Notes: a model not told the origin generated them from the sequence alone. Counted from the stretch's first letter, positions 1 through 64,000 are shown. The stretch is 64,000 bases of DNA from an uncultured virus (IMG/VR IMGVR_UViG_3300020178_000825) (IMGVR_UViG_3300020178_000825:1-64000), one strand, 5' to 3'. Program-made: numbers and translations.

Positions 1-1
1 T

Positions 2-1063
2 AACTTCAGAATCAATTGCTGAACGATTGGTTTGGGATGCTGTCCAAATAGGAATACCCAATTCACCACTAATACCTCTCAACTCAATGTAAACACCACC
101 TTGCTCACCATAGGTTGAATCGGATTTATTAGTGTGAGATAATAACAAATCAGCATAATCAATAATTATCAAATCAGGTTTATTTCCTGCTGCTGTCATC
201 TTCTCAATATGGGATTCTAATTTTTTAGCAGATATACCTTTTGGTGGGAAATACTTAATAAGAAGTTTTCCACTCAATCTATTGATTTTCTCTTTTACTT
301 CTTCTTTCTTATCTTTCACATCTGCTGATGGGATTTGTGTAAATACAGTATCGTATCTCTGTCCCACATAATGTTCTGATAATTCCAAAGAGTAATGTAC
401 TACATTTAATCCTCTCTTAACAGCTGCTGCTCCGATTGCACATAGTACCCAAGTTTTACCAACACCAGAAGGTGCTACTGCTACTCCTAATTCGCCAGGT
501 CCCAAACCACCATCCATCAATTCATTAATACAATCCCAACCAGTTGGAACTGTACTTCTATCAACTTCGTTAGTTCTTTCTTCAAAATCTAAAAGGTAAT
601 CGTGTCCCATATCTGAATCCACTCCTACCTTCATTGCTTTATCTACTAAATCTTTGATTCTATCATAGTTACCAGCTTTTAGTAAATCAACTGAACTAAC
701 AATAGCTTGTTTTAGGTTTTGGTTGATGCAAAATGAAGAAAACTCTTTCTTTACATAATCCAAATCAGAATCACCAACTTTGGTAAAAACTAATTTTAAT
801 TGCTCTACTACACTTTTCTGAAACCCTCTATCATCTAACTTCGAAACTTCGGATTTAAAAACGTCTAATGTTGGAGATTTCTTAAATTCATCGTAATATG
901 AAACAATCTCCTCTGCTATCCATTTATTAGCCTCAGCTTCAAAAAACTTTGGATGTATAATCTCACTAAGAGTATCCAATAAACGAACATCCGTAATCAA
1001 AGAAGAAAGTACCTTCGTTTGAAAGGATTGTCCGTATTTTGAAAGAGTATCTATATTTTGCAT
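2..1063 (-). CDS. dnaB: DnaB-like (T4 gp41-type) replicative helicase, 3' end runs off the window
   Basis: Missing from the ORF track because it is truncated. Manual translation from ATG at 1063 gives MQNIDTLSKYGQSFQTKVL..., then Walker A APSGVGKT, HYSLEL and IIIDYADLL, which are SF4 helicase motifs. Confidence 0.9.
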   Translation of the reverse strand, partial: MQNIDTLSKYGQSFQTKVLSSLITDVRLLDTLSEIIHPKFFEAEANKWIAEEIVSYYDEFKKSPTLDVFKSEVSKLDDRGFQKSVVEQLKLVFTKVGDSDLDYVKKEFSSFCINQNLKQAIVSSVDLLKAGNYDRIKDLVDKAMKVGVDSDMGHDYLLDFEERTNEVDRSTVPTGWDCINELMDGGLGPGELGVAVAPSGVGKTWVLCAIGAAAVKRGLNVVHYSLELSEHYVGQRYDTVFTQIPSADVKDKKEEVKEKINRLSGKLLIKYFPPKGISAKKLESHIEKMTAAGNKPDLIIIDYADLLLSHTNKSDSTYGEQGGVYIELRGISGELGIPIWTASQTNRSAIDSEV

Positions 1064-1088
1064 TTACCTATAACCTAATTTGATTTCA

Positions 1089-1119
1089 CAAATATAAGAA
1101 AAATTTGTGATATATCAAA
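1089..1119 (-). promoter_or_regulatory. Bacteroidota sigma70-type promoter upstream of helicase
   Basis: Minus strand reads TTTG-N19-TATATTTG, matching the -33 TTTG / -7 TAnnTTTG consensus. Confidence 0.75.
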
Positions 1120-1120
1120 A

Positions 1121-2167
1121 TTATTTTGTAATAATATTTTGAAAGGTTGAATGTAACCAATCATTTATATCTCTCCAATTTTGGAGAATTTTGTATTTTT
1201 GTCCAACTCTAAGAAAATCTAATTTCTTAAATTCAACATCATCTTCATTAAATCTATCTAAGATTTTTAACTTCTGATTTGTTGGGATATGGGGTTCATC
1301 TAACTCCATTAACCTCTTATTCATAAGAAGTTGGTCTTTTGCTTTTAAGATATCATCATATAATTTGATTTTACCTTGCTTATCTTCACACAATTGGAAG
1401 AACTCCTCATGTGTTATCAATCTATCCTCAGAAAGTTCAGGAAACCTCTTTAAAAGAGTTTTAATACCACATCCTTTGATGCCTGGTATGTTATCTGATT
1501 TATCACCATCCAATGTTCTATATAATAAAAGATTCTCAGGCCAAATTCCATACTCATCAAACACCATCTGTCTATCGTATAATTTCTTTTTAGTAGGTGA
1601 AAATACTTTTACTTTATCAGAAACTAACTGAAGAAAATCTTTATCAGTTGAAACAATAACAACTTCATTACCTAAATCCGATTCATTGTGTTTAGTTAGA
1701 TATGCTATTGTATCATCTGCTTCAATTCCATCATAAATCATAGTCTGAACAGGTAGATAATCTAAAATATCATTTAACCAAATGAATTGTTGTTTCATAG
1801 ATAATCTTTCCTCTTCCTCATCCATCATACCTTGATATTGACGGTTTACTCTAAATCGGTTCTTTTCTCTACCAGCTTTATATCCTTCGTGGATTTTCTT
1901 TCTGGATTGAGAACCATCTTTACCATCAAAGGTTACGATACATCGGGTTGGATTAAATTCTCTAATTTGGTATCCAATAGATTTGAGGGAGCCAATCACC
2001 CCACCCGTATGGTCACCATCCTCATTCATTGTGGGGTTGGTTGTCCAACTTCGGATGAAGGTGTTTAGTCCATCAATAATCAGAACTCTACTATTTCTCT
2101 CACGAAGGTGATTCGTTTCTCGTTCCTGCTCAACTTCGTTTAGAATGTTTTTATAGAGGTCTTTCAT
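1121..2167 (-). CDS. 5'-3' exonuclease / flap endonuclease (T4 RNase H, PolI N-domain-like)
   Basis: Motifs LIIDGLN, FDG, EADD, STDKDFLQL and GDKSDNIPGIKGCGIKT (H3TH). Confidence 0.92.
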   Translation of the reverse strand: MKDLYKNILNEVEQERETNHLRERNSRVLIIDGLNTFIRSWTTNPTMNEDGDHTGGVIGSLKSIGYQIREFNPTRCIVTFDGKDGSQSRKKIHEGYKAGREKNRFRVNRQYQGMMDEEEERLSMKQQFIWLNDILDYLPVQTMIYDGIEADDTIAYLTKHNESDLGNEVVIVSTDKDFLQLVSDKVKVFSPTKKKLYDRQMVFDEYGIWPENLLLYRTLDGDKSDNIPGIKGCGIKTLLKRFPELSEDRLITHEEFFQLCEDKQGKIKLYDDILKAKDQLLMNKRLMELDEPHIPTNQKLKILDRFNEDDVEFKKLDFLRVGQKYKILQNWRDINDWLHSTFQNIITK

Positions 2168-2412
2168 TATGTAGTTGTTGTTGAATCAGAAAAATAATTG
2201 TGAATACCTTCACCGAAATAATTATCGATAGTTTGTAATCTATCTTCTGCATCACATAGTTTGGATAATGCCTCTTCTGCGTTTTTATAAAAATCCTCAG
2301 TTGAGTGGTCTCCAATACCCACTGCTTTGTTCTCCAACAACTCCAAAGTAAGGAGTGCTTTAGCTCTATCTGCTTTCGCAGATGCTTGTAACATTTCTTT
2401 TAATTTACTCAT
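2167..2412 (-). CDS. hypothetical protein (81 aa), translationally coupled to the exonuclease
   Basis: Its TAA stop overlaps the next ATG at 2167; fills the gap in the operon. Confidence 0.7.
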   Translation of the reverse strand: MSKLKEMLQASAKADRAKALLTLELLENKAVGIGDHSTEDFYKNAEEALSKLCDAEDRLQTIDNYFGEGIHNYFSDSTTTT

Positions 2413-2428
2413 AACTTATTATTACTTT

Positions 2429-3547
2429 TTATTCTACCACCTCAGCTCCCTCAGTATCTAACTCATGTGCTTCGATATCTTTAGAATCTGATTTGTATTG
2501 TAAGATAGTTGCTTCGCAAATCTTTTTGTAGATTTGTTCTTTAACATCTTCTCTTTCTTCCATCAAATCAATGAAATCTTTGGATTGGAATTTAATTTCC
2601 TCTCCAGTTTCCGTATCAATGTAAGTGTACCATGCACCAGCCTGCTTCACCAACTTATTTTCCTTCATTACTCCTAACCAAGAACCGAAGTTATCGATTC
2701 CTCTATCAAAGAATATTTCGAAATCAGCTGCTCGAAGTGGTGGTCCCATTCGGTTTTTGATAACCTGACATCTAACTTTCATACCAATGGTTTTATCTTG
2801 CCCATTGACTTTTTGTTTGATTTGTCCCATATTCTTCAAACGAAGTCTAACTGATGCATGGAATGCAAGAGCTTTTCCTCCAGAAGTAGTCCACGGGTCA
2901 CCAAACATAGCGTTCATTTTCTGTCTTAATTGATTAGTGAATACTAAGGTGATTTTTTGCCTACCAATTAAATTGGTAATTTTTCTCATCGCCTTTGAGA
3001 TAATAATAGCTTTATCAGTAGCGTATCCATCTTTACCATAATCAGCTGCCAACTCATTCTTAGTTGAAGCTGCAGCAACTGAATCTACTACGATTGTTAC
3101 TAACTTATCCTTTTGTGTGGTTCTTACCTTTTCAATGATTGTTTCAGTAAATTCGAAAATTTGTTCTACTGAATCAGCTGATACATAAAGTAGTTTTGCT
3201 ACATCTACACCAATTGCTTCTAAGAATTCTCTACTTACCGCAGTTTCAGTATCAATTAGAACCGCAACACCACCTTGCCTTTGTGTTTCAGCAAGGAGGT
3301 GTGCAGATACTAATGATTTTCCACTTTGTTCTAAACCAGTTACTTCGGTAATTCTACCAACAGGAAGTCCACCATAAGGGCGATTCGAAATGGCAACATC
3401 TAACATAGCACAGCCAGTTGATATCCATCCATCCACATTTGTGGGTGCATCATCCTCTCCTAAGAAGAAGGCAACCTTCTGGTCTTTGTTTGTTTTGTTT
3501 AGCTCGGAAGCTAGTTCCGCCGCTAAGTCCATTTCTTTTTTTGCCAT
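2429..3547 (-). CDS. recA: RecA/UvsX recombinase
   Basis: GRITEVTGLEQSGKS (Walker A), IVVDSVAA (Walker B), FTNQLR, TTSGGKALAFHASVRL and KNRMGPP. Confidence 0.95.
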   Translation of the reverse strand: MAKKEMDLAAELASELNKTNKDQKVAFFLGEDDAPTNVDGWISTGCAMLDVAISNRPYGGLPVGRITEVTGLEQSGKSLVSAHLLAETQRQGGVAVLIDTETAVSREFLEAIGVDVAKLLYVSADSVEQIFEFTETIIEKVRTTQKDKLVTIVVDSVAAASTKNELAADYGKDGYATDKAIIISKAMRKITNLIGRQKITLVFTNQLRQKMNAMFGDPWTTSGGKALAFHASVRLRLKNMGQIKQKVNGQDKTIGMKVRCQVIKNRMGPPLRAADFEIFFDRGIDNFGSWLGVMKENKLVKQAGAWYTYIDTETGEEIKFQSKDFIDLMEEREDVKEQIYKKICEATILQYKSDSKDIEAHELDTEGAEVVE

Positions 3548-3557
3548 TTAGTGTAAA

Positions 3558-4382
3558 TTATCCGTTAAATAAATCATCAAATGCTGATGCAACATCATCC
3601 ATTTTCTTTTTCTCTTCAGTAGTTACCTCATTTGAAGGTGCTGCAGCTGGTGCCGTAGTAGCTTCAGTTTTAGGTGCTGATGGAGTTGATAGAGTTTGTT
3701 GAGAAACACTCTCTTCACCTTCTTCAGCAGTTGGATTTAACCAACCTTCTAATACTGATTTTAATTCATCATAAGATAACTCTGAATAGATATCAGTAAT
3801 GTTACTTTGAGATTCCATAAAGTTTTGGATGTTAGTATCACCCTCTGCCAATGGAGTTACATTTGGTTTAACACGGATAGTAGTTACAGGATAAGAAGTT
3901 CCTGCATCTTCAGCTGATACATACTCAATAGTAATATCTCTACCATTATTAGGGTCAGTAATATCACCATAGTCTGGGTCAGCAATGTAACCTAAGATTT
4001 CCTGATAAACAGTTTTGCCGAATCCCCAAAACTTAACACCTTCTGATTCCTCTCCTCTTACGAGTACAGGTACAAAAGTTCTTAATTTTGGCTCCATTTT
4101 CTTCGCTGCTTTCCAATCTTCTTTATCACCCATTCTTTTCAACTTTTCAGCAAACTCAACGATTGGGTCTGGTCTACCAAATGAACTTGGAGACAAGTAC
4201 GTTTTGTTGTTGATGTTGTAATGGAAGAATAGTTCAATGAAAGGATTTTCAGGAGAAAATTTGTAAGGAACGATTCTGACTTGATGTTTACCCGGTGTGG
4301 GTTTCCACAGATTTGATGTTCTGTTTGAAGTGTTTTGTAGTTTGTTCAGTCTACCTCTGATTGCGCTTAAATCTAGTGCCAT
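3558..4382 (-). CDS. T4 gp32-like single-stranded DNA-binding protein
   Basis: Motifs WKP..G...VRIVP, VKFWGFGKTVY and DITDPNNGRDI; low-complexity linker and acidic C-terminal tail AFDDLFNG; adjacent to recA. Confidence 0.85.
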   Translation of the reverse strand: MALDLSAIRGRLNKLQNTSNRTSNLWKPTPGKHQVRIVPYKFSPENPFIELFFHYNINNKTYLSPSSFGRPDPIVEFAEKLKRMGDKEDWKAAKKMEPKLRTFVPVLVRGEESEGVKFWGFGKTVYQEILGYIADPDYGDITDPNNGRDITIEYVSAEDAGTSYPVTTIRVKPNVTPLAEGDTNIQNFMESQSNITDIYSELSYDELKSVLEGWLNPTAEEGEESVSQQTLSTPSAPKTEATTAPAAAPSNEVTTEEKKKMDDVASAFDDLFNG

Positions 4383-4447
4383 AATTTTTAAATTTTAAAG
4401 TTTTAATTGTTTTATTGGTTTTATTATGGTGTCTTTCCTACACCTTA

Positions 4448-4456
4448 TATAAATAT
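4448..4456 (-). promoter_or_regulatory. ATATTTATA motif (putative phage late promoter)
   Basis: Exact copy of a motif that recurs in intergenic gaps upstream of minus-strand starts. Confidence 0.5.
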
Positions 4457-4499
4457 CAAAATACCTGGTTTTAAGTGGAATTTTGAAGATATATTTATA

Positions 4500-4531
4500 C
4501 AAATATACGAAAAGTTTTTAACAATTCCAAA
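4500..4531 (-). promoter_or_regulatory. Bacteroidota-type promoter upstream of SSB (proximal)
   Basis: TTTG-N20-TATATTTG on the minus strand. Confidence 0.75.
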
Positions 4532-4578
4532 TCTTTTTTAATTTTTTTTGAAATGTTAATTTTCCTCATTTGTTGATA

Positions 4579-4610
4579 CAAATATAAGGAATTATTTTGA
4601 GATTACCAAA
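4579..4610 (-). promoter_or_regulatory. Bacteroidota-type promoter upstream of SSB (distal)
   Basis: TTTG-N20-TATATTTG on the minus strand. Confidence 0.75.
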
Positions 4611-4625
4611 TTTATTTTGATTTTT

Positions 4626-4859
4626 TTATAGCTCTAGTATAATTTCACCATTAATGGTGTGTATATTAAACCGATGATTAGGAGTTTTTAACATTCTATC
4701 ATAGTCTAAAGCAGAATCCCATTCTCTGAGTCCATCCTCCATAACCTTATCAATATCAGATATTTCTAACATTAATCGGTTATCCAATGATTGAAGTGCT
4801 ATGTGTTCTGGTTCACCAGCTAAACCAGTGTTTACCAATCTATATACTATACTTGCCAT
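4626..4859 (-). CDS. hypothetical protein (77 aa)
   Basis: ATG lies immediately after the amidase stop; same strand as its neighbours. Confidence 0.6.
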   Translation of the reverse strand: MASIVYRLVNTGLAGEPEHIALQSLDNRLMLEISDIDKVMEDGLREWDSALDYDRMLKTPNHRFNIHTINGEIILEL

Positions 4860-4860
4860 T

Positions 4861-5772
4861 TTACAAAGATACTAGCATATCCAACAACTCTTGTTGTGGG
4901 AACAAATCAAATTTATCTTTACGAGTATTAGTGTGAGTCCACACACCTTTTACTTTACCATAGTAAGCATCTTCATTGAACTCAAATGCAGCTGCACCTT
5001 TTTCTTTGATTAAAGCAGGTAATCCAGCTCTGATATCAATTCCATCCCTTTCTCCAATAAACTTCATCCACTTTTCTAATTGTTCGATTTGTTTATCAGA
5101 ATATCTATGCCAAGTTTTGTGTCCTCTAAATTCTTCTTTTAGAGTTACAATTTGTGAATCTGCTACTTGAGTACCAGCATAAGTTTTTCCATCTACTACA
5201 TATCCAAAGTTACAAATTTCAATACCTACTGAATGCACGTGCATATGTTGTGAACCATTTTTACCTAAGTGCCATGCGTAGTTACCTTCTGGGAAACATT
5301 GTAGTAATTCACCATCGTATTTATCATCGTTTCCTTTTACCGATGGTCCACCCATTACCCATTCAGTTGCAATAGTACCATTATCCATATCCCAATACTC
5401 AACACACTTATAAGGATTATGCCATCCAGCGGTGTGGTGTAAGAAAAGATATTCGTAGTTTACAGGTCCATGTTTGTACTCATCTTCGGGCATAAAGTAT
5501 TCTACATACTCTAAATCACCCTTAGTTACTTTATTCTTTGAATAGATATCTGGTGCATCTGATTCTTCTTGTCCAGTTGCATCAGTATCGTTTAATCCCA
5601 TTGCTGCCCAAGTTCCTTTTCCAACTAAACCATCGGCAGTTAATCCATTTAAGGATTGAAAATCTTTTACGGCTTGTTCCGTACCTTTTCCGAAGATTCC
5701 ATCAGCACCAAGACCTAAGAATTCTTGAACTGCTTTTACATCTTCACCTCTTGAACCTACTTTTAATAGCAT
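4861..5772 (-). CDS. N-acetylmuramoyl-L-alanine amidase (Amidase_2) with N-terminal peptidoglycan-binding domain; probable endolysin
   Basis: PG_binding_1 pattern (GSRGEDVKAVQ..L...DGIFGKGT..AVKDFQ...GLTADGLVG) followed by Zn-amidase motifs LHHTAG, SVGIEI and THT...KFD. Confidence 0.88.
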   Translation of the reverse strand: MLLKVGSRGEDVKAVQEFLGLGADGIFGKGTEQAVKDFQSLNGLTADGLVGKGTWAAMGLNDTDATGQEESDAPDIYSKNKVTKGDLEYVEYFMPEDEYKHGPVNYEYLFLHHTAGWHNPYKCVEYWDMDNGTIATEWVMGGPSVKGNDDKYDGELLQCFPEGNYAWHLGKNGSQHMHVHSVGIEICNFGYVVDGKTYAGTQVADSQIVTLKEEFRGHKTWHRYSDKQIEQLEKWMKFIGERDGIDIRAGLPALIKEKGAAAFEFNEDAYYGKVKGVWTHTNTRKDKFDLFPQQELLDMLVSL

Positions 5773-5782
5773 ATTTTTTATT

Positions 5783-6184
5783 TTAGTTTTGATTAAATTC
5801 TATAACCTCAAAGATACGAGTCTGAATACGTTTCGTACCCTCAGTATTTGTAAGTATTATTGAATTTCTAAATTTTTGCCAATCTATTACGAATGTCTTA
5901 TCCAATACCCCACCATTTTCTTCTCTCACTAATTGATTTAGTGCGTTGATGGTGTATAGAGTATTTGATTCTTTTTTTCTGTGTATTAGTATTGTATCTT
6001 CTAAAGGTTGTGGTGGTTTGAACTCCGTATTAATATTATAGGTAACGTAAAGTTCATCTAAGTTTGATTTATTCTGTAAAATATAGATATAGTTATACAC
6101 TATCACATAAGTTTCTCTGATATCTTGCAGAGTCTTTTGTAACCCATCCTTTGAAGTAAATGTACACAATAATTGTGTTTTCAT
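5783..6184 (-). CDS. hypothetical phage protein (133 aa)
   Basis: Clean ORF with an upstream ATATTTATA motif; no function recognised. Confidence 0.75.
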   Translation of the reverse strand: MKTQLLCTFTSKDGLQKTLQDIRETYVIVYNYIYILQNKSNLDELYVTYNINTEFKPPQPLEDTILIHRKKESNTLYTINALNQLVREENGGVLDKTFVIDWQKFRNSIILTNTEGTKRIQTRIFEVIEFNQN

Positions 6185-6212
6185 ATATTTTTTTCTCTAT
6201 TAATCAATCACC

Positions 6213-6221
6213 TATAAATAT
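6213..6221 (-). promoter_or_regulatory. ATATTTATA motif (putative late promoter)
   Basis: Exact motif about 29 nt upstream of the ATG at 6184. Confidence 0.55.
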
Positions 6222-6246
6222 CAGATTATTTTTTTGGGGGTAATTA

Positions 6247-8343
6247 TTATCCCTTTGAATCAAAGCATTGTTGCATTTCCCTACTCCAACCATATACAGA
6301 GTTCAATCTTCCCAAAATACCATTCTTAGAACGCTGTCTTTTTTCCATAATTGGAATTCGTTTACCTTTTTTAGAAATAGCGTAAACTAACTTTTTAGAA
6401 CCAGTTACACCACCACTCTTTCCTTCAACTTCTTCAGCAGTTCCCACTTCAAAGTGAGAGATGAAATCATTCTCATCTTCAATATTTGCACAACCTTTTA
6501 ACTCCTCTGGTCCGATTGGTACACCACCATTATTTACCTCAAACATACCATCATACTTAAATACACCGTTATCGGCGTTGATTGCGGTAAAGTGTCCTTT
6601 TTCCCAAATATTTTGAGCTTCTATATAAGTACCCAATCCGATTGATTTACCATCAATTTCAATTTGATGTTGAGTATCTAACTCATCAATCATTTGTTCT
6701 TGAATTTCAATAGTTTCTCTTCTGATTTTATCAATTTCTTGTAATACATCCGGTCCACCAAAGTTAGTGTTTAAATCATTAATTAACTTTTGGTCGTTCT
6801 TTGGAAGTGATTCTTCAGATTTACCCCAACTCTCATCCGAACACCAATTGATATAAGCTTCCACCATTTGTTCATCATTTGGTTCGGTTACACCTTCAGG
6901 TAAGTAATCAGATACTCTTTTTCTTGGTTCACCATCTTTTGGTGGTAACAATAAATTTGGATTTGAGAATCTTTTTTGAACTTGAGATTTCCAATATTTC
7001 TCTGGGTCTGCTCCAGCCGATGCGTTCTTTAGGAGATTTACCGCTTGTGATGATTGGATTGTATTCCCAATACCCTCTTTTAAGAATTTAGCAGGAGTTG
7101 ATGTTACATCATTCAATTTGTTTTCAGTTTCTTCAACTCTTCTACCATATGCACTTCTAGTTGTTTTTATAGTTTTTGCTTGCTCTGGTGTTAGTTTTTT
7201 ATCTGATACTAATTTGTCTATACTTTTTTCACCTTGCTCTATTTCTGCCCCAAATGTAGACTGTGCAATCAATGCAGCGGTTGAATCTTTATCAGAATGG
7301 AATAACAAAGTAACTACACCATTACTATTGTTAACAATTACAGTTCCAGTATCAGATGGATTTTCTCCACCACCAGATGTAGCAATCAATTCCAATGCTT
7401 CCTCTTTTGATATTGGATTTCCTCGTTGGTCAACAATACCATTAGAATTTTCTACAACACCACCCATTGCTTTTAATCCTTTAGTATCACCAAAGAAGTT
7501 TAAAGTTTTGGTATTCTCCCATCCCAATCGTTCATTTGCTATTTCAACTTTTTTAGCTTTTCTTTTAGCTGAACGAACTGCTATTAATCTTTTTGAAATC
7601 AACTCATTTGAATCACCACTACCCTCATATTCTTTTGTATCATTAGAAGTAATTCTACCTGGTCTATTTTTTGATTTATTATTTTGTTGAGCTAACTCAC
7701 CACCAGCTTCTAATTGGACTAAGTGATTATATGCTTGTTCTTCAGTTGCATTTGGATTATTTAAAAAGAATTCAGAAACTTTACAACTCATAATTTCATT
7801 ATACATAGAACCAGCATTACCTGGAGCTGCTCCAGCTTTGAATCCATTTTGAATGAAATCACTTTGAGTTTTTGTATTTTCTTCTGAAATTTTATCTAAT
7901 TTATTTTCTTCGGTTGGTTTATCTTCTTCTTTATCTATATCGGGTGCATCATAATTTTGTTGAAAGATTTTTGATTTTGATTCTTCACCACCTTCTCCAT
8001 CTTCACCATTACCAATCTGAACATACTTACCAGTTTCAGTTTTGCTAAATTTAGGACCTGTAAATCCGTCTGGATTTGATTGCCATTTTTGGTAATCTCC
8101 AGATTTTACATAAGCAGGTGGTTGTCCACCAATACCTTTGTATTTTTTATCTTCATCAGATTTTGTTTCGGCTTCAAAAAGGGTTTGGAATAATTCACCT
8201 TTAATTTCCGATAATCCCAACTCATCCAATACTTCAGATAAGATAGTAAGGTGTTCTGATTTTTTCAGGTCTACAATACCTCCTTCCGTTCTATACGAAA
8301 CTTCCGTTAATAAATCGTTTATAAATTCTTTAAAGTAATTCAT
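6247..8343 (-). CDS. hypothetical protein (698 aa), possibly a virion-internal protein
   Basis: Long ORF preceded by the late-type motif; acidic N-terminal leader; no confident family. Confidence 0.75.
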   Translation of the reverse strand: MNYFKEFINDLLTEVSYRTEGGIVDLKKSEHLTILSEVLDELGLSEIKGELFQTLFEAETKSDEDKKYKGIGGQPPAYVKSGDYQKWQSNPDGFTGPKFSKTETGKYVQIGNGEDGEGGEESKSKIFQQNYDAPDIDKEEDKPTEENKLDKISEENTKTQSDFIQNGFKAGAAPGNAGSMYNEIMSCKVSEFFLNNPNATEEQAYNHLVQLEAGGELAQQNNKSKNRPGRITSNDTKEYEGSGDSNELISKRLIAVRSAKRKAKKVEIANERLGWENTKTLNFFGDTKGLKAMGGVVENSNGIVDQRGNPISKEEALELIATSGGGENPSDTGTVIVNNSNGVVTLLFHSDKDSTAALIAQSTFGAEIEQGEKSIDKLVSDKKLTPEQAKTIKTTRSAYGRRVEETENKLNDVTSTPAKFLKEGIGNTIQSSQAVNLLKNASAGADPEKYWKSQVQKRFSNPNLLLPPKDGEPRKRVSDYLPEGVTEPNDEQMVEAYINWCSDESWGKSEESLPKNDQKLINDLNTNFGGPDVLQEIDKIRRETIEIQEQMIDELDTQHQIEIDGKSIGLGTYIEAQNIWEKGHFTAINADNGVFKYDGMFEVNNGGVPIGPEELKGCANIEDENDFISHFEVGTAEEVEGKSGGVTGSKKLVYAISKKGKRIPIMEKRQRSKNGILGRLNSVYGWSREMQQCFDSKG

Positions 8344-8363
8344 ACTTAAATCTTCCTATATCA

Positions 8364-8372
8364 TATAAATAT
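8364..8372 (-). promoter_or_regulatory. ATATTTATA motif (putative late promoter)
   Basis: Exact motif 20 nt upstream of the ATG at 8343. Confidence 0.55.
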
Positions 8373-9655
8373 TAAAGTTTTGAGTAATCCGTTCCCCAAC
8401 TAGCTTTTATAGGGAAACCATTACTCTCTACTATTTGTTTCAATTTTAGAGCGTGTTCTTTAGGAGTATCTAATGGATAAGAGAATAAGAATGAATCATA
8501 AGTATATAAGGTCAACTCAATATCGGTTTGTTGAATAAACTCCAACACTTTTTGGATTGTTTTCATATTCAACTCAGTTTCAGTTGCTTGTAATAAATAG
8601 TTGAATACTTTTTGAGGATTTGAATCTTCTATCGATGAGAGAGGTATATTTCGGTTGTAAGTCGATACATAACCCATTTCCGATGCCTTACTCCACATTA
8701 CATCGATGTACTCTCTAACCTTCTTATAATAAGGAATAGAGTCGAACTCTTCGGGTATCCCACCATAAAGGAGTTGGAATGTGATTCCCTTAGATTCATC
8801 GTATGGAACTCCATATTGGTCCGCTAACCATTGGTGAACGGAAGTATTGGGTAAATCGTAATCAATCAACTTACCGATGATTCGGGGGTGATAGGCATCA
8901 TAATCCATTTGTAGGAATATGTGCCCATCTTTGGGAATAAACACTTCTCTCGTACCATCCTTTTTATTTAAAGCAGAGAAGTTGATTCCCCCAAATCGGT
9001 TGGAAGGACGGGATGTAATGGTATATGGGTTATATTCGGTATATACGATATTGTTGTTTAAATGTTTAGTGGCTTGTGGATATCTATCAAAAAATTTTCT
9101 CCCATCGACCCGAACACCATATCGTTCAATCTGAGATAAAAGAGGAATCATCGTGTCATCAATCCAACTTTTAGGAGATAAATCGGGAGGAGGAATAGTA
9201 CTACTTATATTATCAACAAATGATTTTAAGTACTCTCCCCACTTCATCAAAGGTGCTATCTTTCCCAAACCATCTCTTATACCCATTCGGGTATAATGTG
9301 ATATAAATGGTTGATTTTGTACCTCATCGGGTATAGTTTGATTCTTTTCAAAGAAGTAATAATTGGATATATCAAAAATATTTTGTATATTTGTACCACT
9401 TTGTAATAAGCCCTTTTTATTCCACACCCATTTTGGTTGTGTAGATTTGGAAAGGTCTAAATGATGGGATTTCCCATCAATATGATTATATATGAGGATA
9501 AAGGTGGATTTTCCAATCATAACGAACAAAAACGCAAGTTCATTGTTCATCGGGTGTTTTTCTAAATCACACCATATGGGAACTACAATAGATGGTTCAG
9601 ATTCCCATCTTTTGATAAATTCTTCCTTCTCTTTGTTAGACTCTACTACAATCAT
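8372..9655 (-). CDS. divergent, short family-A (PolA-like) nucleotidyl polymerase
   Basis: TSRPSN (cf. TGRLSS), motif A MDYDAYHPRII, motif B SKGITFQLLYGG, NYLLQATE and motif C YTYDSFLF. Confidence 0.8.
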   Translation of the reverse strand: MIVVESNKEKEEFIKRWESEPSIVVPIWCDLEKHPMNNELAFLFVMIGKSTFILIYNHIDGKSHHLDLSKSTQPKWVWNKKGLLQSGTNIQNIFDISNYYFFEKNQTIPDEVQNQPFISHYTRMGIRDGLGKIAPLMKWGEYLKSFVDNISSTIPPPDLSPKSWIDDTMIPLLSQIERYGVRVDGRKFFDRYPQATKHLNNNIVYTEYNPYTITSRPSNRFGGINFSALNKKDGTREVFIPKDGHIFLQMDYDAYHPRIIGKLIDYDLPNTSVHQWLADQYGVPYDESKGITFQLLYGGIPEEFDSIPYYKKVREYIDVMWSKASEMGYVSTYNRNIPLSSIEDSNPQKVFNYLLQATETELNMKTIQKVLEFIQQTDIELTLYTYDSFLFSYPLDTPKEHALKLKQIVESNGFPIKASWGTDYSKL

Positions 9656-9659
9656 CCAA

Positions 9660-9691
9660 CAAATATAAGAAAAATATTTTAATTATCCAAA
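9660..9691 (-). promoter_or_regulatory. Bacteroidota-type promoter directly abutting the polymerase ATG
   Basis: TTTG-N20-TATATTTG; only 4 nt separate it from the ATG at 9655. Confidence 0.75.
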
Positions 9692-10045
9692 TTATTTCTT
9701 ATGAAATTGTAAAAGGTTGGGAAGATATAGTTGAATATTTCTCATTGATTGAGATGCTATTCTTACAGATGCCGAATTTGATTTCTTTACTTCGGATGGA
9801 CTTCCTTTAATTCTCCAATCTAATGAAACTACATTATAAAATGAATTAGTAGAAAACTTAGAGGTAGATTTTTTTCTAATTTCGTATATTACGGAAGATG
9901 GGTCATTTGATTTTTGAATAAAGTATCTAGTAATATATCCTCGATTATAATCAATATCAATTGGTTTAGGTATATATGCTACTATGTTTGTCTGATTAAA
10001 CTCAGAACCCAAATGAGCTATTTCCTTATATCTATCTATATTCAT
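9692..10045 (-). CDS. hypothetical protein at the end of the baseplate operon (117 aa)
   Basis: ATG lies 2 nt after the upstream stop; tail-module context. Confidence 0.7.
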   Translation of the reverse strand: MNIDRYKEIAHLGSEFNQTNIVAYIPKPIDIDYNRGYITRYFIQKSNDPSSVIYEIRKKSTSKFSTNSFYNVVSLDWRIKGSPSEVKKSNSASVRIASQSMRNIQLYLPNLLQFHKK

Positions 10046-10047
10046 AA

Positions 10048-12264
10048 TTATTTATTATTTCTATATCCACCACTTACTTCGGTTGTCCACATCATACCCT
10101 CAATACTATGTTTAACACTTAATACTTGAAAAAATCCATCATTATATACAGATGGTACTCCATTTACTTTAAACATATCACCTCTTCTTATACCACTAAC
10201 ACCATGAACCTTAAAAGTGAAGTTAATTGGCATTAAAGGAGTTGCGGATGAAGCATCTTCATCATTTCCTGTTTTTAGTGCGGTAAATATACCAGCATCT
10301 TTATAAGCCCCCAAATAACACAAATCATAAAGGTCTTGACTCATACTAGATTTATCATTTATTTCAACCTTTGGATAAAAACGAGCTTTACCTAACATAA
10401 TATTTAAATTAGCTTCTGCTATATCTTTTTTATCTTGCTCAGTTTGAGTCTTAGGGTCGTTTTTGTTTGTATTTTTTCTTTTTAATTTTACACCTAATTG
10501 GTCATTAAGTACATTCCCTTTAGAAAATAATGATACTTTTTTAGAATCACCATTTAAATCTGCTCCTAATTTTGAACCTATAACTTGATTCATTTTAGCA
10601 CCACTAATATCCAAATCTAAACTAGCATCAATAAATACCGAATCTGCTCCTATCATTTCAAATGTATATGCAGGAGTTTGTTTTCCATTCGATATAAGAT
10701 TCATTTCAAATATTTTTAATTTGTTTACTTTTTTCTTGCCAGATGTTACTTCTGATTCTTGTATTTGAAAATCCCACATACCATTTACAGCTGATGATAT
10801 TCCATTTAAAATTTGATAAAGAGCATCTTTTAGATAAAATTGTTTAGTATCTAATATACCTTTAAAAAAATCAAAGTTAACATACAAATCTTTTAAGTAT
10901 CCCCATTGATTAGGGTCTTTGGTCACTACCTTTCCTCCATCCGAAGGTGTAAATGAATAATTGTTTGGGTTTGGAAATTTAATTTTATTAAGTGGTGAAT
11001 TGTTTACTGTACCGGCATTTCTAATTTCTTCAATTGATGGTAATCCTTTATCAGCACTAATAGCAGCTAAATTAAATTTAGGTGATTGTGGATTTGGTAT
11101 AAATAATTTAGATGGGTCAGTACTATATATTTTTTCAAACGCTAAACATGCAGTATCTTTATAATCAATTTCAAAAGTTATTTCAGTACCATCAGGTAAA
11201 GTATAACCAGAAATACCAATTTCATATATGATATCCATCATACCATCAAATCGTATAAATCTTTCATCTCCAGTTATTTTTGTACCCGTTGGAAATTTGA
11301 CTTTTTTTCCATCAATTGTCATTTTTCCTTGTGTAACTTCCCAACCAAGACCAGGAATAGTAAATCCATCAGATTCATCATTTAATTCTTCAATAACCTC
11401 ATCATCAAAATTTATTAAATAAGTATCATCTGCTGCAAACTTACTTCGTAATCCCTTTACTGCTAAAGTTTGTCTTGTTTGTGGTAATTCATTAAACATT
11501 TTCATAAAACGTTCATCACCCAAACTACTATTTTTAGAATCAATAAAATTTAAACCAAATGGTTCAGCTGATGTTAATTTTTTTGATTCGTTTAGTTTTT
11601 GTTCACCGGTTTCGGTAGTAAGTAAATATGTTGGTAATTCCGTATATCCTGTACAATTTACATTTATTGTCCATTTATCACCATCTAAAGAAACACCACC
11701 ACCAGTTGAAAATCCCAAGTAATTATCATATTCACCACCAGTATTACTCCTTACATTATTAGTATTTGATGAATTTTGAAATTTAGATATTGCAGATGCA
11801 TTTAATGGTGTTAATCCACTAACACCATTTGATGTATTCCAGCCCCATTCTATAAACACACTCATACCAGGTTCTAAAAAGTATCTAGTTAACACTTCCA
11901 TTTGTTCTTTAGTAAAACAAGTTATAGAAAAACTTGCTTTTCTACTCAAATTACCAGAACCCTCATCCACTTCTAATGAGGTTACAATTGGAGAAGGTCT
12001 ATAACCTTGTCCAGCAGAGGGATTTATATCAGCACCACCCCAAGTTGTACCTATTCTACCAGCTTGTGTAGATGAACCATATGTTCTACCAGCTGCTCTA
12101 AACAAATTATTATCTGGATTTGAATCTAAAACTAATCCACCCCCACCACCAGAAACCAATCTTACAAATGGATTTAGTTTTGATAATAATTCAGTATTGC
12201 CTACTCTTTTTAATAAAGTACTTCTAACAAAATCCTGAATATTTGAGAAATTCGGAAATGACAT
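10048..12264 (-). CDS. putative baseplate hub protein (gp27/gpD-like)
   Basis: C-terminal FTFKVHGVSGIRRGDMF...FQVLSVKHSI...WTTEVSG hub-type beta-barrel; lies after the tape measure, tube-initiator and LysM genes. Confidence 0.6.
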   Translation of the reverse strand: MSFPNFSNIQDFVRSTLLKRVGNTELLSKLNPFVRLVSGGGGGLVLDSNPDNNLFRAAGRTYGSSTQAGRIGTTWGGADINPSAGQGYRPSPIVTSLEVDEGSGNLSRKASFSITCFTKEQMEVLTRYFLEPGMSVFIEWGWNTSNGVSGLTPLNASAISKFQNSSNTNNVRSNTGGEYDNYLGFSTGGGVSLDGDKWTINVNCTGYTELPTYLLTTETGEQKLNESKKLTSAEPFGLNFIDSKNSSLGDERFMKMFNELPQTRQTLAVKGLRSKFAADDTYLINFDDEVIEELNDESDGFTIPGLGWEVTQGKMTIDGKKVKFPTGTKITGDERFIRFDGMMDIIYEIGISGYTLPDGTEITFEIDYKDTACLAFEKIYSTDPSKLFIPNPQSPKFNLAAISADKGLPSIEEIRNAGTVNNSPLNKIKFPNPNNYSFTPSDGGKVVTKDPNQWGYLKDLYVNFDFFKGILDTKQFYLKDALYQILNGISSAVNGMWDFQIQESEVTSGKKKVNKLKIFEMNLISNGKQTPAYTFEMIGADSVFIDASLDLDISGAKMNQVIGSKLGADLNGDSKKVSLFSKGNVLNDQLGVKLKRKNTNKNDPKTQTEQDKKDIAEANLNIMLGKARFYPKVEINDKSSMSQDLYDLCYLGAYKDAGIFTALKTGNDEDASSATPLMPINFTFKVHGVSGIRRGDMFKVNGVPSVYNDGFFQVLSVKHSIEGMMWTTEVSGGYRNNK

Positions 12265-12269
12265 ATAAC

Positions 12270-12560
12270 TTATTTTTTAAATTGATTGTTTATCTCTATA
12301 AAGTTTTGTGGTATTCTTAAAATCGTACCATCTTTTAAACCAAATGGTGCATTGTGAATGTTATTGGCAGCTGCGATAATCCACCAAAGGGATGCATCAC
12401 CATAATAGTGATAAGCAATTGTATCCAATCTATCACCAGTCTCAGATGCTACTATAATATCATCATCTCTCAATGGTATTTGAGGATATATTTTAGAACG
12501 ATATACTATTCTACCATCTCCTATTTTTTTAACTTCGTTATTTTGATATCTACTTGCCAT
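12270..12560 (-). CDS. LysM-like baseplate protein (gpX/gp53-like)
   Basis: GDRLDTIAYHYYGDASLWWIIAAANN...GTILRIP. Confidence 0.85.
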   Translation of the reverse strand: MASRYQNNEVKKIGDGRIVYRSKIYPQIPLRDDDIIVASETGDRLDTIAYHYYGDASLWWIIAAANNIHNAPFGLKDGTILRIPQNFIEINNQFKK

Positions 12561-12566
12561 AGTTTA

Positions 12567-14300
12567 TTATGTTTGTGATGTAAATGTATAAAGTTTTCTA
12601 TTACCATCTTCAGTACCAGTTTCTTTTCTATTTTCAACAAATTTAATGGTAATAGCCACATCAACAATTGTAGGTAATCTATAACCAGTCATATCTATTT
12701 CATTATTTTGTGGGTTTTGGGGTATTCCGTTTGGTTTACCATATAATAGTTGACTTGTAATTTGAGCTGTATTATTTAAATGAGTATTTTCCTCACTCAT
12801 CACTTGCCAAGGTGTAGTATCATCAATAGTATATGAAAGAGATTCTATAAAACCTGCCTTTTTATTATACATATCACCCAATGTAAACATTATAAGTGGT
12901 GATTTTATAGCGGAGTTTCCATAATAATCAGCTGGATAAGTTAATCCAGATAAAAAGTTAAGTTTATCCCAAGCCTTTTTATGTTCTGCTGCGTTTAAAG
13001 AATATGTTTTAAAATTAAAAGAAACACTTCGTTCTATTCCATCGTATGTATAATAACTAAATGGGTTTCCAATAAATTTTTGTCCACTCCAAGAGGGAGA
13101 AAAGGTTTCAGTTAATCCACTAATAGTTGCTCTAAAATTTGCTGAACGTAATGCTCCACTAACTGTACCTAATGAAGTAAATTTAAGAGTTACGAAATCT
13201 AATGCATCTAATTCATCATCACCCTCACCAGCATACACACCACTCATATTTACTTTATCACTAATGGTGTACATTCCTCTTTTTGTTTCTAAGAAGTTTT
13301 CCGTAGATACATCTTTATAATTTGGGTTTTTAGTTACATTTGAAAATTTACTTGCTCTTTCAGGTTCAGCACTAAATTTAATAGTTGGTACATTTTCAAC
13401 TTCTTGTTTATAAGATAAATCATTTTTATCATTACCTTCTTTGATGATAGTTTTACTATACCTATTTCCCTTTTTATCTTCTTTTAATCTTTGAGCACCA
13501 GTAGTTGGTTCTAACGAACCATAATTAAATCCAAATTTACCCCAATTTCTTAAACTTTTATCAGTATATAAAGTTGGAAATTCGTTAGATGGGGTTGGTG
13601 TAATTCCACTTGGTATTCTACCCGTTGCTAATCCCAAAGAACTACCACCTCTACTTCCAAATAGTTTTTTACCTAATTCTTGCTTACCAGCACTTATAGC
13701 ACCACCCACTAAATTTCTACCAATAGCATCTGGTGTACCACCTCCAGCATTTTCACCAATAAATCCTAAAAGTTTTCCTGCAGCTGTTCCTTCTGCTGAT
13801 TTTAAAATCTTTTGTAATTGGCTCATTCTTTTTTGAGTTTCACCAATTCTTTCACTTTCCAATCCATTTACTACAAATGTTGGAATTGCTTTGGTTGGTA
13901 ATCCTAATGCACTTTTTACACTTGATGCCGCACTTCCTATCTTAGCCATTAAACCAGTAGCACCTGTTATTTCTCCAGATGTCTCTGCTTTCATTTTTGA
14001 AATCGAATCGGTTGTTCTTAAAGTTATTCTTGGTGTATCCGAACCATATATCATAGGTATCGAACCAAATCTAATAACTCTTAAACCAGTTACTTCTTGT
14101 TCTACTAAAGATTCATCAGTTCTAATTCCTAACAACTTTCTAGCACCCCTAGCCAATAACATACCAGTTACATTCACTAATGGATTTGATGAAGATATTC
14201 GTATATCCTTACTATCTCTAATAGCATAAGCTTCCTCAGCAGTTTTTCCGCCCTGAGAGGGTAATTGTTTACTTTTAAATAATTCTTCTAATGTTGGCAT
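12567..14300 (-). CDS. putative baseplate tail-tube initiator (gp48/gp54-like C-terminal tube domain)
   Basis: FRATISGLTETFSPSW...YTYDGIERSVSFNF...FTLGDMY...FIESLSYT; sits between the tape measure and LysM genes. Confidence 0.6.
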   Translation of the reverse strand: MPTLEELFKSKQLPSQGGKTAEEAYAIRDSKDIRISSSNPLVNVTGMLLARGARKLLGIRTDESLVEQEVTGLRVIRFGSIPMIYGSDTPRITLRTTDSISKMKAETSGEITGATGLMAKIGSAASSVKSALGLPTKAIPTFVVNGLESERIGETQKRMSQLQKILKSAEGTAAGKLLGFIGENAGGGTPDAIGRNLVGGAISAGKQELGKKLFGSRGGSSLGLATGRIPSGITPTPSNEFPTLYTDKSLRNWGKFGFNYGSLEPTTGAQRLKEDKKGNRYSKTIIKEGNDKNDLSYKQEVENVPTIKFSAEPERASKFSNVTKNPNYKDVSTENFLETKRGMYTISDKVNMSGVYAGEGDDELDALDFVTLKFTSLGTVSGALRSANFRATISGLTETFSPSWSGQKFIGNPFSYYTYDGIERSVSFNFKTYSLNAAEHKKAWDKLNFLSGLTYPADYYGNSAIKSPLIMFTLGDMYNKKAGFIESLSYTIDDTTPWQVMSEENTHLNNTAQITSQLLYGKPNGIPQNPQNNEIDMTGYRLPTIVDVAITIKFVENRKETGTEDGNRKLYTFTSQT

Positions 14301-14306
14301 AATATA

Positions 14307-16913
14307 TTATGTTGCGTAAGAATTACTTCCCACTCTACTTACTACTCTTGAAACTCCAGCAGTTACTTTCTGCCCATCTAAGTAAACTGCAACTTTACCA
14401 TTGTTTAAATCTTCTCTCAATCCTCTAATTTCAGTTATTAAATCAGAATCAGAACCTCCACCTTCATCTCCACCAAATCCTAATAGAGAACCAACTCCCA
14501 TTGCGATTGTTCCAACAGCAGCAACTGCCATCAGACCTGGTAGAGCAGCAATACCAGCTACACCAACCAGTGTTAATGCACCAGCTAATCCAACCAATGC
14601 CAATGCTAATGCGGCAATAGGTGCGATATATTGGAACATACCACCTAAAACATCTTTAACTTGAGATATAAGTGATACCACACTTCCCATCGAACCTCCA
14701 ATTGCTTGGAATCCAGCTGCTGCAACTAATAAACCAGCACCCAATACCATCATAGATACACCCAATCCAGCTAATGCAGCTAATCCAGCACCAAATATAA
14801 ATGCCCCTACACCAGTCATCATTAATGCACCAAGTCCGAACACAGCTGCTGAGAATACTACCAATCCTGCCGCTGCTGCCATTACTGAACCAATATCCAA
14901 TCCAGCAATTAAACTCATTGAGAATGCGAATGGAATAAGTGCAGCTCCTAAAATAGCCACAGCAATTGCACCCTTAATCATTTCACCTTGAGCTTTTCCT
15001 AACACATAAGCAATTGCAGCTAAACCAACTAAACTAGCTAATCCCATCCCAACAGCAGGCCATGTTACTGAACCGAATTCTTGGAATGCTTTAGCAGCAA
15101 CGAATAATGCAGCTGCTAGAATAAGGATAGCAGCAGCACCTTTTATTAAATTACTAGCTTTAGGTCCTTTACTACCTGCGGTTTTATTTAAATTATCACT
15201 AACTGAAGTTTCTGGTACTTTTGGTGTTTTAGCTGCTAACATATCTTTGGCTTTCTTACCCCCAAATCCAGCTGCTATTTGTTTATCTGATAAGTTCTTT
15301 CTTGCTTTTGATAATGCATCTTTACCCAATAATCCTTTAAGTTTTCCGGTTAACCCACCCATTCCTTTCATGGATTTTAAACCATCCTTTAAATTGAATC
15401 CCATCTGCCCAGCAGCAACTGCCACACTACCTAAACCTTGTACACCACTCAAAATTTGCGAACCAAATGCTTTAGCAGTGTTTGTTAATTTATCATAAGT
15501 AGATAAGGTTATCTGGCCGTTTTTATCCAATTTATCAGCATTATCAGCCATCTTTTGGAATTCTTCCACCGATACGCCTAATAGTGCTGCGGTTTGTTTC
15601 TTTTGGAAATAATCCATTTTATTGAATTCCTCAATACCACCCAATGCGGAAAGTGTTTCTCTTACTGAACCACCTATATCTCCTTCGTATGCTAATGCTC
15701 TGGCTCTATCTAAGTTGATATTCTTACCTAACATTGCACCTAATTCTAATTCGGCGTTTATCGATGATTCAAAATCTAATAGGTTATCGGTGATACCACT
15801 AAGGGTTTTCATACTAACACCTAACTTACCAGCAGCAACAGCAGCTTCAGCTATATTCGTACCACCAGCCTTACCATAGAGTGCAAACTCTTCAGCAGAT
15901 GCGGCTACATCAGCCATTACATCGGCAGGAACTAATCCATTTTGTTGTGCTAAATTCTGGGTTTGTTGAATTAAGTTTTGTGCAGTTTCGGCAGAACCAT
16001 CATTTAAACGAGCAAACGAACCTGTTAAAGATGCCGCTTCACCAGCACTAATACCTAAGTTCTTAGCTATTACGTTAGTTCTGAATTGTGTTTTTAATGA
16101 TACATCACTTAATCCACCAAATTCTTTTGAAAGAGATTTAGTAACACCAACTGCGTCTGGGAACACTGTCCCAAATAATGTGGTTGCTATATTAGAGGTA
16201 GAAGTTAGAGAACCACCCAATTCATATGAAGTTTTCAATAATTTTTTACCAGCAACACCAGCACCAATTAAAGCACTACCTAATACTCCACCAACAGTTG
16301 ATGTAAGTAATGATGCAGTTTCTAATATTCCACCAATGGTATCTTTTATACCATCATATACTTCTAATTGTTTATTTAAGAATTTTTTCTGTTTTTCAGT
16401 CAATCCAGACATTTTGAGGGCAACATCTCTTTGTTGTTCTAAATTATTTAGAATCTCTTCACTAACAGTTCCTTTTTTCCTTAAAGCTGCAATTTGTTCA
16501 TTTATAGATTTTTCTTGAAGTTCTCGTGCAACAGAATCTTCAGCTGACATTGATAACAAATCCTGATTCAATGATGCAATTGAATTTATCGCATCTTGCG
16601 TAGGCCCTTTAAGACCTTGTTGTATTTTTAACCTATCTCTATCTAAATTAACTAAAGATGCTTGAATACCAGTTAATCCTTTTAGTTTTGATTCTTGTTG
16701 AATTAAACTATCTACTACAATTTTGTGATTGGCTTGTATTTCTTTTATTTGTTCATTTATCTCTTTTAATTTTGCTAGCTGGGCTTTATATTCCGGAAGT
16801 TTTTTTGCATCAATGCGCCCTTCAGCAGTTTTACCCGCTAAAAGTTCATCAAGATAAGCTTTTGACTCTCTTCTTAGTTGTTGTAAAATTTGTAATTCGT
16901 CTCTGCTAGCCAT
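14307..16913 (-). CDS. tail tape measure protein (868 aa)
   Basis: Coiled-coil N-terminus, Ala/Gly/Leu-rich helical repeats, hydrophobic C-terminal segments, and canonical position after tube and chaperone. Confidence 0.85.
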   Translation of the reverse strand: MASRDELQILQQLRRESKAYLDELLAGKTAEGRIDAKKLPEYKAQLAKLKEINEQIKEIQANHKIVVDSLIQQESKLKGLTGIQASLVNLDRDRLKIQQGLKGPTQDAINSIASLNQDLLSMSAEDSVARELQEKSINEQIAALRKKGTVSEEILNNLEQQRDVALKMSGLTEKQKKFLNKQLEVYDGIKDTIGGILETASLLTSTVGGVLGSALIGAGVAGKKLLKTSYELGGSLTSTSNIATTLFGTVFPDAVGVTKSLSKEFGGLSDVSLKTQFRTNVIAKNLGISAGEAASLTGSFARLNDGSAETAQNLIQQTQNLAQQNGLVPADVMADVAASAEEFALYGKAGGTNIAEAAVAAGKLGVSMKTLSGITDNLLDFESSINAELELGAMLGKNINLDRARALAYEGDIGGSVRETLSALGGIEEFNKMDYFQKKQTAALLGVSVEEFQKMADNADKLDKNGQITLSTYDKLTNTAKAFGSQILSGVQGLGSVAVAAGQMGFNLKDGLKSMKGMGGLTGKLKGLLGKDALSKARKNLSDKQIAAGFGGKKAKDMLAAKTPKVPETSVSDNLNKTAGSKGPKASNLIKGAAAILILAAALFVAAKAFQEFGSVTWPAVGMGLASLVGLAAIAYVLGKAQGEMIKGAIAVAILGAALIPFAFSMSLIAGLDIGSVMAAAAGLVVFSAAVFGLGALMMTGVGAFIFGAGLAALAGLGVSMMVLGAGLLVAAAGFQAIGGSMGSVVSLISQVKDVLGGMFQYIAPIAALALALVGLAGALTLVGVAGIAALPGLMAVAAVGTIAMGVGSLLGFGGDEGGGSDSDLITEIRGLREDLNNGKVAVYLDGQKVTAGVSRVVSRVGSNSYAT

Positions 16914-16925
16914 ACTGAGATATTA

Positions 16926-17135
16926 TTATGAATAGTACTTTAAATCATCTTCTAGCTCTTTAGCTAGTTTATCGATTTGTTTCATTTTTTTAATAATAGG
17001 AGATGGAACTTTTTTGTTCTTTTCGGCTTGTTTTAATGCTTTATTAACTGCATTAGTTTTCAAACCATCAAAAAATGCATCAGAGAATTTTTTGGCTGCC
17101 CCAAATAATCCTTCGTTTGTTTTTTCTTTTGACAT
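16926..17135 (-). CDS. small basic hypothetical protein (~69 aa)
   Basis: Start MSKEK at 17135 is preferred over 17162, because 17162 abuts the ATATTTATA motif while 17135 has the usual spacing from it. Confidence 0.6.
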   Translation of the reverse strand: MSKEKTNEGLFGAAKKFSDAFFDGLKTNAVNKALKQAEKNKKVPSPIIKKMKQIDKLAKELEDDLKYYS

Positions 17136-17163
17136 AGGTAATCTCTTTATAGTTTTATACATC

Positions 17164-17172
17164 TATAAATAT
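17164..17172 (-). promoter_or_regulatory. ATATTTATA motif (putative late promoter)
   Basis: Exact motif upstream of the tape-measure/baseplate operon. Confidence 0.55.
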
Positions 17173-17193
17173 TGGATAAAAAAAAAGTAAGGA

Positions 17194-17400
17194 TTATTTC
17201 CTAACCCTTACTTTTGATTTACGTTCTGCTTTTTTGTATTCGTCTGCTTCCTTCTTTTTTAAATCGACCAATTTCTTAAAGTAAAACTTTCTCCATTGGA
17301 TTGGCATGAAGTAAACATCTCTCCAAGTAAATCCATTACCAAAGTTAACCAACTCCCAAATTTGGTTATGAAGTTGGATACTATAATCATTCGGAAGGGT
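17194..17400 (-). CDS. gp51/gpT-like C-terminal extension of the tail chaperone, probably expressed by frameshift
   Basis: Frame reading TLPNDYSIQLHNQIWELVNFGNGFTWRDVYFMPIQWRKFYFKKL overlaps the end of the upstream gene at a T7 run and has no convincing start codon. Confidence 0.65.
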   Translation of the reverse strand, partial: TLPNDYSIQLHNQIWELVNFGNGFTWRDVYFMPIQWRKFYFKKLVDLKKKEADEYKKAERKSKVRVRK

Positions 17401-18160
17401 AAAAAAACGATACCCCAAACGGGATATCGAGTGCCTCCTCTTCACCCGTCAACTCTGAAACAAAGTTGAATGTTAAATCCATATCAGGACTTAACTCTCT
17501 AACAAATTTTCTGAATGCTTTTGTATCTAATGCTAAGAATGAATTTTGAACCCACTTAGTAATATATCCTCTATCTTGATTACCATCTACCGATTGAATC
17601 ATATATTTCAAACGAGTAGTTACATCGAATGAAGTATCACCTTTACCTTTGTACAATCTAACCAATGCTTGATTTTCTTTTGTGATTTCAATTTCATCAC
17701 CATGTGTAAGAAGTTTAAATTCTAATTCAGTTCCACTTTTAGGTAAAGTAAATTTATACAAATTATCACCATTTAAGATTTTTTCATCAAAATCTTTGGT
17801 TTTTACTTTAGATAAATCAATAGTTACTGTTTGTGGTTCTAATGTAGATGGGTCAGTTACTTCTACTTTATAATCAGCACCATAACCCATTACTCTGGTT
17901 GCTAAAAGAATAGCGTTTTTATCACCAATAAAGATATCATTGATATCAACATCTGGCTCTACTACTACTGATTCAAATAGTTTATCTAAAACTACCCCCT
18001 TTTTAATTAGAGATTGTGATGCAAGAATATCTTCTTCTCTTGCTGTCATATATTTAATCTCAATGTTTCCTTTTCTTAAAGGATGTCCTTCTGGATAAAC
18101 TAATCCCTTTGATGGTAAATCCACTACCTCAGTTGGGAAATCAAATTTATTTTCGCTCAT
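17387..18160 (-). CDS. T4 gp26-like baseplate-hub assembly / tail assembly chaperone
   Basis: FPTEVVDLPSKG..Y, IKYMTAREEDIL and GDKNAILLATR..GYG; lies between tube and tape measure. Confidence 0.8.
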   Translation of the reverse strand: MSENKFDFPTEVVDLPSKGLVYPEGHPLRKGNIEIKYMTAREEDILASQSLIKKGVVLDKLFESVVVEPDVDINDIFIGDKNAILLATRVMGYGADYKVEVTDPSTLEPQTVTIDLSKVKTKDFDEKILNGDNLYKFTLPKSGTELEFKLLTHGDEIEITKENQALVRLYKGKGDTSFDVTTRLKYMIQSVDGNQDRGYITKWVQNSFLALDTKAFRKFVRELSPDMDLTFNFVSELTGEEEALDIPFGVSFFYPSE

Positions 18161-18218
18161 AATTAACCTTTATTTGTTTGTATATATAAGTATATCAAAA
18201 TAAAAAAGTTGTAAAACG

Positions 18219-18245
18219 AAAAAAGGTTCTCACTAAGAGAACCTT
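18219..18245 (-). terminator. rho-independent terminator after the tail tube gene
   Basis: Perfect 9-bp stem AAGGTTCTC-(5 nt loop)-GAGAACCTT running into a T tract on the minus strand. Confidence 0.85.
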
Positions 18246-18276
18246 CTTCAATTTATAGATAGTAGTGGATAATATC

Positions 18277-18765
18277 TTAAAATTCTAATATTGCGTAATC
18301 ATACGAAAGCGTTAATTCAATATCGGCAGGGTCATTAGATGAGAAATCTAAATCATTGAAATTAGCTGCTTGAATGAATGCACCTTTTAGTTTCCATTGT
18401 TCAATTTTATCACCAACAGGTCCTAACATATAGAAATCGATATCTTTTTTGTAGAAATCTGCGTATCCTTTTCTACCAGTTAAAGATTCATATCCTAATC
18501 TCACCCATTCCATCACTTGTTGTGCTCCACTTGGAACGATTGGGTCATATAATGTGATTGTGATATCTTGCCACTCACCCTTACCTTGTAATTTTCTATA
18601 AGTGTTAATGTGGTCTAACTTCACAGTTTCGAAATTGATAGATGGTCTCGCTGCTGTTTTAATTAAGTATGATTGAATACCATCAATCTCCATAATATAG
18701 CGATTCTTCATCTTCGGTTCGAAGTTGGTGAAGAACATTTCGTTAAATTCTAATACTTCTGCCAT
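18277..18765 (-). CDS. tail tube protein (gp19-like)
   Basis: FEPKMKNRY, GKGEWQDITITLYDPI, YKKDI...LGPVGD..EQWKLKGAF and IELTLSYDYA; follows the sheath. Confidence 0.9.
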   Translation of the reverse strand: MAEVLEFNEMFFTNFEPKMKNRYIMEIDGIQSYLIKTAARPSINFETVKLDHINTYRKLQGKGEWQDITITLYDPIVPSGAQQVMEWVRLGYESLTGRKGYADFYKKDIDFYMLGPVGDKIEQWKLKGAFIQAANFNDLDFSSNDPADIELTLSYDYAILEF

Positions 18766-18816
18766 TTTTTTATTTCCCTTTTATACTAATAAATATTAGT
18801 TATTCATTTTTTTGTT

Positions 18817-21126
18817 TTATGCTGAGAACGATGCTCCCGTTGGTAAGATGTTGAAATCAATTACAATGAATTCAGCGGTCTTAGCAGGTTGTAGGAATAT
18901 CTGTCCAGCTAAAATGTTTCTATCAACCACATCAGGTGTGTTGTTAGTCTCATCCATAACTACTTTAAATGCGTACAGTCCTTGTCTTTGTTGGATACCT
19001 TCTAAGTAAGGTTGTACAGTGTTGATAAATCTACCTCTAGTCGATGCCGTATTTTGTTCGAATACTAAGAATCGAGATGTAGATGCTACAAATTTCTTAA
19101 CATTGATTAATAATCTTCTAACATTGATTCTATCTAATGCTGATGCTCTATCTTGCAATGTTTTCTGTCCGAATGCCACAATACCTTGTCCAGGGAATGC
19201 TGCGATTGGGTTTACTTTGTTTTCATATAAAGTATCTCTTTCAGAATGAGTTAATCTATTCAATACTGATGCTGCTCCTATGATACCACCTCTATTTAAA
19301 CCAGCAGGTGCGAACCATTCAGCTGCGATAGCGTCATTTGCTGCGTACACAGCAGGTAATAATACTGAAGGTGGAACACTTACTAATTTATTAGTGTTTG
19401 TATCTACTGTCTTAACCCAAGGATAGTAAGTTCCAACATAGTTAGAATCTACTGCGTTTGCCTGAGTTGTTACATCAGAAATTGTTGAACTAGCATCAGC
19501 GAAATCAGCGATGTAAAATGCATCTGCTCTAGCTTCAACAACATCAATTGCCTTACTAACAACTGCTGGGTGTAATGTTCTTACAACACCAGGAGTTACT
19601 AACATATTGATATCCCACTCATCAGCGTTTGAAATTGCGTTCAAACCTTTAGAGTATGATAGGTAACCACCAGCCGTAGTTGATGATAAATCAAGTCCTT
19701 GCGAATTACCAGCACTCATATCAGAACCTAAGTTGATATTAGTTGCAGGTGATTGTCCATCAAATCCACCTTGGAATGCAATTGAAAATTGTCTCTTCAC
19801 CATATCAGATGAATCAGAACCACTCATTACATAAGAAAGTTGAGAATCGAATCCGAAATCAACATTCGAACCAACTCCTACACTTTCAGGTAAAGGTTTG
19901 ATATAATTGTTGTTATCATATTTTACACCAACTGTTTCGAAATCGAAACCAGCAAAATATGTTGGGTTACCAGCAGTATTTACTACTGAACCGGTTTGGT
20001 AAACAACTGCTGGAACGATAGTTTCATCGGTTGCTTTAATTGGGTTAGAGTATGCTCCATGTCCGAATGGTGCAGCAGATACAGGATATGAACCCTGAGC
20101 TGCTACTTGTACTCTAATATATTTTGAATTGTTTACCCAATCACCATTTTCAGTAATCTTACCATTTGAATCGATAGTTAAATATCTATCACCGATTCTT
20201 CTAGCGATAAAGTTTGGTGATGCTGGGTCTAAGTTTACATTACTAAATGTTTCTAATACAACAGGTCTTTTATCCGTATCAGAGAATGAACGAATAATTA
20301 CTGTGAATACTGAATAATCAGTACCTCCATCTTCACCGGCAGCTTTCACATTGGAGATTGAAATTTTGAATCTGGAGTTTTCATTTGTTCCATATCCTAA
20401 TGTATGGAATTTAAATAAATCACTTCTTACACCTGAGATTAGTTGTGATTTAACAAATGGTGTAGATGCCCAACTTGCTTCATAAGTAAAGTTTTGAGTT
20501 GGAAGTACTTCAGCAGTAACTGCCTCACCATTAGCAACTTCTAAGTTAATACTATTTACTGCATTTTTAAAGTAAGAATACACATAAGCTTCTTTAGAAC
20601 CTAATGGGTCAGAACCAAATACATCAGTTACATCATTACCAGCTGATGATAATAGTGAAGATGATATGTTACTTAATCCACTACCACTTACCACAAATGA
20701 ACCAGATGTAGTTAATGATGGGGATACAGTAAAAGGACCAAATCCTACTTCGTCATCACCATTTACAGTATTATGTAATGTTGCAATAAGTGTTTGACTA
20801 CCATCAGAACCACTAGCTACTAAACCAACAGGTGTTACTTGAGAATAACCAGCATCAGCGCCAGTTTTACCCAAAACTCTAACAACTGTTGCTGTTCCAG
20901 CTTCTCTAAGATAGTTTTGTACTGCGTACTCTGTATAATAAGTTCCATCAGGTGTTCCGAACTTATCTTCAAATTCTGATTGTGTTCTTACAATCGTTGG
21001 AACAAACGCTGGTCCTTGTTTAAAAGGTCCTACAAACGCTGCTCCGATTTCTCCTACTCCCTGCGCTAAGAACGAAAGGTCATTTTCTCTCGTAAATACT
21101 CCAGGTGATACTATTCTTTCTGCCAT
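18817..21126 (-). CDS. tail sheath protein (gp18-like)
   Basis: SPGVFTRENDLS, WFAPAGLNRG, LYENKVNPI, GQKTLQ...SALDRINVRRLL, FEQN and KTAEFIVIDF. Confidence 0.95.
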   Translation of the reverse strand: MAERIVSPGVFTRENDLSFLAQGVGEIGAAFVGPFKQGPAFVPTIVRTQSEFEDKFGTPDGTYYTEYAVQNYLREAGTATVVRVLGKTGADAGYSQVTPVGLVASGSDGSQTLIATLHNTVNGDDEVGFGPFTVSPSLTTSGSFVVSGSGLSNISSSLLSSAGNDVTDVFGSDPLGSKEAYVYSYFKNAVNSINLEVANGEAVTAEVLPTQNFTYEASWASTPFVKSQLISGVRSDLFKFHTLGYGTNENSRFKISISNVKAAGEDGGTDYSVFTVIIRSFSDTDKRPVVLETFSNVNLDPASPNFIARRIGDRYLTIDSNGKITENGDWVNNSKYIRVQVAAQGSYPVSAAPFGHGAYSNPIKATDETIVPAVVYQTGSVVNTAGNPTYFAGFDFETVGVKYDNNNYIKPLPESVGVGSNVDFGFDSQLSYVMSGSDSSDMVKRQFSIAFQGGFDGQSPATNINLGSDMSAGNSQGLDLSSTTAGGYLSYSKGLNAISNADEWDINMLVTPGVVRTLHPAVVSKAIDVVEARADAFYIADFADASSTISDVTTQANAVDSNYVGTYYPWVKTVDTNTNKLVSVPPSVLLPAVYAANDAIAAEWFAPAGLNRGGIIGAASVLNRLTHSERDTLYENKVNPIAAFPGQGIVAFGQKTLQDRASALDRINVRRLLINVKKFVASTSRFLVFEQNTASTRGRFINTVQPYLEGIQQRQGLYAFKVVMDETNNTPDVVDRNILAGQIFLQPAKTAEFIVIDFNILPTGASFSA

Positions 21127-21175
21127 AATTTTATTTCTCCAATAAGTTTATTTTGATAAATAAATCAAATACACA

Positions 21176-21184
21176 TATAAATAT
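21176..21184 (-). promoter_or_regulatory. ATATTTATA motif (putative late promoter) upstream of sheath
   Basis: Exact motif about 50 nt upstream of the ATG at 21126. Confidence 0.55.
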
Positions 21185-21277
21185 AACGAAAATCTCCAAA
21201 AGATAAATTTCATTTCTATTAACCACATACAATCAAACTTAAATTGTACATAGGTTATTATGAATTTAAGATTTTAA

Positions 21278-21799
21278 CTACACATTCACAATAACATCAC
21301 CAAAAACTTCTTTTAGTTCTGTTTTTAATAATGGATATGCAAAATCATAAATAGATGAGCCGGTTAATGCATTAGTTGTGATTACATCTGCTGTATATTC
21401 TTCACTACCACTAACATTTACAGTATCGTATGTCCAAGAAGATTGAGTAATCATATTCTCAGGGTCTTCTGGGTCTGGAACCATTTGTTCTACAGATGAA
21501 GATACAGTTTCTACTCTTAAAAATTCTCTACTTCTAACTTGAGATTCTGTTAAATGAAAACTATACACCTCTTTTACCTCATAACTCTTTGCTTCCCATT
21601 CTTCAACTAACATAGCAGGTGAATGTTCATCAAATAAATCTCTAGAAGCACTAGAAGCAGCTCCTTCATTTAGATATAATGTGGGATATACTCTTAATGT
21701 ACCATTTGATTTTCTAAATTCAAAAGATTCTATTCTTACATATCCTTCAGAAGTGATACCTCTACTTGTACCTATTTGTTTTTGTATTTCTAAAGCCAT
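21278..21799 (-). CDS. hypothetical protein (173 aa), fibre-associated
   Basis: Clean acidic ORF downstream of the fibre gene, with its own ATATTTATA motif. Confidence 0.75.
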   Translation of the reverse strand: MALEIQKQIGTSRGITSEGYVRIESFEFRKSNGTLRVYPTLYLNEGAASSASRDLFDEHSPAMLVEEWEAKSYEVKEVYSFHLTESQVRSREFLRVETVSSSVEQMVPDPEDPENMITQSSWTYDTVNVSGSEEYTADVITTNALTGSSIYDFAYPLLKTELKEVFGDVIVNV

Positions 21800-21821
21800 T
21801 TTGTTTTTTTTACTTTATGTT

Positions 21822-21830
21822 TATAAATAT
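21822..21830 (-). promoter_or_regulatory. ATATTTATA motif (putative late promoter)
   Basis: Exact motif 22 nt upstream of the ATG at 21799. Confidence 0.55.
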
Positions 21831-21849
21831 AACTATATTAGTAAAAAGA

Positions 21850-24800
21850 TTAACCTTTATTAATTAATTGTTTTACTAATTTTTTTAATTCTTCAATTTC
21901 AGATTGTTGTTTTTCAATAATACCTTCTAATTCTTTCATTTTGGTGTTGTTCCAACTTACAATCTTATGCTGGTCTTTAATACCTTCAATTACTAAAGGA
22001 ATTAATCTATCGTATTTTATTGTTAAGTAATCTTCACCAGATTTAGAATATAGATTTCCATTTTCATCGTAATCGGAATCAAATGGTGCTAAGTGAACAA
22101 CCTCAGGTACAACATCTCTAACCTGTTGTGCTGATAAACCTACTTGTAATCCTTCTTCGGTAAATCCAACTTTTTTTGCTAAATCATTAGTTTCGTAGTA
22201 GAAACCATCTAATGAAAGAATCTTAGAAAGTGCATTTCCAATTTTACCTTTCTTATCTTTTAATCTTTCATCTGAGTAGTATGCTATAATATCTTGCGTA
22301 CATCTAAATACTCGAGTAGCGTAGATTTGTGAGTTGTTTACCTCTAATCTTTCCGAACCACCAGTTACAACTCTCCATTGGTCAGATGCATGGAACTGCA
22401 TATATGTATTGGTATCACCTCTATGCCTAATTTGCGAATTGATATCAATCCGATTCAGTTGAGATGTCCCATTCGGGTCTACATAGTAATTACCATCATT
22501 TCTATCATAGTAGATAGCACCATATACTCTATTGTAGAAGTATGCTATTGCATTTCCATTTTCCCGTCCAATATATGCTACGTTCATAGAATTACCAGCA
22601 CCATTATCATGTATTCTTAGATAAGAGTTAGTATTATTATTGTTACTATCTAATCTAATATTAACATCATTAAATGAGTTTAATGACATTGAATCACTAA
22701 AGTTACCATTGATATCAGTAGATGCTAATCCGTGATAGTAGTAGTAATCGTATTGAGCGTTCCAGTCAAAGGACATATATGCAATTTTATGCATAGACGA
22801 TGAATAAGTCCCATAACCCTGTGCTCTACCCTTATTTGTATCTGAACCAAAGTATGAAGTATTGGTTACGGTTGCATTAAATCTAGAAGTAGAATTAAAG
22901 TTACCATAGTATCCAGTATCGTGGTCATAGTAAACTTGTGCTCTTACTTGGTCTCTTACATAGATACCATAAGAATCGGTATTCATTTGTCTAGCACCAT
23001 TCCACATTAGTTCGGTACTACCATTTCTATTGAAATAAGCCATCCACTCGTTATCAATATCGTTGAAGATACCAGCACCAGAAGAATCAGCAGACATGAA
23101 TACATATCTACCATTGATTGAGTATCCTTCCCAACCACCTTTACCTCCACCATGAGTTTGAACAGTACCATAGTTTCCATCTACACCACCTTGCCCAGCT
23201 CTGAAGGTAACTTCATTATTGTCTCTAAGTTCTACATACGAATCTCTAACTACTCTTACTGCCCAGTTTCCATCAGAATCTAAGATACCAATAGTATTGT
23301 TATCTTCTGCGTAGAAATAACCTCTAATAGTACCTTGGTGTCCATCTCTAATTCTAATACCTTTAGCGTTATCACTTTCACCAATACTCCAATATGTACC
23401 ATCTGCATACCAATGGTTAGCAGTTGCTTGGTTGTATAAACCTTCATATTGATTATAGTTTCTGAACCAATCATCAGCGTAGAAGTTCCACGCTCTAGCA
23501 GTATTCATACGAGCATCACCCTGTCCACTACCGAAGTAGTATGCAGTATTCTCTCTATCGTAAATGATATTAGTTCTAATATCGTTGAAGTACGATGTTT
23601 GACCAGGGTTAGCGTAATATGAGGTATTATCTCTATCATAGTAGATATTTGCCCTCATATCGTTGAAGTACGATGTAGAAGCAGGGTCTGCGTAATATGA
23701 TGTACTGTTTTGGTCATAGTAACGAGGAGAGTAAGTTACATCATAGTTGTACATCCAACCATCCACTCTCAAATTCAAGTTACCACTATCCGAACTCATT
23801 CTGAATTCATCAGTACCCGTTCCGATAAAGTCAATACCAGTTCTACTATCCCAATGTGTGTTGGTTCTAAATCTTACCGTACCTCCACCATATGCGGGCA
23901 TTATAATTTGAGATGCGTTATTAAATGTTAAACCATTACCATCATTTGCTCTATTACCAGTTAATGTTTCAATAGATGGTTCGTTACCATTAATTTCATA
24001 TACACCAGGTCCCCACCATTTTAATTGTGCAGCAGGATTTGTTGAATAATATAAATAAGTTCTATGAGTTTGGTTTCTCGTACCAGTGTACCTCATTTTA
24101 TAATCAGTACAACCCCGAATTTTTTCACCAGTATCCAATCTCCAAACACCACCTTTTCCACTACTACTAGTAGATGGGTGATTGTTTGCATGTACTATAC
24201 CAACTACTAAACACCAAACATCTTGTGGTAATCCACTAATTCCAAATGCCGTAAAATATGGGTTACCATTAGCTGAACCACTCATATTAAGTGTTTCTCC
24301 ACCACTACAACCTAAATAGAATGTACCAGATGTATTTGAACCAACACGCTTCACATATGTTACCCACATATATGATTTGTTACCATCTAAGTTTGATACA
24401 GTTTTGTTCCAACCACCATCGGAGTTCGAACCAGCATCATTATTTAATGCTCTCCAAACAATAGCCGGTCTACCCCAAGGGTCATAATCTTGTATGATTG
24501 AGTTTTCATTGGATGCTCCATTGTTTGAGAATGTTCCACCCAATGCAGCTGCACCATTACCAGTTGAACTTACTGCCCAATCTTCAGCGGTTGCTAAGTT
24601 AGTAAATGAACCAACATGATGGTTACGAGAGTTAATTGCTTTCTGTCCACCAACTCTTAGGTTGTAAGTAACTTCAACGTCTTGAGAACTTCTACCAACT
24701 GAGAATAACATTGTTGATAAATCTTCATTGTTGTACATTCTGATACCACCATAACCAGGTTGTGCACCCATACGGATACCAGTATGCCATCTTAAATCTA

Positions 24801-27800
24801 ACTTAGTGTAGTTACCACCATAGTTTTCTAAATTTGTACCAATATAGTAGTTAGCATTTGCATCTGAGTTACCACCACCAAAATGTAATCTCGTAGAACC
24901 TACTGAGTTATATGCGTTGTAGTCAAATCTACCACCAATTACAACTCTATTGATGAATTCAGCTGCGTACATACGAGAAGTAGAACCACCATGCCAATAA
25001 TATCCAGTTGCTCCTCTATCATAAAGAATGTTTACTCTAACATCATTTAAGTAAGAAGTAGAAGCAGGGTCTAAGTAGTAAGATGTATTGGTATCATAGA
25101 ATCTTGATGCAAAAATATTTCCATTTACATAAACACCATCTGAACGAGTGTAGATTTTCTCAGCACCATCGTAATACATTGATGTTTGTACATTAGTTGT
25201 TCTAACTGCCCATTGTCCATCCCGATTTAATAAACCGAAGTTTGCACCATCACCATCACCATACACATATCCATATTGTGTACCATTTCCATCTCTGAAT
25301 CGAATACCAGTTGGTCCGTTTGTATCATCGGCTTGGAAATTTAGGTAATTGTTATTAGAATCATCATAGAATCTAACACCAGCGTTAAAGTGTAATTGGT
25401 TTACATAGTTGATATCATAGTTGTTCATATGGAAATGACGATACCAATAAACATATCCATTGTTATTGGTAATGTATCTCATCATTAAGGTATCTGAGTT
25501 GTTGTTTCTCATATACCAAGAGAAAGTGTATCCACTATCCCAATACCAATGTGCACCATATGAAATAGCATGATAACCACCCTCACCAAAGTATAAGTGA
25601 GAATCACCACTATCAGTAGCACCCACATATAACATATCGTTGATGTGAGTTCTATCATCGTTACCATTACCTATTCGGTTTCGGTTACCATTTACATATA
25701 AGTTGTTTTGTACAGTAGTTGTACCATTGTTTACTTCTAATCTTTCACCACCACCAGTTACAACTCTCCATTGGTCATTTGCATGGAATTGGATGTAAGT
25801 ATTGGTATCTGAATCGTGGTAAATCCGGTCATTTAAGAAGATATCCTCTACATCGTAGATTCTACCATTATCCATATATAAATCAGTACGGATAATAACC
25901 GAACCATTTACATCTAATCGTTGTGAAGCAGTATCATGCCCAATACCCACATTACCGCCACTAGCACAAACCATATAAATGTTTTGATTTGCTGAGTGGT
26001 TTAAGTGAAGTGGTCTATTATAAGAGTAAATCTGGTCATAGTTAATTCTTAAACCATCACTTACACCAGAAGTATCAAACTGTACCCAATCTAATCTACT
26101 ACTATTTCCTCTAAATTTAAGTATATCTTCTGGCCCATCATATTCGATTACAGGTCCACCATAACCATATTGGTGGAATTGAATTTGTGGATGACGTGAA
26201 TTTGTACCACCATTACCACTTTGAATTTGAATTGCAGTTGAGAATGTTGCAGAAGGTCTATTAAAGTATCCACTATCTCCACCCCAATGCGGTTGTCCAG
26301 CTGGAGCTGAATAATATGATGAGTAATCATTTGCGTAGTAATCGTATTCATCGGTGTAACCACCTTTAACAAATAAACCACCATCAACTACTAATTTCGA
26401 TGCATCCCGTGCATCACCACTATGCCATTTACCTAATCTCCAACCACTATTCTCATCATTGTTATTTGATACCGCAAAAGTAATACCCCTATCATAACTA
26501 GCATCAGAATACATAGTTGTAATTAAAAGGTCATGTGCGTAATTCGCATCAGCTGCTAAACCAGATGCTTGTGATTTTTGGTTAGCCGTTCCAGTAAACC
26601 AAGTACCATTACCCGCTCCAATCCAGAACATTTGATGTCCTTGGAAGTGTAGGTTTGTTTGTGCATATTGTCCAACTGCATCCCAATTGTTTGATACACC
26701 TAAGATGTGGTATTTTGAATCCATATCTAATGTACCCGTACCAACAACATTACCAGTTACACTAATACCCGTATTGGTAGTTTCTAATTTACCAGCACCA
26801 TTAAAATGTAATCGAACATATGAGTTTCTATACATTAAGATAGCCCACTCATTTTCGTAATCGTTGTAGATACCAGCTGCATTTGAATGGTCGTGCATAA
26901 ACACCCAACCACCATTGATTGAGTATCCACCCCAACCACCTCTAGTAGTCCGAGTTTGGACAGTACCATAGTTACCACTTACAGTATCTCTACCAATTCT
27001 AAATTCTTCAGTTGTACCATCGGTATAGAACTGAGTACCATAATCATTTTGGTGTCTGATTGCCCAACTTCCACCAGCATCTAAAATACCAATTTGATTA
27101 GAACTATTTGCGTAGAAAGAACCTCTTTCGGAACTTCCATTAGTTTTCATTCTAATTCTTATAGAAGATGCTGAATCTCTAGCAGTCCAAGATGCATCTG
27201 CATCTGAAACCCAATGTGCTCCAGTTGCTTGGTTATATAAACCTTCACCACTTTGGTTGTTTCTAAACCAACCATTGTTATAAATTTCGTTAAATGTTAC
27301 ACTATCCGTTGTACGAACATATTGGTTCATATTTGCAGCGTATGGATAGTTTGTAGAATCTAAAATTCTTCTCCAACCAGAATAGTTATCGTTATTCCAT
27401 TGAGTTTTGTATGCTAAATCACCAGTATGTGCTGCGTATAATTGGAATGAATGATTTGCACCTCTCAAACTAAGAACACCACCATAAGTGTACACACCAG
27501 TTGGATGATTTGAGAATCCAGAGGCCAAGTTATTGACCTGAATATAATTCATCTCACCAGCAGAGTTTGTCCAATCTTGGAAATTACCACTACCTACTGC
27601 ACCACCATAGTTAAATACATTCCAAGCACCAACCGAAGTAGATGTGAATCTAACTCTCGGTACTGCAATCTGTCCACTATTTGCGGTTGGGAATACTTCA
27701 GAATCCGGTGTGAAATCTGAGATATTAGTTGCGCCAGGTGATTTGTTAATGTAAGCTTGTCCGCCTGATGGAGTATTATCGGTATATTGTACTGTCTTAT

Positions 27801-30800
27801 TGGTTTTAATCATTACATCAACCTGTCCGTAGTATCTAACATCTACATAAACAGGAACATATCTGATATCACCACTAATAGTTACTGGTGAACCGATTCT
27901 CACCTGCATTCTATTATCAGCCCAAACTCTACTATCGGTTAGATATACTTGCCAAGCATTATAGTATCCCCACCAAACAGTATAAGTTTTTCTATCACCT
28001 CTACCATAGTAATCTTCATGTAATTCTACTTCGAATGTACCAGCATCGTTCCAATCGTTGTAATCCATTGCTAATCTAGCAATTTCAAATGTACGAGCTT
28101 GCGTTCCACTAGCACCTAAATCACCAATTGAAACATAAGTAAACTTACCAATAGTGTAATCATCACCCAAATTAACCCCACCATTATAGGTAACATTACC
28201 ATTAACAATTAAGTTATTTTGAATTGTTGTATTTGTATTATTTACTTCTAATCTTTCGCCACCGCCAGTTACAACTCTCCATTCGTTGGATGCATGGAAT
28301 TGAATGTAAGTATCGGAATCACCTTCATGAATGATTTGGTCTACACCAACTATATCATTGTTGTTCATATCAAGTGTACCACCTGATATACTGAATCCAT
28401 TACTTACATAACTTCTTTCCCAAGATGAGATTAATGCTCTTACCGTACCATCATTTCTTCTCAATCTCATATCAGGGTAACCATTACTACCTACCCAGAA
28501 TCCAGATGAGTTATCGTTACCAACACCATTCGTTACAAAGACAAATGGCCATGTACTATTCCGAACTTCTCTAAGAGAAATAGCGTTATCAGCTACATTA
28601 TTTAAATCCATATCAATAGCATGACTATTGATTTGTAGGTTAGTAGCTAATGTAGTAGTACTATTGTTTACTTCTAACCGTTCCGAACCACCAGTTACAA
28701 CTCTAAATTGGTCTCCAGCGTGGAATTGGATGTAAGTATTAGTATCACCTTGACTAATAATAGCATTATCTAAATAAATGTTTTCAACAGTATTTAAATT
28801 ACCATTTCCTAAGTTTAACCCAGCAAATGTTGGTGAATCGGTTGTACGAACATCTTGATTCATTCTGAACGCATATGGAATATTTCCATCGTGTCCGATT
28901 GTTCTCCAAGTTTGATATGTCCCAGCTTGCAATCTTCTAAATCTCATATCATCTGAGAAGAAACTGATTGCTAGTGTTGCACTATAATAAGTTGATGCGT
29001 TTCCGTGTCCTAATCTCATCCCATACCACCAATTGGTATCAGGATTAAGAGTTGAGTTATTGATTGTGTTCCAATATTGGAAACTATCTGATTCAGTACC
29101 AGTATTTGATGATAATCTTGTTGCTGCATCAATAGAACCATTGATTTCACCATTAACAGTCAATCCATTTAAGTTCGAAGTTCCTGCAGGATTTACATAA
29201 TAATTATCATCATTCGAATCATAGTAAATTGGTGCATACATTGCTACACCAGCATCTACGATTTTAGCTGCATCAATCGAACCTAAGTAAAGAATCGAAG
29301 CGTTTTGGTCTTTATCACCATAGAAGGTAAACTGCCCACCATGTCCTTGTCCTCTGAATGTTGGATTAGCATCACTAAAGTTAATGTAAACATCAAATCC
29401 ACTATCATTGATACCAATGTTAGAAGTATAAACACCACTAAATGTTGGAGTACTATTTGTTTTTACCGCTTGGTTTAAATAATCTGAGAATTGATACCCA
29501 TCCCAAAGGTCAGCATCCAATCCAGAACCAGCACCATCAGAAAGTGAAGTCCAAACTTCTCTCCAACCGGGTGCATAACTACTACCTTGGTCGTTGTAAA
29601 TGAATACTCTACCAGCAGAACCACCTGTATTTGGTGCAATTGCTAATGCTGTAATATTACCTCTTGTAGAATCTGATGAGTTATCAGTCCAAGTTATCCA
29701 AGAAGAACCTGCCGTTTCGGTAAACCTACCAGCATCAGTTAAGTTGTAATTTCCAGCATAACTCCAAGAAGTTTTGAATACCGAAGTATATGAATCAAAT
29801 GCCCCATCACTTTCCATTTCGGAAATTACTTGAGCAGTTGTTATATTTGGATTTGAACCATTAGTAAATGCTCTTGTTCCTAATGAACGAATGTGGTCAT
29901 ATATAGCGTAGTAAGAACCATGTTGTCCATCCAATAAATCAGCATTAAGGTTTGATACTAATGTTGTAGATGAAACGGTCAAAGGAGCCGTTCCAGTTGC
30001 TTGTGATAAAGTTAATCTGTTAAATGTGGGTGAATCTGAACTTCTAACATTTTGGTTCATTAAATAAACCTCAGTTGCACCCTGTCCAGTATTAATTGTA
30101 CCAATGTTTACTAAGTTACGAGATGTATCAATTACAGTTGTACCATTTAATTGATAACCATATGGTGCATTTACACCTGTATCATCTAAAATTTGGAACT
30201 GAATTCTATTACTTTGCTCCGGCTCAATAAAGTTTAAACCTTCTGGTGTAGCTTGGATAGCCATATCAGAACTTGCACCATCACCACCATCAGATGTACC
30301 ATTAAAGTAAATTGTAGGTGTATTGTTTGATGATAATTGTAAGTTAGCAAATTTAGGAGTATCAGTTGTACGAACATTTTGGTTCATTAAATAAACCTCA
30401 GTATTCCCTTGTCCAGTATTTACTGTATTTGCAAAGAATGTACCATTTACATACATCGTATATGATGTATTTAATGTTCCCGTATTAAAACTAAAGTTAC
30501 CACCATTTAATCCAAATACTGCTTTAGTACTACTCGCATCACTCTCTAAGAAGTTTACTAAGTGGTCTGAATAAATTGATAGATTATTTTCATTAGTAAT
30601 TTTGGTTATTGCACCAGCAGTTTCATTTAAGAATAATTGTCCACCTGTTGAATATAAATTACCAGAAGTTTGTAAGTTTGAATCGGCTACCCATCTATCA
30701 GAAGATTCGTTCCAAATAAATTGTTTGTTAGAAGCAGTTCCTCTTTCAATCTCAATACCAGCATTTTGTGAAGGAGTACCAGTCTCATTTGAGTTAAGAA

Positions 30801-33450
30801 GTATAATATTATCTGCTAAATTAATGGTTTCAGTATTAACAGTTGTTGTTGTACCTGTTACTGTTAAGTTACCTTGTACATTAAGAGTTGTACCATCAAA
30901 AGTAAGATTTGATTCAACAGTTGCATTTGGTGCTGAACCATTAAGTGTAATTACACCATTATCAGTATTGCCAGTTAGAGAAAGTGTTCCAGAAGAACCA
31001 GCAGAACCTGAAGTTCCTCCACTTCCGCTTGTTCCAGATGAACCCCCAGAACCCGAAGTTCCTCCACTACCAGCAGTTCCCGAAGAACCTCCACTACCAG
31101 ATGTACCCGAACTACCTCCGCTACCAGCAGTTCCCGAAGAACCTCCACTACCAGATGTACCCGAACTACCTCCGCTACCAGAAGTACCCCCACTACCAGC
31201 AGTTGCAGATGTACCACCCGAACCGCTTGTACCACTTGAACCACCAGAGCCCGAAGTTCCACCACTACCAGATGTTCCTCCACTACCAGATGTACCATCA
31301 CTACCTGAAGTTCCTTGTTCACCACTTGTACCAGATGAACCACCACTACCAGATGTTCCAGAAGAACCACCACTGCCAGAAGTACCAGCAGAACCACCAC
31401 TACCAGAGGTTGCAGAAGTACCTGATGTACCACCCGAACCGCTTGTACCAGATGAACCACCACTACCAGAAGTACCAGCTGTACCACCAGTACCAGAAGA
31501 TGCTGAAGTACCAGACGAACCACCCGAACCAGATGTTCCCCCACTACCACTTGTACCATCATCACCAGATGTACCCGAAGAACCTGAAGTTCCTCCACTA
31601 CCACTTGTACCAGCTGAACCACCTGCTCCAGTTATACCACTCGAACCACCACTACCTGATGTTCCAGATGAACCTCCACTACCACTTGTTCCACCAGAGC
31701 CGGATGTTCCCCCACTTCCAGATGTACCTGCTGAACCTCCTGTCCCAGATGAACCTGTTGTACCAGAAGTACCACCAGAACCACTTGTTCCAGACGAACC
31801 TCCACTTCCTGCTGTCCCAGAACTTCCACCACTACCAGAAGAACCACCAGTTCCACTTGAACCAGCTGAACCCGTTGAACCTGCACTACCACTTGTTCCA
31901 GATGAACCTCCACTTCCAGAAGTTCCACTTGTTCCTCCACTACCCGATGTACCACCCGTACCAGAAGATGCTGAAGTTCCTGATGAACCACCACTACCTG
32001 ATGTACCACTTGTTCCACCAGAACCTGATGTACCAGCAGAACCAGTTGTACCACTCGAACCACTTGAACCCGATGTACCAGCCGTTCCAGCAGTTGCTGA
32101 AGTACCAGCACTACCCGATGTACCAGCTGAACCTCCCGTACCAGAAGAACCTCCTGTACCAGAAGAACCTCCCGTACCACTTGTACCATCTTCTCCACTT
32201 GTTCCACCACTACCAGATGTACCTGATGAACCAGTTGTTCCAGATGAACCACCACTACCTGATGTACCGCTTGAGCCACCAGAGCCGGATGTACCTGAAC
32301 TACCTCCACTTCCAGAAGTTCCACTTGTTCCACCAGAACCAGATGTTCCAGATGAACCTCCACTACCAGATGTTCCTCCACTACCAGATGTACCAGAAGA
32401 ACCTCCACTTCCGCTTGTACCACTTGAACCACCAGAACCAGATGTTCCAGATGAACCACCACTTCCGCTTGTTCCAGAAGAACCACCAGAACCCGAAGTT
32501 CCCGAAGTACCACCAGAACCAGATGTACCACCAGAACCAGATGAACCTGATGAACCAGAGGTACCTGATGTACCAGAAGATGATGCGTTAAACTTTCTTT
32601 GGAATGTACCTGTTGTTGTATCGAAAACTACAACTTCAGAAGAAGTACCTGTTGGTAAATCATCTGCAGTTAAGTTTCCACTAAAATCTATATTACCATC
32701 AACACTTAAATCACCCTTTATACCAACCGAACCAGTGAACTCTTGCTTATCAGAAGCACCATCACCAAATTTGTTTGAACCAGTAGCATAAACTACTGAA
32801 GATGATAAGTATGTTGTATGAAGTTCGGTAGAAGTAATTTTACCTGCTACCGTTAAATCATTTCCTATTGTTACATTGTTACCAACATCTAAATCAGTAC
32901 CAATATCCGCAGATTTATCTACTTTTAAAGTATCATCTGTTCTTAACGAACCACTAATATCTAATGTACCACTTATTTCAGTATCTACATTAATTTCAAA
33001 TCCTAAATTTGGTGAAATCACAGCTTCAGCTGAACCTGATTTTAATTTATCAATATCACCAATGGAATCCGCATTAATATTTGTAATTCCACTACCATCA
33101 CCACTAATTACTCCACCAACAGTTAAAGATTCGGATACATTTAATGCACCACTAATAGATGTATCTACATTTACTTTAAATCCCTTATTAGGTGAAATTG
33201 ATGCTGTTGCGGAACCACTAAATATTTGATTTTGAGCATCGGTTGTAAGAGCCGTTGGTGGTATGTTAAATAATTCCTCACCACTACCACTAAATATGGA
33301 TGCAGATACACTACCTTGAACATTAAGGTCATTGATTATATCAACATTTTCAGTAGATATATCAATTTGCCTTTCCCCATTCACATAAAGTGAAACTAAG
33401 GATTGTGAAATCTGATTTATACCATTTGGGTCTATACCTTTATAGCTCAT
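21850..33450 (-). CDS. giant tail fibre (3866 aa) with Gly-X-Y tract, mosaic repeats and C-terminal peptidase S74 intramolecular chaperone
   Basis: C-terminal YSDERLK...NALSKI..LDGFYY...GLSAQQV..VVPEVV...YDRLIPLVIEGIK followed by a coiled coil; many fibre-type repeats. Confidence 0.88.
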   Translation of the reverse strand: MSYKGIDPNGINQISQSLVSLYVNGERQIDISTENVDIINDLNVQGSVSASIFSGSGEELFNIPPTALTTDAQNQIFSGSATASISPNKGFKVNVDTSISGALNVSESLTVGGVISGDGSGITNINADSIGDIDKLKSGSAEAVISPNLGFEINVDTEISGTLDISGSLRTDDTLKVDKSADIGTDLDVGNNVTIGNDLTVAGKITSTELHTTYLSSSVVYATGSNKFGDGASDKQEFTGSVGIKGDLSVDGNIDFSGNLTADDLPTGTSSEVVVFDTTTGTFQRKFNASSSGTSGTSGSSGSSGSGGTSGSGGTSGTSGSGGSSGTSGSGGSSGTSGSGGSSGTSGSGGSSGTSGSGGTSGSGGSSGTSGSGGTSGTSGSGGSSGTSGSGGSSGTSGSGGSSGTTGSSGTSGSGGTSGEDGTSGTGGSSGTGGSSGTGGSAGTSGSAGTSATAGTAGTSGSSGSSGTTGSAGTSGSGGTSGTSGSGGSSGTSASSGTGGTSGSGGTSGTSGSGGSSGTSGSAGSTGSAGSSGTGGSSGSGGSSGTAGSGGSSGTSGSGGTSGTTGSSGTGGSAGTSGSGGTSGSGGTSGSGGSSGTSGSGGSSGITGAGGSAGTSGSGGTSGSSGTSGDDGTSGSGGTSGSGGSSGTSASSGTGGTAGTSGSGGSSGTSGSGGTSGTSATSGSGGSAGTSGSGGSSGTSGSGGSSGTSGEQGTSGSDGTSGSGGTSGSGGTSGSGGSSGTSGSGGTSATAGSGGTSGSGGSSGTSGSGGSSGTAGSGGSSGTSGSGGSSGTAGSGGTSGSGGSSGTSGSGGTSGSAGSSGTLSLTGNTDNGVITLNGSAPNATVESNLTFDGTTLNVQGNLTVTGTTTTVNTETINLADNIILLNSNETGTPSQNAGIEIERGTASNKQFIWNESSDRWVADSNLQTSGNLYSTGGQLFLNETAGAITKITNENNLSIYSDHLVNFLESDASSTKAVFGLNGGNFSFNTGTLNTSYTMYVNGTFFANTVNTGQGNTEVYLMNQNVRTTDTPKFANLQLSSNNTPTIYFNGTSDGGDGASSDMAIQATPEGLNFIEPEQSNRIQFQILDDTGVNAPYGYQLNGTTVIDTSRNLVNIGTINTGQGATEVYLMNQNVRSSDSPTFNRLTLSQATGTAPLTVSSTTLVSNLNADLLDGQHGSYYAIYDHIRSLGTRAFTNGSNPNITTAQVISEMESDGAFDSYTSVFKTSWSYAGNYNLTDAGRFTETAGSSWITWTDNSSDSTRGNITALAIAPNTGGSAGRVFIYNDQGSSYAPGWREVWTSLSDGAGSGLDADLWDGYQFSDYLNQAVKTNSTPTFSGVYTSNIGINDSGFDVYINFSDANPTFRGQGHGGQFTFYGDKDQNASILYLGSIDAAKIVDAGVAMYAPIYYDSNDDNYYVNPAGTSNLNGLTVNGEINGSIDAATRLSSNTGTESDSFQYWNTINNSTLNPDTNWWYGMRLGHGNASTYYSATLAISFFSDDMRFRRLQAGTYQTWRTIGHDGNIPYAFRMNQDVRTTDSPTFAGLNLGNGNLNTVENIYLDNAIISQGDTNTYIQFHAGDQFRVVTGGSERLEVNNSTTTLATNLQINSHAIDMDLNNVADNAISLREVRNSTWPFVFVTNGVGNDNSSGFWVGSNGYPDMRLRRNDGTVRALISSWERSYVSNGFSISGGTLDMNNNDIVGVDQIIHEGDSDTYIQFHASNEWRVVTGGGERLEVNNTNTTIQNNLIVNGNVTYNGGVNLGDDYTIGKFTYVSIGDLGASGTQARTFEIARLAMDYNDWNDAGTFEVELHEDYYGRGDRKTYTVWWGYYNAWQVYLTDSRVWADNRMQVRIGSPVTISGDIRYVPVYVDVRYYGQVDVMIKTNKTVQYTDNTPSGGQAYINKSPGATNISDFTPDSEVFPTANSGQIAVPRVRFTSTSVGAWNVFNYGGAVGSGNFQDWTNSAGEMNYIQVNNLASGFSNHPTGVYTYGGVLSLRGANHSFQLYAAHTGDLAYKTQWNNDNYSGWRRILDSTNYPYAANMNQYVRTTDSVTFNEIYNNGWFRNNQSGEGLYNQATGAHWVSDADASWTARDSASSIRIRMKTNGSSERGSFYANSSNQIGILDAGGSWAIRHQNDYGTQFYTDGTTEEFRIGRDTVSGNYGTVQTRTTRGGWGGYSINGGWVFMHDHSNAAGIYNDYENEWAILMYRNSYVRLHFNGAGKLETTNTGISVTGNVVGTGTLDMDSKYHILGVSNNWDAVGQYAQTNLHFQGHQMFWIGAGNGTWFTGTANQKSQASGLAADANYAHDLLITTMYSDASYDRGITFAVSNNNDENSGWRLGKWHSGDARDASKLVVDGGLFVKGGYTDEYDYYANDYSSYYSAPAGQPHWGGDSGYFNRPSATFSTAIQIQSGNGGTNSRHPQIQFHQYGYGGPVIEYDGPEDILKFRGNSSRLDWVQFDTSGVSDGLRINYDQIYSYNRPLHLNHSANQNIYMVCASGGNVGIGHDTASQRLDVNGSVIIRTDLYMDNGRIYDVEDIFLNDRIYHDSDTNTYIQFHANDQWRVVTGGGERLEVNNGTTTVQNNLYVNGNRNRIGNGNDDRTHINDMLYVGATDSGDSHLYFGEGGYHAISYGAHWYWDSGYTFSWYMRNNNSDTLMMRYITNNNGYVYWYRHFHMNNYDINYVNQLHFNAGVRFYDDSNNNYLNFQADDTNGPTGIRFRDGNGTQYGYVYGDGDGANFGLLNRDGQWAVRTTNVQTSMYYDGAEKIYTRSDGVYVNGNIFASRFYDTNTSYYLDPASTSYLNDVRVNILYDRGATGYYWHGGSTSRMYAAEFINRVVIGGRFDYNAYNSVGSTRLHFGGGNSDANANYYIGTNLENYGGNYTKLDLRWHTGIRMGAQPGYGGIRMYNNEDLSTMLFSVGRSSQDVEVTYNLRVGGQKAINSRNHHVGSFTNLATAEDWAVSSTGNGAAALGGTFSNNGASNENSIIQDYDPWGRPAIVWRALNNDAGSNSDGGWNKTVSNLDGNKSYMWVTYVKRVGSNTSGTFYLGCSGGETLNMSGSANGNPYFTAFGISGLPQDVWCLVVGIVHANNHPSTSSSGKGGVWRLDTGEKIRGCTDYKMRYTGTRNQTHRTYLYYSTNPAAQLKWWGPGVYEINGNEPSIETLTGNRANDGNGLTFNNASQIIMPAYGGGTVRFRTNTHWDSRTGIDFIGTGTDEFRMSSDSGNLNLRVDGWMYNYDVTYSPRYYDQNSTSYYADPASTSYFNDMRANIYYDRDNTSYYANPGQTSYFNDIRTNIIYDRENTAYYFGSGQGDARMNTARAWNFYADDWFRNYNQYEGLYNQATANHWYADGTYWSIGESDNAKGIRIRDGHQGTIRGYFYAEDNNTIGILDSDGNWAVRVVRDSYVELRDNNEVTFRAGQGGVDGNYGTVQTHGGGKGGWEGYSINGRYVFMSADSSGAGIFNDIDNEWMAYFNRNGSTELMWNGARQMNTDSYGIYVRDQVRAQVYYDHDTGYYGNFNSTSRFNATVTNTSYFGSDTNKGRAQGYGTYSSSMHKIAYMSFDWNAQYDYYYYHGLASTDINGNFSDSMSLNSFNDVNIRLDSNNNNTNSYLRIHDNGAGNSMNVAYIGRENGNAIAYFYNRVYGAIYYDRNDGNYYVDPNGTSQLNRIDINSQIRHRGDTNTYMQFHASDQWRVVTGGSERLEVNNSQIYATRVFRCTQDIIAYYSDERLKDKKGKIGNALSKILSLDGFYYETNDLAKKVGFTEEGLQVGLSAQQVRDVVPEVVHLAPFDSDYDENGNLYSKSGEDYLTIKYDRLIPLVIEGIKDQHKIVSWNNTKMKELEGIIEKQQSEIEELKKLVKQLINKG
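30987..32583 (-). repeat. (S/T/G/A)-(S/T/G/A)-G triplet coding repeat, about 530 aa
   Basis: Gly at every third residue (occasionally Ala); 9-nt periodicity with synonymous variation. Confidence 0.95.
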
Positions 33451-33461
33451 ACATTATTACT

Positions 33462-33794
33462 TTATGTAATTTCTAATACTGATACTACAACATCTGCCGA
33501 TGAATTCACCGAAGATGTTACAGTTATTGAATCGTTTGCTTCTAATACTACTTTTTGCTCCCCACCAACCAATATTGTTGAAGAACCTTGTGGAATTACA
33601 GCACCTTTTAATAAATATTTAGTTACCGATGCAGAGTTATCAGTTATCTGAACATCTACATTAATATTTTGTGATACTATATTTGCCACATTTACACCAA
33701 TCACAGTTGCCGAAGTTGCAGCAGGACAGGTATAAACTGATAAACCGCCTGTTCCAGCGGGTCCTTTAATACTATTTTTAAATGTATTTGCCAT
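33462..33794 (-). CDS. small beta-rich virion adaptor-like protein (110 aa, MANTFK type)
   Basis: VYTCP...VIG..VAN...IP.GS......KVVLEAND.I...VVSVLE; paralogous to both ends of 49329..50192. Confidence 0.75.
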   Translation of the reverse strand: MANTFKNSIKGPAGTGGLSVYTCPAATSATVIGVNVANIVSQNINVDVQITDNSASVTKYLLKGAVIPQGSSTILVGGEQKVVLEANDSITVTSSVNSSADVVVSVLEIT

Positions 33795-33805
33795 ATTTTA
33801 TTCCT

Positions 33806-34123
33806 TTATCCCAAAGCAATTGCAAAAGCGATTGCTGAATCTAAAACATTTACTCCATCAACATTGAACGAATCATCAGGTCCAATGTTAACAGAACCAC
33901 TAACTTGAATGGATTGAGAAACAATTACAGACGTACCACTTGTATTTTCTTCACCAATTGTAATTGTATCGTTTACAATCAATCTATCAAACTCTGCTTC
34001 AGTTACCGATATATCTCCAGTAAAGGAACCAGTAAAGGAACCAGTAAACGAACCACTTAAATCAGCGTATGCTGATAACGATTGTTCAATCGAACCTGAA
34101 AAAATGGGTGAATCTATTCTCAT
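33806..34123 (-). CDS. short fibre-like protein (105 aa) ending SAIAFAIALG
   Basis: SGSFTGSFTGSFTG motif shared with the big fibres; hydrophobic C-terminal peptide. Confidence 0.75.
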   Translation of the reverse strand: MRIDSPIFSGSIEQSLSAYADLSGSFTGSFTGSFTGDISVTEAEFDRLIVNDTITIGEENTSGTSVIVSQSIQVSGSVNIGPDDSFNVDGVNVLDSAIAFAIALG

Positions 34124-34146
34124 TTATCTAATCCATTGGTTATAGG

Positions 34147-34155
34147 TATAAATAT
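34147..34155 (-). promoter_or_regulatory. ATATTTATA motif (putative late promoter)
   Basis: Exact motif 23 nt upstream of the ATG at 34123. Confidence 0.55.
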
Positions 34156-34171
34156 AACTAATTTTTGTTTA

Positions 34172-34630
34172 CTACTCCGGCTTAGTGGGCCAAGTTATTT
34201 CAAATGGATTTGATTGGGATGTAATATCTCTTAATGATTGTCTGTATGTTTGCCATTCAGTTAATTTAGAACCACTAATTGGAGTATCATTCATTTGTGT
34301 CCAATCACATTCACTTAATAAATTATTTCGTATTTCTCTAATTTCTGTCCACTTTTCTTCTTTTCTTTGTGCAATTTCTTCAACAGATGCCGAAGAAGTT
34401 ATCCAATTCTGAACATAAACAGAACCGCTTTGAATTGGAGTACCTTCAACATAATTTTTTTCATAATCGGAATCAATATCAACAGCCACATATATTATTG
34501 GATATGTGTGAAAAGATGCCAATATATCATTTGTTAAGTTTTTTGGAAAACTAACATTAGTATTATCATTCCTTAAATTATCTAAGGTGTATGGATATGT
34601 TATTTCTGAACCGCTTACTTTTATATACAT
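34172..34630 (-). CDS. tail fibre assembly chaperone
   Basis: W..IR..RN.LL.ECDWTQM.D.P...WQTYRQSLRDIT.Q..P..I.WP.KP signature. Confidence 0.85.
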   Translation of the reverse strand: MYIKVSGSEITYPYTLDNLRNDNTNVSFPKNLTNDILASFHTYPIIYVAVDIDSDYEKNYVEGTPIQSGSVYVQNWITSSASVEEIAQRKEEKWTEIREIRNNLLSECDWTQMNDTPISGSKLTEWQTYRQSLRDITSQSNPFEITWPTKPE

Positions 34631-34642
34631 AACTTTATATTT

Positions 34643-35524
34643 TTATTTCCAATTTGCTGGTATTGATGCGTAATTACTTAATCCCGTTGCATTTCTAAAT
34701 GCATATAATCCCAACGGAACTGGATTTCTAGTCCAAAGTTCTGGAGCATTTCCAACTAATGAATTAGAAGTTGTTGGCATTCTAAATACTGAGAAAAATG
34801 TTGTAACTGATGTGCAATTATCGAATAATCCCGTTGGGATTGAACCAATTGATGTACAACTTTTAAATGTTGATGAAAAGTTGGTTACATTTGTATTATT
34901 ATCAAATAACCCAGATGGAATAGCACTTAAACTAAAACATTGGTTAAATGTGGAGTTGAATGATGTTATTTGAGTACAACTATCAAAAAATCCACTTGGA
35001 ATTGATGATATTTGCATAAACGAAAAACTATCTACCAAAGATGTTACATTTACCATATAATCTAATAAACCAGTTGGTAGTGTTGTTATACCACTACTTC
35101 TTAAAAAGTTATCCAAATTAAATATAGTACTTAATCCTTCAAAATCAGTAGTTGGTAATGATGTTAAATTATTACAACCATGAAAGTTTATAGTTCTAAA
35201 TGAGCATTGACCCCAAGAAATAACCGCTGTATATAAACTTCTATATAAGGAATTGTTATCTACCTTAAAAGAAGGTACAGTTCCATTTAATTCAATATCA
35301 TAAGTACCGGCTGAACTAAAAGTATGTAATTTATTCACATCAGATGAAGATTGTATTACATTATCAGTACCATCATCCCAATTTACTGTAAAATTAGGTG
35401 TATTACTCCCATAATCGGCGATAGGCAATTCATATGTTTGATTTGCCGAAGTTGTTACTATTCTAAAAATAAATGATTCCAATTCTCCTCCTGTTACACT
35501 TGTTAATCTTCTTGCTATTCCCAT
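34643..35524 (-). CDS. PKD-like plus BspA/DUF285-type leucine-rich-repeat protein
   Basis: VNWDDGT...HTFSSAGTY.I (PKD-like), then about 25-aa repeats IPSGLFDNxTxVTxFxSTF. Confidence 0.8.
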   Translation of the reverse strand: MGIARRLTSVTGGELESFIFRIVTTSANQTYELPIADYGSNTPNFTVNWDDGTDNVIQSSSDVNKLHTFSSAGTYDIELNGTVPSFKVDNNSLYRSLYTAVISWGQCSFRTINFHGCNNLTSLPTTDFEGLSTIFNLDNFLRSSGITTLPTGLLDYMVNVTSLVDSFSFMQISSIPSGFFDSCTQITSFNSTFNQCFSLSAIPSGLFDNNTNVTNFSSTFKSCTSIGSIPTGLFDNCTSVTTFFSVFRMPTTSNSLVGNAPELWTRNPVPLGLYAFRNATGLSNYASIPANWK

Positions 35525-35540
35525 TTTATATAACTATTTG

Positions 35541-38500
35541 TTAACTCATATTTGCTGCACTTAGGAAACCATAATAAGTTGTTCCCGTATCATAAGTATA
35601 GAATACTAAGATATCTTTACCAGATGTTGTTAGCGTTGGTGCGTTACCATTTGCCCACAATACTCCAGTTGGCCAACTTACTGTAAATGCTCCACCATTT
35701 TCTATCACCAATGTGAATCCAAATGCTTTTGGATTTCCTGGTGGGTTTGAGAATGTAAATGTACAGTTATTATTTACTTCATATTCGAAGTTATTTCCTT
35801 GTTCTAAATCGATTGTTACATTGGCACCAGCTCCTAAATCTTTATAAAGTTCAATAAAGATTTTTGATTCAATATAAACTGAACCTGATATTTGTGGTAC
35901 TTCTAATGTAACTCCATCATAAATAAGATTACTCTCAACAGTTGCTTCATTTCCAGTACCATTATAGGTAATTACACCATTTGGTGTTACACCATTTAAC
36001 TCAAGTAATCCAGAAGTACCAGAAGTACCAGCTCCAGAAGTACCCGATGTACCAGCGGTTCCGGTTGCATCAACTCCAGAAGTACCCGATGTACCACCAG
36101 TTCCAGATGAACCTATCGCAGAAGTACCCGATGTACCACTGCTACCAAGTCCAGATGTTCCATCTGAACCACTTACACCCGAAGTACCACCAGTTCCAGT
36201 TGTACCCGATGAACCACTACTTCCGAAGAATGTTCCATTTAATCCACTTGTACCAGAAGAACCAGCAGTTCCAGATGAACCATCAGTACCTGTTGTTCCA
36301 GAAGTTGCCGATGTACCACTACTTCCGAAGAATGTTCCATTTAAACCAGAAGTACCACTTGTTCCAGAAGTACCAGCTGAACCAGTACTACCAGCAGAAC
36401 CATCTGTACCAGCTCCTGATGTACCCGAAGAACCACTACTACCTTCAGCTGATGTACCTGATGTACCATTAGTACCCAATCCAGAAGTACCCGAAGTACC
36501 AGAACCAGATGTTCCTGAAGAACCAGTTATACCAGAAGTACCTGATGAACCTGCCGAACCAAAATTTGTACCATCTAAACCAGAAGAACCAGAAGTTCCA
36601 GATGAACCATCAGTACCTGTTGTTCCAGAAGTACCAGTTACACCAGAAGTACCTGATGAACCAAAGTTAGTTCCATCTAAACCACTTGTACCTGATGTAC
36701 CAGTCGAACCAGAAGTACCAGCCGAACCTGAAGTTCCAGTTGAACCAGAAGTACCTGATGTACCAGCTGAACCAAAGTTAGTTCCATCTAAACCAGAAGA
36801 ACCCGAAGTACCAGTTGTACCACTACTTCCGCTTGTACCAGCACCAGATGTACCAGAAGTACCTGCTGAACCGAAGAAAGTGCCATCTAAACCAGAAGTA
36901 CCCGATGAACCTAAACCACTTGTACCTGATGTACCAGTCGAACCAGAAGAACCTGATGTACCAGTTGTACCACTAGTACCAAAAAATGTACCATCAACAC
37001 CGCTTGTGCCAGCTGTACCATTTATACCATCAAAACCAGAAGTACCAGAAGTACCAGCTCCAGAAGTACCAGAAGTACCCCCAGTACCTGTTGTTCCACT
37101 ACTACCAAAGAAAGTACCATCTAATCCAGAAGTACCAGCAGTTCCAGTTGAACCGCTTGTTCCATTGATTCCAGATGTTCCAGATGTCCCAGCACCACTT
37201 GTACCAGAAGAACCTGAAGTACCTTCAGCTGATGTACCCGATGAACCTGTACTACCAGAAGTTCCAGTTAAACCAGATGTTCCTGATGAACCAGATGAGC
37301 CAGATGTTGCTGAAGTTCCGCTTGTTCCACTACTACCAAAGAAAGTACCATCTAAACCACTCGTTCCAGAAGAACCTGATGTACCCGCTGAACCATCAGT
37401 ACCAGCTCCTGATGTACCAGCTGAACCGCCCGTACCACTTGTTCCACTACTACCAAAGAATGTTCCATCTAAACCACTCGTTCCAGATGTTCCAGAAGTT
37501 GATGAAGAACCTGATGTACCAGCACTACCACTTGTTCCATTGATTCCAGATGTTCCAGATGTACCACTACTTCCTTCAGCTGATGTACCAGAAGAACCAC
37601 CACTACCAGCAGTTCCAGTTGAACCAGAAGTTCCATCCGTACCTGAAGTTCCACTTGTTCCATTTGTACCAGATGTACCCGCTGAACCTGAAGTCCCCTC
37701 AGCTGATGTACCTGATGTACCACCCGTTCCAGTTGAACCTGCTGAACCCGAAGTTCCAGAAGTTCCTCCACTACCTGTTGTACCACTTGTTCCGCCAGTT
37801 CCAGTTGTACCACTTGTTCCACTACTACCTTCAGCTGATGTACCTGATGTACCTCCACTACCAGCAGTTCCAGTTGAACCAGCTGAACCAGCTGAACCTG
37901 ATGAGCCAGATGTACCACTTGTTCCAGAAGTTCCTGAAGTTGCGCTTGTTCCAGAAGTTCCAGCTGAACCTGTTGTTCCTCCACTACCAGACGTACCCGC
38001 AGTTCCGGTTGTACCCGATGTTCCATCGGAGCCGGAAGTTCCACTACTTCCATCAGTACCAGATGTTCCACTACTTCCACTCTCACCAGATGAACCTGAT
38101 GTACCCGATGAACCAGCTGAACCTGTTGTTCCAGAAGTTCCCGATGTACCATCAGTACCAGAAGTACCTGATGTTCCATTTGTTCCTGAAGTTCCAGATG
38201 TACCAGCAGAACCAGTTGAACCTGAAGTTCCACTACTACCACTTGTACCAGCAGTTCCATCTAAGCCACTCGTTCCAGATGTACCATCAGAACCAGAAGT
38301 ACCACTTGTTCCAGAAGTACCAGCTGAACCAGTACTACCAGCAGAACCTGTTGTACCAGCTGAACCAGTAGAACCAGACGTACCAGCTGAACCCGAAGTT
38401 CCTTGCTCACCAGATGTACCACTTGAACCACTTGTACCAGCAGAACCGCTTGTACCTTGTGCCCCACTTGTACCACTACTACCGCTTGTTCCAGATGAAC

Positions 38501-41500
38501 CCGATGAACCAGCAGAACCAGCAGAACCTGTCGAACCATCACTACCAGATGTTCCACTTGTACCACTTGTACCGCTTGTTCCAGAAGTTGCTGAAGTTCC
38601 ACTACTTCCGCTTGTACCAGAAGTTGAAGAAGAACCAGAAGTACCAGCAGTGCCTGATGTGCCCGAAGTTCCACTTGTTCCTTCAGAACCAGTTGTACCA
38701 CTTGAACCCGTTGAACCCGAAGTTCCAGAAGTTGAAGATGTACCACTACTACCTGATGTTCCATTTGTACCAGAAGAACCCGAAGTTCCATCAGTACCTA
38801 TACCACTTGTACCAGCCGAACCTGTCGAACCACTACTTCCACTACTTCCACTTGAGCCCGATGAACCAGAAGTTCCAGATGTACCCGAAGAACCTGAAGT
38901 TCCCTCTGAACCAGTTGTACCACTTGAACCAGTTGAACCACTACTTCCACTACTACCCGATGTACCAGCAGAACCAGAAGTACCTGATGTACCAGCTGAG
39001 CCGGATGTACCACTTGTTCCAGAAGTTCCAGCTGAACCAGAAGAACCAGATGTACCCCCACTACCAGTTGAACCATCGGTACCTGAAGTTCCAGAAGTAC
39101 CACTTGAACCAGAAGAGCCCGAAGTACCTGTTGAACCAGTTGTACCCGATGAACCAGCTGAACCAGTAGAACCCGCTGAACCAGTAGAACCATCAGTACC
39201 AGATGTTCCCGATGTACCACGTGTTCCACTACTACCCGATGTACCAAATGAACCAGTTGTACCTGATGAACCAGTTGTTCCAGCAGTACCAGATGTACCA
39301 GCAGACCCGGTCGAACCATCAGTACCAGAAGTACCTGATGTTCCTGATGTTCCGCTTGTTCCAGAAGTACCAGAAGTTGCCGATGTACCAGAAGAACCAT
39401 TTTTATCTACTATCTCAATAGTACCAATCATTGATGAATGAATAGCACATTGATAAACTATACTATCAGGTGCATTTTCAGGTACTCTATATTTTATTAA
39501 TACATTTGTACTATGATTTCCGTTTGTTGGGTCATTGTTTGTAGTACCCGGAACTGCTGATGTATTACCATCTGCCAATCTCAATGCGAATGGATGCGAT
39601 GAACTTACATTACTTACATCAAAGTAGAATAATTCCCCTCTTACCACTGTTAGGGTTGGGAAATCTCCAGAAGTACCATCTATATTATATACAAACCCAT
39701 TACTTCTAACCACAAACATTCCACCACCTTCGATACCAGATGTTCCACTTGAACCACTACTTCCACTTGTCCCAGAAGTACCCGATGTTCCAGCAGTACC
39801 AGTTGAACCAGAAGTACCACTACTTCCACTTGTCCCAGAAGTTCCAGAAGAACCAGATGTCCCCGCTGAACCAGTTGTACCACTACTACCAGTAGTACCA
39901 CTACTTCCACTTGAACCAGATGAACCCGAAGTTCCAGAAGAACCAGAAGTACCATCTGAACCTGAGGTTCCAGAAGAACCAGATGTCCCCGCTGAACCAG
40001 TTGTACCAGAAGAACCAGTTGTACCAGAACTACCTGAAGTTCCATCAGTACCTGATGTTCCAGAAGTACCATCTATACCAGATGTACCAGAAGAACCAGT
40101 TGTACCTGATGAACCAGTTGTTCCAGCAGTACCAGATGTACCAGCAGTACCTGTTGTACCAGAAGTACCAGCTACTTCAGCTATACTCTTAGTTTGTAAT
40201 TTTTTATTAGTTGTATCATAGATTACTAAATCATTGGAACTACCAGTTTCTAAATCTAAGAATACACTACCAGTTACAACTAAACTTCCAGTTACATTTA
40301 AACTACCACTTAATTCAGCTTTTCCTGAGAATGGGAATCCATCACCAGTAGAGTTACTTAATACTTCTACCAATACTCCATCTGAACCAGAAGGTGTTAC
40401 ACTAACACCAGAACCAGTAAAGTTCATATTTCCTACTAATCCATTTACTACTGAACCAGTTTCAAATATGTATAAATCAGTTCCACCACCACCAGCACCA
40501 GCATTTAATGCGTATGAAGCGGTTACTGCAAATAATGAATATGATGATGTAGCCACACTCATTGAAGAGGTTTGGCTATTTTGTATGTATTCACTTAAAT
40601 CAACACTAACTTCAGCATTTTCAGCGTAAGATGCTGTAATTGCGAATGAAGAAGAAAGAACGGTCATTGATGCCGTTTGTTCGTTTCTTACAAAGTTTTC
40701 TAAATCTTGTAGTGCTGCTAATGATGCTGAATCTAATCCAGCTACCGAAGATGCAGTTCCAGCAGTTTCAGCGAATATAGCATATGATGCTGAACTAACT
40801 GTTCCTATTACATTATCACCACTTATTGCTCCACTAATTTTAGAACCACCACTACCAACAACGATTTGTCCACTTGTTAATCCACTAAACTTAACTTTAA
40901 CAGTATTATTATCAATAGATTCAATAGCTAAAGGAATAATCATTCCATTTGAACCAGTTTCATAAACCTGTACTATTGGATATGCTACATCAAAGTTATG
41001 AACAATAGTTACTTCAGTAGCATTTGAGAATGGTTCGGTTGTAGTTGGAGTAGATTCAGGTACAGGTACAAATTTGTTTGATGCCGCATCAAATATTAGA
41101 ATTTCTCTATCTTCAGCATCACCCTCACCTCTATATGCTCCCTCAAATGAACCAGAAAGTAAACCACCTCTAAATACACTTGCGGTAATATCGTTTGCAG
41201 TAATATCGTTTACTGTAATATCATTTTGAACTGTCAAATCACCCTCAATAGATGCCGAAGTGTTTACTACGAAACCTTGAACAGGTGATACAGATGCCGT
41301 TACCGAACCAGAAGTAATTCTAGTTTGGTCTAAATCAAAGATTGCATCCGCTGGAATATCAAATAGATTTCTACCACTACCACTAAATGATGAACCACTA
41401 ATTAGTGAGATTGCCCCACTTACGAATAATGAACCAGTTAATTGTGAACCACTCTCAGGTGCAAATACTACAAATCCGTTGTTATCACTTACTTGTGCGA

Positions 41501-44500
41501 ATGTTGAACCAGAAGTAATTAAATCTAATTCTAAATCTGTCAACGATTCCGCTGGGATATTGAATAATCCACCACCATCACCTCTGAATAGAGATGCCGA
41601 TAATGGAACATTTACAGTTAATTGATTTGGGTCAATCACAGCTTCACCAGAACCAGATTTGATTCTATCCAATTCTAAGTCTTGAAGTGCTTCCGCTGGA
41701 ATGTTAAATAATCCACCACCATCACCTACAAATAGAGATGCTGATATTGATTCTGATATAAATACCGAACCACTAAATTCTGATTTTACAGATGATGTAG
41801 AGAATACTCTAAAGAACCCACTTTCATCAATAGATGCAGTTACAGAACCCGTAGCAATTCTATCAGCATCAAATGCTAAGTTAGCGATTGAAATATTTGT
41901 TAAACCACTACCATCACCACTAATTACACCACCTACATTTAGGGATTGCGATATTTCAACCGAACCACTAAACTCAGATTTAACTCCACCAAACGGGTCC
42001 TCAACAATGAATCTACCATCTTCATTTGTAGATGCAGTTACCGAACCAGTTACGATTTGTGCTACATCAAATGCTAAGTTAGCAAGTGAGATATTTGTAA
42101 GACCGGAACCATCACCAGTATAGATACCACCAATTTCTATTGATTCAGAAACAAATAACGAACCACTAAGTTCGGTTCTAACAGAACCAGTAGATTCTAC
42201 TACAAATTTACCATCGTTAGATACCGATGCCGTTACTGAACCGGTTACTAATCTATTTACATCAAATGATAAGTTTGCTAATGAAATGTTGGTTAATTGA
42301 GAACCATCACCAGCAAATGAACCAGAGAATGAACCACTAAGTTCTAAATTTTCTCTTGTATTTTCCCATCTTTGAGAACCACTATTCCAAACTAATAAAT
42401 CACCATCATCGGATTTAATTGAACCACTATCAACCAATATAGCATCAGATGTAGTAATTTGTACATCATGTAAATCATATAAGTGGTCTCCCAAATGAGG
42501 TCTTACCAATAATGTTACATTGTTACCATTCTTAGCAGTAACTACAGCGATAGATGATTTTAAGTTTGGAGCTTCAGGTTGAACATTTGTTAAACCACCT
42601 GGTCTTTGAGGGTCTCCATAAAGAATATCACCCTCTGCCCAAACTGAACCACTATCTTTTAAAGAACCCGATTCTAATGCGTTTATCTGAACTCCTCTTA
42701 CATATCCAAACCAAGTTACAAATCCTTCTTGATTATTATCGATAGGTTCGGTAAGAATACCAACTAATAAATCCTCAGCGTAAGTTCCATCGGTTACTGA
42801 TTTTATTACTCTAATTCTATTACCTTGTGCTGGTTGAGCTGGGTCAACCATTACTAAAGTACCATTGATTAGATTATTACCATCTTTGTTTACAACAGGC
42901 GGATAATATAATTCTTGTCCTAATTGAAGTGTAGCTTCATTGCCCTTCATTCCTAAATCAAGAGTACCATCGGTTTCGTTCCACTTCAATCTACCAGCTA
43001 CACTCTGAATTCCATTATCAAAATTAATGAAATCTAAATAAGATGCGGTAATTGAAGATGCTGTGATATGATTTGCTACTAATTTTTCAGTAGTTGTTGT
43101 ATCACCAACAATTAAATCGTTTGTTATAGAACCATCATTTGCGATAATAGTTTGTGATACATCTAAATTACCACTAACTTCAGTCTTACCTTCAAATGCA
43201 ATTCTTTCATTTATATTAAGATTATCAGCAACTCTAATACTACCACTTAATGAAGAAGATTCTTCAGAAATATAGTAAAGTGTACCAGGAGCTGATTGAG
43301 GAACTGTAAATACGATTGAACCACTATCCTCACCATTATTGGTTACACCAGTTGAGAATAAATCACCACTACCAGTTGTATTGTTTGTTTTTAAGTAGAA
43401 GTTGTAATTTGGTGTATTTACATTGAATGTGTATTCAATACCTCTTACCAGCGTTAAAGTTGGTTCTTCTACACTATCCACCAAGTATGATGAACTATCA
43501 GCGTTAAATGTTATATAGAATGATTGAGATACAGCCTCTACTTCAGTAATTGATGATGAAATCACCAATCCACCAGTTACGAAAGTATCACCAATAACTT
43601 TTAAGTTACCTTCAATTGATGCTGATGAGTTTACTTCAAATCCATTATTTGGTGAAACCGATGCGGTTACTGAACCACTTGCGATAAATGAACGAGGAAG
43701 TACATCCTCAGCAAGTGCTGAAAGTGGAATATTAAATAAATCTCTACCACTTCCACTAAATGAACCACTAAAGTCTCCTAAGAATTTACTAGCACTTACC
43801 TCATTAGCTGTTATAGTGTTGGATACATCTAAATTACCAGTTACAAATGTACTACCTGTTATATTTAGATTACCAACTACCTCAGTATCACCAATTAAAT
43901 CAATTTGTCCGTATAGTGGTATTTCATCAACTATATTGAATTCACCAGCCATTGCAAGGTGATTTTCACAATTATAATAAAGTGTATTTGGAGCGGAACC
44001 AGAAACTATCCAAGTTATAGTACCATTTTCAGTACCATTATTTGTTATTACACTACCACTATATTCAAATTCAGTTCCATCGGAATTTTGAGTTTTTATA
44101 TAGAATGGATGTGAAGGTGCATTTACATTGAATGTATAAGTTAATCCTCTTACAATTGTAATTGTTGGGTTATCACCAACTACACCACCACTAAATCTAT
44201 ATGCGGATGAACCCTCATTGATAACATTAAATGTTGTATTTATTGAACCAGTATCAACAAATCCGTTTGATGATGATACTATGAAACTACCTGTTATTCT
44301 TACATCATCCTCTAAGTTAGTTGTTGTATTGACTACAAACCCTAAGTTGGGTGAAATGGATGCAGTAGCAGAACCACTAGCTATTCTCTTAGCTTCCTCA
44401 GCGAACTCAGCCGCAGGTAAGTTGGTTAATTGAGAACCATCACCCACAAAGAATGATGCCGATACCGTACCTTCACTTGCAGTAATATCAGTACCAACTT

Positions 44501-47500
44501 TAAATCCTTCATTTACATCTAAACTTCCACTAATTTTAACTGAACCCGTAAATTCAGAACCACTTTCAGTAGATTCTACAAAGAATCCTCTTTCAGGTGT
44601 TACTGAAGCAGAAACGCTACCACTAGCAATTCTAAATGCTTCTTCAGTAAGTGCCGATTGTGGAATGTTGAATAAACCACTACCATCACCAGTTATAACA
44701 CCATCTACATCTAATGAATTAGTTACAAATACTGAACCTGTAAATTCTTGTCTATTATCTAAACTATTTCCAAATGTATTTGAACCAGAAGATGTAATTA
44801 CAACCGAATCTATAAATGTTACATTTAACTCTCTAGCATTTATAGCCCCACTTACATATAAATCATTATCAATTGTTAAATCACCTTGAATCGAACCAGA
44901 AGTATTAACTACAAATCCTAAATTAGGTGATACAGACGCAGTTACAGAACCACTAGCAATTCTTGGAGAATCTTCTGCTAATGCCGATTGAGGAATATTA
45001 AATAATCCAGCACCATCACCTTTAAAAATACCATCGTTTATTTGAACATTTCCACTTACGAAAAGTGAACCAGTGAATAATGAACCACTATCTAAAGATT
45101 CTACAACAAATCCTCTATCTGGGTCAGTTGATGCGGTTACCGAACCACTACCGATTCTAGGTGCATCCCCACTAAGAGATGTAAATGGAATATTATTAAG
45201 TTGTGAACCATCACCAGCAAATGAACCAGAAAATGAACCAGTAAATTCTTCTGAAGTGATAATCGTAGCATCTAACTCATCTACATTAATCTTACTAGCA
45301 GTTAAATCATTTGAAATTACTACAGAACCAGTTATATCAATACTACTTGTAAATTGAGAACCACTACCAGCATTTACGATAAAGAACTCTCCACTTTCAA
45401 CCGATGCCGTAGCAGAACCACTAGCAATTACAGGAGATTCTTCAGCTTGTACATTTGTTAATTGAGAACCATCACCAATGAAAAATTTAGAAGTAATTGA
45501 TTCTGAAACAAATACAGAACCACTAAATTCTGATTTGGTAGTTCCAGTAGAATCTTCTACTCTAAATATGTTACTACCAGATTCAGGCGGTACTACTATC
45601 ACCGATGCAGTAATAGAACCACTTGTAATATTATTTGTAAGTAATGCATCTTCAGTTAATGCTGAACGAGGAATATCAAATAAATCTCTACCACTACCAC
45701 TAAATGCGCCACTAACTTCATTACCAATGAATCTATCAGCGGTTACATCATCAGTAACTTCAACATCTTTAGCAAATATCGTAGTTGATGCAGAAATACT
45801 ACTATCAAATGTTGCTGGTACATTTACTTGGAATCCTAAGTTAGGTGAAATCGATGCGGTTGCCGAACCAGATGCTATTCTTGGTGAATCACCAGAAAGT
45901 TGTGCGGCCGGAATATTAAATAAACCACTACCATCACCCTGAAATAGTGATGCGGTTACTGATTCTGAAATAAATAATGACCCACTAATTCTAGTAGTAT
46001 CACCCAATTCTATAAGTGATACTTCAGCTTGACCTGGAGTTTGTTCTGCTTTTACAAATAATCCACCAGTGATTGTTGTGAATGTATTTACATTCATTCC
46101 ACCATTTGGATTAAGAGAAGCAGTAATTGAACCAGTTGCTATTAAATTTGATAATAATGCATCTGGTGCTAATGCTGAACGAGGAATATCAAATAAACCT
46201 TCACCACTACCACTAAACATAGATGCGGATAAACTACCACTTACTCCAAGAGAACCACTTAATTCAGTTCGTATTTCTTTTCTAGTTGTATCTTCTACTC
46301 TAAAAAGACTTGGTTCATCTGAACCTGATTTGTATAATAATGAAGCCGATACTGAACCACTAGCAATTCTAAATGCTTCTTCTGATAATGCGTTTAATGG
46401 TATATTGAATAATCTACTACCATCACCTTCAAATGATGAACTTATAATTCCACTTGCGGTTACATTACCAACAATCTCAGTTTCACCAATTAATGTTTGT
46501 TTATCTTCAGCTGAATCACCAAATATATTTGAACCAGATGAATAAACAATCGATGATGAAATAAAGTTTGTATATAATTCGTTTGTTGTAATTCTACCCG
46601 TTACAACCAAATCACTATCTATTCTAACATCTTGCTCAAATAATGAAGATGTATTAACTACAAATCCTAAGTTTGGAGAAACGGATGCAGTTGCTGAACC
46701 ACTTGCAATTCTAAATGCTTCTTCAGTTAATGCTGATTGTGGAATATCAAATAATCCAGCACCACTACCACTAAACATAGATGCTGATACTGGGAATTCA
46801 AATTTTGAGAATGTATTAACTACAAATCCTTCATTTGGTGAAATTGATGCAGTTGCAGAACCACTACTAATTTTATTAATATCAAATGCTAAAGCTGATT
46901 CCGGTATATCAGTTAACCCAGCACCACTACCACTAAATACCGATGCAGAAACTCCACTTTCTACAAACACCGAAGAACTAAATTCTGCTCTATTAGTACC
47001 TTCTAATCTAAATCCAAATACTGGGGATACTGATGCCGTTACCGAACCACTAGCTATAAATGATGAAAGTAATGCATCTTCTGTTAGTGCACTTCTTGGT
47101 ATATCAAATAAATCCCTACCACTACCACTAAATACTGAACCTGAAGATAGTTTTACATCACCGAAGAATGTTGAACCACTTTCTATCGAAGTTACTACAA
47201 ATCCATCTTCTGGGTTTGTAGATGCGGTAATTGAACCACTAAATATTAATGAAGTATCTAAATCTACAATAGCAGCTACTGGAATATCAAATAGTTTAGC
47301 ACCACTACCACTATATGATGAACCGCTTTCTACTCTAACCTCTCCAAAGAATGTTGAACCACTAGCGATTGAAGTTACAACAAAACCATCTTCAGCATCA
47401 ACGGATGCGGTTACTGAACCAGAAGTAATTTTACTTATTTCAAAAGAAAGTGCTGATTCTGGAATATCGAATAAGTTAGCACCACTACCACTAAACGAAC

Positions 47501-49313
47501 CACTAATTTCCTTTGCTTCAATTGATTCAGATACAAATAATGAAGAACTAAATTCTGCTCTATCTGCTCCAAAGAATTTAAAACCATCCTCTGGGTCAAC
47601 TGATGCTGTTGCTGAACCACTAGCAATTCTTGGTGAATCACCAGCTAAGTTAGATATCGGAATATTAAATAATCCACTACCATCACCAGTGTATATTCCA
47701 TCTTCTAATGTAACTCCACCACTTACAAATAAAGAACCTGTAAATTGTGAACCACTTGCTTCAGATATTACTATAAAACCATTTTGTTCATCAACTGAGG
47801 CTGTTACATTACCATCTTGTATTTTTGTTGCAGCTACAACCTCTTCAGCTAATGCAGATAATGGAATATCAAATAAACCAGCACCACTACCAGAAAAGAA
47901 CGAACCAGAAATACCACCACTTACAAAAAGTGAACCACTTAATTCAGTTTTTACCGAACCAGTTGATTCCACTTTAAAGAATCCTTGAGGTGAAACAGAT
48001 GCGGTTACAGAACCAGATGTAATTTGATTTGTTACTAATGCATCTTCAGTAAGAGCAGAACGAGGTATATCAAATAAATCAGCACCACTACCAGAATATG
48101 TTTCTCCATCGGATAATGTAATACTACCACTAATTCTAATTGAACCCGTGATTTGAGAACCACTTTCTAATGATTCTACTTTAAATCCTTCATCGGGTGA
48201 AACCGATGCGGTTACACTACCACTTTCTAAAGATGTTGCTATTAATGTTTCTGTTGATAATGCAGATAATGGAATATCGAATAAATTAGCACCACTACCA
48301 GAATAAGATTCACCATCTGCTAAGGTTATACTACCACTAACTTTAATTGAACCAGTTATCTGAGAACCACTTTCTAATGATTCTACTTTAAATCCTTCAT
48401 CGGGTGAAACAGATGCGGTTACACTACCACTTGTTATTTTATTTGTTACTAATGCATCTTCAGTAAGAGCAGAACGAGGTATATCAAATAATCCAGCACC
48501 ACTACCACTAAAGATAGATGCAGATACTGAACTACTTACAAATACAGAACCACTAAATTCTGCTTTAACATCACCTTCAGTATCTTCTAATATAAATCCT
48601 CTTTGTGGGTCAACCGAAGCGGTTACTGAACCTGAAGTAATTTTATTGGTTACTAATGCATCTTCTGTAAGTGCTGAACGAGGAATGTTAGTTAATCCCT
48701 CACCACTACCACTAAAGAATCCCGCGCTATCAAATGGTATTTCAACAACACCATCGGTAGTTAGTGAACCAGTTATTTCAACCGAACCTGTAAATTCTTG
48801 TCTATCGGTTAGTTCATCACCAAATTTATTTGAACCAGATGAGAAAAATATAGATGAAGAAATAAATTCAACTAAAATTTCTCTTGCTACAATTTTATTA
48901 TCAACAACTAAATCACCAGTAAATCTACCATTACCATCAACAGTCAATCCACCATCAAATGAACCAGATGTGTTAACTAAGAATCCAGTTTGTGGAGAAA
49001 TTGATGCCGATGCAGAACCTGATATTAATCTACTAGCATCTTCTACTAAGGGTAAATTTGTTAATTGTGAACCATCACCTTGAAATGAACCACTAAATGA
49101 ACCACTAAACTCTTCTAATTGAATTTTAGTAACAAATAGTCTATTACCAGCATCATCCGATGCAACTAATGCAAAAGAACCAGAACTAATACTACCACTT
49201 TCAGGAACCCCCAAATTAGGCTCGGCTTCTGAAAGGGATAAATACTGATACCTATCCAGCGATACGTCCTGCGGACGAGTTACTTTTACTTTACCACTTA
49301 GTAATTGACCCAT
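35541..49313 (-). CDS. giant fibre/virion protein (4590 aa)
   Basis: Dozens of ~65-70-aa SGSxTAS...FSGSGxGLFDIP repeats, cupredoxin-like inserts, long Gly-X-Y tracts and a C-terminal fibre-tip domain (IDL..GNNF...SWP..V.W..G.APTLT); followed by LRR and chaperone genes. Confidence 0.88.
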   Translation of the reverse strand: MGQLLSGKVKVTRPQDVSLDRYQYLSLSEAEPNLGVPESGSISSGSFALVASDDAGNRLFVTKIQLEEFSGSFSGSFQGDGSQLTNLPLVEDASRLISGSASASISPQTGFLVNTSGSFDGGLTVDGNGRFTGDLVVDNKIVAREILVEFISSSIFFSSGSNKFGDELTDRQEFTGSVEITGSLTTDGVVEIPFDSAGFFSGSGEGLTNIPRSALTEDALVTNKITSGSVTASVDPQRGFILEDTEGDVKAEFSGSVFVSSSVSASIFSGSGAGLFDIPRSALTEDALVTNKITSGSVTASVSPDEGFKVESLESGSQITGSIKVSGSITLADGESYSGSGANLFDIPLSALSTETLIATSLESGSVTASVSPDEGFKVESLESGSQITGSIRISGSITLSDGETYSGSGADLFDIPRSALTEDALVTNQITSGSVTASVSPQGFFKVESTGSVKTELSGSLFVSGGISGSFFSGSGAGLFDIPLSALAEEVVAATKIQDGNVTASVDEQNGFIVISEASGSQFTGSLFVSGGVTLEDGIYTGDGSGLFNIPISNLAGDSPRIASGSATASVDPEDGFKFFGADRAEFSSSLFVSESIEAKEISGSFSGSGANLFDIPESALSFEISKITSGSVTASVDAEDGFVVTSIASGSTFFGEVRVESGSSYSGSGAKLFDIPVAAIVDLDTSLIFSGSITASTNPEDGFVVTSIESGSTFFGDVKLSSGSVFSGSGRDLFDIPRSALTEDALLSSFIASGSVTASVSPVFGFRLEGTNRAEFSSSVFVESGVSASVFSGSGAGLTDIPESALAFDINKISSGSATASISPNEGFVVNTFSKFEFPVSASMFSGSGAGLFDIPQSALTEEAFRIASGSATASVSPNLGFVVNTSSLFEQDVRIDSDLVVTGRITTNELYTNFISSSIVYSSGSNIFGDSAEDKQTLIGETEIVGNVTASGIISSSFEGDGSRLFNIPLNALSEEAFRIASGSVSASLLYKSGSDEPSLFRVEDTTRKEIRTELSGSLGVSGSLSASMFSGSGEGLFDIPRSALAPDALLSNLIATGSITASLNPNGGMNVNTFTTITGGLFVKAEQTPGQAEVSLIELGDTTRISGSLFISESVTASLFQGDGSGLFNIPAAQLSGDSPRIASGSATASISPNLGFQVNVPATFDSSISASTTIFAKDVEVTDDVTADRFIGNEVSGAFSGSGRDLFDIPRSALTEDALLTNNITSGSITASVIVVPPESGSNIFRVEDSTGTTKSEFSGSVFVSESITSKFFIGDGSQLTNVQAEESPVIASGSATASVESGEFFIVNAGSGSQFTSSIDITGSVVISNDLTASKINVDELDATIITSEEFTGSFSGSFAGDGSQLNNIPFTSLSGDAPRIGSGSVTASTDPDRGFVVESLDSGSLFTGSLFVSGNVQINDGIFKGDGAGLFNIPQSALAEDSPRIASGSVTASVSPNLGFVVNTSGSIQGDLTIDNDLYVSGAINARELNVTFIDSVVITSSGSNTFGNSLDNRQEFTGSVFVTNSLDVDGVITGDGSGLFNIPQSALTEEAFRIASGSVSASVTPERGFFVESTESGSEFTGSVKISGSLDVNEGFKVGTDITASEGTVSASFFVGDGSQLTNLPAAEFAEEAKRIASGSATASISPNLGFVVNTTTNLEDDVRITGSFIVSSSNGFVDTGSINTTFNVINEGSSAYRFSGGVVGDNPTITIVRGLTYTFNVNAPSHPFYIKTQNSDGTEFEYSGSVITNNGTENGTITWIVSGSAPNTLYYNCENHLAMAGEFNIVDEIPLYGQIDLIGDTEVVGNLNITGSTFVTGNLDVSNTITANEVSASKFLGDFSGSFSGSGRDLFNIPLSALAEDVLPRSFIASGSVTASVSPNNGFEVNSSASIEGNLKVIGDTFVTGGLVISSSITEVEAVSQSFYITFNADSSSYLVDSVEEPTLTLVRGIEYTFNVNTPNYNFYLKTNNTTGSGDLFSTGVTNNGEDSGSIVFTVPQSAPGTLYYISEESSSLSGSIRVADNLNINERIAFEGKTEVSGNLDVSQTIIANDGSITNDLIVGDTTTTEKLVANHITASSITASYLDFINFDNGIQSVAGRLKWNETDGTLDLGMKGNEATLQLGQELYYPPVVNKDGNNLINGTLVMVDPAQPAQGNRIRVIKSVTDGTYAEDLLVGILTEPIDNNQEGFVTWFGYVRGVQINALESGSLKDSGSVWAEGDILYGDPQRPGGLTNVQPEAPNLKSSIAVVTAKNGNNVTLLVRPHLGDHLYDLHDVQITTSDAILVDSGSIKSDDGDLLVWNSGSQRWENTRENLELSGSFSGSFAGDGSQLTNISLANLSFDVNRLVTGSVTASVSNDGKFVVESTGSVRTELSGSLFVSESIEIGGIYTGDGSGLTNISLANLAFDVAQIVTGSVTASTNEDGRFIVEDPFGGVKSEFSGSVEISQSLNVGGVISGDGSGLTNISIANLAFDADRIATGSVTASIDESGFFRVFSTSSVKSEFSGSVFISESISASLFVGDGGGLFNIPAEALQDLELDRIKSGSGEAVIDPNQLTVNVPLSASLFRGDGGGLFNIPAESLTDLELDLITSGSTFAQVSDNNGFVVFAPESGSQLTGSLFVSGAISLISGSSFSGSGRNLFDIPADAIFDLDQTRITSGSVTASVSPVQGFVVNTSASIEGDLTVQNDITVNDITANDITASVFRGGLLSGSFEGAYRGEGDAEDREILIFDAASNKFVPVPESTPTTTEPFSNATEVTIVHNFDVAYPIVQVYETGSNGMIIPLAIESIDNNTVKVKFSGLTSGQIVVGSGGSKISGAISGDNVIGTVSSASYAIFAETAGTASSVAGLDSASLAALQDLENFVRNEQTASMTVLSSSFAITASYAENAEVSVDLSEYIQNSQTSSMSVATSSYSLFAVTASYALNAGAGGGGTDLYIFETGSVVNGLVGNMNFTGSGVSVTPSGSDGVLVEVLSNSTGDGFPFSGKAELSGSLNVTGSLVVTGSVFLDLETGSSNDLVIYDTTNKKLQTKSIAEVAGTSGTTGTAGTSGTAGTTGSSGTTGSSGTSGIDGTSGTSGTDGTSGSSGTTGSSGTTGSAGTSGSSGTSGSDGTSGSSGTSGSSGSSGSSGTTGSSGTTGSAGTSGSSGTSGTSGSSGTSGSTGTAGTSGTSGTSGSSGSSGTSGIEGGGMFVVRSNGFVYNIDGTSGDFPTLTVVRGELFYFDVSNVSSSHPFALRLADGNTSAVPGTTNNDPTNGNHSTNVLIKYRVPENAPDSIVYQCAIHSSMIGTIEIVDKNGSSGTSATSGTSGTSGTSGTSGTSGTDGSTGSAGTSGTAGTTGSSGTTGSFGTSGSSGTRGTSGTSGTDGSTGSAGSTGSAGSSGTTGSTGTSGSSGSSGTSGTSGTDGSTGSGGTSGSSGSAGTSGTSGTSGSAGTSGTSGSAGTSGSSGSSGSTGSSGTTGSEGTSGSSGTSGTSGSSGSSGSSGSSGSTGSAGTSGIGTDGTSGSSGTNGTSGSSGTSSTSGTSGSTGSSGTTGSEGTSGTSGTSGTAGTSGSSSTSGTSGSSGTSATSGTSGTSGTSGTSGSDGSTGSAGSAGSSGSSGTSGSSGTSGAQGTSGSAGTSGSSGTSGEQGTSGSAGTSGSTGSAGTTGSAGSTGSAGTSGTSGTSGSDGTSGTSGLDGTAGTSGSSGTSGSTGSAGTSGTSGTNGTSGTSGTDGTSGTSGTTGSAGSSGTSGSSGESGSSGTSGTDGSSGTSGSDGTSGTTGTAGTSGSGGTTGSAGTSGTSATSGTSGTSGTSGSSGSAGSAGSTGTAGSGGTSGTSAEGSSGTSGTTGTGGTSGTTGSGGTSGTSGSAGSTGTGGTSGTSAEGTSGSAGTSGTNGTSGTSGTDGTSGSTGTAGSGGSSGTSAEGSSGTSGTSGINGTSGSAGTSGSSSTSGTSGTSGLDGTFFGSSGTSGTGGSAGTSGAGTDGSAGTSGSSGTSGLDGTFFGSSGTSGTSATSGSSGSSGTSGLTGTSGSTGSSGTSAEGTSGSSGTSGAGTSGTSGINGTSGSTGTAGTSGLDGTFFGSSGTTGTGGTSGTSGAGTSGTSGFDGINGTAGTSGVDGTFFGTSGTTGTSGSSGSTGTSGTSGLGSSGTSGLDGTFFGSAGTSGTSGAGTSGSSGTTGTSGSSGLDGTNFGSAGTSGTSGSTGTSGSAGTSGSTGTSGTSGLDGTNFGSSGTSGVTGTSGTTGTDGSSGTSGSSGLDGTNFGSAGSSGTSGITGSSGTSGSGTSGTSGLGTNGTSGTSAEGSSGSSGTSGAGTDGSAGSTGSAGTSGTSGTSGLNGTFFGSSGTSATSGTTGTDGSSGTAGSSGTSGLNGTFFGSSGSSGTTGTGGTSGVSGSDGTSGLGSSGTSGTSAIGSSGTGGTSGTSGVDATGTAGTSGTSGAGTSGTSGLLELNGVTPNGVITYNGTGNEATVESNLIYDGVTLEVPQISGSVYIESKIFIELYKDLGAGANVTIDLEQGNNFEYEVNNNCTFTFSNPPGNPKAFGFTLVIENGGAFTVSWPTGVLWANGNAPTLTTSGKDILVFYTYDTGTTYYGFLSAANMS
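36010..39398 (-). repeat. Ser/Thr/Gly triplet coding repeat, about 1130 aa, punctuated by GLDGTFFG and TSAEG motifs
   Basis: Direct reading of the translation. Confidence 0.95.
39735..40172 (-). repeat. second Ser/Thr/Gly triplet tract, about 145 aa
   Basis: Separated from the main tract by a single cupredoxin-like domain. Confidence 0.9.
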
Positions 49314-49328
49314 TTACAACTCTTATTT

Positions 49329-50192
49329 TTATTCATTAGCGGTTTCTAATATAGATAGAACCACACTTAAATCAGTAGAACCAGAAAAAACCAGTCCATA
49401 ATCTTCCTCCAATACTAATTTACCAGCCACAACAGGGGAAAATGAATCACCTGTTGGTATCGGAAAATTAGTTACAAACTCTACTGGAGTTTGTGTTTCC
49501 GTTACTGGGTCTTGAATTGCTCCAGATATTACAGTAAATAGTTCTCTTATAATATTTGATGAACCACTTTCAGCTATTAAATTAGTATTAATTGATTGTG
49601 TTACGCTTGATTGATATAATCTATCTACATCATCAGAACCCGTTACTGATTCATTTAGAATAATTTTCTGAGCAAGTGTATTTGTGTACGATATTGCATT
49701 TATTGATGCTGTAATTTGATTTGATGGAATCAATAATACACCATCTTTATCATAAAAAGATAGTGCCGCTTTATTGGTTCTAATTGTACTACCACTATTA
49801 ATTATATCAAATGTTACAGCGTTTACAGCGGTTTCAACATATTCTTCATATCTTGATGATGAAAATCCAAATGGAATTTCTTGAAGATTATTATTGAATC
49901 TAGTGTAAGCAGCTACTTCTTTTTTAAGGAAATTTTTATTTTCAACTATTAATGCTGATGATGAGAAGAAACTTCCTGAATTTGCAATTCCAGCAACTTG
50001 TGGAACTGGTAAAATTCTGTTTGGTGCTAACTTAATTACAACTTCTTGGGTTTGTGTACCATTGTTTGTAATTTGAGCCGATAATATAATAGTAGAAACA
50101 CCAGTAGGTGCTTTATACACCTGGTCTTCCTCACCAGTCAAAGTTGCAACTACTGATTTAAATGCGTTTAATGGAATTAATTCATCTGCCAT
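49329..50192 (-). CDS. adaptor-like protein (287 aa): MANTFK-type fold with an inserted helical repeat
   Basis: N- and C-termini align by eye to 33462..33794; the middle resembles the repeat of the upstream giant protein. Confidence 0.75.
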   Translation of the reverse strand: MADELIPLNAFKSVVATLTGEEDQVYKAPTGVSTIILSAQITNNGTQTQEVVIKLAPNRILPVPQVAGIANSGSFFSSSALIVENKNFLKKEVAAYTRFNNNLQEIPFGFSSSRYEEYVETAVNAVTFDIINSGSTIRTNKAALSFYDKDGVLLIPSNQITASINAISYTNTLAQKIILNESVTGSDDVDRLYQSSVTQSINTNLIAESGSSNIIRELFTVISGAIQDPVTETQTPVEFVTNFPIPTGDSFSPVVAGKLVLEEDYGLVFSGSTDLSVVLSILETANE

Positions 50193-50211
50193 GTTTTTTC
50201 ACTTTATCTTA

Positions 50212-50220
50212 TATAAATAT
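50212..50220 (-). promoter_or_regulatory. ATATTTATA motif (putative late promoter)
   Basis: Exact motif 19 nt upstream of the ATG at 50192. Confidence 0.55.
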
Positions 50221-50234
50221 TCAACTTTAATTTA

Positions 50235-53200
50235 TTACCCTTCCAGAGCGAGAGAGAATGGTGTAACTAATGAGAATAATGAACGAGAGAATGTTCTACC
50301 CTGTAATGTACCAGTTGCCTGATTAATTACAAGTCCCGTACCAATCTTAAAGTCACCAAGTTCGTTACCCGCAGTGAAGAATACTCTACCTCCACCCAAT
50401 TCAACAATTTCTTTATCTGGGTCTGGAACTCCATTACCACCTTGGTTAGGAGGTAATGCTTTATAAGTTACACCAGAACCAGCATATGAGAAATCATGTC
50501 CAGTAGTAATAATTAGTGAACCAAATAATTCCAATGGTGCATTTCTAGCAACTTTTTGGAATAAAGTTCTTAAATATCTATTTGTTTCTGCCGTTTCTTT
50601 CTTTTGTTCGTTTATCACTACACTAGCATCACCATAAACACCATTGTAGTAAGATTTTGCAGCTTCAATACTTCTCTCATTACCACCATATAGTAAATCA
50701 GTTGAAATAGCATCTAAAATAAATCCAGTATCTCTATAACATTTTTCTTCGTTATATTCAAAACCTGGGAATGCTGCTTCAGTATATGAAATTGCCGATG
50801 ATTGTAAATATTTCTTCGCTGCTCTTAATTCATTGTAACCATTTCTTCTATTCAAACTAGCGAATGTTAATTGGTCTTGCTTAATAACTTTTTCAGCCAT
50901 TCCTTTTGCGAAATCAATACCATCGATTGTTTGGGGTTTTTGTTCAGTAATTGCTACTGAAGGAATATAGTAATAGAATGTAGCCGCTTGGATACTTCTT
51001 TCGTTACCACCATATACCAAATCAGTTCTAACCGCATCTATGATGTAACCCAAATCTCTACTACAACTTACATCATTGTAAGCGAACTCACTCCAAGATG
51101 AAGATAAAAATGCGATAGTTTCTTTTTGAATAAATGTTTTGTTATTCACCAATAAATCAGCCGCAACTAATACCGATGCTGATGGTTCGTTCCATTCAAT
51201 ATTTTGAATCACATTTTGAGCCAATCCACTAGCATATTTGATACCAGTAGTTGTTGGGTCTAATTGAGATACCACCGAAGGTACACCTCTTTCAGTTGCC
51301 GATGATGGGTATTTGAAGTAGTAATTACCAGCGATAACACTTCTTTCGTTACCACCATACAATAAATCGGTTGCTGCTGCATCTACTATGAATCCAGTAT
51401 CTCTTCTACATTTAGCTTCATCATAGTAAACACCACTCCAAGAAGAAGATACATACTGAATTGTTTCTTCAGCGATAAATGGTTTGTTCTTTCTCAACAA
51501 GTCAAACGATGCGGATACTTCGGTAGATGCTGTTACGAATTGGATATTTTGAACCAATGCTTCAGAGATTCTACCAGCGTATTTCACACCATCAGTTGTT
51601 TGATTTGCTTGAACTGAAGTTGCTTCCGATGGATATAAGTAGTAGTATTCACCAGCGGTTCTACTTCTTTCATTTCCACCATATAAGAAATCAGTTGCAA
51701 CTGCATCCACAATATATCCAACATCTCTAGCACACTTATCTTTGTTGTACTCAAATGTACTCCAACTAGCAGTTAAGTAAGCCAATGATTCTGATTGAAT
51801 GAATGTTCTATTGTTTAGTAACGATTCGTTACCAGCAATTCTTTCAGCTGATGGAGATTGGAATATTTGGTTTACAATTACTTTTTCCATCATATCACCC
51901 GCGTACTCAATTCCAGTTACCGTTGGGTCTAATTGAGCGTTAGTTGCTGATGATGGATATTTGTAATAGTAATTTCCAGCTATTACACTTCTCTCAGTTC
52001 CACCATAAAGAATATCAGTTGAAATAGCATCTAAGATGTATCCAATATCTCTCTTACAAGTTTCTTGGTTGTAATCAAACTCACTCCAAGAAGATGATAA
52101 GTAAGCGATTGATTCACTTTGAATGAATCCTTTGTTATCTCTTAATAAATCATAAGATTGTTGAGAAGCTGATGATGGTGATACTAATTGAATATTACTA
52201 GCAACTTTCTCAGCCAATCTACCAGCGTATCTGATTCCATCCAATGTTTGGTCTAATTGAGAACCAGTTGCTTGTGATGGATATAAGTAGTAGAAGTTTC
52301 CTGCTTTGTTAGTTCTTTCGTTACCACCATATACAATATCAGTTCTTACAGCATCAATAATGTATCCAACATCTCTCTTACAAGTTACTTCATCATAATC
52401 AAAAGTTGACCAAGATGAAGATAAGTAAGCGATTGTTTCAGTCTGAATGAATGGTGTGTTCAATCTCAACAATTCAGATGTTACAACTCTTTCAGAAGAT
52501 GCAGTTACAAATTCAATATTTTGAATAAGTTTTTGTGCCAATCTACTTGCGTAATTGATACCATCTAAAGTTTGATTTAATTGAGCTCCTTGCGCTTGGG
52601 ATGGGTATTCATAGTAGAATTTACCATTTACAATAGATGCGGAATTAGCGTTCCAAATTAAATCTTCAGCTGCTCCACTAATAATCAACTTAATATCTCT
52701 AGCACATTTAGCTTCATCATAAGATGCCGTACTCCAAGAAGATGATAAGTAAGCTATTGATTCCGATTGAATGAATGAAATATTACTTCTTAGGATTTGG
52801 TAAGCTGCGATTGTACTTTCATCAGTTGATGGAGTTGTATAAGTTCCAAACAATGGAAGTGAACCAGTTCCATTAGAAATAATATCAGTTACAATCTCAA
52901 CCGATTCTGAAATAAATGAAATATTTTCTAATGAACCACTAGCTGATGAAGAAATGTATTGAGTAACATTTGTTACTTTAATGTTCTCATTTAAGTTTTC
53001 AACTAATGTTGGGATAACACTCACACCATCTTCAACAATACCACTAACTGATGCGAATGAAGAACTAATCTTAGTTAATTCAACTTCACCAGCAGAAGAT
53101 GCTGAAATGTATTGAGGTGTTGATGTTACTTTAATATTATTGTTAGTATTCAAACTAGCTGATGGAATTGGTAAAGTATTCTTATCAATCAATTCAGTTA

Positions 53201-56200
53201 CCAACTTAGATGCGTAAATTACTGCATCAGTAGTTTCACCCAATTGTGCGGTTGTTGCTTGTGATGGGAATTTATAGTAGTACTGTCCAGCTACGATTGA
53301 GCGTTGGTTACCACCCCATCTTAAATCAGTTGCTACCGCATCTACGATGAATCCAGCATCTCTACTACAACTAGCTTCGTTGTATTCTAAGTTTGGATAT
53401 TTAGCGTTTACAAATGCAACAGTTTCCGCTTGGATAAATTCTCTATTTTCTCTAATTGAATCGTAAACGAATTCAACTTCGTTTGAAGCAGTTACAAACT
53501 GAGAACCACTTAGTAACTCATTTGCCAATGATTTAGCGTAATTGATACCAGTTACAGTTGGGTCTTTTTGTTGGTCTACATTTGGTACACCACCCACAAT
53601 CGCTGCTGATGGATATCTATAATAGTAATCTCCAGCAATAACACTTCTTTCATTACCACCATATTTCAAATCAGTTGCTACTGCATCTATAATATACCCA
53701 ACATCTCTCTTACACTTAGATTCGGAGTAATAGAAATCACTCCAAGAAGAAGATAAGTAAGCGATAGTTTCGTTTTGGATAAATTCTTTGTTTTCAACCA
53801 ATAAGTTGTAAGATGCCGAAACTGATGATGATGCGGTTACGAATGTTCTATTTCTTACAATGTGTTGAGTTAGAGTACTAGCATAATTGATACCATCTAA
53901 TGTTTGTTGTAATTGAGAACCAGTTGCGGCAGATGGATATTCTAAGTAGAACTTACCATTTACCACCGATGCGGAATTTGAGTTCCAAATTAAATCTTCC
54001 GCTGCACCACTCACAATCAATGCAACATCTCTACTACAACTTGCTTCGTTGTATGAGAAATCACTCCAAGAAGATGAAATGTAAGCGATTGATTCAGATA
54101 CAATAAATGGTAGGTTATTCTTAATTAACTGATAAGCCAATTTAGCTTTTGGAGAATCAGATGGAGTTGTGTACTCAATAATCGTAGGTGCCGAACCACT
54201 TCCATTCTCAATAATATCAGTTACAATAGCGATTGATGAAGATACAATCTTAGATTGTAGTTTATCAGCTGATGATGCTGAAATATATTGTGGAGTATCC
54301 GTTACCTTAATTAGGTTATCAACATCGGTATTATTTCTTACGATAGTTGGTTTTTGAGATAATCCATTTTCAACAATGTCCACCACAATTCCAAATCTAT
54401 TATCAACAATTGAAAGTTCAGCCGTTGATGCAGATACAGAAGATGAATATTGAGTTGTGTTTGTAAACTTACGTTTGTTGTAAGTATTATCAACAAAATC
54501 AGCAATAGATGATGTTGTATTTTCAATAATATCATTAATTAATGAGAATGAACTACTTACGATTGCTAATTCAGTATCAGTTGTATAAGTTCCAGTTGGA
54601 GTTACAACATATCCAGATTCACCTGCTATTGTTGGGTCACCCAAATCACCATCTTGGAATATACTTCTAATAGTTGCCAATGATGGTTTACTAATTGTAG
54701 GTGAAATATATGTGTTATGGAATGCATAACCTAATGGGTTATTTGCTAAAATTCCAGCTTGTGTTCTCATTGAATCATCCCACTCAGGAGAAAGACTTCC
54801 ATTTTCCCATAAATCGGTATATTCAAACATTGAGAAGTTTAACAAATATAGATATTCTTTAGCAGCTACCTCAAATGCATCAGAATCAGTTTTCCAACTA
54901 TTACCACCATATCCCGATGAATCCCACAATCCAGCATCATATGCCTCTTCCATTGCAAGATATAAATCACCAGTCTGCCAATCAGATGCCAAATAAGAAT
55001 ATAGTTTTATATCATCTGCAGGTAAACCATGCATATGTAATGTGTGGAATATGTGTTCAATTACTTCTTGTGCATCTATATCACCAGAACCAGATATATC
55101 ACCTGTTGAGTTTAGATACCAAACCATATCGTTTTGTACATGAGTATCAAACAAGTTTGTTAAGTTCCAATATAAAATACCAGCATCATCAAGGAAGTTT
55201 GGAGTATAATCACTTCCAGCTCCTCTTGCTACTCTTTGTATAGTTGGTAATCCAGCGTGGTAAGTTCCACTATCACCACTTAATGTTTTAATTAAATTTC
55301 TTTGGAATGTTTCATTTATTCCCGAACCACTTGGGTCAGTAAATAATTCAAACATACGAGCAACTTTCTCAGTAAATGCATCAGGTACAGCAGTTTGTCC
55401 ACCAACATCACCGGCTACAACAATTCTTACACCATTGACTGTAACTTCTTTTTTGAAGAAATCACTACCATCACCAGTTAAAGATATAATTGAACCATTG
55501 TTGTATTCTGAATCTAATGTAGGTCCAGCTATTTGAGTATAAGAACCCGTTGTTAATTGTTGTGGAGTATCTAACTCAGAAGTTTGGAAATGCTTAGCGA
55601 TAGTAAATGGAATATCATCAGAACCTAATCTAATAATATCGTTAATCATATCAATACTTGCCGATACAATTCCAATTTGTGTTCCTTTGTTTTGAGATGC
55701 AACCTCAGTTAATCTTTGTGCGTACTCAATACCAGCAACAGTTTCTTCTAATTGATATCCAGTTGCTTGTGATGGATATTTGTAATAGTAATTTCCTGAT
55801 TTAACGCTTCTTTCATTACCACCATATAGTAAGTCAGTTGCTACACCATCAATGATGTAACCCACATCTCTACTACACTTACTTTCATTGTATTGGTGAG
55901 TTGGGAATGAGGATGATAAGTATGCAATTACCTTAGATTGGATAGTTGCTTTTTCATTTACAATTGAGTTATAAGAATCAACAATAGTAGAATCTGCCGA
56001 TGAGAATGTTACATTCTGAATCAATTTCTGAGCTAAATTACTAGCGTAGAAAATACCATCTAATGTTTGGTCTAATTGTGAGCTTGTTGCCTGAGATGGG
56101 TATTCTAAATAGAACTTACCATTTACAATTGAAGATGAATCAGTATTCCAAATTAAATCTTCAGCTGCCCCACTTACAATCAATCCAACATCTCTTCTAC

Positions 56201-59200
56201 ATTTTGATTCATCATATACAAATCCACTCCAAGAAGATGATAAATAAGCTATTGTTTCTTCCTGAATGAAATCAATGTTATTTCTTAGGATTTGGTAAGC
56301 CGCAATTGTTGATTCATCGGTAGATGAAGTTGTGTAATTTGTAGGTACATATCCACCAACACCATTTGTTATAATATCGGTTACAATATCAATAGAAGAT
56401 GAAATAAAGTTTACATTTTCTAAACTACCACTAGCAGATGAAGAAATGTATTGTTCAATATTTCCAACTTTGATATTGTTGTTTGTGTTTGATACAATCG
56501 TTGGAATATTTCCAACTCCATTTTGAATCACATCAATCACAATTGCGAATGATGAACTAATATCAGATACGGATTGAGTAGCTGAGTTAGTTGTTTGAAT
56601 TGCGTTTGTTACTTTAGTTAATGATTCAATACCCTTATGTTCTGTTGGTAAGTTATTTAATCCACCTAAAATTACATTGTTAATAATTTCAAATGAAGAA
56701 CTAATTTCAGTTAAATTACTACCACTAATAGCCATTGAACCACTATATTGTGGAACACCATCAACCTTAATATGATTTTCACTATTAAGGATAATTCTTG
56801 GTCTTTCAAACTCTTTGTTTAGAATCACATCCTTAGTAAGAGCTTTAGCGTATCTAATACCCTCAATAGTTTCTCTTAATTGGAAAGTGGTTGCCTGTGA
56901 TGGATATCTGTAATAGTAATCACCAGCAATAATACTTCTTTCATTGCCTCCCCATAATAAATCAGTTGCTACCGCATCTAAAATAAATCCAACATCTCTC
57001 TTACACTTAACTCTATTGTAAGTAAAGTATGGATATAAGTTATCAACAAACTCAATAACTTCGGATTGTATAAATAATTTATTATTTCTAATTCTATTGT
57101 AAGCTTCTAATGTGTTACTATCGGGATTTACTAATAGTGTGTTTTGAATAATTTTTTCTGATAATCCAGCTGCATGTTTTACACCTGTAATTGTTTGGTC
57201 TAATTGAGTAGTTGTTGCCTCAGATGGATATCTATAATAGAACTCACCAGCCACTACACTTCTTTCATTACCACCATAAACAATATCAGTAGCGATAGCA
57301 TCTAGGATATACCCAACATCTCTCTTACACTTAGATTCATTATATTCAAATGTACTCCAAGAAGAACTTATAAAGTGGATAACTTCATTTTGAATCAATC
57401 CTTTGTTATCCATTAATAAATCTTTAGTTGCTCTTCTTTCTAATGATGAAGTTACTAAAGTTATATTATTAATTAATTTATTTGTCAATCGTTGTGCGTA
57501 AGTGATTCCATCAACAGTTTGTGTTAATTGTGAACCAGTTGCATCTGATGGGTATAGGTAATAGAATTCTCCAGCATTTACTGCTCTTTCATTACCACCA
57601 TATACGAAGTCGGTTACAACCGCATCTATAATGTATCCAGTATCTCTTCTACATTTAGCTTCATTGTATTCAAATGTACTCCAAGAAGAAGAAAGGAATT
57701 GAATAGTTTCTTCTTGAATTAAACTTTTATTTTCAGAGATTAATTCTGCTACTCCTAAAGTTTGTAATTCAGGTAATTCTAAAACTTGATTTTGAAGTAT
57801 TTTATTAGATATTCTTCTAGCGTAATTAATCGCATCAACAGTTTGATTCAATTGTGAACCAGTTGCTGCGGATGGATTACTGTAATAGAAAGATGCCGCT
57901 TGTACAGAACGTTCATTACCACCATAAAGAATATCAGTTGCTGCAGCATCTACAATATGTCCAATATCTCTTCTACATAATATATCTGAGTAAACAAAAT
58001 CACTCCAAGATGATGATATGTATTCAATTGTTTCATTTTGAATTAATACCTTATTATCTAACAATAATTGATGTGATGCAGATGCTTCATTTGAAGCAGT
58101 TACAAATTGAATATTTTGAATTAATTTTTGAGTAAGTTTACTAGCATATTCAATACCATCCAATGTTTGATTTAATTGAGATGTTTCAGCTTGAGATGGA
58201 TATTCTAAATAGAACCTACCATTTACAACTGATGATGATACAGTACCCCAAATTAAATCTTCAGCCGCACCAGATATTATTAAGCCAATATCTCTACCAC
58301 ATTTTACTTCATCATAAGAAGCAGTACTCCAAGACGAAGATAGGTATGCTAAACTTTCTGATTGAATAAATGGAATATTATTTCTAATAATTTGATATGC
58401 AGCTATCGTTGATTCATCGGTAGATACTCCACTACCAGTATCATATAAACTAGCGGTGTACGAACCAGATGAACCTAATTGTACTATGTTATAAACTATT
58501 GATACCGATGAAGATATAAAATTAACATTTTCTAATGTACCACTTACCGAAGATGAAATATATTGAGGTACATCAGTTACTTTTATACTAGCTGATGTAT
58601 TTGATATTTCGGTTGGTAAAGAACTTGTTCCATTTTGTAAAACATCAATAACAATTGCATATGATGAACTTACATTATTTAGTTCATATTCAGATGGTGT
58701 TATTGAAGATGTAATTTGTGATGTATTTGTTACTTTTATTGAACCAGATGTATTTTCAACAATAGTTGGTAAATCATCTACACCATTTTTCAATATTTCT
58801 ATTGTAGTTGCAAATGATGAACTAATTTCATGTGATTCATCAACCGAAGCACTGAATGAAGATGAATATTGAGATATATTTGATATCTTAATATTATCAA
58901 CATTGTTAGTAGTTATTTCAACAAATCCTTTAGATGGAACTTCAATATATCTTTGAGTATCCGAAATTGGTAAATTATCAACTACATTGATAATACCACT
59001 AGCAGATACATTATTACCATTTACATAATATAATCTATCCGGTGCTTCTAGTGGAACGATAAATGTTAAAGTTCCAAAGTTTACACCATTATTAGTTACA
59101 CCTTCATTATAAAGAGCTTCTTTATTTGGCTTTCTAGCAGTTTTAATGTAGAATGGATTTAAATCGTATTTTAGAGCATTTACTGAGAAGGTGTACATTT

Positions 59201-62200
59201 CACCCCTTTTCAATGTTAAAGTTGGGTCTTTAATACCATCTGAGAATGAACCTGTATTTTCTTCGGTATTAAAATATCCACCTGCTCTTACACCATCAAA
59301 CTCATCCAATTGAGCTCTATTGATAATATAATAATCACCAGTTTCTGGAGTAACAACTTCGTAGTAAGTTGAGGTATCAAAAGAACCACTCAAACTTAAA
59401 CTACCAGAAGTACCATATTTAATGATATCAATAATATCTGAGAATGAAGATGATACTTTTAATGATTCACTAACTGATGAAGTTATAGAACCTGTAATTT
59501 GTGTATCACTACCAAACTTAATACCCGAATCTGTGTTTTCAGTCAATTCAAAAGTTGGTATGGAAGTAGTAATTACAGTTTTTACTAAACCATCACCATA
59601 TGAATCTTTAGGAATTCCAATAGTAGAAATTGGGTCTCCTATTTGAGATTCAGGCACTGGAGCTGAACCTGTTCCGATTGTTTCTTCAGTTACAATAGAA
59701 CTACCACTTTCAATAATTTTAATTACAGTATCGAATGAATTCTCTACTGAATTAGCTCCTCTTAAATCTAATTTAATTAAATCTCTAGCGAAGTTGATAC
59801 CATCTACCGTTTCACTTAATTGTGAGAATGTAGCTTGTGATGGGAATCTATAATAGAATGCTCCAGCTTGAACACTTCTACCATTTCCACCATATACTAA
59901 ATCAGTTACAACTGCATCTATGATGAACCCAACATCTCTAAAACACTTATCGTTGTTATAGTTTAGATTTGGGTAAGTATCATTGATGTAATCAATTGTT
60001 TGTTGTTGTACATTTGATTTGTTATCAATGATTGAGTTTTTAATTGTTATCTTAGTGCTATCCGCTGATGTGAATGTTTCACCCAATACAATCTTCTCAG
60101 AAATACCACCCACATATTTGATACCATCAACCGTTGGGTCTTTTTGTTGAGTTGTTGAAGGAACACCACCTACAATTGCTGCAGATGGATAACGATAGTA
60201 GAAATTAGATGCGATTCTACTTCTCTCATTACCACCATAAACTACATCAGTTACAGCAGCATCTATAATAAATCCTATATCTCTCTTACAAGTTGTTTGG
60301 TTGTATGAGAACTCACTCCAAGAAGAAGATAGGTATGCTATTGTTTCATCTTGTACAAATTGTTTGTTATTAAGAAGAACATTCTTAGCATCTAATTTTG
60401 CTTGAGATGGGAATGAGAATGAACTACCAGTTACAACTGCTTCAGTAATTCTACCAGCATATCTCAATCCATCTAATGTTGGTACTAATTGTGTTGTAGG
60501 TGTTGGAGATGCACTACCACTTAAAATTGCTGCCGATGGATATAGGTAATAGAAGTTACCAGCAATAGCACTTCTCTCATTACCACCATAGTAGATATCA
60601 GTTTTAACTGCATCTAAAATATATCCAGCATCTCTTCTACAAGTTGTTTCGTTATAATCAAAAGTACTCCAAGAAGAAGATAGATATTGAATCATTTCTT
60701 CTTTAATGAAATCTTCATTTTCAGTAATTGCGTTCCAAGCTCCCCTTCTTTCAACAGATGCGGTTACGAACTCAATATTCTGAATAAGTTTTTGTGCTAC
60801 TTCACTTGCGAAAAATACACCATCTAATGTTTGATTTAATTGTGCACCTTGTGCTTGTGAAGGATATTCATAGTAGAACTTACCATTTACTATTGAAGAT
60901 GATACAGTTCCCCAAATTAAATCTTCTGCGGCGCCTGAGATAATTAAACCAACATCTCTTCTACATTTACTTTCATCATAAGATGCGGTACTCCAAGAAG
61001 AACTCAAATATGCAATTGTTTCATCTTTGATGAAATCAATATTGTTTCTTAGGATTTGGTATGCCGCAATTGCATTTGATGATGAAAGTGGTTGTGATGG
61101 ATATTCACTAGCAGTATATGAGCCAGTTCCATTTGCGATAATTGATGTTACATAAGAAATAGAAGATGAAATGAATGATACATCCTCTAAACTTCCACTA
61201 AACGAAGAAGATATGTATTGAACACTATCGTTAAAGAACTTAATATTTTCGTTTGTATTTGATACAATTGTAGGAATCACACCTACACCATTTTCTACAA
61301 TATTTGTTATAGTAGCAAATGATGAACTAACTTTAGTTGCCTCAGTTAAAGAACCACTATAATCCGTATTCTGAAGTTGATTTGTTACTTTGATTAACCC
61401 ATCTATACTAGCTGTTAATGGTGGTAATGAATCAACACCATTTTGTACTATATTTGCCACAATAGCAATTGATTGAGAAACCAAAGTTGCTTCGGTAGAT
61501 GTTGATGATAAACTACTACTAATGTATTGTGGAGTATCAGTTACTTTAATTGTACCTTCCCAAGAAGATGTTGGTTGAGGTATAACAGATTCACCACCAG
61601 CTATGATTGAGGTAACAATATCAAACCCATCACTTACATTTTGTATGTTAACGGATTCAGTTACCGATGATGTTATTGGAAGTACACTACTTACATTTAT
61701 TGGTGAAGATATACTCCAATTAAAACTTCCAGTATTTTCAGCAATTGAAGCTAATACCGAATCATTACCAAATCTAATGATATCTTCAACGATTCCAATT
61801 GAACCACTAATATACTTAGATTCAAACTCAGTACCACTAATCGATGATGTTATGTATTGCACATCACCAACCTTAATTCGTTTTTCAATATTTCGTTTAG
61901 CGGTTGGTATTTCAATCAAATTAGATTGAGCAACTTCCAATGCAAATCCTTTAGAATATCTGATACCCTCTAAGGTTTCTTCTAATTGAGTTGTGTTTGC
62001 GATTGATGGATATAGGTAGTAGTATAGACCCGATAATTGAGAGCGTTCCACCCCACCATATCTTAAATCGGTAATCACACCATCCAAAATATATCCAGTA
62101 TCTCTTCTACATTTTGCTTCGTTATATGAGAAGTTTGGATATGTTGTATTAATATATGTAATCGTTTCGTCTTGAATTAGAGAACGATTTTGTAATAGTG

Positions 62201-63998
62201 TATCAGCGATAGTAAGTGTAGATGCCGATTGAGTTACGAATGTTTCGTTTTTAGCTAACTTCTGAGCTATCCTCTTAGCGTACTTAATACCATCAATTGT
62301 TTGATTTAATTGTCCACCAACAGTACTATTATTTACAGTTGCCTGGGATGGGTATTTGTAATAGAAATTACCAGCGATTACACTTCTCTCATTACCACCA
62401 TATTTGATATCAGTTGCTACCGCATCTATGATGTATCCCAAATCTCTTACACACTTAGCTTCATTGTACTCAAATGTACTCCAAGAAGAACTTACATATG
62501 CAATAGATTCGGATTGTATAAATCGTTTATTTTCAAACAATAAGCTGTATGCATTATCAGCCTCAGCAGTTGTTTCTACAAAAGTTGTATCTGATAATAT
62601 ATTATCAACCATACCAGCAACATATTTGATTGCCGTTAGGGTTGGGTCTTTTTGAGTTGTTGTTGCATCCGATGGATAGAGGTAATAGAAGTTACCATTT
62701 CTCACCGATTCTTCATTACCACCATATAATAAATCATGCGCAGCACCACTTACGATATAACCAACATCTCTCTTACAAGTAGTTTGGTTGTATTCAAACT
62801 CACTCCAAGACGAACTCAAATAAGCAATCGTTTCTTCTTGAATAAATGGAATGTTTTCAATTAGTAATGCGTAAGCATTTTGATAATCAATCGTTGGATT
62901 TTCGTTTGAACTACTCTGAATAATTGCTGGTGCTGAACCTGTTCCATTATCCAAAATATTATATACAATAGATAACGAAGAACTTACTGCTTCTCTAACA
63001 TTTAATGATGAAGATAAATCAGTAATATATTGAGTTGTATCGGTTACCTTAAACGATTGAGATGTATTTAATTTTATTTCTGGAATAAAATCTAAACCAT
63101 TTTCTATGATGGAAATAATAGTATCAAATCGTTCACCAATTGTATCTTCCGTAATATCAGATACCGGTGATGATTTGTATTGCTCGACATCACTTATTTT
63201 AATTGAAGAACTAACATTATCTACATAAATGTATGATGATGTAGCTGCATTACCTCTTTCAATTATATCTAAAACAATATCATAATTAGTATTGATTGTA
63301 CTTAAATCATCTTCAGATGCCGTAGTTGATGAAGTTATTTGATTATCACCACTAACATTCCATACTGAACCCGAATTATATCCTCTATCCGATGATACGG
63401 CTAAAATAGGAATTTTATTTTCAACTCCTCTTTCAATCAAATTAGATATTAATCTATAATCAGATACAACTGTTTTTGCATCTTTATCACTTGCTTGTGC
63501 ACCTGTATTGAATTTTTGTAATTCATTAGTTACTTTAATACCATCTTCAGTATTTGTAACTAAATCAGGAATTTCACCCAATCCCCTTTCAATTGTATCA
63601 ACAATAATTGAGTAATTATCTTGTACATTTAAAAATGCTTCAGTATTACCACCACTACCAGTGATGAAACGAGAACCAGACGCATACATACCAAAATCAC
63701 CAAATGAAGTGTTGGAGTTAAGTAATACTGCTTGCCCACCATCAATTACTTTTACTGAATATGCAGAGAAGTTTGTGAAGAACGATACTAACTGAATAAA
63801 TCCTCTACCTACAACTTGACAACCAACACCGTTTGGTGCAACCTGTGTATATGCATCAAGTACCATTGAAGCAAGAGGTGAATCAGGATGAATTCTATTA
63901 CCATCTACATTCAATCCACCACCACCAGCAGGAATATCCTCATATGCTTCTAAGAATGAGTTTTCCTGATTGGAAATCATTGAACAGTTCTGAACATA
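50235..63998 (-). CDS. giant virion structural protein (>4581 aa, 5' end outside window) with 24 CxRD helical repeats
   Basis: The frame stays open beyond the ATG at 63980 (…YVQNCSMIS…). Beta-helix-like segments at both ends (SMVLDAYTQ..QLVSFFT; GHDFSYAGSG..ALP..GGRVFFT..GDFKIG) flank the repeat array. Confidence 0.88.
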   Translation of the reverse strand, partial: YVQNCSMISNQENSFLEAYEDIPAGGGGLNVDGNRIHPDSPLASMVLDAYTQVAPNGVGCQVVGRGFIQLVSFFTNFSAYSVKVIDGGQAVLLNSNTSFGDFGMYASGSRFITGSGGNTEAFLNVQDNYSIIVDTIERGLGEIPDLVTNTEDGIKVTNELQKFNTGAQASDKDAKTVVSDYRLISNLIERGVENKIPILAVSSDRGYNSGSVWNVSGDNQITSSTTASEDDLSTINTNYDIVLDIIERGNAATSSYIYVDNVSSSIKISDVEQYKSSPVSDITEDTIGERFDTIISIIENGLDFIPEIKLNTSQSFKVTDTTQYITDLSSSLNVREAVSSSLSIVYNILDNGTGSAPAIIQSSSNENPTIDYQNAYALLIENIPFIQEETIAYLSSSWSEFEYNQTTCKRDVGYIVSGAAHDLLYGGNEESVRNGNFYYLYPSDATTTQKDPTLTAIKYVAGMVDNILSDTTFVETTAEADNAYSLLFENKRFIQSESIAYVSSSWSTFEYNEAKCVRDLGYIIDAVATDIKYGGNERSVIAGNFYYKYPSQATVNNSTVGGQLNQTIDGIKYAKRIAQKLAKNETFVTQSASTLTIADTLLQNRSLIQDETITYINTTYPNFSYNEAKCRRDTGYILDGVITDLRYGGVERSQLSGLYYYLYPSIANTTQLEETLEGIRYSKGFALEVAQSNLIEIPTAKRNIEKRIKVGDVQYITSSISGTEFESKYISGSIGIVEDIIRFGNDSVLASIAENTGSFNWSISSPINVSSVLPITSSVTESVNIQNVSDGFDIVTSIIAGGESVIPQPTSSWEGTIKVTDTPQYISSSLSSTSTEATLVSQSIAIVANIVQNGVDSLPPLTASIDGLIKVTNQLQNTDYSGSLTEATKVSSSFATITNIVENGVGVIPTIVSNTNENIKFFNDSVQYISSSFSGSLEDVSFISSSISYVTSIIANGTGSYTASEYPSQPLSSSNAIAAYQILRNNIDFIKDETIAYLSSSWSTASYDESKCRRDVGLIISGAAEDLIWGTVSSSIVNGKFYYEYPSQAQGAQLNQTLDGVFFASEVAQKLIQNIEFVTASVERRGAWNAITENEDFIKEEMIQYLSSSWSTFDYNETTCRRDAGYILDAVKTDIYYGGNERSAIAGNFYYLYPSAAILSGSASPTPTTQLVPTLDGLRYAGRITEAVVTGSSFSFPSQAKLDAKNVLLNNKQFVQDETIAYLSSSWSEFSYNQTTCKRDIGFIIDAAVTDVVYGGNERSRIASNFYYRYPSAAIVGGVPSTTQQKDPTVDGIKYVGGISEKIVLGETFTSADSTKITIKNSIIDNKSNVQQQTIDYINDTYPNLNYNNDKCFRDVGFIIDAVVTDLVYGGNGRSVQAGAFYYRFPSQATFSQLSETVDGINFARDLIKLDLRGANSVENSFDTVIKIIESGSSIVTEETIGTGSAPVPESQIGDPISTIGIPKDSYGDGLVKTVITTSIPTFELTENTDSGIKFGSDTQITGSITSSVSESLKVSSSFSDIIDIIKYGTSGSLSLSGSFDTSTYYEVVTPETGDYYIINRAQLDEFDGVRAGGYFNTEENTGSFSDGIKDPTLTLKRGEMYTFSVNALKYDLNPFYIKTARKPNKEALYNEGVTNNGVNFGTLTFIVPLEAPDRLYYVNGNNVSASGIINVVDNLPISDTQRYIEVPSKGFVEITTNNVDNIKISNISQYSSSFSASVDESHEISSSFATTIEILKNGVDDLPTIVENTSGSIKVTNTSQITSSITPSEYELNNVSSSYAIVIDVLQNGTSSLPTEISNTSASIKVTDVPQYISSSVSGTLENVNFISSSVSIVYNIVQLGSSGSYTASLYDTGSGVSTDESTIAAYQIIRNNIPFIQSESLAYLSSSWSTASYDEVKCGRDIGLIISGAAEDLIWGTVSSSVVNGRFYLEYPSQAETSQLNQTLDGIEYASKLTQKLIQNIQFVTASNEASASHQLLLDNKVLIQNETIEYISSSWSDFVYSDILCRRDIGHIVDAAATDILYGGNERSVQAASFYYSNPSAATGSQLNQTVDAINYARRISNKILQNQVLELPELQTLGVAELISENKSLIQEETIQFLSSSWSTFEYNEAKCRRDTGYIIDAVVTDFVYGGNERAVNAGEFYYLYPSDATGSQLTQTVDGITYAQRLTNKLINNITLVTSSLERRATKDLLMDNKGLIQNEVIHFISSSWSTFEYNESKCKRDVGYILDAIATDIVYGGNERSVVAGEFYYRYPSEATTTQLDQTITGVKHAAGLSEKIIQNTLLVNPDSNTLEAYNRIRNNKLFIQSEVIEFVDNLYPYFTYNRVKCKRDVGFILDAVATDLLWGGNERSIIAGDYYYRYPSQATTFQLRETIEGIRYAKALTKDVILNKEFERPRIILNSENHIKVDGVPQYSGSMAISGSNLTEISSSFEIINNVILGGLNNLPTEHKGIESLTKVTNAIQTTNSATQSVSDISSSFAIVIDVIQNGVGNIPTIVSNTNNNIKVGNIEQYISSSASGSLENVNFISSSIDIVTDIITNGVGGYVPTNYTTSSTDESTIAAYQILRNNIDFIQEETIAYLSSSWSGFVYDESKCRRDVGLIVSGAAEDLIWNTDSSSIVNGKFYLEYPSQATSSQLDQTLDGIFYASNLAQKLIQNVTFSSADSTIVDSYNSIVNEKATIQSKVIAYLSSSFPTHQYNESKCSRDVGYIIDGVATDLLYGGNERSVKSGNYYYKYPSQATGYQLEETVAGIEYAQRLTEVASQNKGTQIGIVSASIDMINDIIRLGSDDIPFTIAKHFQTSELDTPQQLTTGSYTQIAGPTLDSEYNNGSIISLTGDGSDFFKKEVTVNGVRIVVAGDVGGQTAVPDAFTEKVARMFELFTDPSGSGINETFQRNLIKTLSGDSGTYHAGLPTIQRVARGAGSDYTPNFLDDAGILYWNLTNLFDTHVQNDMVWYLNSTGDISGSGDIDAQEVIEHIFHTLHMHGLPADDIKLYSYLASDWQTGDLYLAMEEAYDAGLWDSSGYGGNSWKTDSDAFEVAAKEYLYLLNFSMFEYTDLWENGSLSPEWDDSMRTQAGILANNPLGYAFHNTYISPTISKPSLATIRSIFQDGDLGDPTIAGESGYVVTPTGTYTTDTELAIVSSSFSLINDIIENTTSSIADFVDNTYNKRKFTNTTQYSSSVSASTAELSIVDNRFGIVVDIVENGLSQKPTIVRNNTDVDNLIKVTDTPQYISASSADKLQSKIVSSSIAIVTDIIENGSGSAPTIIEYTTPSDSPKAKLAYQLIKNNLPFIVSESIAYISSSWSDFSYNEASCSRDVALIVSGAAEDLIWNSNSASVVNGKFYLEYPSAATGSQLQQTLDGINYASTLTQHIVRNRTFVTASSSVSASYNLLVENKEFIQNETIAYLSSSWSDFYYSESKCKRDVGYIIDAVATDLKYGGNERSVIAGDYYYRYPSAAIVGGVPNVDQQKDPTVTGINYAKSLANELLSGSQFVTASNEVEFVYDSIRENREFIQAETVAFVNAKYPNLEYNEASCSRDAGFIVDAVATDLRWGGNQRSIVAGQYYYKFPSQATTAQLGETTDAVIYASKLVTELIDKNTLPIPSASLNTNNNIKVTSTPQYISASSAGEVELTKISSSFASVSGIVEDGVSVIPTLVENLNENIKVTNVTQYISSSASGSLENISFISESVEIVTDIISNGTGSLPLFGTYTTPSTDESTIAAYQILRSNISFIQSESIAYLSSSWSTASYDEAKCARDIKLIISGAAEDLIWNANSASIVNGKFYYEYPSQAQGAQLNQTLDGINYASRLAQKLIQNIEFVTASSERVVTSELLRLNTPFIQTETIAYLSSSWSTFDYDEVTCKRDVGYIIDAVRTDIVYGGNERTNKAGNFYYLYPSQATGSQLDQTLDGIRYAGRLAEKVASNIQLVSPSSASQQSYDLLRDNKGFIQSESIAYLSSSWSEFDYNQETCKRDIGYILDAISTDILYGGTERSVIAGNYYYKYPSSATNAQLDPTVTGIEYAGDMMEKVIVNQIFQSPSAERIAGNESLLNNRTFIQSESLAYLTASWSTFEYNKDKCARDVGYIVDAVATDFLYGGNERSRTAGEYYYLYPSEATSVQANQTTDGVKYAGRISEALVQNIQFVTASTEVSASFDLLRKNKPFIAEETIQYVSSSWSGVYYDEAKCRRDTGFIVDAAATDLLYGGNERSVIAGNYYFKYPSSATERGVPSVVSQLDPTTTGIKYASGLAQNVIQNIEWNEPSASVLVAADLLVNNKTFIQKETIAFLSSSWSEFAYNDVSCSRDLGYIIDAVRTDLVYGGNERSIQAATFYYYIPSVAITEQKPQTIDGIDFAKGMAEKVIKQDQLTFASLNRRNGYNELRAAKKYLQSSAISYTEAAFPGFEYNEEKCYRDTGFILDAISTDLLYGGNERSIEAAKSYYNGVYGDASVVINEQKKETAETNRYLRTLFQKVARNAPLELFGSLIITTGHDFSYAGSGVTYKALPPNQGGNGVPDPDKEIVELGGGRVFFTAGNELGDFKIGTGLVINQATGTLQGRTFSRSLFSLVTPFSLALEG
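50550..62880 (-). repeat. array of 24 ~100-aa repeats in six clusters
   Basis: Consensus LxxNKxFIQxETIAYLSSSWSxFxYNExKCxRDVGYIIDAVATDLxYGGNERSxxAGxxYYxYPS; counted by hand. Confidence 0.92.
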
Positions 63999-64000
63999 AG

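Follow-up and report, generated by a model that had tools for sequence, protein, structure and literature searches.

A giant predicted tail-fibre protein with 24 phycobiliprotein-like repeats and a candidate bilin attachment site

The giant protein of an uncultured T4-like myophage of about 253 kb, which is predicted to be of the tail-fibre type, features 24 repeats that very probably form an array of domains homologous to phycobiliproteins. A heme oxygenase and a bilin reductase, newly seen here, are encoded in the complete record of the same phage and in five of 18 large core-bearing viral records. Because the repeat cores keep the residues for bilin attachment and the phage encodes both of the enzymes that lead from heme to bilin, the virions may bear a bilin pigment of their own. 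The explanation that best accounts for the observations overall combines a phycobiliprotein-type array, nested domains made of two pieces and a phage-made bilin, and its chances of being right are roughly even.

The giant gene, its family and its phage

The window, which is the whole 64,000-nucleotide stretch that was analysed, contains positions 50235..64000 of the giant ORF on the minus strand, as determined from the ORF lists and PHROG matches. The start codon side of the ORF lies beyond the window, and on the 126-kb contig the whole gene spans 50235-64721 on the minus strand and encodes 4828 amino acids, including 26 Cys residues. A preliminary description of this DNA had recognized the repeats of the giant protein correctly, placing them at 50550..62880. 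Translation of the window part from 63980 to 50235 on the minus strand gives 4581 amino acids with 24 C-x-R-D motifs and 25 Cys residues, of which 24 lie inside the motif and the exception is residue 54. The earlier statements that all 24 repeats keep C-x-R-D and that Cys is otherwise rare are thus upheld. The composition of the window part (C 0.55%, R 3.12%, D 5.92%) predicts about 0.05 C-x-R-D motifs by chance, compared with the 24 that are seen. The motifs are spaced by 108 residues in 13 of the 23 gaps and by 114-117 residues in the remaining short gaps, and five longer gaps split the repeats into runs of 3, 4, 5, 2, 3, and 7. It had been claimed that the residues next to the motif vary; instead, ten columns are invariant in the 24 repeats (Y44, C49, R51, D52, I56, D63, Y79, S84, Q90, and T94) and the mean column identity is 54%. 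The GG noted at positions 19-20 from the Cys is present in the quoted example, repeat 21, the Cys motif of which (in a KCARDVGY string) occupies 51723-51734 on the minus strand according to its codon block, and the same register is found, as stated there for phycocyanin, in two CpcA proteins encoded by Acaryochloris marina plasmid pREB3.

PHROG profiles match the giant protein as phrog_4527 "short tail fiber protein" (E 1.2e-227), phrog_5342 "tail fiber protein" (E 9.2e-153), and phrog_701 "virion structural protein" (E 2.5e-58). The gene is located between the tail sheath/tube genes and the capsid genes, and the profile matches, the database names and this position in the structural module together suggest that the product is a tail-fibre-type virion protein. 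Pfam searches with the whole protein and with single repeats returned sub-threshold noise only (DUF1643, Wza_C and similar). A word-indexed homologue search with one repeat as the query yielded six short fragments but no phycobiliprotein, nothing usable came from the ESM Atlas, and the literature search found no paper describing the repeat family. The core family comprises at least 1328 protein clusters that match at E ≤ 0.001.

All 50 of the matching cultured-phage records are cyanomyophages, which agrees with the mention in the preliminary description of similar repeats in marine myophage structural proteins. In the cultured-phage records inspected, the homologues are named "short tail fiber", "tail protein", "virion structural protein" or "hypothetical protein", and none carries a phycobiliprotein annotation. 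The cyanomyophage "short tail fiber protein" (T4-like gene cluster 734; S-PM2 YP_195253.1, 3779 aa; phrog_4527) belongs to the same family, with the phrog_4527 E-value given above. Like the giant protein studied here, the cyanomyophage protein adjoins tail-fibre genes and features the same cores with KC-x-RD; however, the cyanomyophage proteins have only 4-9 cores with 3-6 CxRD motifs each, compared with 24 in this phage. The hosts also differ, in that cyanomyophages infect bilin-making cyanobacteria, whereas the host of this phage is probably a Bacteroidota bacterium, as suggested by a SusC-like receptor gene and by capsid kinship.

The complete record of the same phage (G001; 252,603 bp, 100% complete) is 100% identical to window positions 1-20000 and to a 331-aa query sequence. 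It encodes two TonB-dependent receptors, one of which is heme/B12-like. The capsid protein is 52% identical to that of a Flavobacterium phage and 52% identical to that of a Microcystis phage. An identity as a cyanophage was considered and dropped, since a psbA-type gene is lacking, a SusC-like receptor gene is present, and the capsid is equally near to the Flavobacterium and Microcystis phages. The psbA-type family PF00124 was found in none of the 18 large core-bearing records, and this search gave no sign of a phototrophic host.

Core fold and likeness to phycobiliproteins

The repeat unit is a helical core of about 108 amino acids. An AlphaFold model of the core alone, made without templates, has a pLDDT of 82.5 and a pTM of 0.74. 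Foldseek comparison of this model with the PDB placed phycobiliprotein or phycobilisome entries at all of ranks 1-48, the matches listed, with a probability of up to 1.00, a query-normalised TM of up to 0.78 and an rmsd of 2.7-3.2 over 111-118 columns; the Foldseek E-values for the models were 0.13 or worse. VIA-align against 48,161 chains gave phycobiliprotein, ApcE or photocobilin chains at ranks 1-10, with 106-113 residues aligned and Z-scores of 11.6-9.3, the best of which, with 110 residues aligned, falls under the caution line of about 13 that applies to helical bundles. The nearest matches that are not phycobiliproteins in this search are the heme-binding sensor globins 4uiq (Z 8.6) and 4zva (Z 8.1). 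In the modelled core, the fold match appears to cover phycobiliprotein helices about A-G (chain residues about 22 to 142-146), and the fold alignments to phycobiliproteins suggest that it has neither the X-Y hairpin nor helix H.

Sequence profiles lead to the same family. Profile A6, which was made from 10 cores of this phage and 14 cyanophage cores, gave 147 matches at E < 10 against 177,635 PDB sequences; the best was CpcA at E 4e-6, and the best 60 of the 147 are all phycobiliproteins or phycobiliprotein-type proteins. Positions 5-62 of the profile align with phycobiliprotein residues 37-104, with the KC-RD-GY stretches superposed and the core Cys on Cys84. Comparison of A6 with four A. marina CpcA/CpcB sequences by hhalign gave a probability of 95.6% (P 1.1e-8) over 64 columns. 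A profile of the 24 repeats of this phage alone found phycocyanins at E 0.27 (hhalign 58%), and an HMM of 377 repeat sequences found CpcA at E about 2 in a PDB-sized search space, with hhalign values of 75-87% for that alignment. The PF00502 model did not match the whole giant protein at E ≤ 0.1, and no match at E ≤ 10 was obtained with the 24 single repeats or in a six-frame scan of the contig. The cyanophage cores have a longer B-E loop, as phycobiliproteins do. The globin/phycobiliprotein fold that was first proposed is borne out by the two structure searches, by the A6 result and by hhalign; in the checks suggested along with it, the AlphaFold/Foldseek comparison agrees with phycobiliproteins and the PF00502 model does not match. 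We conclude that the 24 cores very probably descend from the lineage of phycobiliproteins and bilin-binding globins and that they have a truncated fold of helices about A-G.

Phycobiliproteins (CpcA/B, ApcA/B, CpeA/B; PF00502) and the cores would thus share the globin-like part of the fold, as judged from the models, together with CXRD on helix E at Cys84, a Tyr five residues upstream and GG at +19/20. The invariant residues D63, Y79, and T94 are specific to the phage core family and are not features of phycobiliproteins. Phycobiliproteins are alpha-beta heterodimers of the phycobilisome, whereas this phage has 24 copies in one virion protein of 4828 residues; additionally, phycobiliproteins feature the X-Y hairpin and helix H, while the phage core has neither and an N-terminal helix unit would pack elsewhere. 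The bilin-binding domain of ApcE resembles the phage array in being a phycobiliprotein-type domain within a very large multidomain protein, and ApcE chains rank near the top in the fold search (4xxi_A, Z 10.8; 7eyd, Z 9.9). ApcE attaches its bilin by itself. It differs in having one such domain with a loop insertion, and in being cytoplasmic and part of an antenna, with no repeat array and no helix unit.

Helix units and the order of the chain

The second building block of the giant protein is a helix unit of about 43 amino acids, which features a short strand (IKVTN), a Ser-rich loop, a single helix and G-x-x-x-P. An iterated HMM found exactly 24 helix units, compared with 24 cores. The truncation of the core and the separate complementing helix unit were missed by the preliminary description. 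The non-repeat N-terminal region takes up residues 1-351 in full-length numbering; residues 1-240 fall outside the window, and the end of the region lies at 63669..64000 on the minus strand. Its sequence has a beta-helix look, which is an impression only. It is followed, in coordinates of the window that are all on the minus strand, by helix units h1-h5 (62928..63668), cores 1-3, each with C-x-R-D (61911..62903), h6-h10 (61116..61877), cores 4-7 (59745..61091), h11-h15 (58464..59765), cores 8-12 (56805..58427), h16-h18 (56352..56771), cores 13-14 (55677..56327), h19-h22 (54186..55721), cores 15-17 (53169..54164), h23-h24 (52854..53135), and cores 18-24 (50541..52832). The helix units were all placed by the iterated HMM; cores 1-3 were placed by motif, fold and profile and the later cores by motif positions. 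Two non-repeat inserts interrupt the helix units, one of about 170 aa at h12/h13 (58893-59402) and one of about 337 aa at h19/h20 (54597-55607). The chain ends with a non-repeat tail of 105 aa (50238..50552) that matches phrog_3442 (residues 4488-4580) and phrog_18802 and is common to other giant phage virion proteins. The N-terminal region, both inserts and the tail match no Pfam family at E ≤ 0.01.

Downstream of the giant gene is a 287-aa ORF (49329..50192, minus strand) that matches phrog_1276 (E 3.4e-5) and contains one weak, Cys-less copy of the core. The A1 profile detected this copy (E 8.6e-6) at 125565-125885 of G001, within a 289-aa frame; the segment corresponds to window positions 49647-49967, and C-x-R-D is absent from the ORF sequence. 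The product is possibly an accessory of the fibre.

The order of helix units and cores forms a balanced bracket word. The order is also balanced in the relatives P0008 (23 units and 23 cores) and P0010 (18 and 18). Bracket scoring of 151 proteins found a balanced order in 3 and equal numbers of units and cores in 6, with an HMM that is too close to this phage; few or no units are seen in most of the distant relatives, and several relatives have an alternating pattern of units and cores instead of brackets. The one contiguous complete domain that was modelled, h24 with core 18 (52506..52994, minus strand), gave an AlphaFold2 model from alignment A3 with a mean pLDDT of 91.8 and a pTM of 0.88, and its helix 22-41 has a pLDDT of about 94-97. 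A domain of this type has about 160 amino acids, which is the size of a whole phycobiliprotein subunit. The helix unit of the full-domain model lies outside every phycobiliprotein alignment and the Z-score falls to 9.3; the helix unit might occupy the pocket in this model. For a core and its non-adjacent bracket partner, a complex prediction of core 19 with h23 scored 0.53, compared with 0.00 for the best of three controls, with a contact agreement of at least 77% between runs and a partner pLDDT of at least 57. Of 157 solved complexes, 116 attain the mark for such scores, as do 2 of 215 mismatched pairs; at scores of 0.60 or below, only 18 of the 157 solved complexes passed, along with both of the passing mismatches. 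The prediction lends weak support to the pairing.

Each core and a separate helix unit encoded upstream thus appear to make up one complete domain, and a nested architecture of such two-piece domains is reasonably likely. The balanced bracket order predicts a chain that doubles back to form a branched rod, in which the N- and C-terminal regions of the giant protein would be together at the base.

The C-x-R-D site and a possible bilin pigment

Among near-full cores from 150 metagenomic relatives, CxRD is present in 1037 of 1103. The Cys is conserved in 96%, the Arg in 96% and the Asp in 98% of these cores, and two other residues, D63 (100%) and Y79 (98%), are conserved above the Cys. The 47 cores that lack the Cys include 25 that also lack the Arg or the Asp, compared with 19 of the 1056 cores that have it, and D63 is retained in all 47. 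The Cys, Arg and Asp thus behave as one unit, since loss of the Cys goes with loss of the Arg or Asp while D63 is kept. PMC10151467 describes CXRD as the chromophore motif of phycobiliproteins and of some BBAGs, and as specific for the bilin-binding members of the lineage. The sequences suggest that the cores keep this chromophore site, with the Cys for the thioether and the Arg and Asp for contacts to the propionate and pyrrole. Two other roles for conserved residues were considered and dropped: a Cys-Gln thioester, since column 90 is Gln in 59% and Glu in 36% of the cores, and an intradomain disulfide, since there is only one Cys per domain.

The preliminary description reported no bilin gene in the window, and there is also none in the 126-kb contig. 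The search of the genome that it proposed found a heme oxygenase and a ferredoxin-dependent bilin reductase in G001 but no lyase. The heme oxygenase gene (E 3.9e-13) overlaps the reductase gene (PF05996, 79.7 bits, E 2.8e-23), which scores 92.9 bits with the PcyA model, below the cut-off of 206 bits, and about 118 kb separate the cassette from the fibre gene. The idea that the repeats bind tetrapyrroles is strengthened because the complete record of the same phage has both enzymes. Each of the 18 viral records examined, all 95 kb or longer, has 6-25 cores, and five contain the reductase with the heme oxygenase just upstream; the cassette is present in 3 of the 4 core-bearing records that are at least 90% complete. 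In the four other cassette-positive records, capsid identity to this phage is only 32-37%. For comparison, matches to this reductase occur in 23 of 50,697 cultured-phage records, and the three closest capsid relatives without cores have no reductase either. Four close copies of the reductase were found, of which three are on fragments of 40-57 kb. Both enzymes are absent from 13 of the 18 large records, namely G039, which is 93% complete, and others that are 27-73% complete; the reductase is also absent from 37 further related fragments (3-53% complete). The reductase is nearest, at 31% identity, to that of Pelagibacter phage Mosig, in which the heme oxygenase and reductase genes have the same order as in G001 and also overlap. 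Unlike this phage, Mosig has no core, as found with either profile. The reason why phages carry working bilin-synthesis genes is stated to be unclear, both for Prochlorococcus phages (PMC2984593) and for phages of non-phototrophs (PMC11480375), and the available part of the latter names no phage-encoded acceptor protein in its reports of phage heme oxygenase and PcyA/PcyX.

CpeT gave no match in the 126-kb contig, in G001 or in any of the 18 large records, and the CpeT/CpeS-family Pfam models gave none among the other ORFs of G001. In cyanomyophages, by contrast, cpeT is found just upstream of the homologous giant gene, at a distance of 0.7-2 kb and on the same strand in all five of the cyanomyophages inspected, which represent five genera; this phage, which lacks cpeT, encodes a heme oxygenase and a reductase of its own. 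The synteny with cpeT could be inherited gene order, and T-type lyases are described in PMC10452541 as serving the Cys-153 site and not Cys-84. BBAG-1 and BBAG-3 are presented in PMC10151467 as phycobiliprotein relatives outside photosynthesis, some with CXRD, that bind bilins without lyases and whose genomes also encode a PcyA-type reductase and a heme oxygenase, as G001 does. They are described as small cellular proteins with a gene clustered with that of the reductase, whereas the phage domains are part of a giant protein far from the cassette. The missing lyase in this phage would be explained by the BBAG precedent, because BBAGs bind bilins without one.

In the proposed mechanism, the heme oxygenase and the ferredoxin-dependent bilin reductase of the phage would convert host heme to a reduced bilin during infection. 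The cores would then take up the bilin, probably without a lyase, as the BBAG globins do, so that one chain would hold as many as 24 pigments; for cyanomyophages, the adjacent cpeT may assist bilin uptake instead. On the fibre, the pigment could be a stabilising cofactor, a light screen or sensor, or a bait for tetrapyrrole receptors. Whether the cores really bind a bilin in vivo is, in our estimate, a matter of equal chances either way.

The strongest alternative, although unlikely, is that the repeat is a building block free of pigment, in which the bundle serves as a rigid fibre module, the Cys, Arg and Asp are needed for folding, for contact with the helix unit or for links between chains, and the cassette serves iron release or host physiology. 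This would fit the truncated fold and the extra helix, which packs where no phycobiliprotein alignment reaches, and the conservation of D63 and Y79 above the Cys implies that a large share of the conservation has reasons other than the classical site. The lack of an encoded lyase, the cassette without the repeat in Mosig and the 20 cores without either cassette enzyme in G039 also point this way, and the two TonB-dependent receptors of G001 fit heme or iron acquisition by the cassette. However, a lone Cys in 96% of 1103 diverged cores of virion proteins is hard to explain structurally, and where it is lost the Arg or Asp tends to be lost as well, but D63 is not. The Cys, Arg and Asp together match the chromophore motif of the literature exactly and lie in register with Cys84, and the cassette occurs in three of four near-complete core-bearing genomes without psbA, against the low frequency of the reductase in cultured-phage records.

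It is considerably less probable that the site binds another ligand, such as heme, biliverdin, another host tetrapyrrole or a metal, or that the Cys reacts with the host surface as part of an adhesin unit. The heme-binding sensor globins as the nearest fold matches outside phycobiliproteins, the host contact suggested by the fibre context, and G039 and the cyanophage homologues, which have no reductase of their own, would allow for this; on the other side, the core column table of the relatives shows no conserved His, which a heme ligand would need, within the lineage, according to PMC10151467, CXRD is confined to members that bind bilins, and the site co-occurs with a bilin reductase and not with a heme oxygenase alone. 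Finally, that the cores are an unrelated helical bundle which converged on a short KCxRDxGY...GG string, with the AlphaFold shape driven by that string, is very improbable, since the failure of PF00502 to match the protein, the repeats or the contig, the insignificant profile-to-sequence scores from the repeats of this phage alone, the Foldseek E-values and the ease with which helical bundles reach middling Z-scores are outweighed by the A6 matches, the 58 aligned profile positions that cover two helices and a loop beyond the motif, the hhalign result, the two independent structure searches that put phycobiliproteins first and the phycobiliprotein-like B-E loop of the cyanophage cores.

If the bilin reading is true, the giant protein would be the first phycobiliprotein-type pigment protein outside the cell and outside photosynthesis. 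We tentatively suggest, at somewhat less than even chances, that marine phages carry bilin genes (heme oxygenase, PcyA/PcyX/PebS, and cpeT) at least partly in order to pigment the phage's own particle, here as a branched tree of 24 domains with a covalent, phage-made bilin that would make a coloured, possibly light-responsive or receptor-baiting fibre in a phage of a non-photosynthetic (Bacteroidota) host. The giant protein, with up to 24 intact CXRD sites, is a concrete candidate acceptor for the products of phage bilin genes. The nested two-piece domains would be a repeat-protein architecture that was not found described in the literature searched. The phycobiliprotein lineage would be extended into virus structural proteins, and the 1328 or more protein clusters of the family would gain a meaning and a better annotation.

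The repeat array and its CXRD site

The minus strand of the window carries three giant ORFs. The repeat-bearing ORF, read from 63980 to 50235 (-), encodes 4581 residues with 25 cysteines and 24 C-x-R-D motifs, against a chance expectation of ~0.05 motifs calculated from its composition, which confirms the 24 C-x-R-D repeats counted in the preliminary description. Within the surrounding contig of 126,056 bp the start of the ORF is at 64721, and its product has 4828 residues with 26 cysteines. The motifs occur in runs of 3, 4, 5, 2, 3 and 7 with a usual spacing of 108 residues. Alignment of the 24 repeats, called cores here, gives 10 invariant columns (Y44, C49, R51, D52, I56, D63, Y79, S84, Q90 and T94) and a mean column identity of 54%, so the whole repeat is conserved and not C-x-R-D alone; the repeats do keep the motif, but the idea that the neighbouring residues vary does not hold.

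The contig belongs to a T4-like myophage. Genes for a DnaB-like helicase, UvsX, a gp32-like SSB, baseplate hub, tail tube and tail sheath lie in the window, and gp23 capsid, gp20 portal, prohead protease, terminase and gp25 lie outside it. Identity of the capsid protein is 52% with its counterparts in Flavobacterium phage immuto and Microcystis phage Mel-JY01 and 39% with that of Rhodothermus phage RM378. The giant protein matches the PHROG families 'short tail fiber protein' (E 1.2e-227), 'tail fiber protein' and 'virion structural protein', and it is probably located on the virion.

Other large ORFs surround it. The second (35541-49313 (-), 4590 aa) is collagen-like in 16 triple-helix stretches (PF01391, E 1e-106), has many matches to tail-fibre PHROGs and lacks phycobiliprotein-like cores. 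The third (21850-33450 (-), 3866 aa) has only weak tail-fibre PHROG matches, and long ORFs overlap it on the other strand at 30602-32791, where the GC content is higher (0.42). A fourth, at 91244-99652 (-) of the contig (2802 aa), carries a C-terminal tail-fibre domain of the gp53-like type, and an intein-splicing match in it falls below threshold (PF14890, 31.1 bits vs a cut-off of 35.8).

Among 1.84 billion representatives the repeat profile matched 1328 clusters at E <= 0.001. The best 150 of these are proteins of 504-6382 residues with 3-36 matched stretches each; 1581 cores were cut from them, 1103 near full length, and CxRD is present in 1037 of the 1103. Conservation is 96% for C, 96% for R and 98% for D, with D63 at 100%, Y79 at 98%, T94 at 91% and Q/E90 at 95%. 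R or D is also absent in 25 of 47 Cys-less cores vs 19 of 1056 cores with Cys (counts that ignore relatedness), and D63 is kept in all 47. With this joint loss and D63 retained, C, R and D act as a single functional unit, set apart from the remaining invariant residues. Such a unit could serve another ligand or hold a reactive cysteine, and these readings have to be set beside passages of Rockwell et al. (PMC10151467), which name CXRD as the chromophore motif in phycobiliproteins as well as in some bilin biosynthesis-associated globins (BBAGs) and report bilin binding without a lyase for BBAG-1 and BBAG-3.

Core fold and a proposed two-piece domain

A phycobiliprotein-like fold, as the preliminary description had proposed, is borne out by structure prediction, on which every structure here is based, and by profile similarity. 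AlphaFold2 without templates gives the core as a five-helix bundle (pLDDT 82.5). Among the Foldseek matches listed for this model, all are phycobiliprotein or phycobilisome entries, with probability up to 1.00, TM up to 0.78 and E 0.13 or worse. VIA-align against 48,161 chains places phycobiliprotein, ApcE or photocobilin chains at ranks 1-10 (Z 11.6-9.3, in a range under ~13 that is common among helical bundles), covering chain residues ~22-142, and colicins and sensor globins follow.

The likeness could also reflect convergence rather than homology. Consistent with this, PF00502 had no match in the whole protein, in single repeats or in a six-frame scan of the contig, and HMM-to-sequence scores of a 377-core alignment against phycobiliproteins are non-significant. 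At E < 10 the profile of the 24 own repeats matched no more than two PDB sequences, phycocyanin alpha chains in each case, with Cys84 in register (E 0.27-0.36). With the CpcA/CpcB genes of A. marina plasmid pREB3 as natural references, hhalign gave 58% for the 24 own repeats and 75-87% for 377 non-redundant cores of relatives. Homology is favoured by an alignment (A6) of 10 own cores broadened with 14 from five cultured cyanomyophages. Its profile has significant similarity to phycobiliproteins, with 147 matches at E < 10 among 177,635 PDB sequences (best E 4e-6), and the 60 listed are all phycobiliproteins or phycobiliprotein-type proteins. Profile positions 5-62 fall on residues 37-104, which are two helices, a loop and helix E, with KC-RD-GY superposed, and hhalign of A6 against A. 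marina CpcA/CpcB reaches 95.6% (P 1.1e-8). Because of the A6 profile match and this hhalign result, the cores are taken to be diverged, shortened members of the phycobiliprotein/bilin-binding-globin lineage, outside PF00502 as curated.

An HMM iterated on the giant protein found exactly 24 helix units of ~43 aa each, in runs of 5, 5, 5, 3, 4 and 2, in alternation with the core runs. If these units are taken as opening brackets and the cores as closing ones, the order is balanced (depth never negative, maximum 8, ending at 0), which a random order of 24 + 24 would achieve in 1 case in 25. Balance also holds for the close relatives P0008 (23/23) and P0010 (18/18); it was scored in only 3 of 151 proteins, the helix HMM being too weak for most distant relatives. 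A contiguous unit-plus-core model has pLDDT 91.8 and pTM 0.88 vs 82.5 and 0.74 for the core alone. Its best matches are still phycobiliproteins, which extend only over model residues ~49-160 and leave the helix unit without a counterpart among them. When core 19 was modelled in complex with helix unit h23, its bracket partner though not its neighbour in sequence, the score was 0.53 (best control 0.00). Of 157 solved complexes 116 attained this mark, compared with 2 of 215 mismatched pairs; passes at or below 0.60 comprised just 18 of the solved complexes and both of the mismatches. Contacts agree by at least 77% between runs, with a partner pLDDT of at least 57. The models hint that h23 pairs with core 19 as the bracket order predicts, and cores would be completed by helix units in a nested arrangement.

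The first core of each run (window cores 1, 4, 8, 13, 15 and 18), the innermost bracket, is a distinct subtype with G-L-I-I-S-G-A-A-E-D-L-I-W and without GGNERS, and the helix unit before it ends in N-G-T/S-G-S. Given these features, the contiguous unit-plus-core may be a duplicating module.

The heme-to-bilin cassette in repeat-bearing phages

The window and the 126-kb contig (64% complete; all completeness values are CheckV estimates) are without a heme oxygenase, bilin reductase, CpeT or phycobiliprotein gene, in agreement with the earlier statement that the window lacks bilin lyase and biosynthesis genes. A viral-contig search with three repeats retrieved a complete record of the same phage (G001; 252,603 bp, 100% complete, 100% identical match), which matches window 1-20000 at 100% identity and has the same 24 cores within a frame of 4835 aa. 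Here a 171-aa heme oxygenase gene overlaps that of a 223-aa ferredoxin-dependent bilin reductase (PF05996, 79.7 bits). This cassette adjoins thymidylate synthase and GroES/GroEL, ~118 kb from the fibre gene. The nearest model of the reductase is PcyA (92.9 bits, below the 206-bit cut-off) and its nearest relative is that of Pelagibacter phage Mosig (31% identity). The 184 further ORFs gave no psbA, phycobiliprotein or CpeT/CpeS-family match. Thus, of the bilin genes sought elsewhere in the genome, the biosynthetic pair is present and no CpeT/CpeS-family lyase was matched.

G001 also encodes ribosomal protein S21 and two TonB-dependent outer-membrane receptors (20180-22900 (-) and 233072-235048 (+)), an unusual phage cargo. 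One has a SusC/RagA-type CarboxypepD_reg N-terminus, and the other comes nearest to models of B12 and heme receptors, none of which reaches its cut-off; a link of the two to heme uptake is possible. A Bacteroidota host is suggested by the SusC-like receptor together with the kinship of the capsid. Further cargo includes a PAS-domain histidine kinase (47997-49672 (+)) followed by a response-regulator receiver protein, two Mom-like proteins, a DruA-like protein, a subtilase, UvdE, an acyl-CoA dehydrogenase, an IMP dehydrogenase/GMP reductase and a large block of sugar-modification genes. Short intergenic stretches at window 4480-4562 and 9657-9708 recur as 76-92% identical copies at 11 other places in G001 and may be a repeated promoter or regulatory motif.

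Further viral records were found with three diverse relatives (P0015, P0021 and P0028) as queries. All 18 records in the set (17 of at least 95 kb and G001) contain cores, 6-25 each. A bilin reductase occurs in 5 of 18, with heme oxygenase directly upstream in the same 5 (small counts that ignore kinship), and the cassette is present in three of the four records at least 90% complete (G001, G040 and G049, not G039). The 18 records hold neither a psbA-type gene nor CpeT. Capsid proteins of the other four cassette-positive records are only 32-37% identical to this phage's, so the association of cores and cassette recurs in distant lineages.

The cores could still be structural modules that carry no pigment, and the cassette would then act in heme or iron metabolism. 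Cores and reductase can occur apart: in S-PM2, 12 core matches fall within two giant ORFs and no reductase was found, and Mosig has the cassette and no core match. Neither was found in immuto, Mel-JY01 or the uncultured record LR756508, and 37 related fragments (3-53% complete) gave no reductase. Among 50,697 cultured-phage records the reductase matched 23, of which 22 are cyanophages. The recurrence in distant lineages counts in favour of bilin binding. At Mosig 39650-43977 the heme oxygenase/reductase pair has as its neighbours a putative ferrochelatase gene and four genes for 2OG-Fe(II) oxygenases.

cpeT synteny and possible bilin binding

In all five cyanomyophages inspected (S-PM2, S-RSM4, Syn1, S-CAM1 and ACG-2014h, from five genera), cpeT is found upstream of the homologous giant gene and on its strand, at a distance of 0.7-2 kb, with only tRNAs, small ORFs and 2OG-Fe(II) oxygenase genes between them, the last also seen around the Mosig cassette. 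This synteny may be an inherited order; a passage in PMC10452541 has T-type lyases serving Cys-153, not Cys-84. In S-PM2 (NC_006820, 165928-177267), the RefSeq record places 16 tRNA features within the 3779-aa giant CDS and gives them its locus tag, which looks like an annotation error, and the second giant ORF (3340-aa frame, ~55.5-57.9 kb) has seven further core matches.

Full-text literature searches found no description of phycobiliprotein-like domains in phage structural proteins. New here are the significant PDB profile match, the co-loss of C, R and D in cores, the presence of the cassette both in the complete genome of this phage and in distant lineages without psbA, and the synteny of cpeT. 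Passages of PMC2984593 and PMC11480375 state the benefit of phage bilin genes as unclear. If the cores are bilin-binding domains, for which we put the chances as even, bilin made by the phage would be bound by them, probably autocatalytically.
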